Part shown: piece after piece, positions 1-32,000 of the stretch
Numbering within the stretch: the stretch's first letter is position 1
How the letters are laid out: each line of letters starts with the position of its first letter
Program-made: the position numbers and the translations under genes
Source: Schaalia meyeri
Lineage (GTDB): Bacteria > Actinomycetota > Actinomycetes > Actinomycetales > Actinomycetaceae
Direction of reading: 5' to 3'
Length of the DNA stretch: 32,000 nt
Assembly (NCBI RefSeq): GCF_900105015.1
Contig: NZ_FNLK01000010.1
Location: forward strand, 150,001-182,000
The notes under the pieces: model-generated
Database searches by the model: none
What the model was told of the DNA's origin: nothing
The model's input: the letters and a program-made list of their open reading frames with translations, nothing else

Positions 1-296
1 TGCTCGGTTCGGTCTCCCTGATCCTACAGACCCGCTCCATCCGCGCCCGCGTCGAGGTTCTGCTCGGTGCGCTCACCGGCCTGACGACGATCCTGGTCGC
101 CGCGACCCTCGCGACCCGCGCGGATCCGACGACACTGTCGTGGATCACCCTCTCGTCAATCGCCGCCGCCTTGATCCTGGTGGTCACGAACGTCGTCGGG
201 CCTCGCGCCCGCCCGCACCTGACGCGCATCGCGGACACGATTTCTGTGCTGTCGCTCTTTGTCCTGATCCCTCTGGCCGTCTACCTCTGGGGCTGA
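1..296 (+). CDS. eccD: 3' end of a polytopic membrane protein, probably T7SS EccD (partial; the start lies upstream of the window)
   Basis: Frame 3 is open from the window edge to TGA at 294-296. My translation is ...LGALTGLTTILVAATLA...SWITLSSIAAALILVVTNVV...RIADTISVLSLFVLIPLAVYLWG*, a run of hydrophobic helices with the style of an EccD C-terminus. The stop lies 3 nt before the eccB-like ATG. It is not in the ORF track because no start codon falls inside the window. Confidence 0.5.
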   Translation, partial: LGSVSLILQTRSIRARVEVLLGALTGLTTILVAATLATRADPTTLSWITLSSIAAALILVVTNVVGPRARPHLTRIADTISVLSLFVLIPLAVYLWG

Positions 297-299
297 ACC

Positions 300-1751
300 A
301 TGCCGTCGAGTAAAGACATTCTTGAAGCCCAGCGTTTCAACCGCAACCGCCTGATCACCGCATTCACGTCGGGCACGCCGGACGGCCACGAGGTCGACAC
401 TCCCTCCCCCGTGCGCCCGCTGATTTTCGGCACAGTCGTCGCCGTCATCATGTGCGTCGTCGGATTGGGCATCCGTTTCTTCAACCCGAATCCGGACCTG
501 ACCGCCTCGAACTACGTGTTGGTTGACGTCAAGTCCACTGGCGCCCGGTATTTCTGGGCGAACGGCGTGCTTCACCCGATCACGAACGTGACGACGGCCA
601 GGCTCCTGGCCCAGGAGTCGGGGCTTGAGGTCATCTCGGCCAGCGCCTCGGCCCTCAAGGACATCCCGCGAGGTGCACAGATCGGCCTGCCCGGCGTCCC
701 CGACGACGTGCCCGCTTCGTCGCAGCTGGGCCACACGTGGCTGTCGTGCGACCTGGAAGATACGTACCACACGTGGATCGCCGAGTCCCTGCCAACCGAC
801 AACTTCCCCCTGAAAGCGGCCACGTCGGCGCTGGTGACCCCCGATCACGGGGCCACCAAGTACTTCGTGGATGGAACCACGAACAAAAAGTACCTGGTCG
901 ACGAAACCGATAGCCGACAGAGCGAGTGGGCGCTCGCCTTCCAAAACATCATGGGCTATCCGATCGAGGCAGAACCCGCGTGGGTGGACCTGTTCCCCTC
1001 CGGCACGCCGCTGAAGTCGTGGAGCTACTCGGACATCCCGAACGCCGGACAGCCCGCGAACGAGCTGCCGGGACCGCTAAAGAATGAAAACCTGACGATC
1101 GGCACGGTCATCCAGCAGACCAGCACGAACGGAGAGGTCCTGAACTCATACCTGGTCCTCACTTCGTCGCAGCTGGCGGTGTTTAACTCGACTGCCTCGC
1201 GCCTGTACAAGGACGCGCCGCCCACCCGGCCCTTCCCGACGGACATGTTCAAGGATGTGACCCCCGTTCACGCGGACTTTATCGGCGAAGACTGGCCGCT
1301 CTACGAGCACTTTGCCGACGCCCAGTGGGCCGACCCGAAGGCGGACGCCTCAAGCCGCACCGCCCTGTGCGCTCAGATGTCCACCACCGACCACGCGGTG
1401 CCTCAGCTCGGACTGTACGTGATGCCCAACCAGCGGGCCGTTCAGGCCGCATACGACGCCGAATCCGTGTCCTCCACCTCCGGCCCGACCACCACGCGCA
1501 CGGTGACGGTCGCGGGTGGCTCCGGCGCGCTCGTCGCAATCACCTCGGGAGGCGGAGAGGCTGCGGCCTACGCGTTCGTCTCTGACCAGGGGCACATGCA
1601 CTCCCTCGGGGCCTCTCCCAGTGCGTCGATCAACGCGCTCGGCTGGGCCCAGACGGACGCCTCCGCAATCCCCGAGGCCTGGGCGCTCCTTATCCCGCCC
1701 GGTACCGACCTGACGCCCCAGGCCGCGGCGACCTCAGTGGGGTTGTCGTGA
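300..1751 (+). CDS. eccB: Type VII secretion system protein EccB
   Basis: 483 aa with a single N-terminal TM segment (RPLIFGTVVAVIMCVVGLGIRFF). EccB-family landmarks follow: GVLHPITNVTTARLL, GAQIGLPGVPDDVP and TWLSCDLED. Size and the repeat-like extracytoplasmic body fit EccB. It sits between the eccD-like end and mycP. Confidence 0.85.
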   Translation: MPSSKDILEAQRFNRNRLITAFTSGTPDGHEVDTPSPVRPLIFGTVVAVIMCVVGLGIRFFNPNPDLTASNYVLVDVKSTGARYFWANGVLHPITNVTTARLLAQESGLEVISASASALKDIPRGAQIGLPGVPDDVPASSQLGHTWLSCDLEDTYHTWIAESLPTDNFPLKAATSALVTPDHGATKYFVDGTTNKKYLVDETDSRQSEWALAFQNIMGYPIEAEPAWVDLFPSGTPLKSWSYSDIPNAGQPANELPGPLKNENLTIGTVIQQTSTNGEVLNSYLVLTSSQLAVFNSTASRLYKDAPPTRPFPTDMFKDVTPVHADFIGEDWPLYEHFADAQWADPKADASSRTALCAQMSTTDHAVPQLGLYVMPNQRAVQAAYDAESVSSTSGPTTTRTVTVAGGSGALVAITSGGGEAAAYAFVSDQGHMHSLGASPSASINALGWAQTDASAIPEAWALLIPPGTDLTPQAAATSVGLS

Positions 1752-3178
1752 GCCGCGGGCGCGCACGGTCTCGGGTTTTGAGTCGAGGCCTGGTCGGTGC
1801 CGCGCTGACGACGGGCCTCGCGCTCGCGCCCCTGTTTGCGCCCCTTTCCGCTCCTGCGGACCGGGCCGGGGAGTCCTCCGCTTTCGGGCCCGCCGTTGCT
1901 CACGCGGATCCGACGCCTGCACCGAGTGTGCGGCCCACGCCCACGACCCCGCCATCGGAGGCGCCCACGCCGACTCCGAGCTCAAGCGCAGACCAGACCT
2001 GCCCGAAGGAAACGCCGACCTACATCAAGACTCAGCCCACGATCCTCGACCAGGTTGGGGTGCGGCGCGCGTGGGATGTCACGCGGGGCGCGGGCGTTAA
2101 GGTGGCCGTCGTAGATTCTGGTGTCGCCGCGGGTAACGCGCACTTCAATGCGGGCGGCCAGACCGTCGTGTTGCCGGGCACCGACCTCAGCGGCGAAAAC
2201 ACCGACGGGCGCGTTGACGTGGGCGAGCACGGCACCGCCATCGCCGGCGCGATCGCCGCCAGGCAACTGCCATCCTCCACGGGGTCGGGGCTGGTCGGCG
2301 TGGCCCCCGAGGCTCAGATCCTGCCCGTCCGCGTCGAGACCGGCCTCGAGCAGGGAAACAACCAAAAAAAGGGGGAGGAAACCTACCTGCAGCGCCTGGG
2401 CCGTGCGATTCGGTGGGCCGCCGACCACGGCGCCCAGATCATCGTCGTTGCTCAGTCAACGAAGGAGGACGACCCGGACCTGAAGGCGGCCATTCAGGCC
2501 GTGCGTGGCCGCGCGCTCGTCGTCGCCTCGACCGGCAATACGTACCAGGACCAGGAGAATAACGTCGTCGTCTACCCGGCCGGGTACGAGGGCGTGCTGG
2601 CGGTGACCGCCACGAACGCGGACGGTTCGGCGTCCGACCAGCAGGTGCACGGCGCACACGTCGATCTGGCCGTCCCCGCGGGGGTCATTCACACGACCTG
2701 GTTCGACCAGGCCGACTGCATGGTTGGGGGGCACTCTGGGAGCACGCCCCTGCCGTCATCCTCGTACGCGACCGCCTACGCCGGTGGATTCGCCGCCCTG
2801 GTTGCCGCCCAGTTCCCGGGCGAGGGCCCCGACATGTGGAAATACCGCCTGGAGGTGACGGCCCTGCGCGGGACCGCCGACCAGCGTACCGACGAACTGG
2901 GCTGGGGTATTGTTGCGCCCTACGACGCCCTCACCTTTGGCGACATTGGAACCAGGTATGGGCCGCCGCACCCGAACGCCGCCGAGCACCCCGCTCCGCT
3001 GCGCCCTGCCGAGGCATCGGCTAACCTGACAAACCGAGACAATAACCTGACGATCCGCGCATACATTGTGTCGGCGGTGGCGGTCCTCGGTTCCGCACTG
3101 CTGGGCGGTTTAGTGATTCTGTCGCACCTGCGCGGCAGGCCAAAGAATATCGATGAGTCGGAAGAGGACCTGTCATGA
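1748..3178 (+). CDS. mycP: Mycosin (MycP), a membrane-anchored S8 subtilisin-like protease of the T7SS
   Basis: The GTG start overlaps the eccB stop (GTGA at 1748-1751). It has an N-terminal signal-like segment and a Pro/Thr-rich linker. S8 triad contexts are VAVVDSGV (Asp), EHGTAIAGAIAA (His) and SSSYATAYAGGFAALVAA (Ser). The C-terminal TM anchor IRAYIVSAVAVLGSALLGGLVILSHL followed by basic residues is the mycosin hallmark. Confidence 0.85.
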   Translation: MSRGRARSRVLSRGLVGAALTTGLALAPLFAPLSAPADRAGESSAFGPAVAHADPTPAPSVRPTPTTPPSEAPTPTPSSSADQTCPKETPTYIKTQPTILDQVGVRRAWDVTRGAGVKVAVVDSGVAAGNAHFNAGGQTVVLPGTDLSGENTDGRVDVGEHGTAIAGAIAARQLPSSTGSGLVGVAPEAQILPVRVETGLEQGNNQKKGEETYLQRLGRAIRWAADHGAQIIVVAQSTKEDDPDLKAAIQAVRGRALVVASTGNTYQDQENNVVVYPAGYEGVLAVTATNADGSASDQQVHGAHVDLAVPAGVIHTTWFDQADCMVGGHSGSTPLPSSSYATAYAGGFAALVAAQFPGEGPDMWKYRLEVTALRGTADQRTDELGWGIVAPYDALTFGDIGTRYGPPHPNAAEHPAPLRPAEASANLTNRDNNLTIRAYIVSAVAVLGSALLGGLVILSHLRGRPKNIDESEEDLS

Positions 3179-4359
3179 CCAGGAATGTGAGGCGTCGGTG
3201 TCGGCGCGCGTGCATGGTTGCACTCGGCGTTGTTGTGCTGGTCGCCGGGACCACGCTGCTGCCCGCTGCTCCCGCGCGGGCTGTCGATCCGCCGCTGACG
3301 GGCAACGAGCAGGAGTACTACACGCACTACAGGATCCGGTCGCTGCACTCGCAGGGATACACCGGTAAGGGCACAGTCATCGCGATGATCGACGGGACCG
3401 TGAACCCGAATATTCCCGAGCTGGCGGGCGCGAATATCGTGGACAAGAGCCCGTGCCCCGTGAATTCCACGGCCGAACACGCTGATCACGGAACGCTGGT
3501 TGCACAGCTCCTGGTGGCGCCCGAGTTTGGCGTGGCCCCCGGGGCGACGCTCCACACCTACGCCGTTCAGTTGAACGGCGACAGAGAGGGACAGACCTGT
3601 GATTTGCCCGGGTGGACCGGCACAGAAGGAACCGATACCTCGCTGCTGATTGAGCAAGCGATCAATGACGGCGCGGACATTATCACGATCTCAAGCAGCT
3701 ACCCCGGATACTCCGAAGACCTGCGTTGGGCGATGGCGAGGGCCATCGACCAGGGAGTCATGGTGGTTGCTTCGATGGGAAATGACTCCACGGAGGACCC
3801 TGACGACACGTTACCGTCGTGGTCGGGTATATGCGGGGTCGGTGCAGTCTTGAAAAACGGTTCCCTCACCGACTATACGAACTGGGGTAACGGGATCTTT
3901 ACCGCCGCATTGGGCGGCGTTTACTACCGCAGTGGCACGGATAAGAAAATCTACTTCGGGGAAGGTACGTCCTTTTCGACGCCTATCGTCGCCGGGTTCC
4001 TGGCTATCGCGTGGCAGAGGTTTGACGACGCCAATGCCAACCGGATCCTGCAGGCCCTCGCCGAGTCAGGCAAGAAGAACTGGAACAAGTACACGGGCTA
4101 CGGTCCGATCGACCCATGGGCCTTCCTCAATACCGATCCGTCGAATCTGCCAAATGAGAATCCGTGCGAGTCAAAAACGTATGCCTCGGACCCCAGCTGG
4201 CAAGATGTCGAAGACTATATTGATGGCACCGTTAATCCGCTGCTGATCAGGAACGACGACTCTTACGTCTATCGGGGGATTAACGAGGATGCGGCCCTTA
4301 GCGACCAGCACGACTATCCCGTGCACCTGGGCACCAGCCCCAGGTATCACGCGCAGTGA
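3175..4359 (+). CDS. Second S8 family serine protease (mycosin paralogue) with a signal peptide but no C-terminal membrane anchor
   Basis: ATGA overlap with the mycP stop at 3175-3178. The signal peptide is MVALGVVVLVAGTTLLPAAPARA. Triad contexts are VIAMIDGTV (Asp), DHGTLVAQLL (His) and GTSFSTPIVAGFLAIA (Ser). The C-terminus ...HLGTSPRYHAQ is hydrophilic with no TM segment. Confidence 0.8.
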   Translation: MTRNVRRRCRRACMVALGVVVLVAGTTLLPAAPARAVDPPLTGNEQEYYTHYRIRSLHSQGYTGKGTVIAMIDGTVNPNIPELAGANIVDKSPCPVNSTAEHADHGTLVAQLLVAPEFGVAPGATLHTYAVQLNGDREGQTCDLPGWTGTEGTDTSLLIEQAINDGADIITISSSYPGYSEDLRWAMARAIDQGVMVVASMGNDSTEDPDDTLPSWSGICGVGAVLKNGSLTDYTNWGNGIFTAALGGVYYRSGTDKKIYFGEGTSFSTPIVAGFLAIAWQRFDDANANRILQALAESGKKNWNKYTGYGPIDPWAFLNTDPSNLPNENPCESKTYASDPSWQDVEDYIDGTVNPLLIRNDDSYVYRGINEDAALSDQHDYPVHLGTSPRYHAQ

Positions 4360-4483
4360 CGCATCCGCGCAAGTCCGCAGGTTGAGACATTGATTCTGAA
4401 CCCATTGGCGGATCACGCGATTCTCGCGGGCGAGGGCAGGGTCTCTGCAGCCAAAGTGCTGTACAGGTGGCTGGGGAGTCGGT

Positions 4484-4495
4484 TAGAATAACCGT
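4484..4495 (+). promoter_or_regulatory. Putative -10 box (TAGAAT, 4484-4489) positioned for a leaderless transcript starting at the ATG at 4496
   Basis: TAGAAT matches the TANNNT actinobacterial -10 consensus. Six nt separate it from the ATG at 4496, and there is no Shine-Dalgarno between them. It lies in a 136-bp gap after the protease gene. No convincing -35 was seen. Confidence 0.3.
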
Positions 4496-4882
4496 ATGGT
4501 AGATGTGATGGGGCAGACCCCCGAAGAAATTAGACAGACTCTGCGAGAACAAGTGGCGGCAGCCGAGAAGAGGGCCGCTGCCACACAGGAGCTCGTTGAG
4601 CTTTTGAAGTCAGCCAAGGCATCCGGCTTTGATTCCCGGCGCGAGATTGAGGCTGAGGTGGATCCTGAAGGACACCTCGTGAAACTGTCAATCGACGAAG
4701 ACGCCCTCGAAGGCAGCGCTCGGGACCTCGAGGAAGGGGTTATGGAGGCCTACGCGAACGCGGGGCGTAGCATGCGTGACTACATTCAGCGGGAGACGAT
4801 CGATCGCCTCGGCGAAGACGGCGGTTCGCTGAAGGATTACCTCGACAAGATGGACTCGAGCCTCGGCTCGCTGGGGCGCTGA
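4496..4882 (+). CDS. YbaB/EbfC-like small protein (EspL-like T7SS accessory or chaperone candidate)
   Basis: 128 aa with an N-terminal coiled helix (EEIRQTLREQVAAAEKRAAATQELVELL). The YbaB-type core is EAEVDPEGHLVKLSIDEDALEGSARDLEEGVMEAYANAGRSM. It is the first gene of the substrate-type operon. The alternative ATG at 4508 cannot be excluded. Confidence 0.6.
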   Translation: MVDVMGQTPEEIRQTLREQVAAAEKRAAATQELVELLKSAKASGFDSRREIEAEVDPEGHLVKLSIDEDALEGSARDLEEGVMEAYANAGRSMRDYIQRETIDRLGEDGGSLKDYLDKMDSSLGSLGR

Positions 4883-4888
4883 TCGCAC

Positions 4889-6241
4889 ATGAGTACAGGT
4901 TCCCCCGATCTCGGTGTCGATACAGGACTCATCCGTTCGCACGCGTCCAACGTCAGTAACTGCGCATCAACCCTCGACCAGAACGTGAGCGTCGCCAGCG
5001 GTACGCAAGGGCAGGTGGGCGGTAACGCGTTCGGCATTATCTGTTCATTCTTCGTTCCTCCGGTCAGTTCACAGATCCGGAATCTGCAGGGAATGATCTC
5101 CGACTGTGCTGGGGCCGAATCTCGTTTGGTGAGCTGCCTCCTGCAGTGGGCGGAGGAAATGGACGACCTCGAAGACCGCATCCGAGAGAAGCTGTCCAAA
5201 ATCGACAAGGAACAAGGCGGCGACAACAAGCCGACTGACTGTCGGCGTCCCCGTCCCAACGGTCCCACTACTGGCAACGGAAGCGGCAACGGTGACAGAA
5301 CCGGCGGTGGTTCCACCTCCGGTGGCGGCGGTGGTGGAGGCGGCGGTTCTACCTCCGGTGGCGGAGGCGGCGGTGGTTCCACTCACGGCGGCGGAGGCGG
5401 CGACGGTTCCACTCATGGTGGTGGGGGCGGCGGTTCCACCGAGGACTCATCTAAACCCAAGATGCCTATCCCCGAAACCCCGGGACGTCACAGCTCCCAA
5501 GCCGGCGGTGCGGCTGATGGCAGCACCACCGGTAAGGATGGACACGGCGGTCATGACGGCCATGACGGTACCGGCAGGGACGGTAAAGATGGTCACGACG
5601 GCCACAAAGGCGCCGCCGAGGATACCGCCAGAAAAGGTGGCTCCGGCGGAGCGGGTGATTTCGACAGCATCCTTGGCGGACATGACAAGGTGAACGTTGA
5701 CGACGATCAGCTGCGCGCATTCCTCGAGAAGCAGCGCAATGATGAAAACACCGATCTCGCCACGTTCTACGAGCGTCAGCGGGCCGATCAGAGTGAGGCG
5801 CTCGCCCGCTACGCTGAGGCTCACCCCGGTCAGGACATCTCCGAAGTCAAGTCTTTGATCGAGTCGAATCAGCAGCAGCAACAGGACGCGATGACGGATT
5901 TCCTCTCACGGCAACGAACGGAAGAGGAATCGCAGATCCGGCAGTATCTGCAGGAGCATCCGAAGGCCACCAGTCGCGACTTCGACACGTTCATGTCGCA
6001 GCAGCGCAATGAGCAAGAGGCGAGCTACCGTTCCTTTGTCGAGGAGCAGCAGAAGGCTCAGAATGCCCGAATCGAGGAGTTTACAAAGTCTCACCCCGAT
6101 TCGAGGCCGGATGATGTGCGTTCGCTCTTTGAGCGACAGGATAGTAACGGCGACAAGGACATCGAAAAGTTCCTCCAACGTCAACGTCAGGATGAGGAGC
6201 GCACCTTGCGTCGCTTCATGTTCGAAGGAGTGAAGAAGTGA
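4889..6241 (+). CDS. T7SS-associated protein: EspC-like (type VII secretion target) N-terminal domain, poly-Gly and Asp-Gly-His low-complexity segments, and a repeated Gln/Arg/Glu-rich C-terminal module
   Basis: 450 aa. Residues 1-110 (...GGNAFGIICSFFVPP...LVSCLLQWAEEMDDLEDRI) resemble the EspC/type VII secretion target fold family. Next come GGGSTSGGGGGGGGGSTSGGGGGGGSTHGGGGGDGSTHGGGGGGST and DGHGGHDGHDGTGRDGKDGHDGHKG. Seven copies of an F-x-x-(R/Q)-Q-R-x-(D/E)-(E/Q)...(F/Y) motif then follow. The gene is coupled to the next gene by a GTGA overlap. Confidence 0.7.
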   Translation: MSTGSPDLGVDTGLIRSHASNVSNCASTLDQNVSVASGTQGQVGGNAFGIICSFFVPPVSSQIRNLQGMISDCAGAESRLVSCLLQWAEEMDDLEDRIREKLSKIDKEQGGDNKPTDCRRPRPNGPTTGNGSGNGDRTGGGSTSGGGGGGGGGSTSGGGGGGGSTHGGGGGDGSTHGGGGGGSTEDSSKPKMPIPETPGRHSSQAGGAADGSTTGKDGHGGHDGHDGTGRDGKDGHDGHKGAAEDTARKGGSGGAGDFDSILGGHDKVNVDDDQLRAFLEKQRNDENTDLATFYERQRADQSEALARYAEAHPGQDISEVKSLIESNQQQQQDAMTDFLSRQRTEEESQIRQYLQEHPKATSRDFDTFMSQQRNEQEASYRSFVEEQQKAQNARIEEFTKSHPDSRPDDVRSLFERQDSNGDKDIEKFLQRQRQDEERTLRRFMFEGVKK

Positions 6242-7686
6242 GTCTTGAGGCTCCCACACATACCCGGAGTATCGATAACACAACTCCGACCGAAGGCCTA
6301 GGGGCCATCGACGACATCTACAATGCCGTCCAGGACATGAAGTCCGGCGACGTGACGACTCTCGTCAGCGCGGCCCAAAGCCTCGTGAGCGAGGCCGGTA
6401 ATATGGTGCTCGACCCCATTGGCGGTTTAGGCGGCATGGTCGTTGAGTGGATCCTGCAGCACGTCGAACCCCTCAAGGGATGGGTAAACCAGGTGACTGG
6501 CGATTCCGCTCAGGTCTATGGAATGAGCGCGAGCTGGGACTCGATCTCGAGTTCGCTCTCCTCCGTCGCCGACGAACTCGACGACGATTCACAAAGCGCC
6601 ATGTCGAACATGCGGGGTGAGGCGGTTCGCGCCTATCTTGAGCGCCAGTCGATCGTTGTGAGTGCGATTCGTGCGATTGCTGAAGCATCGGGCGCATTCA
6701 GTGAGGCTCTGAACAAAGTCGCCGACTCGGTTGACAACATTCACGATGCCATCGTCAGCGCGATTGCGGACATCGTTGTGACCTGCTTCCAGGTGGTTGC
6801 AGAAGTCCTTATGACGTTTGGTGCCGCGACGCCGGTTGCGGCAGCACAAGTCTCCTCGAAGGTCTCGAAGTGGGCGTCGCGCATCGGGCCGATCCTGGAG
6901 GTCCTCACCCACGCCCTCGAAGCCCTTCAGGCAATTTTCGCCGTGTTGACGTCTGCTGGCAGCGATCTGACTCGCGACGCGAAGAAGATTGGCGAGCAGT
7001 GCCAGGGACCCCGCAGGGGCGGCTGCTGTGGCGGCAATGAGCCTCCCACAGGTCGAAGAAGAAGGGGTGACGGTTCTTCGAATGGCGATGACCGGGATGA
7101 CGGCAGAGTCCGTAATGGTGAGACCGGCGGTGTGACCGGAACGGGTAACGTCGGCGGCGATAACAACGGCACCATCGACAATAGTCGACACGATGATCAC
7201 CACACCGAATACAACCCAACTATCAATATCAATCGCGGTGACAAGGGATCGTCGGGCAAAGACGGCGGCCATGACTCGGGCGATGATCGTCGCAACGGCT
7301 CTTCGGATGGGCGTTCCAGGTCCCGCGACAAGTCGCACGATGGCAGCGGTGACAAGGGGAAGGGCTCATCTAAGGGCTCCGACCATGGTGACAGGCATCG
7401 CGGTGGCAAAGACCACGGCGGCAAGGACCATGGTGGGCACCGTGGCGGTAACCACGGTAGCAACCACGGCGGTAACCATGGTGGTAACCACGGCGGGCAC
7501 CATGGCGGTAACCATGGTGGTAACCACGGTGGGCACCATGGTGGTAACCACGGTGGGCACCATGGTGGTAACCATGGTGGTAACCACGGTGGGCACCATG
7601 GTGGTAACCACGGTGGGCACCACGGCGGTAACCATGGTGGCGGCCATCATGGTGGCGGCCACCATCGCCACCGCCGCCATCACTGA
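6238..7686 (+). CDS. WXG100-like / actinobacterial T7SS-signal-domain protein with a His-Gly-Asn repeat C-terminus
   Basis: 482 aa. The N-terminal ~260 aa are helical, with the signature seen at the N-termini of actinobacterial T7SS substrates and polymorphic toxins: VLDPIGGLGGMVVEWILQHVEPLKGWVNQVTGDSAQVYGMSASWDSI...SNMRGEAVRAY (the WxG position reads MRG). The middle is a Gly/Asp/Arg/Ser-rich linker. In the last 101 residues I count 33 His, arranged as (N/H)HGG tetrapeptides and ending HHRHRRHH. Confidence 0.75.
   Translation: MSLEAPTHTRSIDNTTPTEGLGAIDDIYNAVQDMKSGDVTTLVSAAQSLVSEAGNMVLDPIGGLGGMVVEWILQHVEPLKGWVNQVTGDSAQVYGMSASWDSISSSLSSVADELDDDSQSAMSNMRGEAVRAYLERQSIVVSAIRAIAEASGAFSEALNKVADSVDNIHDAIVSAIADIVVTCFQVVAEVLMTFGAATPVAAAQVSSKVSKWASRIGPILEVLTHALEALQAIFAVLTSAGSDLTRDAKKIGEQCQGPRRGGCCGGNEPPTGRRRRGDGSSNGDDRDDGRVRNGETGGVTGTGNVGGDNNGTIDNSRHDDHHTEYNPTININRGDKGSSGKDGGHDSGDDRRNGSSDGRSRSRDKSHDGSGDKGKGSSKGSDHGDRHRGGKDHGGKDHGGHRGGNHGSNHGGNHGGNHGGHHGGNHGGNHGGHHGGNHGGHHGGNHGGNHGGHHGGNHGGHHGGNHGGGHHGGGHHRHRRHH
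7441..7680 (+). repeat. In-frame tandem repeat: 12-bp unit (ggt/ggc-aac/cac-cac/cat-ggt) with a 60-bp higher-order repeat
   Basis: The 60-nt blocks 7501-7560 and 7561-7620 are identical except for one base (c at 7506 versus t at 7566). Flanking blocks 7441-7500 and 7621-7680 are degenerate copies. The region encodes the NHGG/HHGG tail of the 6238-7686 protein. Confidence 0.9.
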
Positions 7687-7797
7687 TGCGCTGGCCGGGA
7701 AGCATGGGGTGACCGGGTAAACGAACCGTGAAGCAGTGCCGGTTTGCTGGTTTCCTGACAGCTCAGCGGCACGGCTGCCTCCGCTTGGCCAGATTAT

Positions 7798-7841
7798 CAA
7801 GAGGGTGCCCCGCACGAAATCTCGTGCGGGGCACCCTCTTG
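7798..7841. terminator. Bidirectional intrinsic terminator hairpin between convergent genes
   Basis: A perfect 20-bp stem, caagagggtgccccgcacga (7798-7817) paired with tcgtgcggggcaccctcttg (7822-7841), with loop aatc. It lies between the stop of the His-rich gene (7686) and the trkA stop (7853). Confidence 0.8.
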
Positions 7842-7852
7842 CGACGGAAGCC

Positions 7853-8530
7853 CTAAGGTCGGTTCGCGAAATACTCTAAAAGGTGCGAATCACCTGAGAC
7901 GATGATTTCGTCGTCGGCGTTGATCCGCGTTGACGCGTCCGCGTACTCGAAACGATGCTTTGGATGACGAATGGCCAGCACGTTCACGCCGTAACGGCCA
8001 CGCAGATCCAGCTCCTGAAGCGAAAAGCCGTGAACCTCCTGCGGAGGACGCAGCTTCATGATTGAAAATCCGTTTTTCTCCATCTCGATGTAGTCCACCA
8101 TGCGGCCGCCCACGAGGTGCGCCGTGCGTTTGCCCGCATCCAAGTCCGGGTACACGACGTGGTGCGCCCCGACGCGGCGCAGGATGCGCCCGTGCTGCGA
8201 CGACGTCGCCTTTACCCAGATCGACGAGATTCCCATGTCGACCAGGTTCGCGGTGATCAGCACCGCCGCCTCCAAGGACGAACCCACGCCCACGACGGCG
8301 CTGCGGAACTCCCGGGCCCCCAGCTGCTCCAGCGCATCCTTCGACGTCGCATCGGCCTCGACCAGGGGGAAGCGTCCTGCGAACGCCTGCACGCGTGCGG
8401 GGTTCTTTTCGACTGCCAAGATCTCGTACCCCAGCTGATCCTGCGTCACCGCCACAGCAGAACCGAAACGTCCCAACCCAATGACCAGCGTTCCCGACTG
8501 GAGTTCCTTTGACTCGCGTTCATCTGTCAT
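7853..8530 (-). CDS. trkA: TrkA/KtrA-family potassium uptake protein (RCK/NAD-binding subunit)
   Basis: 225 aa with the Rossmann motif VIGLGRFGSAVA near the N-terminus and a C-terminal RCK_C-like segment (...RINADDEIIVSGDSHLLEYF). It lies downstream of trkH on the same strand. Confidence 0.85.
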   Translation of the reverse strand: MTDERESKELQSGTLVIGLGRFGSAVAVTQDQLGYEILAVEKNPARVQAFAGRFPLVEADATSKDALEQLGAREFRSAVVGVGSSLEAAVLITANLVDMGISSIWVKATSSQHGRILRRVGAHHVVYPDLDAGKRTAHLVGGRMVDYIEMEKNGFSIMKLRPPQEVHGFSLQELDLRGRYGVNVLAIRHPKHRFEYADASTRINADDEIIVSGDSHLLEYFANRP

Positions 8531-8909
8531 GCCCCCATTCTTCCCTGAGCACGCGCTATACGCGAATGGGAACCAAGCGACGAGCTTGCCCGGAACGAAC
8601 GGGTAATTGCCTGACTGGATGCCGTGAAACGGCGTGAAACGCGCGATATCTGCGCCGCTGCAGGGCTGTGATGCCGCGACTCGGTGTTGGTTTTCTGCCT
8701 CACCGATGTGGTGACACGTCAGAATGAGGGCGTGGTGAAACCTGCACCGCCCCTGCTTGGCTGAAGCGGCTTAATTCTGGTGTTTTTCGTGCTGCCGGGG
8801 CTATGCCGGTTTCACGCGACGGAGACGGCACAAGCCGCGCCCCCGATGCCGGGCGGCGTCGAGCCAGAGGGCGGCGAGATGGCTGCCTCACGCCCGTGCC
8901 GTCATCGCC

Positions 8910-10472
8910 TCAACCGATGATCGGCTGCTCCTGAGGCATGCGGATGACGCGAGAACGCTCGCGCAGGGCGAGGGCGGCCGCGACGGTCATGGATCCCGTG
9001 CGTCCAGCGAACATCAGGACGATGAGCACGTACTTTGCGCCAACCGGCAGAACGGGCGTGACGCCGGTGGTAAGGCCCACCGTGGCAAACGCCGAGATGG
9101 CCTCAAAGAGGATGACGTCGAGCGTGTAATCCGTCATGGACAGCAGCAGGACGACGGAAACGGTCACAAAGGCCAGGCCCAGGAGCGACACGGCGACGGA
9201 GAGGCGGACGGCGGACGTGGGGATACGGCGGCCAAAGGCTTCAACGTCGCGGTCGCCTCGGGCTTCCGCGATGACGGCCAGCACCAGCACGGCGAAGGTC
9301 GTGACCTTGATGCCGCCGGCTGTGGACGCGGAGCCGCCCCCGATCAGCATGAGGACGTCCTGGACGAAGTGGGTTTGCGAACGCATGGCGCCGACGTCAA
9401 GCGCGGACAGCCCAGATGAACGCGAGTTGACGCCCGCCAACAGGGCATTGAGGATCTTTGAAGGGGTGTCGATGGCGCCGAGGGTGGTGGGGTTGTGCCA
9501 CTCGGTGAGCGCGAGCGCCACCACGCCCACGAAGGCGAGAGCCAGGTACGTGGAGAGCGTCAGCTTGGTGTGAAGCCGCCAGCGGCGCGGGGAACGCAGA
9601 TGCGTGGTGACGTCCATGATCACAGGGAACCCGATGGCGCCAACGGTGGAACCCAGGATGATGGGGACCAACATCCACCAGTCGGTAACGTGGGGTGCGA
9701 GCCCTCCGGGCAGGATGACGAATCCGGCGTTGTTGAAAACGGAGATCGCCATAAACAGAGCATTCCAGATGGCGCGCACGGGGTCGAGGCCCAAGGCGAG
9801 GAAACGAGGCAGGAAGATCGCGGCCAGGAGGATCTGCATGGTGAGGGAGGTCGCGATCACGGCCTTGAGGAGAGTGGAGATCTGTCCCATGGCTCCGGTC
9901 TTGTACTCCTGCGTGGCGAGCATCCGCTGGGTCAGGCCGAGGTGGCGCGACACCGCGAAACTGAGGATCGACGCGAGGGTCATGACGCCCAGGCCGCCCA
10001 CGACGATGCCGAAAGCGATGACGGCTTGACCGAATGGTGACCAGTAGGTAGCAGTGTCGACGGTTGTGAGGCCGGTGACGCAGACGGCAGAGACGGCGGT
10101 GAAGAAGACATCAACGAAGGGTGCAGGGGCGTCGGAAGCGGATGCGATGGGTAGCATCAGCAGCATGGTGATAACCCCGATAATGAGCGCAAAAGTGCCG
10201 ATTGCGAGGCGCGCGGGCGAGTAGCGGGCCTGCCGGGAGAGCCAGGCGCGCACGCGCTGGGCGTTGGAGGTGGGCACCTGGGGATGCGGGCCACGGGGGC
10301 CACCCCGGACGGGGCGGACGATGGGGGATGGCTGCGGACTGATGGTTTCCGCTGAAATCACGGGGGACGAAGCCGTGGCTCGTCCACGGATCAGGGAACG
10401 CGTGGCACCGGGTTCGGTGCGCAGGCGGGAGCTGTGTGCTGGCGGTTTCCGCCTGTTGTGTGCCGGTGCCAT
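8910..10472 (-). CDS. trkH: TrkH/KtrB-family potassium transporter membrane subunit
   Basis: A polytopic membrane protein with characteristic TrkH segments (FFTAVSAVCVTGLTTVD, VFNNAGFVILPGG, GGGSASTAGGIKVTTF, SAFATVGLTTG). The Pro/Arg-rich N-terminal ~90 aa may not all be translated, so the start is uncertain. Confidence 0.85.
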   Translation of the reverse strand: MAPAHNRRKPPAHSSRLRTEPGATRSLIRGRATASSPVISAETISPQPSPIVRPVRGGPRGPHPQVPTSNAQRVRAWLSRQARYSPARLAIGTFALIIGVITMLLMLPIASASDAPAPFVDVFFTAVSAVCVTGLTTVDTATYWSPFGQAVIAFGIVVGGLGVMTLASILSFAVSRHLGLTQRMLATQEYKTGAMGQISTLLKAVIATSLTMQILLAAIFLPRFLALGLDPVRAIWNALFMAISVFNNAGFVILPGGLAPHVTDWWMLVPIILGSTVGAIGFPVIMDVTTHLRSPRRWRLHTKLTLSTYLALAFVGVVALALTEWHNPTTLGAIDTPSKILNALLAGVNSRSSGLSALDVGAMRSQTHFVQDVLMLIGGGSASTAGGIKVTTFAVLVLAVIAEARGDRDVEAFGRRIPTSAVRLSVAVSLLGLAFVTVSVVLLLSMTDYTLDVILFEAISAFATVGLTTGVTPVLPVGAKYVLIVLMFAGRTGSMTVAAALALRERSRVIRMPQEQPIIG

Positions 10473-10610
10473 CGCTGCTCCTTAACGACTCTGCAACAAA
10501 CGTGGATAAAGTTGCAGTTTCCACGTGGTTGGGCAGTAGTATATTTCGTGAGGCTACGTAAGCGGTGAACGAATCGGGTTTAGCGCGCCTCGCGAGCATA
10601 CTGGGAGTCA

Positions 10611-10832
10611 TTGATGGAACAGCAGTCGGCGCCGCGTTTTATGACTGTCACAGAAGTGGCGGACATCATGCGCGTCTCTAAAATGACTGTGTACCGGTTG
10701 ATTCACAGCGGTGAGATGCCCGCGATTCGCGTAGGAAAAAGCTTCCGAGTCCCGGAGGCTGCGGTCGCTCAGATGATTCAGGCGGGTACGGCTGATCGCT
10801 CCGGTGGCCAGGCTCGCGTCATTGGCGGGTAG
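10611..10832 (+). CDS. Small excisionase-family helix-turn-helix DNA-binding protein (conserved actinobacterial partner of bS22, Rv0500A-like)
   Basis: MTVTEVADIMRVSKMTVYRLIHSGEMPAIRVGKSFRVPEAAV is a canonical excisionase/MerR-type HTH. It lies immediately upstream of the bS22 mini-gene, as in mycobacteria. The start is TTG at 10611 or ATG at 10614. Confidence 0.8.
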   Translation: MMEQQSAPRFMTVTEVADIMRVSKMTVYRLIHSGEMPAIRVGKSFRVPEAAVAQMIQAGTADRSGGQARVIGG

Positions 10833-10916
10833 TATAGGCACGATGTGCTCGTCTCGAGCACCCATCATCCATTAGCGGTAGTATCGCTGCCGCCCACACC
10901 ACCAGGGAGGAACCCC

Positions 10917-11015
10917 ATGGGCTCCGTCATCAAGAAGCGCCGCAAGCGCATGGCGAAGAAGAAGCACCGCAAGCTCCTGCGCAAGACGCGTCACCAGCGT
11001 CGCAACAAGAAGTGA
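10917..11015 (+). CDS. 30S ribosomal protein bS22 (32-aa Lys/Arg-rich mini-protein)
   Basis: My own translation is ATG 10917 ... TGA 11013-11015 = [32 protein letters not shown]. An AGGGAGG Shine-Dalgarno lies 6 nt upstream. It closely resembles the mycobacterial bS22 (Rv0500B-type) sequence. It is too short for the ORF track. Confidence 0.8.
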
Positions 11016-11022
11016 GCGAGCG

Positions 11023-11048
11023 GAGGCCCGGCCATTTGGCCGGGCCTC
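11023..11048 (+). terminator. Intrinsic terminator hairpin after bS22
   Basis: A perfect 11-bp GC-rich stem, gaggcccggcc (11023-11033) paired with ggccgggcctc (11038-11048), with loop attt. It starts 8 nt after the stop codon. There is no U-tract, as is common in Actinobacteria. Confidence 0.6.
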
Positions 11049-11079
11049 ACGTGTGTCCGAAGTCCTATACTTGTTTCTC

Positions 11080-11748
11080 ATGGACCGCACCATTATTCAC
11101 GTTATGCGCCACGGCGAGGTGGACAACCCGAACGGTGTTTTGTACGGCAGGCTGCCGGGTTTTGGGTTGACGGAGCTGGGGCATCGGATGGCGGAGCGCG
11201 CCGCCACATACCTGGTGGATTCGGGAGCTGACATTGCCCGCGTGATCTCATCGCCGCTGCTGCGCGCGCAGTTGACGGCGGCTCCCACGGCCGCGGCGTA
11301 CGGGCTGACCATCGAGTCGGATTCGCGTCTGATCGAGTCGGATAACGTCTTTGAGGGCCTGCCGGTGAACTCGAATCGCGCGATGCTGGCGAACCCGAAG
11401 TACTTTAAGTACTACCTCAATCCGCTGCGGCCCTCGTGGGGCGAACCGTATCGGGACATCGCCTCGCGCATGAGCGCGGCCCTGTCGTCGGCGTTGCGTG
11501 AGGCCAGGGGGCGCGAGGCGCTCGTCGTGTCGCACCAAAACCCCATCGTGACGCTGACGCGTTTCGTCGACGGGCAGCCGCTGGCGCATTCTCCGAAGCA
11601 TCGACACTGCGCGCTGGCGTCGATCACCTCGTTCATTTTTGCGGGGGCGACGCTGGTGGGTACCTCCTACGCGGAACCGGCCGCCGACCTGGTGGCCGTG
11701 GCGCGCGATATGACGCCGGGCGATTCGGCGGCGGATCTGCGCCGCTAG
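11080..11748 (+). CDS. Histidine phosphatase family protein (phosphoglycerate mutase-like)
   Basis: The RHG catalytic motif (IIHVMRHGEVDNP) is followed by LTELGHRMAE and a C-terminal SHQNPI histidine motif. I prefer ATG 11080 (MDRTIIHV...) over the track's GTG at 11053, which would overlap the terminator hairpin. Confidence 0.8.
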   Translation: MDRTIIHVMRHGEVDNPNGVLYGRLPGFGLTELGHRMAERAATYLVDSGADIARVISSPLLRAQLTAAPTAAAYGLTIESDSRLIESDNVFEGLPVNSNRAMLANPKYFKYYLNPLRPSWGEPYRDIASRMSAALSSALREARGREALVVSHQNPIVTLTRFVDGQPLAHSPKHRHCALASITSFIFAGATLVGTSYAEPAADLVAVARDMTPGDSAADLRR

Positions 11749-12125
11749 AGCCCCTCGCTCTGGCCCTCGCCAGCGGCCGGGGGATTACCGTTGCCTTCTT
11801 CGCGTTTGCGGCGCTCTTCTTCGCGTCGCTTGCGCTGGATGTCGCGCTCCAGGCGGAACAGGAAGTCCGGGTCGTCGTCGGGGGCGGCGGGCCGCTCGGG
11901 GGTCGCGGCGCGGGACTGTCGAGCCTTTTCGGCGCGCGCCACCCAGCGCAGAACCAACCACACGATGGGACCGATGGCGGCGAGCGTGGCGGTAAAAAGG
12001 ATGATGAGCAGCCAGATGGGCTTGGCGAGCTTGCCGGGCATCTCCTCTTCGGGCGTGCGATGCCAGTCTGCGGCCGCGTAGATGGTGAGCGCGAGCATCG
12101 CGACAAACAAGACAATCCTGACCAT
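11745..12125 (-). CDS. Small two-TM membrane protein, PLD-nuclease-N-terminal (PLDc_N)-like, with a charged C-terminal tail
   Basis: There are two hydrophobic helices (IVLFVAMLALTIYAAADW; PIWLLIILFTATLAAIGPIVWLVL) followed by a Arg/Glu-rich tail. The pattern resembles PLDc_N domain proteins common in Actinobacteria. Confidence 0.6.
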   Translation of the reverse strand: MVRIVLFVAMLALTIYAAADWHRTPEEEMPGKLAKPIWLLIILFTATLAAIGPIVWLVLRWVARAEKARQSRAATPERPAAPDDDPDFLFRLERDIQRKRREEERRKREEGNGNPPAAGEGQSEGL

Positions 12126-12199
12126 GCCCCTAGTCTAAGGGGAGTGGGTTGCCTCACGCCGAGCCGTTCACTCCCGGGGCAATCGGGGGCGCGTGGGAC

Positions 12200-13105
12200 C
12201 TAGTCGCGCGTGACCGTGGGGAGCGCCGCGTACGAGGGGGCGGCGCCCGAAACCAGGACGGCGGTGGATCCCGCTCGCATGCCGTCGGCGACGGCCTGGT
12301 TAAAGGGCTTGCCCAGCGCCATGGCGGCGGCCAGCGCACCCACGCACGCGTCCCCCGCTCCGGTGGTATCCACGACCTCGCCCAGGGAGAGTGCTGGGCA
12401 GTGTTCGGCTTGACTGCCTGACGCCCACGCTGCCCCGTCGGCCCCCAGGGTCACCATGATGTGCCGAGGTCCCAGGCCTCGTAGCGCCCAGAGGATACCG
12501 ATCGCTTCGGTGGGCGTCGCCGGTGCGGGCATACCCAGGGCCAGCCCCGCCTCAGTTTCGTTGACGACCAAAACGTCGACGCGAGCCAAGAGGTCGGCAT
12601 CCGTGGGCCGCGCCGGGGCCAGGTTGAGCATGACTGTCGCGCCGAAAGAGTGCGCCCACTCCAGGGCGGCGGCGTTTGCCTCGGCGGGAATCTCCGCCTG
12701 GAGCACGACGATATCGGAAGGATCGGGGACCAACGAGGCCCGGGCGTGCTCGATCGTGGCCGCGCTGTTTGCGCCCGCGTCCACAATGATCGTATTCTCC
12801 CCGGAGGCGGAAACGGTGATGAGGGCGGTCCCGGTGGGGCCGCTGGCCTCGCGCAGGTGCGTAACATCTACGCCGTGGGAAGCCAGGTCTGTGCGCAGAC
12901 GCTGTCCGGACAGGTCGGAGCCGACCGCGCCGACGAAGACGACAGGCGCGCCGGAGTGCGCGGCCGCCGCCGCTTGGTTCGCTCCTTTTCCGCCGAGGCT
13001 GTAGGCGAGCGACGTGCCTGAGAGAGTTTCGCCGGGGGCGGGGAACCGGTCGACTGTGACCGTGATGTCCTGGTTGATGGAACCGACGACGATAACGCGT
13101 GCCAT
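12200..13105 (-). CDS. rbsK: Ribokinase (PfkB family)
   Basis: The N-terminus VIVVGSINQDITV...PGETL...GGKGANQA matches ribokinase, and the PfkB signature DTTGAGDACVGALA lies near the C-terminus. The protein is 301 aa. Confidence 0.85.
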   Translation of the reverse strand: MARVIVVGSINQDITVTVDRFPAPGETLSGTSLAYSLGGKGANQAAAAAHSGAPVVFVGAVGSDLSGQRLRTDLASHGVDVTHLREASGPTGTALITVSASGENTIIVDAGANSAATIEHARASLVPDPSDIVVLQAEIPAEANAAALEWAHSFGATVMLNLAPARPTDADLLARVDVLVVNETEAGLALGMPAPATPTEAIGILWALRGLGPRHIMVTLGADGAAWASGSQAEHCPALSLGEVVDTTGAGDACVGALAAAMALGKPFNQAVADGMRAGSTAVLVSGAAPSYAALPTVTRD

Positions 13106-13368
13106 GGGCGCTCCTTTGCGAGGGGTTACTCAATTGTGCCATGCCCCGGCGGCGGGTGGTGATATGGAACAGGCGAAAAGCGGGACGCCTCAATTGTGCG
13201 CTAGATTCCTGCAATTTGCCTCGAGGTGCGCCCTGTGGTGAACTATGCACCGTGCGTATCCTCCGCTTTCTCATCACGTCGCGCGCCGCAGGCCCGACCT
13301 GCCGCGTCGCTGCCCCCTCCTCGCGGGGGGCCATCGAGGGGAGCGCGGACTCTGCGCCCTCAATCGAC

Positions 13369-14691
13369 ATGAGCCAGGTAGCCACCGACGGCGACCTGGC
13401 GGACGGCCCCGCGCGGGTGCTCCTGCCGCTCCTGGGAATCTTCATGCTGGGTACCGTCGTGCTGCAGGGCTTTAATCTGGTGTACCTACGCGTCGCGCAA
13501 GATATCGGCGCGGGGGACGCGTCCGGCCTGATCACCGCGATACCCGGCATCGTGCTGGGCGTCGCTTGTTTTCTCTACGGCACCCTGGGCGACTTCATCC
13601 CGCTGCGCCGCATCGTCGACGTGGGCGTCGGGCTGATCATCGTTGGTTCGCTCCTCGGTTTCGCCCTGTCCACATCGCTGGTCGGCGTCATCGTTGCGCG
13701 CGCCCTCCAGACGCTGGGATACCAGGCCGCGGCATCCGTGTACATGATCCTGGCGACCTCCATCCGAAATCCCAAACGACGAGGCATCTACATCGGCCTG
13801 TTCTGTGCCGCATTCCAGGGCGGAACCGCCATCGGCATACTGTCCGGCGGTTTTCTCGCCGACATCAACTGGTCGATCCTGTTCCTGATTCCGCTGGTCG
13901 GCCTGGCCTTCCTGCCCATCATGGGCAGGCGCGTCCCCGCCCGCGCGCACGCAGGACACGTCGATGTGATTGGCCTCGCGATCTTCTCCGCCTGCGCGCT
14001 GCTGCTCACCCTGGTCGCCACCCACCCGCGCTGGTGGCTCATCGCCGGACTTATCCTGGGGGTGGCCGTGTTCTGGCAATACATCGGGCATGCTCGCGCC
14101 CCCTTCATCACACGGTCCTTCTTTACGAACGTGCCGTGGGTTCGATCAATCAGCCTCATCCTCATCGCCTACTGCACGAACTACGCGATAGCGCCCCTCA
14201 TGAACGGCATCGGTTCTGGCTACTATGGCCTGAGCCCAGCCCAGGTGTCCGTGCGCCTCCTGCCGACCTACTGCCTGGCCTTGGCCGCCGCATTGAGTTC
14301 GAGTGCCGTCATAGCGCGGATCGGGCGCGGGCGTACCGTGCGCGCAAGCATCGGCCTGATCCTATTGGGCGCGGCCCTGCTGGCGCTGTTAATCAGCGCC
14401 GGTCCGTGGGTCATCACTGCCGCCATGTGCCTCATCAACATCGGGTTTGGCGGCCTCTTCGCGCCCATCTATGACACCGTGCTTGCCACCGTTGCGCCCG
14501 GCCAGAACGGTCGAGCCGTCGCCATGAACGACCTCGCCATGCAGGGCGGCGCCGCCCTCGGCATCGGCATGCTCACTCCCTGGCTCGCCTCCGGCTATTT
14601 CCGAGCCGTCGCCGCCGCGTGCGTCCTCGCTGCCGCGACCAGCATTGTGGGCGACTGGGTTCACGAGCATCTCTACCGCAGAGGACGCTAG
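13369..14691 (+). CDS. MFS transporter
   Basis: There are about 12-14 hydrophobic segments and an MFS-like loop (IRNPKRRGIYIGLF). I place the start at ATG 13369 (MSQVATDG...). The track's 90-aa upstream extension overlaps the rbsK start and is Arg/Cys-rich, so it does not look coding. Confidence 0.8.
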   Translation: MSQVATDGDLADGPARVLLPLLGIFMLGTVVLQGFNLVYLRVAQDIGAGDASGLITAIPGIVLGVACFLYGTLGDFIPLRRIVDVGVGLIIVGSLLGFALSTSLVGVIVARALQTLGYQAAASVYMILATSIRNPKRRGIYIGLFCAAFQGGTAIGILSGGFLADINWSILFLIPLVGLAFLPIMGRRVPARAHAGHVDVIGLAIFSACALLLTLVATHPRWWLIAGLILGVAVFWQYIGHARAPFITRSFFTNVPWVRSISLILIAYCTNYAIAPLMNGIGSGYYGLSPAQVSVRLLPTYCLALAAALSSSAVIARIGRGRTVRASIGLILLGAALLALLISAGPWVITAAMCLINIGFGGLFAPIYDTVLATVAPGQNGRAVAMNDLAMQGGAALGIGMLTPWLASGYFRAVAAACVLAAATSIVGDWVHEHLYRRGR

Positions 14692-14747
14692 CGCCACGCC
14701 GTCTTGGGCAGTTTGGCCGAGTGGCGGACCCGTGATGGTATGTCGCA

Positions 14748-14836
14748 TGGTGGCGTGCAGGCGGCCCGCCCGCTAGGAGGAGGGTGCAGGCCAGGGTGGC
14801 GAGGGGTTTGGCCGTTCGTGCAGGGGGTGTGGTCAT
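14748..14836 (-). pseudogene. Truncated fourth copy of the island lipoprotein gene (signal-peptide stump only)
   Basis: Positions 14769-14838 are base-for-base identical to 15991-16060, the start of lipoprotein B including its ATGA junction. The stump reads MTTPPARTAKPLATLACTLLLAG. It then has a 1-nt indel relative to copy B, and all similarity ends by about 14748. Confidence 0.6.
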
Positions 14837-15450
14837 TTCCTTGGAGTGGTTGTCGGGTCGAACCAGTCGGGGACGCGGCCGGGCAGGTCGATGAGCCGCT
14901 TGGGGTCATCGGTGGACCCGTCACTGCGCAGGGGTTCCGTGTAGTAGGTGTAGGAGCTGTGGATATCTCGGGCGATAAGGGCGCTCACGGTGGCGCCGTA
15001 TCGTTCATTCACCCAGTAGAAGCTGACCCGCGTTTCCCCGTCGTTGGTGGTGTACTTCCTTTCCACAATTTTGAATCCGAGTGGTTCGAGGTGAGCGTTG
15101 ACGACGGAACGGAACCGGTCGACGTCGTGTTCCTCGAAGAAGTAATGGGCGGCAAACATGCTGTATAGGTACTGATTTCCGGCTGTGCTTCGGGAGATGC
15201 TGTCTTTGGCGCTGTATTTGCGGATGTTCTCGGTGGTGAGAATCTCGTTGCGTGCCGCCACAATAGCGGGCTCGATGTCGCGCTGGAAAGCCTCGATGGA
15301 CTCCATCTTGGACGCGTTGCGCAGGTTCTCAGCGTGGTGCGGGTTCATTCCTGATCCTCCAAAAAACGGTGTGCAGGCGGTGGCGCCCGCCAGGAGGAGG
15401 GTGCAGGCCAGGGCGGCGAGGAACTTGGTGGGGCGTACGTTTATTGTCAT
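14833..15450 (-). CDS. Lipoprotein, island paralogue A' (candidate immunity protein)
   Basis: 205 aa with signal peptide plus lipobox ...LACTLLLAGATAC|TPFFGG. It is about 85% identical by eye to the 16055-16663 product and shares the C-terminal block SDGSTDDPKRLIDLPGRVPDWFDP. Confidence 0.8.
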   Translation of the reverse strand: MTINVRPTKFLAALACTLLLAGATACTPFFGGSGMNPHHAENLRNASKMESIEAFQRDIEPAIVAARNEILTTENIRKYSAKDSISRSTAGNQYLYSMFAAHYFFEEHDVDRFRSVVNAHLEPLGFKIVERKYTTNDGETRVSFYWVNERYGATVSALIARDIHSSYTYYTEPLRSDGSTDDPKRLIDLPGRVPDWFDPTTTPRK

Positions 15451-15455
15451 ATGTC

Positions 15456-16058
15456 TTATTTGTGTCCGGCTGGTGGGGTTGAGGGGTCGAACCAGTCGGG
15501 GACGCGGCCGGGCAGGCCGATGAGCCGCTTGGGGTCATCGGTGGACCCATCGCTAGGAGCACGCAAGACGTAGTAGTGCACGGCGGTTTGTTCGCCTCCA
15601 ATTGTCGTGGAGGAGACGACTGCCTGGTACTGGTCATTGGTCCAGGAAAAGTCGACGAACTGTATGCCGTCTTCCGTTGTCCAGCGTTTCTCGGTCATCT
15701 TGAAGCCGAGGGGCTCGAGATGCGAGTTGTAGGTGGCTCGAATGGCGTCAGTGTCCATGTTCGCAAAGAAGTACAGACGCGAATGAAAGGAGTAGATTCT
15801 GGACCCCTCGCGCGTGTACGTGCCGATATGGTCTATGTTCTTGTATGCCATGAAGTTGTCAGCGGTCATGAGTTCGTTGCGTGCCGCGACGATGGCGGGC
15901 TCAATGTTGCGCTGGAAAGCCTCAACGGACTGAACCTTCTGATCGGGCGATTTCATAGTTCCTCCTAGGAACGGCGTGCAGGCGGTGGCGCCCGCTAGGA
16001 GGAGGGTGCAGGCCAGGGTGGCGAGGGGTTTGGCCGTTCGTGCAGGGGGTGTGGTCAT
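15456..16058 (-). CDS. Lipoprotein, island paralogue B (divergent core; candidate immunity protein)
   Basis: 200 aa with signal peptide plus lipobox MTTPPARTAKPLATLACTLLLAGATAC|TPFLGG. The segments EAFQRNIEPAIVAARNE, HLEPLGFK and the C-terminal SDGSTDDPKRLIGLPGRVPDWFDP are conserved, while the core has diverged. Its start overlaps the upstream stop (ATGA at 16055-16058). Confidence 0.8.
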   Translation of the reverse strand: MTTPPARTAKPLATLACTLLLAGATACTPFLGGTMKSPDQKVQSVEAFQRNIEPAIVAARNELMTADNFMAYKNIDHIGTYTREGSRIYSFHSRLYFFANMDTDAIRATYNSHLEPLGFKMTEKRWTTEDGIQFVDFSWTNDQYQAVVSSTTIGGEQTAVHYYVLRAPSDGSTDDPKRLIGLPGRVPDWFDPSTPPAGHK

Positions 16059-16663
16059 TTCGTTGGAGTGGTTGTCGGGTCGAACCAGTCGGGGACGCGG
16101 CCGGGCAGGTCGATGAGCCGCTTGGGGTCATCGGTGGACCCGTCGCTGCGCAGGGGCTCCGTGTCGTAGGTGTAGGAGCTGTGGAGGTCCGGGGAGAGGG
16201 AGATAAGGGCGCTCACGGTGGCGCCGTATCGTTCATTCACCCAGTAGAATTTGATCCGTGTTTTCCCGTCGTCGATGTGCTTCCTTTCCACAATTTCGAA
16301 TCCGAGTGGTTCGAGGTGAGCGTTGACGACGGAACGGAACCGGTCGACGTCGTGTTCCTCGAAGAAGTACTGGGCGGCAAACATGCTGTATAGGTACTGA
16401 TTTCCGGCTGTGCGTCGGGAGATGTGGTCTTTGTCGCCGTATTTGCGGATGTTCTCGCTGGTGAGAATCTCGTTGCGTGCCGCCACAATAGCGGGCTCGA
16501 TGTCGCGCTGGAAAGCCTCGACGGACTCCATCTTGGACGCGTTGCGCAGGTCCTCAGCGTGGTGCGGGTTCATTCCTGATCCTCCAAAAAACGGTGTGCA
16601 GGCGGTGAGTGGCAGCGATACCAAGATAACGCTGATGATTGTGGCGAACCGATGTATTTTCAT
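16055..16663 (-). CDS. Lipoprotein, island paralogue A (candidate immunity protein), translationally coupled to the hydrolase gene
   Basis: I place the start at ATG 16663-16661 (MKIHRFATIISVILVSLPLTAC|TPFFGG, a classic L-T-A-C lipobox). This forms an ATGA overlap with the hydrolase stop at 16662-16660. The track's longer ORF (to 16885) would overlap the hydrolase and is Arg/Gly-rich. Confidence 0.8.
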   Translation of the reverse strand: MKIHRFATIISVILVSLPLTACTPFFGGSGMNPHHAEDLRNASKMESVEAFQRDIEPAIVAARNEILTSENIRKYGDKDHISRRTAGNQYLYSMFAAQYFFEEHDVDRFRSVVNAHLEPLGFEIVERKHIDDGKTRIKFYWVNERYGATVSALISLSPDLHSSYTYDTEPLRSDGSTDDPKRLIDLPGRVPDWFDPTTTPTK

Positions 16664-18252
16664 TTCTTTTCCCCGGCGATGACCCGTGAAATGTCGTCCA
16701 GCGCCTTCGTCTTTTCCTTGAAGTAGGAACTGTGTTCTCCCCAGCCGGTGGGGTGCCACGGGGTGTCGCCGACATCCCCCGATAGGTGCCTGTATCCGGG
16801 CATCGTGTCGGGGTTCTTTCCGAAGGTGGCATCCGGGCCGACCCCCTGGACCATGTCGTGCCGGTAGGGCGCCGCGCTGACCCACGCGTGCCCCTTTGGG
16901 ACGTGCAGCTCGCCGACGTCCTGAACGCCGGAGCCAGGAGAACCGAACTGAACCAGGTCGTCGATGACGCCATCGCCCACTTTCGTGGCGGCGATGCCCG
17001 CCGTCGTGGAACCGTAGGAGTGAGCCGCAACGGTGACGTGGGCGTCCCCCGCGCCGTGCTCGCGCGAGGCGTCCAGCCCGTTCAGGAAACCAGCCAGGCG
17101 TTGAGCGCCAGCCTGAGCCTTGTCCGTGGACATAACGTCAACATCCTGTGGTGCGTCGTAATTGAGATATTCCACGATCGCGACGGATCCATCGGTGTAC
17201 TCTTTAACGTTCTTACGCATGGTGGAGGCCTTGTCGTCGTAGTCGCCAAGTGAATCTGCCACGTTCGTGGTCATGCCCGGGACGATGACGCCCACGTGGT
17301 CGGCCGTGTCCGGGTTATTCTGAGAGACAGCCGCGAGGACGTTGGGCCCCGACGTGTCCATGCCGAGGAGGAAGCGGGGGGTACCATCTTCCTCTTCTTT
17401 TTTGAGAGTGTGTCCAATAGCGCGGAGCGCCTGAAGTTGCCGGTGAAGCCGTTTCAACTCTCCCAGCTGTTCGACCGTTGGATCGTCCCCGAGCTCTCTC
17501 TCGTAGTCTGCGAGTTGCTGCTCCGCTTCCGCGATCTTCTGCGGGAGCGCGATACGGTTCGCTTTGTCGCGGGAGGTAAAGTCAACGCCGTCAAGGTTTC
17601 CGATCTGCTCGGGGTAATTCTCGATCATCCACTGCTTGTCCTTGTCGGACAGGGAACTCCACCAGGACGCCACCTCCTGCGCTGAAGCGCCAGCGGGAGG
17701 CAGGGAGGGGCGAGCGCTGCCGGACACGGAATAGTGCACTCCGTTGTCGAATGTTCCCCTGTCCAAAGCACTGATCATGCCTGCGAGTTTCTCTTCGAGG
17801 GCGCGAGCGTCCGTGAGGACAGTTGCGATGCGTTCGCGGATGAAAGTGAGACGCTTCAGCGGAGCCAGGGGGTCCATAGCGACATCAGCAAGCTCGCGAA
17901 GAACAGACTCGAACACAGAGACAACCCCGCTCGTGTCGATGTGAACACTCAGCGAAACAGCCAACTGTGAGATGTCCTCAATGTTCGCGCGGATCTCGTT
18001 GATCCCCTGGACTCCGGCGGAGGCGACCTCGGCCGCGCTGATCAGGTAGTTGACCTGCTCCTCAATCTCGCTGACCCGCTTGCGCAGCGCGTTCCGCGCG
18101 GCGTCCGCGGTCTGGCCCTGGCCGCTGAGCCTGCTCAGCTCGGTCGAGAGGTCCTCGCCCGTCTCCTGCAGCTTTCGCTGCTTCCTCTCGCATTCCAAGG
18201 CGTACTCCTGGAGCGGAGCAGAATCCCATTGCTTGATGTCCGCCCAATTCAC
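16660..18252 (-). CDS. Two-domain protein with no signal peptide: helical LXG/WXG100-like N-terminus plus DUF1023-type alpha/beta hydrolase C-terminus (candidate T7SS effector)
   Basis: 530 aa with a GTG start. The N-terminus has no hydrophobic signal. Residues ~1-170 look like a helical hairpin with the turn ...LSRLSGQGQTADAARNAL... The mid-region is EVASWWSSLSDKDKQWMIENYPEQIGNLDGVDFTSRDKANRIAL. The hydrolase core has HVGVIVPGM, YLNYDAP, the nucleophile elbow VAAHSYGST (A-H-S-Y-G), QFGSPG and a C-terminal His context WGEHSSYF. Confidence 0.85.
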   Translation of the reverse strand: MNWADIKQWDSAPLQEYALECERKQRKLQETGEDLSTELSRLSGQGQTADAARNALRKRVSEIEEQVNYLISAAEVASAGVQGINEIRANIEDISQLAVSLSVHIDTSGVVSVFESVLRELADVAMDPLAPLKRLTFIRERIATVLTDARALEEKLAGMISALDRGTFDNGVHYSVSGSARPSLPPAGASAQEVASWWSSLSDKDKQWMIENYPEQIGNLDGVDFTSRDKANRIALPQKIAEAEQQLADYERELGDDPTVEQLGELKRLHRQLQALRAIGHTLKKEEEDGTPRFLLGMDTSGPNVLAAVSQNNPDTADHVGVIVPGMTTNVADSLGDYDDKASTMRKNVKEYTDGSVAIVEYLNYDAPQDVDVMSTDKAQAGAQRLAGFLNGLDASREHGAGDAHVTVAAHSYGSTTAGIAATKVGDGVIDDLVQFGSPGSGVQDVGELHVPKGHAWVSAAPYRHDMVQGVGPDATFGKNPDTMPGYRHLSGDVGDTPWHPTGWGEHSSYFKEKTKALDDISRVIAGEKK

Positions 18253-18326
18253 CGGCCCATCACCAACCCCACGGCAGCTTCGCCCAAACGGGCAAACCTT
18301 CCGGGCACGTAGGAACCAACGCTCAT
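18249..18326 (-). CDS. Possible 25-codon upstream leader ORF coupled to the hydrolase start (speculative)
   Basis: My own reading of the minus strand gives GGAGG, 5 nt, then ATG (18326-18324): MSVGSYVPGRFARLGEAAVGLVMGR. Its TGA (18251-18249) overlaps the hydrolase GTG (18252-18250) as GTGA. The hydrolase GTG itself has only a weak purine-rich upstream stretch. Confidence 0.3.
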   Translation of the reverse strand: MSVGSYVPGRFARLGEAAVGLVMGR

Positions 18327-18448
18327 CGCTGCCTCCGCTTCAACGGTAAATAGTGCTGCGCGAAATGGTACCTGACAGACGGCTACTTTTCACGCGCCGA
18401 CGAACTCTGTGAGACCGGGGCGGACAATCCGGCCTGTTCAACGGTCCC

Positions 18449-19348
18449 TCAAGACAGAGTGAGAGCCAAGGCCACCAACGCACCCCACGACATCGCGTAA
18501 AACCCCGTGTTGCGCAGCACCGCTATGAGCGCGCGCCCCGACGCGCCCGTGAGCACCGGCAGGCTCACGCCCGCCGCCCAAACGGCCGCACCCACGCCCA
18601 ACGCGCACGTCGCCAACGGGTGCAGGCCCACCGCCACGCCCAGCGTGACGATCATGGGGACCGGACCCCACACGCAGGCGGCAAACACCCAGCGTGACGC
18701 GCGATCCCCCAAGCGCACGGCCGCCGTCATTTTTCCGGATTCGCGATCCGTGGGGATATCCCGAATGTTATTGGCCATCAGCAGCGCCACCGACAGGAGC
18801 CCCAGCGCCGACGCGCTCATCCACAGCCACCACGGGGCATCGCGGACCTGCGTCCACGAAGTGCCCACGCACGCCAGCAAGCCAAAGAAAACGAACACCA
18901 TCAGTTCAGACAGCCCGATACCCATGTACGCGTACGGATGCCTCCCGCCCGTGTACAGCCACGCCGCGGCCACGGCAGCAATGCCCGCACCGATCAGCCA
19001 CCACGTGCCCGACACCGCCACCAGAGTCAGGCCTGCCACGCCCGCCAGCGCAAAACAACCCAGCGCGGCCCTCAGGACCGTCTTTGGCGCCGCCAGGCCC
19101 CCACCTGTCAGCCGCGCCGGCCCCCGGCGGTTATCGTCCGTGCCGCGAATACCGTCCGAATAGTCGTTCGCGTAGTTGACCCCCACCTGCAACGCGAGAG
19201 CCACCACGAGCGCCAGGCACGCGCGCCCGGCGCCGAAACCACCCAGGTGATGGGCGGCCGCCGACCCCACGATCACGGGCGCGGCGGCGGCGGGCAGGGT
19301 GCGCAGGCGAGCGCCCTCGATCCAATCAGAAACGGAAGCCATGGCCAT
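18449..19348 (-). CDS. menA: 1,4-dihydroxy-2-naphthoate polyprenyltransferase (UbiA family)
   Basis: A polytopic membrane protein with the UbiA motif NDYSDGIRGTDD and a typical MenA N-terminus (SDWIEGARLRTLPAAAAPVIVG). I place the start at ATG 19348 or 19342. The track's 64-aa extension is Pro/Arg-rich and does not look coding. Confidence 0.85.
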   Translation of the reverse strand: MAMASVSDWIEGARLRTLPAAAAPVIVGSAAAHHLGGFGAGRACLALVVALALQVGVNYANDYSDGIRGTDDNRRGPARLTGGGLAAPKTVLRAALGCFALAGVAGLTLVAVSGTWWLIGAGIAAVAAAWLYTGGRHPYAYMGIGLSELMVFVFFGLLACVGTSWTQVRDAPWWLWMSASALGLLSVALLMANNIRDIPTDRESGKMTAAVRLGDRASRWVFAACVWGPVPMIVTLGVAVGLHPLATCALGVGAAVWAAGVSLPVLTGASGRALIAVLRNTGFYAMSWGALVALALTLS

Positions 19349-19382
19349 CAGTGTAGTTGGAGCGGGCCCCGGCCAGGGGAGC

Positions 19383-20702
19383 CTAGCGCACCCACTCCCT
19401 GGCGGTACCCGCCGCGCGGGTAGCCGCATCCGCAGCCGCGGCACGGTCGATCTTGTCGTAGCCCAGGTAGGGCAGGGAATCAATGGCGACAACGCGGCGA
19501 GGAGCCTGAGCGCGCCCGATGTGAGCGGCGGCGTGCTCACGGACCGAGGAGCCCAGCTTCGCCATCTCCAGCGAATCCGACGGCATTCGCTCCGGGATCA
19601 CCAAGGCGGTGACCACGTGCCCCCACTTGGCGTCCGGGGTCGCCATGATCCATGCATCCGAGATTCCCTCGTGGGAACGCACCGCGTGGCGCACCAGGCC
19701 GGGGGCGATCGACAATCCGCCCGACACGATCACGTCGTCGGCGCGCCCGCGCACCTCGACCGTGCCCGACGCGCGAATAATGCCCAGGTCGCCCGTGAGC
19801 AGCCAACGGTGGCCACCCTCTTCAAAGAACGGGCTGTCCGCATCCAGATAGCGGGTCATCAGCGTGGGACCGTTGATCGCCAGGCGCGTGCGGCCGTCCC
19901 AATCGACCGCGCGCACGGACGTGCCGGGCAGGGGCAGGCCGTCGTACACGCAGCCGCCTGCCGTCTCCGTCATGCCGTAGGTGGTGCGCACCCTCAGCCC
20001 CGCCTCGCGGGCGCGCGCGAGCAGCTGCTGGTTGGTGGCCGCGCCGCCCACGAGGATCGCCGAGAGCGAGCGCAGCGCCTCCACGACCTGTTCCGCGTCC
20101 AGGCACTGGGAGAGCTGCGTGGGCACCAGGGACAGGTAGCCGGGCATGTCGTCCTGCGTGGCACCCCGAACGGCGGGCAGGAGCGCCTCGGGGGAAAAGC
20201 CCTCAGAGGTGTCGACGATCTGCGGATTCGTCTCTGCCACCGCGGCGCGCAGGAGCACCATCGCGCCCGCGATATGGTGTGTCGGCAGGGCGAGGATCCA
20301 GCGCCCCGGGCCGTTTAACGCCAGCTCGGTGGCCTTCGCCGAGGCGATGAGCGCCTCGGTAGAGAGGCCGACCAGGCGCGGCGCGCCCGCGCTGGAACCC
20401 GAAGTGGGGACCACCAGGTCGATTCCGTCAAAAAATGCGGGATCCTGATCGATCTCACGGGCCAGGCCGGGGTATCTTTCCTCTGGGAACGCTTCCTGCG
20501 GGGTCGCCGCGGAACCCCGCAGAGTGGCGGGAGAAACGGATTCAGGCTCGCGCAGAACCACGACCGTGTGGGGCGCGGGATGATTCGGGTCGGCTGCCCG
20601 TTCCTCGTACAGCTCAACGAGCTTGTGGATGGACGCGTTGGCCAATGCGACGGCACCGGCGGAGGTGCCCCCCGGCACGACAAGGATTCGTGGCGCAGCC
20701 AT
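19383..20702 (-). CDS. menE: o-Succinylbenzoate-CoA ligase (AMP-binding enzyme)
   Basis: Adenylate-forming motifs are present (VVPTSGSSGAPRLVGLS; TTYGMTETAGG; GDLG...GRADDVIVSGG). It lies upstream of menA on the same strand. The start is set at ATG 20702, with a GGGAGG Shine-Dalgarno 7 nt upstream. Confidence 0.8.
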   Translation of the reverse strand: MAAPRILVVPGGTSAGAVALANASIHKLVELYEERAADPNHPAPHTVVVLREPESVSPATLRGSAATPQEAFPEERYPGLAREIDQDPAFFDGIDLVVPTSGSSAGAPRLVGLSTEALIASAKATELALNGPGRWILALPTHHIAGAMVLLRAAVAETNPQIVDTSEGFSPEALLPAVRGATQDDMPGYLSLVPTQLSQCLDAEQVVEALRSLSAILVGGAATNQQLLARAREAGLRVRTTYGMTETAGGCVYDGLPLPGTSVRAVDWDGRTRLAINGPTLMTRYLDADSPFFEEGGHRWLLTGDLGIIRASGTVEVRGRADDVIVSGGLSIAPGLVRHAVRSHEGISDAWIMATPDAKWGHVVTALVIPERMPSDSLEMAKLGSSVREHAAAHIGRAQAPRRVVAIDSLPYLGYDKIDRAAAADAATRAAGTAREWVR

Positions 20703-20912
20703 GATGAGCCTCCCAAGTTCGACGGCGAGTGCGTATGCAATATGTAACAAGGATAAAGGTTGGTGTTCTCGCAGGTGGCGGACCGTCCCGCGGCAATGAT
20801 CACGTTTAATGGCTGGATCCCCTAAATGACGGGCATTTTCATGTGGCACAGAACGCAGCTGAAATTTCAACAGTATCCCCCCACGAGTCGGCATAAGGCT
20901 ATACGATAGACT

Positions 20913-22358
20913 GTGATGCTCAATAACATTTCCGTGAAAGTCAGATGGGCGATCGGCGCCGCGTGCGCCCTCGTCCTCCTCGTCGTTGGCGCCGCCACCG
21001 TATACGCGGCAAATTACTCGGGTCGCGCCCTGCCGGGCACGACCGTCGCCGGCGCGTCCGTTGCCGGAATGACGCATGACCAGGTTATGTCCTCGATCAA
21101 CGAACGGGCCGACGCGACGACCGTGACGGTCACCGTTGAGGGGAAGGCGACCACGGCCTCACTCAACGAAGCGGGCATCACCGTTGACGCCGAATCAACT
21201 GCCGCCGCGGCCATGGAGGGTTCCACATCGCTGCCCGCGTTCGTGCGCTCCCTCTTCGCCGGGCGCACCGTCGACCCCGTCATGACCGTCGATGACGACT
21301 CCATCAGGAAGCTCGCGGCCACCGCCAACTCGACCCTGTCCTCGGAAACGAAAGACGCGAAGGTCGTCGTCGCGGACGACGGTGAATCCTTCACCGTCAC
21401 CCCCTCTCAGATGGGTAACGGCATCTCCACGGACGAAGTGAGCGCCGCCGTCAAACAGGCCGGCACCACGTTGGCCTCGGTCACGCAGGACGCGTCCGTT
21501 ATGCAGACGGAACCGGCGATCACCACCGAAAATGCCCAGAGCGCCGCGGATAAGGCAAATGCCCTGCTGGAGACGAGCATCGAAGTCTCTGACGGCATCG
21601 ACACCTTCAGCGCCAAGCGTTCCGACAAGGTCAAGTGGATTGAGTTCCTGACCAAGCCCGACGGCTCCCTCGACGATCCCTCCATCGACACCGTCAAGGT
21701 TGCCGACTGGGTTAACGCCCTGGCCGCGACCACCGACGTCAAGCCGGAAAACCGCGTCCACAACGTCGATTCGGAGGGTAACGTCCTCACCGTTGCCCGC
21801 GAAGGCAAAAAGGGACTCAAGACCAACAACACCGATCAGATCACGAAGGACGTCGTTGCGGCCATGACCGGCCGCACCGCCTACGAGGGCCTGTTCCACT
21901 ACGACGACGTCGAACCTGGATCCGAGACCAAGCGGGTCGCCGAAGGCACTGAGAACCTGGTCTATCAGGCGGCCGAAGGCGAAAAGTGGGTTGACATCAA
22001 CCTCTCCGACGCGTCCGTGACCGCCTACGTCGGCGGCAAAGTTGCAGGCGGCCCCTTCTACATGGTTCCCGGCGCACCCAACACGCCCACCATCACCGGC
22101 ACGTTCCACGTCTACCTCAAGTACGACGTGCAGACGATGCGCGGGGAGAACGCCGACGGTTCCAAGTATGTGACAGAAGGCGTCCCGTGGGTCACCTACT
22201 TCACCGGTTCCTACGCGATGCACGGCGCCCCCTGGCGTTCCTCCTTCGGCTGGAGCGGATACGGCGGTTCCCACGGCTGCGTCAACATGCCCGTCGATGC
22301 CGCGAAGTTTATCTATGACTGGACCGACATGGGCGACACGGTGGTCGTCCACTACTGA
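20913..22358 (+). CDS. L,D-transpeptidase (YkuD domain) with an N-terminal membrane anchor
   Basis: The N-terminal TM segment is WAIGAACALVLLVVGAATVYA. The C-terminal YkuD catalytic signature is YAMHGAPWRSSFGWSGYGGSHGCVNM (His ... SHGCxN). Confidence 0.85.
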   Translation: MMLNNISVKVRWAIGAACALVLLVVGAATVYAANYSGRALPGTTVAGASVAGMTHDQVMSSINERADATTVTVTVEGKATTASLNEAGITVDAESTAAAAMEGSTSLPAFVRSLFAGRTVDPVMTVDDDSIRKLAATANSTLSSETKDAKVVVADDGESFTVTPSQMGNGISTDEVSAAVKQAGTTLASVTQDASVMQTEPAITTENAQSAADKANALLETSIEVSDGIDTFSAKRSDKVKWIEFLTKPDGSLDDPSIDTVKVADWVNALAATTDVKPENRVHNVDSEGNVLTVAREGKKGLKTNNTDQITKDVVAAMTGRTAYEGLFHYDDVEPGSETKRVAEGTENLVYQAAEGEKWVDINLSDASVTAYVGGKVAGGPFYMVPGAPNTPTITGTFHVYLKYDVQTMRGENADGSKYVTEGVPWVTYFTGSYAMHGAPWRSSFGWSGYGGSHGCVNMPVDAAKFIYDWTDMGDTVVVHY

Positions 22359-22378
22359 TCCCACCGATCACGCGATGC

Positions 22379-22415
22379 GGGCGGGCCGGAACCTGTTGTT
22401 GGTTCCGGCCCGCCC
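22379..22415 (+). terminator. Intrinsic terminator hairpin after the L,D-transpeptidase gene
   Basis: A perfect 15-bp stem, gggcgggccggaacc (22379-22393) paired with ggttccggcccgccc (22401-22415), with loop tgttgtt. It starts about 20 nt after the stop. Confidence 0.65.
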
Positions 22416-22808
22416 CACTTTGTTGCACGTAGGATTCTGGCCGGCTTCCCGGTGGTGTCCCGCTGTATTGTTTTTTGAGTGTCGCGTGGACTTCCCTCCT
22501 GCATCCGACTTTCTCGGTGTTTCGCATCCGCGGGCGTACTTTTGCTCACCGGTGCGCCCCGTTTGTAGGGCGCCCGAGAAAAGGTACGCTGCGCGTGTGC
22601 GCCACACGAAGCGCGTGCCGTCGGCGCCCGCCGAAGACCGTGAGGCGGTACGCTGCGCATGACCCCCTCGTGCGACCTCGTCGCGCGCGCGTGGCGGCGG
22701 CCAAGCCCGGCGCGGCCTCACCGCGCGCCCTCGGGTACGCTCAACCAGGACGGTCACGCTATCGCAACCCCGCGACCCTTTCCGACCCCAACGTATGGCA
22801 GGTGCTCC

Positions 22809-24542
22809 ATGTTCTTTTCTCACGACGCGCTGAACCCAACAGGAAACGGCCTCGATGCCGACCACTGGTGGAAGGGCGCGGTCGTCTACCAGATCTATCC
22901 GCGCTCCTTCAAGGACTCCAACGGAGACGGGTACGGCGACCTTGAGGGCATCCGATCCAAGCTGGACTACCTGAAGGGCCTGGGCGTCGACGTCCTGTGG
23001 CTCTCGCCCATCTATGCCTCGCCGCAGGCCGACAACGGGTACGACATCTCCGACTACTACGGCATCGACCCCATGTTCGGCACCCTCGAAGACTTCGACC
23101 GCCTCCTGACAGACGTGCACGCCCACGGCATGCGCCTGGTCATGGACCTGGTCGTCAACCACTCCTCCGATGAGAACCCGTGGTTCATCGAGTCCCGTTC
23201 CTCGCGCCAGAACCCCAAGCGCGACTGGTACTTCTGGCGCGACCCCAGGCCGGGCTTCGCGGGCGGGCAGCAGGGCGGCGAGCCGAACAACTGGGAGTCC
23301 TTTTTCTCGGGTTCCGCATGGCAGTGGGATGAGGCCACCGGGCAGTACTACCTGCACCTGTTCCACAAGAAACAACCCGACCTGAACTGGGACAACCCCG
23401 AGGTGCGTGCCGCCGTCTACGAGATGATGAACTGGTGGCTGGATCGAGGCGTCGACGGTTTCCGCATGGACGTCATCAACCTCATCTCCAAAAACCCCGG
23501 TCTGCCCGATGGTGAAAAGTACCCCGGGCGAGCCTGGGGCGAAGGATTCCCCCTTTTCTCCGAGGGCCCCCACCTGCACGAGTACCTGGCGGAAATGCGC
23601 CGCGAGGTCTTTGACGGGCGCGACGCCCCCATGACCGTCGGGGAAACACCCGGCGTGCGCCGCGACAACGTTCTGCTCTTCACAGACCCGGCGCGTCACG
23701 AGCTGGACATGGTTTTCCAATTCGCCCACGTCGATCTGGGGTTGGAAAACGGGAAGTTCCGCCCCAGAGCGCTGCGCCCGGGCGAACTGGCCGACTGCTT
23801 GACCGACTGGCAGAACGCCCAGGGCCAGGTCGGCTGGAACAGCCTCTACCTGGATAACCACGACCAGCCTCGAGCGGTCAGCCGCTTCGGGGACGAGGTC
23901 CACCGATACGCCTCCGCCACCGCCCTGGCCACCGCGCTCCACATGCTGCGCGGCACCCCCTACGTCTACCAGGGCGAGGAGCTGGGGATGACCAACGGGA
24001 CGTTTGAAGGAATCGACGACTTCCGGGACGTCGAAGCCCTGCGATACTACCGCGAGGCTACGCAAGCCGGCGAAAGCCCCGAGTCGGTCCTCAACGGCAT
24101 GCGCCTCATGGGGCGCGACAATGCTCGCACCCCCGTCCAGTGGGACGATGGCCCCCACGCCGGCTTCACCACTGGCACCCCGTGGATCGACGTCACCTCC
24201 AACTACACGGAAATCAACGCCGCCTCGCAGGTCGGCGACCCGAACTCGGTGTACGCCTACTACAGGGCGCTCGCGCAGATCCGCCACGGCCTGCCCGTCA
24301 TCGCCAGCGGCGACTTCGAGCGCATCGCAACCCCCACGCCCGCGGTCTTCGCATATCGCCGCACCATGGGCGATGCAGTGGCAACGATCCTGGTCAACCT
24401 TTCCGATGCCCCCGCCCCCCTCGGCGAGGCTGCCGCTCGGGTCCCCGGGACGCTGCTCCTGTCCAACCGAGACCTGCCCGAGGAGAACCGGGATGTCCCG
24501 GCGGTCCTGGGCGAATGGGAGGCCAGGGTCTACATCGCCTAG
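22809..24542 (+). CDS. GH13 alpha-glucosidase / oligo-1,6-glucosidase family enzyme
   Basis: The N-terminus is WWKGAVVYQIYPRSFKDSNGDGYGDLEGI. The GH13 conserved regions are present: DLVVNHSSDENPWF, GVDGFRMDVINLI, MTVGETPG and YLDNHDQPRAVSRF. The start is placed at ATG 22809. The upstream part of the track ORF is Arg/Pro-rich. Confidence 0.85.
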   Translation: MFFSHDALNPTGNGLDADHWWKGAVVYQIYPRSFKDSNGDGYGDLEGIRSKLDYLKGLGVDVLWLSPIYASPQADNGYDISDYYGIDPMFGTLEDFDRLLTDVHAHGMRLVMDLVVNHSSDENPWFIESRSSRQNPKRDWYFWRDPRPGFAGGQQGGEPNNWESFFSGSAWQWDEATGQYYLHLFHKKQPDLNWDNPEVRAAVYEMMNWWLDRGVDGFRMDVINLISKNPGLPDGEKYPGRAWGEGFPLFSEGPHLHEYLAEMRREVFDGRDAPMTVGETPGVRRDNVLLFTDPARHELDMVFQFAHVDLGLENGKFRPRALRPGELADCLTDWQNAQGQVGWNSLYLDNHDQPRAVSRFGDEVHRYASATALATALHMLRGTPYVYQGEELGMTNGTFEGIDDFRDVEALRYYREATQAGESPESVLNGMRLMGRDNARTPVQWDDGPHAGFTTGTPWIDVTSNYTEINAASQVGDPNSVYAYYRALAQIRHGLPVIASGDFERIATPTPAVFAYRRTMGDAVATILVNLSDAPAPLGEAAARVPGTLLLSNRDLPEENRDVPAVLGEWEARVYIA

Positions 24543-24624
24543 TTTCGCGAGGGCCCCAGGCGTCGCCCCGGAGGGCTGTGCCTGGGGCTGCGCGAGCCAG
24601 AAACGGGGCGGGCTCGGGCGGCGG

Positions 24625-25605
24625 TTAGTAGTAGTAGGGGTAGTCTTCCCAGCGAGGGGCGCGGCGCTCAAGGAAGGCGTCGCGCCCCTCTTGCGCCTCG
24701 GCCGTCATGTAGGCCATCCGGGTCGCTTCGCCCGCGAAAACCTGCTGTCCGGCCAGCCCGTCGTCGGCCAGGTTGAACGCGAACTTCAGCATACGGATCG
24801 CCTGCGGGGACTTCGTCGCCACCGTCGCAGCCCACTCCAGCGCCGTCTCTTCGAGCTTGGCGTGGGGGACGGCCCGGTTGATGACCCCCCAGCTCTCCGC
24901 CGTGGCGGCGTCGTAGCGCTGCGCGAGGAAGAAGATTTCGCGCGCCCTCTTGTCCCCGGCCTGGCGGGCCAGGAGCGCCGAGCCGTAGCCTGCGTCGAAG
25001 GAACCAACGTTCGCGTCGGTCTGCATGAATGCGGCGTGCTCGGCAGAGGCCACCGACAGGTCCGCGACGACGTTGAGTGAGTGCCCACCCCCGGCCGCCC
25101 ACCCGGGAACCGCCGCGATGACGACCTTCGGCATGGTTCGGATCAGGCGCTGGACCTCCAGAATGTGCAGGCGTCCGGCGCGCGCCGGATCGATCTGTTC
25201 GCGGCGCTGGAAAAGCGGGGCCTGGGGGTCAGCGTCCTTAACCTCGTAGCGGTAGCCGTCGCGGCCCCGCACGCGCTGATCGCCGCCCGAGCAAAAGGAG
25301 TATCCACCGTCGCGCGCGGAGGGGCCGTTGCCCGTGAGGATGACCGCGGCGACACGTGAGGTTTGCCGGGCGTGGTCGAGCGCCCGGTACAGCTCATCGA
25401 CCGTGCCCGGGCGGAAAGCGTTGCGGATGTCGGGGCGGTCAAAGGCGACGCGCACCACCGGCATGTCGGCCCCCTGCGCGCGACCATCGAGCTCGGGGCC
25501 GCGGGAGATGCCGCGGTGATAGGTGATATCGGTGAAGTCAAAGCCTGCGACCTCGCGCCAGCGGGTCGGGTCGAAAGTGTCGGAGACAAAGGGCAGAGCG
25601 CTCAT
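24625..25605 (-). CDS. menB: 1,4-dihydroxy-2-naphthoyl-CoA synthase (crotonase fold)
   Basis: FCSGGDQRVRGRDGYRYE, AAVPGWAAGGGHSL and the C-terminal RDAFLERRAPRWEDYPYYY closely match actinobacterial MenB. The start is placed at ATG 25605 (MSALPFVSD...). Confidence 0.9.
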   Translation of the reverse strand: MSALPFVSDTFDPTRWREVAGFDFTDITYHRGISRGPELDGRAQGADMPVVRVAFDRPDIRNAFRPGTVDELYRALDHARQTSRVAAVILTGNGPSARDGGYSFCSGGDQRVRGRDGYRYEVKDADPQAPLFQRREQIDPARAGRLHILEVQRLIRTMPKVVIAAVPGWAAGGGHSLNVVADLSVASAEHAAFMQTDANVGSFDAGYGSALLARQAGDKRAREIFFLAQRYDAATAESWGVINRAVPHAKLEETALEWAATVATKSPQAIRMLKFAFNLADDGLAGQQVFAGEATRMAYMTAEAQEGRDAFLERRAPRWEDYPYYY

Positions 25606-25919
25606 GGGTGGGATTCTAGTCGACGCGCTCGCCGCGGGCTTCGGGGTGCGCGCGCCCGAGGGGGAAACAACGGGGAGCGACGCGAGCCGTCTGGAAAGGG
25701 GCGGTGAACTGCGTGCCCACCTGCGTAGATAGACGGCCGCAGGCGGATGTAGGCGGGCGCGGCGCGCGAAAGGCTGCAATTTTCCAAGTGTTCAAGAGGG
25801 GCTGAAAGTCGATCATCCGCCGACAAACAGCGTAAAATACCCTGCAAGCGTCCGTGTCAGGGACCTGTCGCCAGGCTGAGCGCGCGCAACACTGTTACCG
25901 GTAAGTAAGGAGGGGTCTC

Positions 25920-26978
25920 ATGAACGTAGCGCTGCAACCGACGCTCCTGCGCATCCCCATGCGCACCCTGAGCCGCCAAACCCGATACGCCCTGGAGGGC
26001 GTCACCGACCTGCTGGTTTACAAGATCGCGATGACCACTCGTTTTCGGGGGGTAACGCGCCGCGAGGGTCTGCTCCTGCGCGGGCAGGCCGGTTGGGCAG
26101 AGGCCGCGCCCTTCTGGAACTACGACGATGCGGAGTCGGCGCGCTGGCTGGCGGCTGCGCTCGAATCGGCGCGCCGTTTTCCACCGATTCCCCGACGAAA
26201 ATTCGTTCCCGTCAACGTCACGATCCCCGTGGTTTCCCCGGAGGACGCCTACGAGCGGGTCACGTCATCCGGCGGCTGCGCGACAGCGAAGATCAAAGTC
26301 GCCGAACCCGGCGTGAGTATCGAACGCGACTGCGCGCGCATCGGCGCCGTGGCCGACGCGCTGCGCCAGAGGGTCGGTGAGCAGGCCGCGATCCGCCTGG
26401 ATGCCAACGGAGCCTGGGGGGTGGACCAGGCCTGCGACGCGATCCCCGCGATGACCGAGGCCGCAGGCGCGGTCCCCATCGAATACGTCGAACAACCCTG
26501 CCTGACGGTCGACGAGCTGGCCCAGGTCCGCCGCCGCGTTGACGTGCCCATCGCCGCGGACGAATCCATCCGCCGCGCGCAGGATCCGATGGAGGTGGCC
26601 CGCAAGGAGGCCGCCGACGTCGTCATCATCAAGGTCGCTCCCCTCGGCGGGGTGCGGGCGGCCCTGCGGGTCGCCCGCAAGAGCGGCCTGGGCGTCGTGG
26701 TGTCCTCCGCGCTGGAAACGTCCGTGGGCCTGTCCGTCGGCGTGGCCGCCGCGGCCGCCGTGCCCGGCGTGTCCCGGGCGGCGGGCCTGGCCACGGCCTC
26801 GCTGCTGGTGGGGGACGTGACTGAGCCGCTGGTTCCCGAGCGCGGGCGCCTGCCCGTGGTGCGTCGCGAACCCGACCACGAGCTGATAGACCGCACCCCC
26901 GTCGATGGCGACCTGCTTTCGCGGTGGGGCATGCGTCTGGAAGGCATGGCCGAGCACCTGGGGGCAGGGGCCCGGTAG
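25920..26978 (+). CDS. menC: o-Succinylbenzoate synthase (enolase superfamily)
   Basis: An AAGGAGG Shine-Dalgarno lies 7 nt upstream of ATG 25920. Motifs include TRFRGVTRREGLLLRG...GWAEAAPF, KIKV, IRLDANGAW, IEYVEQP and ADES (metal and acid-base residues). The gene sits in men context. Confidence 0.8.
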   Translation: MNVALQPTLLRIPMRTLSRQTRYALEGVTDLLVYKIAMTTRFRGVTRREGLLLRGQAGWAEAAPFWNYDDAESARWLAAALESARRFPPIPRRKFVPVNVTIPVVSPEDAYERVTSSGGCATAKIKVAEPGVSIERDCARIGAVADALRQRVGEQAAIRLDANGAWGVDQACDAIPAMTEAAGAVPIEYVEQPCLTVDELAQVRRRVDVPIAADESIRRAQDPMEVARKEAADVVIIKVAPLGGVRAALRVARKSGLGVVVSSALETSVGLSVGVAAAAAVPGVSRAAGLATASLLVGDVTEPLVPERGRLPVVRREPDHELIDRTPVDGDLLSRWGMRLEGMAEHLGAGAR

Positions 26979-26987
26979 GCTGGGCGC

Positions 26988-28640
26988 ATGCCCTCCGTCG
27001 ATACCGCCAGCGCCATCTTGCACACCCTGGACGCCCTGGGTGTCACGCACGTCCTGTACTGCCCCGGGTCACGCAGCGCCCCCTTCGCCTACGCCCTGGA
27101 ATCCGGGGCCTTTCGCGGGGATGCGCGCGCCGTCCTGGACGAACGCGGCGCAGGCTTCCTCGCCGTCGGCCTGGCGCGCACCGGAGCGCTGCCCGCCGTC
27201 ATCGTCACCTCGGGCACTGCCGTCGCCGAGCTGGCCCCCGCCATCCTCGAGGCATCCCACGCGCGCCTGCCCCTCCTGGCCCTCACCGCTGACCGCCCCG
27301 GCGAACTGCGCGGCGTCGGCGCATCCCAGGCGACCGACCAGGCGCGTCTCTTCGACACCCACGCGCGGGCGTGCGTGGAACTGGAGCCGCAGGAGGCCTC
27401 GCCTGCGCTGATCGGACGCCTGACGCGAGCCGTTGCCGCCGCGTGCGGAGCTCCCGCGGGCGCCCCCGGTCCCGTGCAGATTAACGTCGCGTTCCGCGAC
27501 CCCCTGACGCCCGCCCCCGCCCAATCCCCCCGGGGTGCGGGGGCCGAGTCCTCCTGCGTGCCGCGGCCGTCGCGCGTCATCCCCTCCTCACCCGCCCCCG
27601 CCCGCTGGGAGGAAACGGTCGGCGAGGGGGTTGCGGGGCTCATCGTCGCAGGCGAGGGCGCATCTCCGCACGCCCGTTTGTGGTCCCTGGCCTCGGGGTT
27701 CCCGCTGCTGTCCGAACCGGCGTCGGGCGCGTGGCAGGGCGGCGGCGTGACTCCCTACGAACAATCCATCGTGTCCGGGGAGATCGGGCGAGAGGTGGAC
27801 ACGGTCGTAGTCGCGGGCCGCCCCACGCTGTCGCGCCCCATCCAGGCACTGCTCGCGAGGCCGGACGTGCGCGTCATCGTGGTTGACCCGCACGCGCCCT
27901 GGGTGGACATTTCAGGAAACGCCTCCACCGTGGTCGCGGAGCTTGCCGCCGCGACGCGACCCGTCAGCGAAGACACCGCCGCGTGGGCGGCGCGCGTGGG
28001 CCAGGCCGCCGATGCCGCCGGGCAAAAGATCGACGCCCTGCTGACCGCCGGCTCGGGGCGAACCATGCTCGACTTGGCGCGCGCCGTCGCCCGATCCACC
28101 ACCGGCCCCCTGGTGCTCGGGGCATCCAACCCCGTGCGCGCCTTCGACCTGGGAGTCGCTTCCCTGGACGGACGCACGATTCACTCCAACCGGGGCCAGG
28201 CCGGCATCGACGGAACCGTCGCCACGGCCGTCGGCGTCGCCCTCGGCTCTGGCGCCTCTCCCCGGGGAAGCCTCGGCCGCGTCACCGCCGTCATGGGCGA
28301 CCTGACCCTGTGCCACGACGCCTCCTCGCTGGCCCTGGCCGCCAGCGCGCGCGCGGACCTCGACATCGTCGTCGCCGACGACGGGGGCGGGGGAATCTTT
28401 GCGACCCTGGAACACGGTCGCGCCGCGGACCCGGCGGCCTACGACCGCTGGTTTGGCGTCGCCCAGAACGTCGACTACGCCGCGCTGGCGGCCGCCTACG
28501 GCATTGACTTCGCGGCCGCCAGTGACCCGCAGGAGCTGGGCTGCATTCTGTTAGCTCCCGCGCCCGGCCCCCGCCTGATACATGCCCCCGTCGAGCGCGC
28601 CGCGCACCTGTACGCGGCCATCCGGGACGTCCTGCGCTGA
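26988..28640 (+). CDS. menD: 2-succinyl-5-enolpyruvyl-6-hydroxy-3-cyclohexene-1-carboxylate (SEPHCHC) synthase, ThDP-dependent
   Basis: The N-terminus LDALGVTHVLYCPGSRSAPFAYAL and TSGTAVAELAPAILEASHARLPLLALTADRP fit MenD. The C-terminal ThDP-binding region is GDLTLCHD...DDGGGGIF. It lies directly after menC. Confidence 0.85.
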   Translation: MPSVDTASAILHTLDALGVTHVLYCPGSRSAPFAYALESGAFRGDARAVLDERGAGFLAVGLARTGALPAVIVTSGTAVAELAPAILEASHARLPLLALTADRPGELRGVGASQATDQARLFDTHARACVELEPQEASPALIGRLTRAVAAACGAPAGAPGPVQINVAFRDPLTPAPAQSPRGAGAESSCVPRPSRVIPSSPAPARWEETVGEGVAGLIVAGEGASPHARLWSLASGFPLLSEPASGAWQGGGVTPYEQSIVSGEIGREVDTVVVAGRPTLSRPIQALLARPDVRVIVVDPHAPWVDISGNASTVVAELAAATRPVSEDTAAWAARVGQAADAAGQKIDALLTAGSGRTMLDLARAVARSTTGPLVLGASNPVRAFDLGVASLDGRTIHSNRGQAGIDGTVATAVGVALGSGASPRGSLGRVTAVMGDLTLCHDASSLALAASARADLDIVVADDGGGGIFATLEHGRAADPAAYDRWFGVAQNVDYAALAAAYGIDFAAASDPQELGCILLAPAPGPRLIHAPVERAAHLYAAIRDVLR

Positions 28641-28766
28641 GGCTGGCAGCGCCACATAATCGGGGCCGTCAGGGTTTTCAGGATACTCACAGGGCGTTTC
28701 CAGTGCCCCTTTGAGGAGTATGCCCATACTGGTTCCTAACTTGAGAACTGACACCACGAGGGAACC

Positions 28767-30257
28767 ATGACCAATCCTCAGCTTCCAACCCCCGACGCCG
28801 ATTCGTCGCGTCCGTACAACCCCGGCGGGGTCCCGCGCTACGCGCAGCGGCCCGCGCCCCCCGACCCGTTAGCGGCGACGCAGGAAATACACGCGGTGCC
28901 CGGCAGCCAGCCGGATGTCACGCGCGAGATGCCCGCTGCCACCACTATCCCCGCGCCCGTCTCACCCCCCGCCCCCGCGGATCCGTTCGCCCCGGGTACA
29001 GGCACGGAAGGCGGCGCCTGGAACGCGCCCACCGGCGATCCCTACACGGAGTACGAGGCACCGGCCTCGCCGGAAAACCCAACGGCCCCGGCCCTGCCAG
29101 AGAATCCAGCGGCCCCGGCCGTCGTCGTCACCAAGAAGGGACCCGGCTGGGTCGCCCTGGTCGGCGCGATGGTCCTGACGATCGTCATGACGCTGGGTGC
29201 CGTGTTCCTCGCGCGCCCGGCGCTGCTGCGCGCCTCCACGCCGAGCAACATGAACGGCGGCACCGTCAGCGCCCTTCCCGCTTCCAACAGCGACGGCACC
29301 GACTGGACGGCCGTCGCATCGGCGGTTTCCCCGGCCGTCGTCACCATCCAGACGCAGGGCGCGACCTCCTCGGGCGGCACCGGCTCCGGCGTCATCTACG
29401 ACTCCCAGGGCGACATTGTCACGAACTACCACGTGATCTCCTCCGTCCTGAACGGAGGCAAGATCCAGGTAACCCTGGCTGACGGGCGCCTCTATACCGC
29501 GCACATTGTCGGCCACGACAAGACCACGGACCTGGCCGTCATCCGCCTGGATAACCCGCCCTCGAACCTGACGGTCGCGCGCTTCGCGAGCTCCTCCACC
29601 CTGAAGGTCGGCGCCCCCGTCATGGCCATCGGCGCCCCCCTGGGCCTGTCGAACACGGTGACGACCGGCATCGTTTCGGCCCTCAACCGCCCCGTTGAGG
29701 TGTCCATGGAAGACTCGAAGGGCCCCCAGGACCCGACCCAGGCGTCATCGGACCTCGTGGTCACGAACGCCATCCAGATTGACGCCTCGATCAACCCCGG
29801 TAACTCGGGCGGCCCGCTCTTCGACGCGACCGGCGCAGTGGTCGGCATCAACTCGTCGATCAAGTCGCTGTCGTCCTCCGGCGATGGGCAGGCCGGGTCG
29901 ATCGGCCTGGGCTTCGCCATCCCCTCCGACCTGGCGGCCTCCGTCGCCGACCAGCTGATCGCCTCCGGACACGCCTCCCACGGCATGCTCGGCGTGACGG
30001 TGAGGGCCGCGACCACCACGGTCGGCTCCGACACCTACGTCGGTGCCCAGATCCAGGACGTCACCCCCGGGTCCGGCGCCGCCAGCGCGGGCCTGCGCTC
30101 CGGCGACGTCATCACCAAGGTCGAAGGCCAGGAGGTCACCAGCCCCAAGCAGCTCATCGGCTACGTGCGACGTTACCGCGCGGGGGACACGATCACTATG
30201 ACGGTCGCTCGCGACGGCGCCACCTTCGACGTGTCGGTGACGATCCAGGGAACCTGA
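28767..30257 (+). CDS. HtrA-like S1C trypsin-family serine protease with a C-terminal PDZ domain and an N-terminal Pro-rich region plus TM anchor
   Basis: The TM segment is WVALVGAMVLTIVMTLGAVFL. Triad contexts are IVTNYHVI (His), DLAVIRL (Asp) and NPGNSGGPLFD (Ser). The PDZ-like segment is GLRSGDVITKVEGQEVTS. Confidence 0.85.
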   Translation: MTNPQLPTPDADSSRPYNPGGVPRYAQRPAPPDPLAATQEIHAVPGSQPDVTREMPAATTIPAPVSPPAPADPFAPGTGTEGGAWNAPTGDPYTEYEAPASPENPTAPALPENPAAPAVVVTKKGPGWVALVGAMVLTIVMTLGAVFLARPALLRASTPSNMNGGTVSALPASNSDGTDWTAVASAVSPAVVTIQTQGATSSGGTGSGVIYDSQGDIVTNYHVISSVLNGGKIQVTLADGRLYTAHIVGHDKTTDLAVIRLDNPPSNLTVARFASSSTLKVGAPVMAIGAPLGLSNTVTTGIVSALNRPVEVSMEDSKGPQDPTQASSDLVVTNAIQIDASINPGNSGGPLFDATGAVVGINSSIKSLSSSGDGQAGSIGLGFAIPSDLAASVADQLIASGHASHGMLGVTVRAATTTVGSDTYVGAQIQDVTPGSGAASAGLRSGDVITKVEGQEVTSPKQLIGYVRRYRAGDTITMTVARDGATFDVSVTIQGT

Positions 30258-30277
30258 GCGGCCGCGCGCCGCACCGC

Positions 30278-30306
30278 AGGCCCGCCGCCCCTTGGGCGGC
30301 GGGCCT
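30278..30306 (+). terminator. Intrinsic terminator hairpin after the HtrA-like gene
   Basis: A perfect 12-bp stem, aggcccgccgcc (30278-30289) paired with ggcggcgggcct (30295-30306), with loop ccttg. It starts 21 nt after the stop. Confidence 0.65.
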
Positions 30307-30823
30307 CGTCACTCCGGATTGGTTTCGTTGCGGTCGGTGTTCCGCCGCTTCCTTCAAGCGGCGGGTTTCGTCACGCAGGGAGGGGAAAGCGTGCACGCGC
30401 ATGGCTGAACGGGCGCGGGGCGTAGAGCGCGAGCCGTGAGACGACGGCGGTAGCAACGCTCCGTCGAGAGTTTGGCGTCTGACCGTGGCCCGGCTCACCT
30501 GCGGGCACACGATATCCTCTCCCCGGTCCTCTTCGCGTCCTTCGCGTTCCGCGCCCCCGCCCGCTCTGTGGCCTTCGTTCCGGCGCTCACCATCATCGAC
30601 CAGGCCGGGGCGCGCTGGGCGATCACGGCGGGCATCGACCGCGCCCCGGACCCGCTGGAGGCGCTCAACGCGGCTCTGTTCGCGTGGCGGTGGCCATGCT
30701 GCGGGAGCGTGGATGGGGTGGATGCCCCTGACCCCACACTCTGCACACTTCCCGCGATGATCCGGGGCGCGTGGAAGGGCTGTTGCATGGCGGCTACCCA
30801 GTCCCTTCGTGCCCGTTGTCGGG

Positions 30824-31025
30824 GGTTTCGGGCGCGGTTGTTACAAACGTCGTCCATCCGGGTTCGATTTTCGGCGGTTTCCGGCTCGGTTGTTACAAAC
30901 GTCGTCCATCCGGTACCCGAAAGGGCAGGAAACGGCTGTTCGAGCGTGCGTTTGGACGACGTTTGTAACGGTGGGCGGGATCGGGCCGCGGGCGTACCGG
31001 CGTTTGGACGACGTTTGTAACGGTG
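30824..31025. repeat. Two direct plus two inverted copies of a 17-bp core (GTTACAAACGTCGTCCA), each pair spaced exactly 52 bp
   Basis: Identical 27-mers cggttgttacaaacgtcgtccatccgg occur at 30835-30861 and 30887-30913, and their flanks ggtttc(g/c)ggc(g/t) are also similar. Identical 26-mers gcgtttggacgacgtttgtaacggtg occur at 30948-30973 and 31000-31025, and these contain the reverse complement of the core. Confidence 0.9.
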
Positions 31026-31406
31026 AGTGCGATCGCGCAGCGTGAGTGCCCGCGTTGTGACCACCTTCGTAACCGTTAGGCCTGTGGAACGTAACCTCAA
31101 CGCGCTGCAAGCAACGCCGTGCGTTGCGTGATGATCGACCTGGAGCGTGGCCCCGTCCGCTGGTGGGCGTTGCGCGCCGGTGAGGGGCGCCGGGGGAAAC
31201 GGGTGCTTCGGGCGCCGTCTGTCTCCGCGCGGGTCGATGCCATCGTTCGTGGGATTCGGGTGGCGTCGGATGCTCGTGCGGCGGTGGTGGCTTGGGGGGA
31301 ATTGCAACCACAGGGCTACTTTGTCGGCGTGTCGCCGGCGTGTCGGAGTCCTATGGTCGCAAAAGCCCCGGCCGCGGCTGCCCGCGATGACGAGCATCGC
31401 GGGGTC

Positions 31407-32000
31407 TCACACCCCCAGGGCGTCCAGCAGCGGGCGCATCTTTGCTTCGGTTTCGGCCAACTCAGCGTCGGGGTCCGAATCCGGCATGATGCCGGCCCCC
31501 GCGAAGAGCCGCAGGCCCGCGGGCGAGACCAGCCCGCAGCGCAGGGCGATCGCGAACTCGCCGTCGCCAGCCGTATCCACCCAGCCGACCGGCCCTGAGT
31601 AGCGGCCCCGTTCCGTGTCCTCGATTTCCTCAATGAGGCGCATCGCCGCCTCGCGCGGGCTTCCGCACACGGCGGCCGTCGGGTGCAGGGCGGCCACCAG
31701 ATCCAGCAGGTGTGCATCGCCGAGCCGCGCGCGCACGTCGGTGGCCAGGTGAACGACGTTGGGCAGCTCCAGCAGGAACGGGCCCCGGGCGTGCACGTCG
31801 GAGCACAGGCGCGTGAGGATCGATGAGACAGAATCGGAGGCCAGCGCGTGCTCGCGCAGATCCTTGTCGCTGGATGCCAGCGAGGGGCCTTCCCCGGGCG
31901 GGCAGGTGCCGGCCAGGACGCGCGAGGCGGCGGTGCCTCGCGAGGAGGAAATCAGCATCTCCGGGGAGGCGCCCACCAGGGAATCCACGCAAAAACGCCA
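31407..32000 (-). CDS. menF: Isochorismate synthase (chorismate-binding enzyme), C-terminal part; the gene continues beyond the window end
   Basis: The C-terminal chorismate-binding signature is LHPTAAVCGSPREAA...ERGRYSGPVGWVD..GDGEFAIALRCG...LFAGAGIMPDSDPDAELAETEAK. The frame stays open to position 32000. The gene sits in men context. Confidence 0.8.
   Translation of the reverse strand, partial: WRFCVDSLVGASPEMLISSSRGTAASRVLAGTCPPGEGPSLASSDKDLREHALASDSVSSILTRLCSDVHARGPFLLELPNVVHLATDVRARLGDAHLLDLVAALHPTAAVCGSPREAAMRLIEEIEDTERGRYSGPVGWVDTAGDGEFAIALRCGLVSPAGLRLFAGAGIMPDSDPDAELAETEAKMRPLLDALGV

Follow-up and report, generated by a model that had tools for sequence, protein, structure and literature searches.

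A histidine-rich low-complexity tail on a predicted Esx substrate of Schaalia meyeri: metal scavenger or switchable polycation?

Introduction

No effector or function of type VII secretion (T7SS) was known in Actinomycetaceae before a 2026 preprint reported that the Esx system of Schaalia limits Saccharibacteria by means of a disordered-region effector (PMC13622651). In S. odontolytica F0309, Saccharibacteria epibionts switch on the Esx cluster (OBNOAD_00322-00338) by way of the Esr pathway, and induction was seen in S. meyeri W712 as well (PMC13622651). The cluster secretes the AesA-AesB pair (OBNOAD_00323/00324), whose effector part is a disordered region, and this tail of AesB is functionally required (PMC13622651). 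A comparison of the secretomes of the wild type and an eccC mutant returned only EsxA, EsxB, AesA, and AesB; unlike AesA and AesB, the further predicted substrates OBNOAD_00337 and OBNOAD_00338 were not detected (PMC13622651). Secretion of EsxA and EsxB in S. odontolytica was independent of the AesA-AesB pair (PMC13622651).

Here we describe a gene pair at the end of the Esx locus of S. meyeri, in a stretch of 32,000 nucleotides that we call the window. By gene position only, the pair corresponds to OBNOAD_00337/00338. It resembles AesA-AesB in being a two-gene pair from the same type of Esx cluster in the same genus, and its second product, the target of this analysis, resembles AesB in having a helical N-domain, a long Gly-rich and charged C-terminus that is predicted to be disordered and carries short conserved motifs, and no recognisable enzyme domain. 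The pair is nevertheless not AesA-AesB itself, an identity that we rejected because gene numbers and architecture differ and the AesB motif GYNVP/GYVNP is absent, in six frames, from the window and the ten other loci compared. OBNOAD_00338 is not in the preprint's BLASTp list of AesB homologues, and AesB is not described there as His-rich, whereas the target tail is (PMC13622651).

The N-domain of the target is homologous to those of the T7SS polymorphic toxins of Actinomycetota (Eat/Tap, PMC13444075; WXG100_2) and of the LXG toxins of Bacillota, which also share with it an LXG-like turn and a co-encoded helical partner. However, those toxins are encoded in mobile toxin-immunity cassettes, whereas the target has a fixed place inside the core Esx locus and lacks both a toxin domain and an immunity gene, and Lap/Tap partners are small whereas that of the target is a multi-domain protein of about 450 aa. 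The mycobacterial PE_PGRS, PPE-MPTR, and EspA/EspC/EspB proteins are likewise helical T7SS substrates with Gly-rich or disordered C-terminal extensions, and the target, too, would form a heterodimer. Unlike the target tail, which is rich in His, Gly, and Asn, the mycobacterial PE/PPE tails are Gly/Ala or Asn/Gly, and the target host, unlike theirs, is a monoderm member of Actinomycetaceae.

Extreme His density in a Gly-rich disordered context, as in the target, is found in Hpn and Hpn-like proteins, histatin 5, histidine-rich glycoprotein, the prion octarepeat, and the hornerin-derived CIDAMPs (PMC6399351). His-rich peptides are expected to carry pH-dependent cationic charge and to bind divalent metals, both of which we predict for the target tail, and the histatins share its oral niche. 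The Hpn, histatin, and prion-type proteins have no sequence homology to the target, and none is a T7SS substrate. Cationic disordered Gly/Ser/His/Arg peptides kill microbes whatever their sequence (PMC6399351), and a fungal LPMO has a His-bearing disordered tail that binds copper and is antifungal (10.1101/2025.11.04.686606).

A sequence-only reading had proposed that the target would be a metal-scavenging or metal-sequestering (or surface-coating) protein, and perhaps a cargo type new to T7SS. The second part overlooked a precedent: the EsxG-EsxH pair of ESX-3 (PMC3191040, PMC3796483), like the T6SS protein YezP (PMC4489752), is a metal-binding-capable protein exported by a specialised system, as the target is predicted to be. 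Those systems are metal-regulated and linked to uptake, whereas metalloregulator boxes, importers, and conservation of His ligands were not found at the target locus. We weigh scavenging against other readings of the tail.

Results

The target is the last gene of a syntenic Esx locus

The Esx genes in the window, all on the forward strand, are the following.

300..1751, +: eccB, a T7SS membrane component (Pfam T7SS_ESX1_EccB, 3.6e-49)
1748..3178, +: mycosin-like S8 subtilase with a C-terminal membrane anchor (Peptidase_S8, 2.1e-30)
3175..4359, +: second S8 subtilase paralogue with a signal-peptide-like N-terminus (Peptidase_S8, 7.9e-23)
4496..4882, +: YbaB/EbfC-like small protein in an EspL-like position (PF02575, 9.2e-07)
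4889..6241, +: partner gene, encoding an EspC-like helical N-terminus, a Gly-rich acidic centre, and a charged C-domain
6238..7686, +: target open reading frame, GTG start, 482 aa

The EccB product is identical to Schaalia meyeri EccB QQC43884.1. The first subtilase matches the T7SS mycosin model TIGR03921 at 2.4e-65, a value that nonetheless falls under the model's cut-off, and related species have three S8 genes at the Esx locus. The YbaB-like product scores 29.4 bits against PF02575 (cut-off 25.5), and its gene keeps its position in all related loci. The genes for EccD, EsxA/B, and EccC lie upstream of the window in the genome. The full order is esxBA, eccD, eccB, two or three S8 genes, the ybaB-like gene, partner, target, and a convergent trkA; it is common to clades A, B, and C of the orthologues and to S. 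meyeri W712, with the target as the final Esx gene. Besides the Esx genes, the neighbourhood holds trkAH, a sugar kinase gene, an MFS transporter gene, and men genes. EccB, the mycosin-like proteases, the YbaB-like gene, and the EspC-like partner agree with the earlier proposal that the target is an Esx/T7SS-type substrate.

The target start codon is preceded at 7 nt by GAAGGAG and overlaps the partner stop by 4 nt; its reading frame is backed by more than 100 homologues with a common N-domain. Only 166 nt separate its stop codon from the convergent trkA, and these include one further feature.

7800..7839, no strand: perfect 17-bp inverted repeat with a 6-nt loop, in the gap where the target gene and trkA converge, read from the sequence

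This repeat is likely a terminator. The consensus terminator scan missed it because the forward strand has no T-run, and the promoter and terminator consensus scans did no better on the locus than on shuffled sequence. There is no immunity gene 3' of the target and no space for one, and all related loci have the same arrangement.

The N-domain belongs to a toxin-carrying family

The target divides into four parts.

6238..7035, +: N-domain, residues 1-266, an elongated all-helical T7SS targeting domain (WXG100_2, PF25547)
7000..7032, +: CxxPxxGGCCG motif (C255, C263, C264) at the junction of domain and tail (alignments A1 and A2)
7033..7380, +: Gly/Asp/Arg/Ser-rich linker containing VGGDNNGTI (7150-7176) and EYNPTI (7207-7224)
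7381..7683, +: His/Gly/Asn tail, residues 382-482, defined by composition and repeats

The WXG100-like character that had been read from the N-terminus was borne out by Pfam WXG100_2 (PF25547), whose match covers residues 88-204 and scores 29.8 bits, above the gathering cut-off (27); WXG100 itself and TIGR03930 match weakly, and the PE, PPE, and EspA/E Pfam models have no significant match in the target. A profile search with the N-domain returned 1,552 representatives, 894 of them at E<=1e-10. Among 100 family members scanned, the domain is fused to TNT (9), GH-E (5), Gln_amidase (5), Ntox15 (4), ADPrib_exo_Tox (4), and others, and the toxins carried in other Actinomycetota include deamidases and nucleases, as had been expected of this type of domain. 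By contrast, the Pfam/NCBIfam scan placed no domain past residue 253 of the target, and a toxin domain is absent. These findings support a T7SS/Esx-type substrate domain with a non-enzymatic, low-complexity cargo, again as first proposed.

An AlphaFold2 model of the N-domain built on a 114-sequence alignment is all-helical (pLDDT 82.7, pTM 0.73); it was used in place of a model on an 11-sequence alignment (pLDDT 55.9), which was set aside. The turn motif, LTG in the family and VTG (residues 86-88) in the target, forms a VTG(D) turn at residues 86-89 that sits in a helix break of the model. Y133 is nearly invariant, and the residue at +4 is Q, as opposed to the D/E of the YxxxD/E signal. In a Foldseek search of the PDB the best match was to BAR domains (E 0.11); PPE15, PPE41, and PPE4 gave target-normalised TM scores of 0.60-0.63 and EspB was also listed, all at E of about 1. 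A PDB sequence search with the N-domain profile gave coiled-coil noise only (E>=0.037). We also considered a membrane-inserting toxin, given the hydrophobic stretch at residues 170-205, and rejected it; the stretch is part of two long helices conserved across the family.

The partner has a weakly EspC-like N-terminus (PF10824, 0.0023, under the Pfam threshold), a low-complexity, acidic, Gly-rich centre with DGH repeats, and a charged C-domain of 193 aa with 76-81% identity across clades, for which a PDB search gave no meaningful match. The His-bearing segment noted earlier in this product, GKDGHGGHDGHDGTGRDGKDGHDGHKG, is present. The His content of the centre differs by clade, and in clade A the acidic region, which has DGSGH and DGHDG repeats, is itself rich in His, with 26 in one locus.

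The tail is an extreme His/Gly/Asn repeat behind a conserved junction

At the junction, CxxPxxGGCCG is invariant in both alignments and is retained even in clade D at 38% identity; the target version is CQGPRRGGCCG. The linker is as had been described, rich in Gly, Asp, Arg, and Ser (G37, D22, R16, and S15 in residues 261-400) behind a CCGG pair at residues 263-266. Eight of its columns (V305, G307, D308, N309, G311, T312, I313, and N326) are invariant or nearly so in clades A-C.

The composition of the tail is far beyond chance. Its 101 residues comprise 33 His, the number originally counted, with 44 Gly, 11 Asn, 6 Arg, 4 Asp, 2 Lys, and 1 Ser; by comparison, the N-domain (265 aa) has 4 His and the linker 5. 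The (N/H)HGG repeats are real, although the count of about 20 held only in part: 16 strict [NH]HGG tetrapeptides are present, and about 20 is reached only with the variants KDHGG, HRGG, and NHGS. In the DNA the array is 16 in-register 12-nt units at 7447-7638, and Tandem Repeats Finder reports a period of 12 (16.2 copies) and a period of 60 (3.6 copies, 91% matches, score 351). The terminus HHRHRRHH, likewise seen at the outset, lies at 7660-7683. Over the last 60 aa, which include 22 His, K+R+H-D-E is +25. A search with the tail alone against a set of 5.8 billion proteins gave 1,164 word-sharing candidates, none of which scored, presumably through composition-bias correction.

The tail varies among orthologues

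Orthologues retain the N-domain and GGCCG and do not retain the tail, which is a low-complexity expansion that changes rapidly. His-rich tails are limited to orthologues at least 60% identical, which form two clades, one with His/Gly/Asn/Lys repeats and the other with a His/Arg-rich tail. At 46-48% identity, in clade C, the tail is built of Lys/Pro repeats and its last 60 aa contain 0-4 His; at 38% identity, clade D has a net-neutral, non-His tail with 1-2. Mean His counts over the last 60 aa are 11.5, 11.7, 0.7, and 1.8 in clades A, B, C, and D. Over the same residues, K+R+H-D-E averages 18.0 for the 30 orthologues of clade A, 19.8 for the 56 of clade B, and 17.0 for the 16 of clade C. In clades A-C these residues are nearly free of acidic ones, a basic C-terminus is conserved among orthologues, and every full-length orthologue keeps a tail of more than 100 aa.

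Length changes even between close relatives. Near-identical clade A proteins span 390-431 aa. Among S. meyeri strains the N-domain is 99.6-100% identical and the linker differs by one G/D, yet the array differs in copy number, so that protein length ranges from 454 to 482 aa and the tail holds 28-38 His; these variants are all in frame and all end in GGGHHRHRRHH.

Discussion

We found that the S. meyeri Esx locus ends in a gene pair whose second member is well supported as an Esx substrate carrying a cargo that we infer to be exported and disordered. The features of the tail suggest a polycation that pH or metal could switch, rather than a part dedicated to scavenging metal. Our preferred reading, which we put forward tentatively and hold to be plausible but just short of probable, is that the target is the terminal substrate of the Esx locus and that its disordered tail would act outside the cell as a conditional polycation. 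Most likely, the N-domain (1-265) forms a heterodimer with the partner, whose gene is translationally coupled to that of the target, by way of the EspC-like N-terminus, and the Esx machine would export this complex. The exported cargo would be the disordered tail, made up of the Cys motif, the linker with its two short motifs, and the variable-number (N/H)HGG array. Because nearly all of its potential charge is His, the tail, judged by composition only, would be nearly neutral at pH 7 (+3) and become a polycation of up to about +25 below a pH of about 6; engagement of the His residues by divalent metal could be a second route to the polycation state. Such a polycation may adhere to anionic polymers of an envelope or to membranes; the surface bound could be that of an attached epibiont or a competitor, or the wall of the producer itself, and the action of the polycation would be functionally like that of histatins and other cationic disordered antimicrobial peptides.

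Some observations sit uneasily with this conditional-polycation reading. The polycation property is not universal, because the clade D tail is net-neutral. The positional counterparts of the pair, OBNOAD_00337/00338, went undetected in the S. odontolytica secretome (PMC13622651). Charge alone leaves the His gain of the clade A partner unexplained. Moreover, the partner C-domain is more conserved than any part of the target, and therefore the conserved function of the pair may reside there. A more elaborate version, which we regard as unlikely in its full form, casts the target as a histatin analogue: an Esx-exported (N/H)HGG polycation, activated by acid in plaque or by Zn/Cu, neutralised by the partner, and used on surface-attached Saccharibacteria or neighbouring bacteria, with repeat number as a dose of charge that can be tuned rapidly. 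Here the acidic Gly/Asp(/His) region of the partner would keep the tail harmless in the producer, which would explain the missing immunity gene.

Is the tail instead an exported metal-binding module? It might serve as a zincophore, as a Ni or Cu scavenger, or as a metal sink for Zn, Ni, Cu, or Co. That 33 His in 101 residues would bind metal in vitro is almost certain from chemistry, but such binding would not by itself establish scavenging. The repeat unit fits the idea, as HGG also forms the core of the prion octarepeat, which binds Cu(II), and the prion protein was the sole PDB sequence to resemble the tail, although its E of about 1 is not significant. His is kept across three repeat architectures in orthologues down to 60% identity; the Asp and His of the clade A partner region are typical metal-ligand chemistry rather than a substitution of charge; and the conserved CxxPxxGGCCG could bind soft metals. 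Precedents for export of metal-linked proteins exist for both T7SS (ESX-3 with EsxG-EsxH; PMC3191040, PMC3796483, PMC4010830) and T6SS (PMC4489752). However, the syntenic orthologues of clade C and those of clade D have few or no His residues in their last 60 aa, array copy number drifts among strains, and epibiont attack, rather than a shortage of metal, is the one inducer known for the cluster. Consensus boxes for Zur, IdeR/DtxR, Fur, CsoR/RicR, and MntR were absent from 21 kb around the locus, a weak, low-power test because the operators of Actinomycetaceae may differ from the consensus, and the window holds no metal importer or receptor genes. The scavenging function first proposed was not supported as stated by this comparison, and the survey of homologues largely returned the outcome that the sequence-only reading had named as evidence against it, an unconserved low-complexity expansion. 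Metal scavenging is thus possible and not favoured; we think it rather unlikely.

Rather than an effector, the pair could also be a component of the Esx apparatus with an accessory or structural role, like EspA/EspC/EspB of ESX-1. It would then form a helical extracellular or wall-spanning assembly, with the basic tail as a tether to anionic wall polymers and the S8 proteases as possible processing enzymes. Its position, which was the end of the core locus in all Actinomycetaceae loci that we examined, the mycosin-like S8 genes directly upstream, the absence of an immunity gene, and EspB among the fold matches all fit this reading, as does the absence of OBNOAD_00337/00338 from the S. odontolytica supernatant, which would be expected of cell-associated proteins. 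The EspC-like N-terminus of the partner points the same way, though its match is under the Pfam threshold. On the other hand, AesA-AesB were dispensable for EsxA/EsxB secretion in S. odontolytica, the N-domain family is otherwise a carrier of toxins, and the tail, neutral in clade D, varies too much between clades for a fixed structural contact. A structural role therefore seems doubtful to us.

Finally, the His array might have no specific function and be an in-frame microsatellite, prone to slippage, within a disordered spacer that is dispensable and drifts in composition by lineage, as its 12-nt and 60-nt tandem repeats (91% unit identity), its variable copy number within S. meyeri and among clade A proteins, and its radically different composition between clades would suggest; this is quite improbable given that the unit His is invariant in 16 of 16 units while its codons divide evenly (CAC 8, CAT 8), that every full-length orthologue keeps a tail of more than 100 aa with a conserved basic terminus, that clades A-C exclude acidic residues and hold potential charge near-constant with different residues, and that the sister protein AesB needs its disordered tail.

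What would the conditional-polycation reading mean for Schaalia? The target and its partner appear to be a second, uncharacterised substrate pair of the Schaalia Esx locus, and the four natural tail types (His/Gly, His/Arg, Lys/Pro, and neutral) offer a ready test of whether charge, His chemistry, or the short motifs matter. If the tail is indeed a pH- or metal-gated polycation, it would represent a new effector principle for T7SS and would connect defence between oral bacteria with the pH of plaque or with available metal.

Results

The window begins inside an Esx (type VII) locus, and the EccB it encodes is identical to Schaalia meyeri EccB QQC43884.1. The upstream part of the locus contains eccC (opposite strand), an EccD-like gene, an RDD/FHA gene, esxB/esxA, and eccD. 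Onward from eccD lie eccB, two S8 subtilase genes, a YbaB-like gene, and a final pair, here called the partner and the target, followed by convergent trkA and trkH. The target protein is also encoded on CP066065.1, a 2.03-Mb chromosome.

4889-6241, +, partner gene
5663-6241, +, charged C-domain of the partner (last 193 aa)
6238-7686, +, target gene, 482 aa, GTG start with GAAGGAG 7 nt upstream
7000-7032, +, CxxPxxGGCCG motif of the target, three Cys
7447-7638, +, 16 in-register 12-nt units encoding the tail array
7800-7839, perfect 17-bp inverted repeat directly past the target

Gene order is shared, but with three S8 genes, in uncultured Actinomyces, Pauljensenia, and Schaalia contigs, whose orthologues are 70%, 63%, and 46% identical to the target in the N-domain. 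The target thus belongs to the core locus as an orthologue in a fixed place and is not a mobile cassette. The eccB-to-ybaB-like interval (1748-4359) holds two subtilase genes in S. meyeri versus three in the clade A locus L001 and the related-species loci L004 and L006, and only the first subtilase has a mycosin-like C-terminal membrane anchor. Upstream of esxBA on CP066065.1 and beyond the window, ~1.2 kb of non-coding DNA (locus L007, 645-1893) carries two arrays of GGATAGG(A/T)(A/T)ACG units that face CCTATCCA units in inverted orientation; this may be a regulator-binding array or a mobile-element remnant.

The target start and the partner stop overlap by 4 nt. No immunity gene follows the target; the inverted repeat and convergent trkA come directly after it. 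Residues 88-204 match the Pfam WXG100_2 domain (PF25547) at 29.8 bits, over its gathering cut-off of 27, and classical WXG100 models match weakly. An exhaustive profile search with residues 1-265 returned 1552 cluster representatives, 894 of them at E<=1e-10. Pfam on 100 of the best 150 relatives detected C-terminal TNT (9 members), GH-E nuclease (5), glutamine deamidase (5), Ntox15 (4), ADPrib_exo_Tox ADP-ribosyltransferase (4), ART (3), Endonuclease_NS_2 (3), and CdiA_C (2) domains. These toxin domains bear out the sequence-only reading, which took the N-domain for a toxin carrier in other organisms, and the family agrees with the Esx-associated toxins newly reported from Actinomycetota (PMC13444075). 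The N-domain sequence has no relative among solved structures (PDB). Its AlphaFold2 model (114-sequence alignment, pLDDT 82.7, pTM 0.73) is all-helical, with two very long helices (residues 128-192 and 198-253) and a break between helices at the LTG turn of the family, VTG in the target. Foldseek against the PDB gave no significant match to this model (best E 0.11, BAR domains); EspB was among the matches, as were PPE15, PPE41, and PPE4 at target-normalised TM 0.60-0.63, a result that fits a T7SS substrate bundle without being diagnostic of one.

Beyond the N-domain, re-examination of the ORF, domain, composition, and repeats upheld what the earlier reading had observed. The motif reads CQGPRRGGCCG at residues 255-265, and Gly, Asp, Arg, and Ser are abundant in residues 261-400. 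Of the last 101 residues, 33 are His, exactly the number first counted, 44 are Gly, and 11 are Asn; only 9 of the 42 His in the protein lie elsewhere. The (N/H)HGG array is present, with 16 strict units where about 20 had been estimated. Its DNA has a higher-order 60-nt period of 91% identity. The invariant His of the unit is encoded by CAC in eight units and CAT in eight, a mild indication that the residue is being kept and not merely copied. Long ORFs in other frames over the array (7193-7720 in the +2 frame, Thr/Val/Met-rich; 7366-7815 and 7370-7705 on the minus strand) are non-genic by-products of the 12-nt periodicity.

We compared 102 close homologues and 18 more found by profile search. 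All share the N-domain and an invariant GGCCG motif. CxxPxxGGCCG is invariant in orthologues down to 38% identity, and everything beyond it changes; the motif is a possible post-export disulfide, metal or lipid attachment site, or processing site. Two linker motifs, VGGDNNGTI and (E/H)xNPxI, are both kept across clades A-C of the listing below, where N-domain identity is to the window protein.

Tail and partner features by clade (N-domain identity; tail; mean K+R+H-D-E over the last 60 aa, His counted as a cation; partner acidic stretch)
Clade A: 66-70%; GGHKGGNDKGG- or GGNHGGNQSG-type repeats, 12-29 His; 18.0 (n=30); (DGSGH)n + (DGHDGKDGS)n, 26 His (L001)
Clade B (incl. Schaalia sp.): 60-63%; non-repetitive His/Arg/Asp/Glu tail (HHHH...HHRRRSHGRHR), 16-26 His; 19.8 (n=56); no His-bearing repeats, 0 His
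Clade C: 46-48%; KTPKKPKTPETP-type Lys/Pro repeats, typically 1-6 His (<=13 in two variants); 17.0 (n=16); no His-bearing repeats, 0 His
Clade D: 38%; mixed net-neutral tail ending GSGGWSGSSGSF, 2-3 His; -0.5 (n=13)

Four S. meyeri genomes or contigs agree at 99.6-100% identity in the N-domain and almost as closely in the linker, which shows a single G/D difference. Their arrays vary in how many units they have and in whether N or H opens the unit, so that target length ranges over 454-482 aa and the number of tail His over 28-38; every array is in frame and ends GGGHHRHRRHH. Together with the differences between clades, this identifies the tail as a repeat of variable number with an amino-acid composition particular to each lineage.

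Across clades A-C, potential charge is nearly constant while mean His drops from ~11.5 to 0.7, so His and Lys/Arg look interchangeable across lineages; Asp and Glu are almost excluded from the last 60 residues. These compositions point to conservation of charge rather than of histidine-specific chemistry. The window tail scores +25 (22 His and 3 Arg) and just +3 with His neutral, which points to the S. meyeri tail as the most switch-like version.

The partner has a helical N-terminus with weak likeness to EspC, below the Pfam threshold, then a Gly-rich region, an acidic low-complexity stretch, and the C-domain. Nothing else in the pair is as conserved as the C-domain, which is 76-81% identical across clades whose target N-domains are just 46-70% identical. 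It has no Pfam or PDB relative, its sole matches being weak, sub-threshold ones to haemophore models, and it is made of repeated F/YxxxQRxxE-like units. The DGH repeats previously noticed in the window partner are present (8 His). Clade A partners (L001 8301-10004, L003 8427-10004) carry very long (DGSGH)n and (DGHDGKDGS)n arrays in an acidic context, and His enrichment in this clade touches both proteins. Co-variation of partner and target His across clades is partial, and it is the best comparative hint of histidine-specific, metal-related chemistry.

Near the locus lie trkA/trkH, the DUF4853/Abhydrolase_8 cluster, menaquinone genes, and genes for a histidine phosphatase, a PfkB kinase, an MFS transporter, and an HtrA-like protease, with no metal importer among them. 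The operator search that the sequence-only reading proposed, run over 21 kb round the locus, found no consensus box for Zur, IdeR/DtxR, Fur, CsoR/RicR, or MntR, a weak test as these consensuses may not be those of this family. About 7 kb from the Esx locus, a 530-aa protein (16660-18252, -) joins a helical N-terminal region of ~300 aa to Abhydrolase_8 (9e-30); three DUF4853 paralogues with lipoprotein-like signals (LLAGATAC or LTAC) come after it on the same strand. Together (14833-18252, -) they resemble a T7SS toxin of the alpha/beta-hydrolase type accompanied by three immunity genes for lipoproteins.

Discussion

It is well supported that the target is a protein of the Esx substrate type and forms a pair with the partner, to which it is translationally coupled, and equally that its cargo is a non-enzymatic tail, almost certainly disordered. 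In S. odontolytica, the Saccharibacteria epibiont TM7-008 induces the Esx cluster OBNOAD_00322-00338 through a threat-sensing (Esr) pathway, and the cluster restricts epibiont growth (PMC13622651, a September 2026 preprint, whose esxA/B locus numbering is off by one within the paper itself). The cluster secretes EsxA, EsxB, and the AesA-AesB pair, and the essential part of AesB is disordered, charged, and rich in Gly, and carries a short motif that is conserved; Esx induction is likewise seen in S. meyeri W712 (PMC13622651). OBNOAD_00337 and 00338 are further structure-predicted substrates, undetected in the secretome (PMC13622651). Judged solely by where they lie, as the final two genes ahead of trkA, the partner and target most likely correspond to these two. 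They are not AesA/AesB: neither the window nor any fetched locus contains the GYNVP/GYVNP motif.

What might such a tail do? The likeliest mechanism, which we put forward tentatively and at somewhat less than even odds, is that the exported tail acts as a conditional polycation binding anionic surfaces. Once exported, it would take up protons in acidified plaque or bind divalent metal, and the charged tail would then attach to the surface of an epibiont, to that of a competitor, or to the wall of the producer itself. Hornerin-derived cationic disordered peptides that kill microbes independently of sequence (PMC6399351) and a fungal LPMO tail with His-mediated copper binding and antifungal activity (10.1101/2025.11.04.686606) are analogies for a functional His-bearing disordered polycation. 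The metal scavenging first proposed for the tail is now unlikely: His persists in clades A and B and the partner has DGH repeats, but His is lost in clades C and D, the gene context has no metal link, and regulation is tied to the epibiont. A structural or accessory role in the Esx apparatus is similarly improbable, and neutral drift of a spacer is less probable still.

Disordered-cargo T7SS substrates in Schaalia and helical-N-domain Esx toxins across Actinomycetota are already described, as are links between T7SS and metals through ESX-3 and EsxG-EsxH (PMC3191040, PMC3796483). A full-text literature search found no description of a histidine-rich T7SS substrate of this kind, nor did the literature searched describe a His/Gly variable-number polycationic tail on a helical Esx N-domain. 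The tail is a concrete and testable finding that stands beside the very recent Esx discovery in Schaalia, with a function that we infer.

Follow-up and report, generated by a model that had tools for sequence, protein, structure and literature searches.

Why should an alpha/beta-hydrolase with no export signal be encoded directly ahead of a series of lipoproteins, with part of an Esx secretion locus nearby? This arrangement is found in a 32,000-nucleotide stretch of Schaalia meyeri DNA (the window; Table 1), for which an earlier note had proposed an exported effector and its immunity proteins. The interpretation that we favor, with a probability of about 0.55, is that the locus is an effector-immunity module of an actinobacterial Esx (type VIIa) secretion system, the lipoproteins following the hydrolase probably being its antidotes.

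Table 1. Features of the window discussed in the text (aa, amino acids).
Feature	Position	Strand	Remarks
Part of Esx/T7SSa locus	300–7686	+	six genes
EccB	300–1751	+	
S8 mycosin-like protease, first	1748–3178	+	
S8 mycosin-like protease, second	3175–4359	+	
YbaB-like gene	4496–4882	+	
Protein with EspC-like N-terminus and Gly-rich tail	4889–6241	+	
WXG100_2 protein with His/Gly-rich tail	6238–7686	+	
Remnant of fourth (B-type) lipoprotein gene	14767–14836	-	signal-peptide codons alone remain; ATGA junction kept
lip3	14833–15450	-	205-aa DUF4853 lipoprotein, A-type; lipobox ATAC
lip2	15456–16058	-	200-aa DUF4853 lipoprotein, B-type; lipobox ATAC; candidate non-cognate (orphan) immunity protein
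lip1	16055–16663	-	202-aa DUF4853 lipoprotein, A-type; lipobox LTAC; candidate cognate immunity protein
Signal-less hydrolase gene, candidate Esx/T7SS effector	16660–18252	-	530 aa; GTG start
Alpha/beta-hydrolase domain (aa 293–530)	16663–17376	-	Pfam Abhydrolase_8; triad Ser412 (17017–17019)/Asp466/His507
Helical pre-domain (aa 185–292)	17377–17700	-	motif WW...IGNLDG...R.xAN
N-terminal helical domain (aa 1–165)	17758–18252	-	AlphaFold2 model and family alignment
Conserved 25-aa upstream ORF (MSVGSYVPGRFARLGEAAVGLVMGR)	18249–18326	-	preceded by GGAGG; TGA stop overlaps hydrolase GTG (GTGA)

The hydrolase and the lipoprotein genes

A Pfam search of the 530-residue protein gave a match to Abhydrolase_8/DUF1023 (PF06259) at residues 304–471 (E 9e-30; 104 bits, the cut-off being 20.5 bits), much as the earlier note had anticipated for residues 300–510. 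The motifs that it listed are all present (VIVPGM, 322–327; NYDAP, 364–368; AHSYG, 410–414; FGSPG, 436–440; GEHSSYF, 505–511) and the triad is intact; in the family alignment, diverse relatives retain Ser412 (74/74), Asp466 (75/77), and His507 (77/80). Over the hydrolase domain the quality of the AlphaFold2 model is modest, and Foldseek returned weak matches, exclusively to esterase, lipase, and PETase-like folds. The pre-domain, modeled with a pLDDT of ~77–95, invariably accompanies Abhydrolase_8, and its residues W197, W198, G222, R228, and N232 are near-invariant across the alignment. A total of 1026 homologues was recovered, among them a protein (P0001) identical to that of the window. No export signal was found in the 530 residues, in agreement with the claimed lack of a Sec or Tat signal: the N-terminus is hydrophilic and the maximum 19-residue Kyte-Doolittle hydropathy is 1.22. 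Conservation is highest in the hydrolase domain, whereas the N-terminal half is mosaic and is where the polymorphism is located; classical polymorphic toxins show the opposite pattern, and this counts against the effector-immunity reading.

The three intact downstream genes all encode DUF4853 proteins (PF16145; E 1e-34 to 3e-37), in each of which a charged n-region precedes a hydrophobic core and a lipobox Cys; the lipobox of lip1 is the canonical LTAC, and lip2 and lip3 have ATAC. ATGA overlaps join the hydrolase gene to lip1 (16660–16663), lip1 to lip2 (16055–16058), and lip3 to the remnant (14833–14836), and 5 nt separate lip2 from lip3; the coupled first lipoprotein, the two further paralogues, and the truncated fourth had all been described correctly. 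Judged from the sequence, lip1 is translationally coupled to the hydrolase through its ATGA. The lip2 product is 46–50% identical to those of lip1 and lip3, and nearest to the type found in other strains behind hydrolases of clade C1. The lip3 product is 82–88% identical to that of lip1, and lip3 is evidently the product of a recent tandem duplication. Repeat D2 (14767–14975 versus 15989–16197; 96%) shares a period of 1222–1228 nt with repeats D1 and D6, and the window carries a recent 1.22-kb duplication. The remnant is ~70 nt long and its ORF diverges past MTTPPARTAKPLATLACTLLLAG. On the other side of the hydrolase lies the 25-residue ORF, which the earlier note had not mentioned. Of 15 related loci compared, 14 have an equivalent (MSNDSYTPG...VMKP*) joined to the hydrolase gene by the same GTGA, and in locus L023 a partner gene takes its place; the ORF is presumably translationally coupled to the hydrolase. 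In a structure search with the lip2 model, the predicted DUF4853 fold proved similar to that of DcrB, Eag, PsbP, and MTC28 proteins; since none of these is an enzyme inhibitor, the fold counts against a role in immunity.

Co-occurrence and divergence

Throughout the Schaalia/Pauljensenia group, full-length hydrolase orthologues occupy the same site, with menA on one side and an MFS gene on the other. When DUF4853 served as the bait, the hydrolase lay directly upstream in 17/17 genome loci, and metagenome loci recovered with the hydrolase contain 2–3 DUF4853 genes each. Among distant hydrolases (~25–37% identity), a DUF4853-like gene lies downstream in four of five, and likewise of P0332, some of these partners being without a signal peptide; DUF4853 is missing beside P0129 and an Amycolatopsis plasmid copy. 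The co-occurrence of the two families that had been expected is upheld as tight and wide, reaching down to ~25–30% identity, with P0129 and the Amycolatopsis copy as exceptions.

After a hydrolase of C-domain clade C1 the first lipoprotein always belongs to DUF4853 cluster 2; after clades C2, C3, and C5 it is A-type, cluster 1, and cluster 12, respectively. Hydrolase clades match the clade of the first downstream lipoprotein, a matching that shared ancestry partly confounds. Additional copies fall in clusters other than that of the first. In the window the B-type lip2 stands beside a C2 hydrolase; reciprocally, one of the copies in the C2 module of L016 has an 88% identical counterpart, L001_D3, in the L001 locus, where ~21.6 kb of sequence contain no C2 hydrolase. 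The arrays are variable, as had been supposed, and hold non-cognate copies: loci carry 1–3 DUF4853 copies, pseudogenes, or two modules in tandem, and the hydrolase copies of L007 and L018 are frameshifted. The island of hydrolase and lipoprotein genes shows identities of 43–75%, versus 82–91% for the flanking genes, and by this comparison evolves much faster than its flanks; its G+C content is 57–61% versus 65–70%. The locus has apparently been inherited vertically within the group, and such syntenic inheritance fits a housekeeping role as well.

The N-terminal domain and type VII secretion

The ESX-like genes end at 7686, ~9 kb from the hydrolase island as the earlier note had stated, with Trk, PfkB, and MFS genes in between. 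AlphaFold2 modeled the N-terminus as the hairpin described there (helices 12–41 and 47–100, turn 42–46, LSGQG), followed by a third helix (129–164). In the family alignment, turn position 44 is W in 47 of 90 relatives and G46 is found in 90/90, giving a consensus of WxG; the window hydrolase reads GQG and has lost the W. The proposed LxG-type turn is not borne out, and membership of the LXG family was rejected, there being no LXG Pfam match and the in-register turn being neither WxG nor LxG. The WXG100/LXG-clan similarity predicted for residues 1–170 is seen in the relatives, where Pfam matches among the 90 include WXG100 (7), WXG100_2 (3), PPE (2), and EspA_EspE (1), but not in the window hydrolase itself, in which a search for WXG100, LXG, and PPE gave no match and coiled-coil noise at most. 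The N-terminal profile produced clustered, in-register weak matches to the structures of EsxA, EsxB, ESAT-6, and CFP-10 (E 0.03–0.5). The assignment of the N-terminal helical domain to the WXG100 type is supported at the family level.

In relatives, an upstream, translationally coupled partner gene encodes a helical protein of 105–133 residues with Y/FxxxD/E-like motifs and weak WXG100/DUF6317 similarity, and one module with such a partner adjoins a WXG100 gene and an S8 mycosin gene. No small helical partner gene was found upstream of the hydrolase or across the 32-kb window, the 25-residue ORF alone lying upstream. Giant WXG100_2 proteins repeat the pre-domain and Abhydrolase_8 four to six times and also bear Gln_amidase toxin and GDPD domains; the gene for one of these directly follows EccC, EccD, and a mycosin. 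A tie between the hydrolase module and T7SS loci is likewise supported at the family level.

Proposed mechanism, alternatives, and known systems

In the mechanism that we infer, from export route to substrate, toxicity, and inhibition by the lipoproteins, the 530-residue protein, lacking a signal peptide, would be synthesized in the cytoplasm, and its three-helix WXG100-like N-terminus would target it to the Esx machine, partly encoded 9 kb away. The exported cargo would be the helical pre-domain with the Ser412-Asp466-His507 alpha/beta-hydrolase, most likely an esterase or lipase that attacks some extracytoplasmic part of the envelope of a neighboring cell, perhaps a rival strain of Actinomycetaceae or an epibiont attached to the surface. 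Exposed on the outside of the producer's membrane, the DUF4853 lipoproteins, translated together with the hydrolase, would bind and neutralize the hydrolase domain, with lip1 as the cognate inhibitor and the remaining copies guarding against the variant hydrolases of other strains.

The exported hydrolase might instead not be an antibacterial toxin, but remodel the envelope of its producer or harvest fatty acids or esters from host or neighbor material, with the DUF4853 proteins serving it as anchor at the surface, regulator, or carrier of substrate or lipid and not as antidotes. The fixed chromosomal site, the strongly conserved hydrolase core, and a DUF4853 model like a DcrB/PsbP/MTC28-type lipoprotein fold and unlike known inhibitors are all consistent with this, and rapid evolution for immune reasons is common among the proteins that host-associated bacteria secrete or display on their surface. 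We nevertheless hold it to be rather unlikely: non-cognate extra copies and reciprocal orphan types are hard to fit to a simple working partner, the module is fused to recognized toxin domains (Gln_amidase) in giant T7SS-locus proteins, and signal-less DUF4853-like versions favor direct binding of the hydrolase over surface lipid handling. That the module is a decaying relic without current function is barely credible, since neither the hydrolase ORF of the window nor any of the three lipoprotein ORFs is disrupted, the triad is retained along with the residues that are invariant in the family, and an identical protein (P0001) exists elsewhere, even though the truncated fourth lipoprotein gene and the two frameshifted hydrolases would suit such decay.

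It seems improbable that the hydrolase is not a T7SS substrate, its N-terminus being a coiled-coil or oligomerization domain of an enzyme that is cytoplasmic or leaves by another exit, and the proximity of ESX genes a coincidence. A purely cytoplasmic role is unlikely for a signal-less enzyme whose gene is coupled to those of exported lipoproteins, and homologous N-termini match WXG100, WXG100_2, or PPE and bear the WxG, in relatives with coupled Esx-like partners, in or beside T7SS loci. In favor of such a hydrolase outside T7SS are the features of the window itself, namely the lack of a WXG100/LXG match beyond coiled-coil noise, the missing W, the missing partner gene, and the intervening Trk, PfkB, and MFS genes, together with the sole Esx secretome for the Schaalia/Pauljensenia group (PMC13622651, 2026). 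There, comparison of wild-type S. odontolytica with an eccC deletion gave just four proteins whose secretion depended on Esx, each of them a product of the Esx cluster; a window-type hydrolase is not among them and no hydrolase is mentioned in the paper, and the gene may simply have been unexpressed in that experiment.

As a weapon-and-shield pair, the effector-immunity module is well supported but not unprecedented. Alpha/beta-hydrolase T7SS payloads with downstream lipoprotein immunities have already been predicted in Mycobacteriales and other Actinomycetota (PMC13444075, 2026), and the novelty is lower than the earlier note assumed. EatA-EatI-TapA1/A2 and the eat-like loci of that study share the N-terminal helical bundle of the toxin, the downstream lipoprotein inhibitor, and the extracytoplasmic target, with alpha/beta hydrolases among the commonest predicted payloads; neither DUF4853 nor Abhydrolase_8 was found in its text. 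EatA, however, is a GH183 arabinanase, the EatI fold differs from DUF4853, and the upstream tap-like genes that define eat loci are present in distant hydrolase relatives and absent in the window clade. The same bacterial group and Esx locus type are represented by the Esx effectors AesA/AesB of S. odontolytica, where Esx-mediated defence has been described (PMC13622651). The Esx genes of the window are arranged much like the cluster that encodes AesA/AesB, with the EspC-like/Gly-rich and WXG100_2 genes in the equivalent place; the GYNVP motif was not found in the window. Giant relatives carry the hydrolase module behind a WXG100_2 front end. AesB works through an intrinsically disordered tail rather than an enzyme, and it has no described immunity gene.

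The analogy drawn earlier with TslA-TilA (TlaA1/TlaA2) of Staphylococcus aureus fits the published description (PMC10730906): a lipolytic serine hydrolase exported by T7SSb, its neutralization by an adjacent membrane lipoprotein (export and inhibition being putative for the window), and lipoprotein genes in multi-copy arrays that vary and recombine. TilA belongs to DUF576, a family unrelated to DUF4853; the domain order is reversed, with the lipase N-terminal in TslA; and the systems are of Bacillota T7SSb and Actinomycetota T7SSa type, respectively. TslA also needs two adjacent helical partners, and none adjoins the window hydrolase.

LipY, the PE-lipase of ESX-5, presumably shares with the window hydrolase the architecture of secretion domain plus lipase, and in the Tle-Tli pairs of T6SS extracytoplasmic immunity proteins counter envelope-acting lipases. 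The window hydrolase showed neither a PE domain nor homology to LipY or the Tle families, the Foldseek matches being to generic esterase/lipase folds. For the lip2 model the best structural match (E 5.5e-4; TM 0.45–0.49) is PDB 4mjg, at 10% identity and missed by sequence and profile search; this structural genomics entry is ACTODO_00621 of Actinomyces odontolyticus, a DUF4853 family protein whose Pfam family name is that of lip2.

The hydrolase and its DUF4853 lipoproteins

The 530-aa hydrolase ORF described in the earlier note is borne out, with GTG as its start codon, and each of the motifs quoted for it (VIVPGM, NYDAP, AHSYG, FGSPG, and GEHSSYF) was found. It had also been said to lack an export signal; there is indeed no hydrophobic segment, and the 19-residue hydropathy maximum is 1.22. 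The PF06259-like match expected at about residues 300-510 was recovered as Pfam Abhydrolase_8/DUF1023 at residues 304-471 (score 104.1 bits, cut-off 20.5, E 9e-30). Across the 90 diverse relatives aligned in A2, there is a triad in alpha/beta-hydrolase order, consisting of Ser412 (74/74), Asp466 (75/77), and His507 (77/80), with a G/A-H-S-Y-G nucleophile elbow. In the AlphaFold2 model, which had 20 homologues in its input and a mean pLDDT of 71.7, the alpha/beta domain exhibits strand-helix alternation and is of poorer quality than a well-predicted helical domain at residues 191-289. Foldseek analysis of the full model returned weak generic esterase/lipase matches only, and none to the helical half. 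PDB sequence searches with the hydrolase and with lip2, the second lipoprotein, gave nothing useful, and an NCBIfam search no informative match. No characterized DUF1023 member was found in the literature searched, where the family is named solely as a predicted alpha/beta hydrolase; Zheng et al. reportedly predicted its fold in 2005.

The hydrolase stop overlaps the start of a 202-aa lipoprotein (lip1) in an ATGA at 16660-16663, as had been claimed, and the two paralogues and truncated fourth copy follow: lip1 and lip2 overlap in an ATGA at 16055-16058, lip3 begins 5 nt further, and beyond the ATGA at 14833-14836 lies a remnant with signal-peptide codons alone. Since all the sequence statements on the ORF, its motifs and domain, the overlaps and the lipoproteins hold, the earlier observation is confirmed. 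All three lipoproteins are members of Pfam DUF4853 (PF16145; scores of 120-128 bits, cut-off 34.8, E 1e-34 to 3e-37). By hydropathy and motif reading, each signal possesses a Cys besides a charged n-region and a hydrophobic core (KD 1.9-2.2); lip1 has a canonical lipobox (LTAC), lip2 and lip3 a near-canonical one (ATAC). Repeat analysis reveals that a 1.22-kb unit of two genes was duplicated in tandem to give the array, the DNA copies being 90-96% identical, and that the last copy is cut off beside the convergent MFS gene. The lip2 model (pLDDT 72) forms a helix plus antiparallel-sheet domain, the best structural match of which is PDB 4mjg (E 5.5e-4, TM 0.45-0.49, 10% identity), an Actinomyces odontolyticus protein whose sole annotation is membership of the DUF4853 family; weaker matches are to EagT6, SciW, DcrB, PsbP, and MTC28-type proteins. 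A DUF4853 profile search of PDB sequences did not recover 4mjg, and no mention of DUF4853 was found in the literature searched. Rfam and promoter/terminator scans of 14400-18600 revealed nothing relevant. The features are collected in the table.

Features of the window and of related loci (L0xx, genome or metagenome contigs)
Feature	Position	Strand	Description
EccB	300-1751	+	
Two S8 mycosin-like proteases	1748-3178, 3175-4359	+	tandem, overlapping, directly 3' of eccB
YbaB/EbfC-like protein	4496-4882	+	
450-aa protein	4889-6241	+	EspC-like N-terminus, long poly-Gly, charged QRxxE-type repeats
482-aa WXG100_2 protein	6238-7686	+	~130 residues of (H/N)GG repeats, His/Arg tail at end
TrkA, TrkH, phosphatase, PfkB, MFS transporter	about 7850-14700		
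MFS transporter	13099-14691	+	
Island	14767-18326		25-aa ORF, hydrolase, lipoprotein array
DUF4853 remnant	14767-14836		B-type
lip3	14833-15450	-	A-type
lip2	15456-16058	-	B-type
lip1	16055-16663	-	A-type
Hydrolase	16660-18252	-	530 aa
25-aa ORF	18249-18326	-	
menA, menE, YkuD, amylase, menB, menC, menD, HtrA	18449 onward		
MenE-like ligase	19383-21077	-	
Tandem hydrolase-DUF4853 modules	L016:4592-11145, L018:5137-11201		complete or partly decayed
DUF4853-like genes without signal peptide	L030:7633-8112, L033:6998-7471		
Partner-like genes around distant hydrolase P0129	L026:3368-3946, L026:6298-6948		
Giant-protein loci	L032:6001-18657, L031:6001-15500		

The neighborhood survey of homologues suggested in the earlier note reveals that the hydrolase co-occurs tightly with the DUF4853 family. 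Full-length orthologues (~58% identity) from metagenome loci occupy the same menA-MFS site, with two or three DUF4853 genes downstream of them. With DUF4853 as the bait, one to three copies come directly after the hydrolase in 17/17 genome loci; the genome-derived loci belong to Schaalia, Pauljensenia, and Actinomyces, that is, oral and gut Actinomycetaceae. Among distant hydrolases, whose N-terminal region is ~28-37% identical, four of five have a DUF4853-like gene downstream, homology being assigned by BLAST, a custom HMM, and weak Pfam matches. P0332 likewise has one downstream; a DUF4853-like protein recovered by profile search again lies within a partner-hydrolase-DUF4853 triplet. P0129, one of the distant hydrolases, and an Amycolatopsis plasmid copy occur without it. 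Across lineages, then, a small downstream gene is conserved together with the putative toxin domain. The DUF4853 searches, limited by word or pattern, covered sequences of the Schaalia, Pauljensenia, and Actinomyces-like groups and a small number of distant ones; the Corynebacterium members named in the Pfam description of the family lay outside this sample.

Clustering of the hydrolase and DUF4853 sequences from the recovered loci indicates that the first downstream lipoprotein follows the clade of the hydrolase C-domain: it is B-type (cluster 2) in every C1 module, A-type in C2 (the window and the first L016 module), cluster 1 in C3, and cluster 12 in C5. This matching is due in part to shared ancestry. 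Further copies in the arrays fall in other DUF4853 clusters, several of which are never hydrolase-adjacent in the sampled loci. In L001 a C1 hydrolase is followed by B-, B-, and A-type copies, the last 88% identical to a copy in the L016 C2 module; reciprocally, the C2 hydrolase of the window is followed by A, B, A, and the remnant of a B.

The helical half and type VII secretion

The first ~170 residues had been described as an LxG-type helical hairpin. The hairpin itself is predicted by AlphaFold2, with helices at residues 12-41 and 47-100 (pLDDT 70-87) on either side of a turn at 42-46 (LSGQG), so that a helix-turn-helix occupies roughly the N-terminal 100 residues; a third helix spans 129-164. 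The LxG designation does not stand, the turn reading GQG and no LXG profile matching. Membership of the LXG family, a feature of Bacillota T7SSb, was accordingly rejected (no match at E up to 1); the secretion genes in the window, EccB and mycosin, are of T7SSa type and not of the LXG-associated T7SSb. Pfam reveals no WXG100, LXG, or PPE match for the hydrolase itself, and its turn carries G44-Q-G46 in place of W-x-G. A search with residues 1-300 against 1.84 billion representatives recovered 871 relatives, mostly of 520-620 aa and aligning from residue 1-2. In their consensus the turn coincides with a W-x-G (W in 47/90, G46 in 90/90), and among 90 relatives Pfam matches are to WXG100 (seven), WXG100_2 (three), PPE (two), and EspA_EspE (one). 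Comparison of the N-domain profile with Esx structures (EsxA, EsxB, CFP-10, and ESAT-6) gave an in-register cluster of matches, each of them non-significant (E 0.03-0.5).

In distant relatives, the hydrolase is preceded by a translationally coupled gene for a helical protein of 105-133 aa; a partner lies upstream of relatives at L023, L025, L026, L028, L030, L033, and L035. These partners are mutually homologous, contain Y/FxxxD/E-like motifs (e.g., EYTANE, DFIAAE, and DFTTAD), and show weak similarity to WXG100/DUF6317; one partner-hydrolase module adjoins a WXG100 gene and a mycosin. A helical partner encoded with its substrate is known from Esx pairs, PE/PPE pairs, and Tap/Lap-toxin complexes, and the coupled genes represent the same bipartite arrangement. 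Four of the relatives' partner sequences, used as tblastn queries, found no homologue in the 32-kb window. At L026, paralogous partner-like genes with Gly/Pro-rich extended tails flank P0129 on both sides, and no DUF4853 gene is present at that locus.

The hydrolase of the window is preceded by an ORF of 25 aa, which has a strong Shine-Dalgarno sequence (GGAGG) and a stop that overlaps the GTG start of the hydrolase (GTGA). Of the 15 related loci listed, 14 have an equivalent ORF and junction, and these 14 are all without the usual helical partner; the leader upstream is conserved as well, along with a TAGGAT-like element in it. The ORF may encode a leader peptide for coupling or regulation.

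Residues 185-290 together with Abhydrolase_8 are repeated 4-6 times within giant proteins of 3,000-7,600 aa (P0125-P0137), and those examined begin with a WXG100_2 domain. In P0128 there are also Gln_amidase (papain-fold toxin) and GDPD domains, and its gene lies in an EccC-EccD-mycosin locus, directly 3' of EccC, EccD, mycosin, and a YbaB-like gene; another giant comes after a YbaB-like gene, in the same order as the WXG100_2 gene of the window. The giants look like multi-enzyme T7SS substrates. The WxG consensus, the partner genes, and the giant proteins at T7SS loci therefore identify the hydrolase module as recurrent T7SS cargo at the level of the family; for the window's own hydrolase we infer a type VII export route from the sequence.

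Possible roles of the island

In Staphylococcus aureus, TslA is a T7SS phospholipase neutralized by multi-copy DUF576 lipoproteins (PMC10730906). Another paper (PMC13444075) describes a mycobacterial T7SS toxin (EatA) with a lipoprotein inhibitor (EatI) and partners (TapA1/A2), and places alpha/beta hydrolases among the commonest predicted payloads, extracellular targets going with lipoprotein immunities. We surmise, with a probability of roughly 0.55, that the island is likewise an Esx effector-immunity module, with an esterase/lipase cargo and DUF4853 inhibitors. The WXG100-like front end would direct export of the hydrolase, the serine esterase/lipase cargo would act on an extracellular envelope component, and the lipoproteins would inhibit it, lip1 being the cognate inhibitor and the other copies acting against variants of other strains. 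Confidence is only moderate because the partner gene is missing, the Trp has been lost, and the published secretome is silent.

A good deal less probable is that the hydrolase is exported as a housekeeping or nutritional enzyme with the lipoproteins as its working partners. No function can be assigned directly from the modeled DUF4853 fold, which is compatible with such a non-immunity role. The arrays themselves are variable and include non-cognate copies (one to three copies, several clusters, reciprocal A/B types), a pattern which, by analogy with TilA, looks like cognate plus orphan immunity genes. At L030 and L033, DUF4853-like genes without a signal peptide start right after the hydrolase stop, in modules which both have a 105-aa partner; their products may be cytoplasmic versions of the putative inhibitor, and their occurrence in two distant clades argues that the conserved job is hydrolase binding, wherever located.

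That the hydrolase is not a T7SS substrate at all we consider unlikely, given its membership in a family of T7SS cargo. According to a September 2026 preprint, Schaalia odontolytica uses its Esx system, via AesA and AesB, to limit Saccharibacteria epibionts; in the main text, the secretome contains only four Esx-dependent proteins, all from the Esx cluster, every additional candidate substrate lies beside a small hairpin gene, and no hydrolase is mentioned (PMC13622651). This is mild evidence against secretion of the hydrolase under those conditions. The layout of the window at 4496-7686 resembles the AesA/AesB region; the GYNVP motif of AesB is absent from the window in all six frames, and its Esx-cluster proteins are therefore not equated with AesA and AesB. 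The notion that the module is a relic is very improbable. Frameshifted hydrolases occur in two of the 17 DUF4853-baited loci (L007 and L018); in two genomes, a pair of complete modules lies in tandem.

One might also envisage a partner-less Esx effector system at the surface of oral Actinomycetaceae, directed for example against Saccharibacteria, in which the envelope of the epibiont would be the target of the hydrolase, DUF4853 arrays would shield the host membrane, and the polymorphic N-domain and 25-aa ORF would replace the partner in targeting or regulation; this is speculative, and we regard it as doubtful.

If the effector-immunity reading is true, two uncharacterized families would acquire a testable role, DUF1023/Abhydrolase_8 as an Esx-delivered envelope hydrolase and DUF4853, with its solved structure 4mjg, as a lipoprotein inhibitor of it. 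An enzymatic effector-immunity pair would also be added to the oral Actinomycetaceae Esx system, the only experimentally shown effectors of which, in the main text of the preprint, are the non-enzymatic AesA and AesB, in defense against Saccharibacteria (PMC13622651). As far as that text shows, the hydrolase-DUF4853 module lies outside the S. odontolytica work. The roles of TslA-TilA and EatA-EatI are filled here by new protein families; in comparison with those systems, the lack of an adjacent partner, the coupled 25-aa leader ORF, the polymorphic N-terminal half, and the signal-less lipoprotein relatives are unusual. Since the general idea of a T7SS hydrolase paired with lipoprotein immunity already stands for staphylococci and mycobacteria, the step forward is an incremental one, not one of concept, and the module is conceptually unsurprising after the papers of 2023-2026. 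The module bears on the ecology of the oral microbiome and on the two DUF families, and strains with reciprocal sets of cognate and orphan lipoproteins lend themselves to competition experiments.

Divergence of the island from its neighbors

The G+C content of the island is 57-61% versus 65-70% on either side. An origin from a mobile element was considered and rejected: the locus in the window is chromosomal and syntenic, and plasmid matches are to distant "alpha/beta hydrolase" genes (Streptomyces, Amycolatopsis, and Mycobacterium). Judged by identity with related genomes, the island evolves far faster than its neighbors; MenA, PfkB, the phosphatase, and TrkH are 82-91% identical, whereas the hydrolase reaches 43-55% in the N-domain (aa 1-165), 48-59% in the pre-domain (aa 185-292), and 60-75% in the C-domain (aa 293-530), and the lipoproteins 43-66%. 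This order is the reverse of that in toxins with a conserved N-terminus and variable C-terminus, the enzyme domain being conserved and the N-terminal half a mosaic. Within clade C1 the C-domains are 81-88% identical versus N-domains down to 36-39%; for L004 and L001 the values are 85% and 36%. Alignment A1 reveals block-wise replacement at residues ~93-180 and 203-300 in the alleles P0002 and P0003. Recombination thus appears to shuffle the helical half and not the enzyme. For the MFS transporter and MenE-like ligase, which lie on either side of the island and menA, identity with the corresponding proteins of related genomes is only 52-59%; either fast evolution may reach past the island, or the compared coordinates may include poorly aligned ends.
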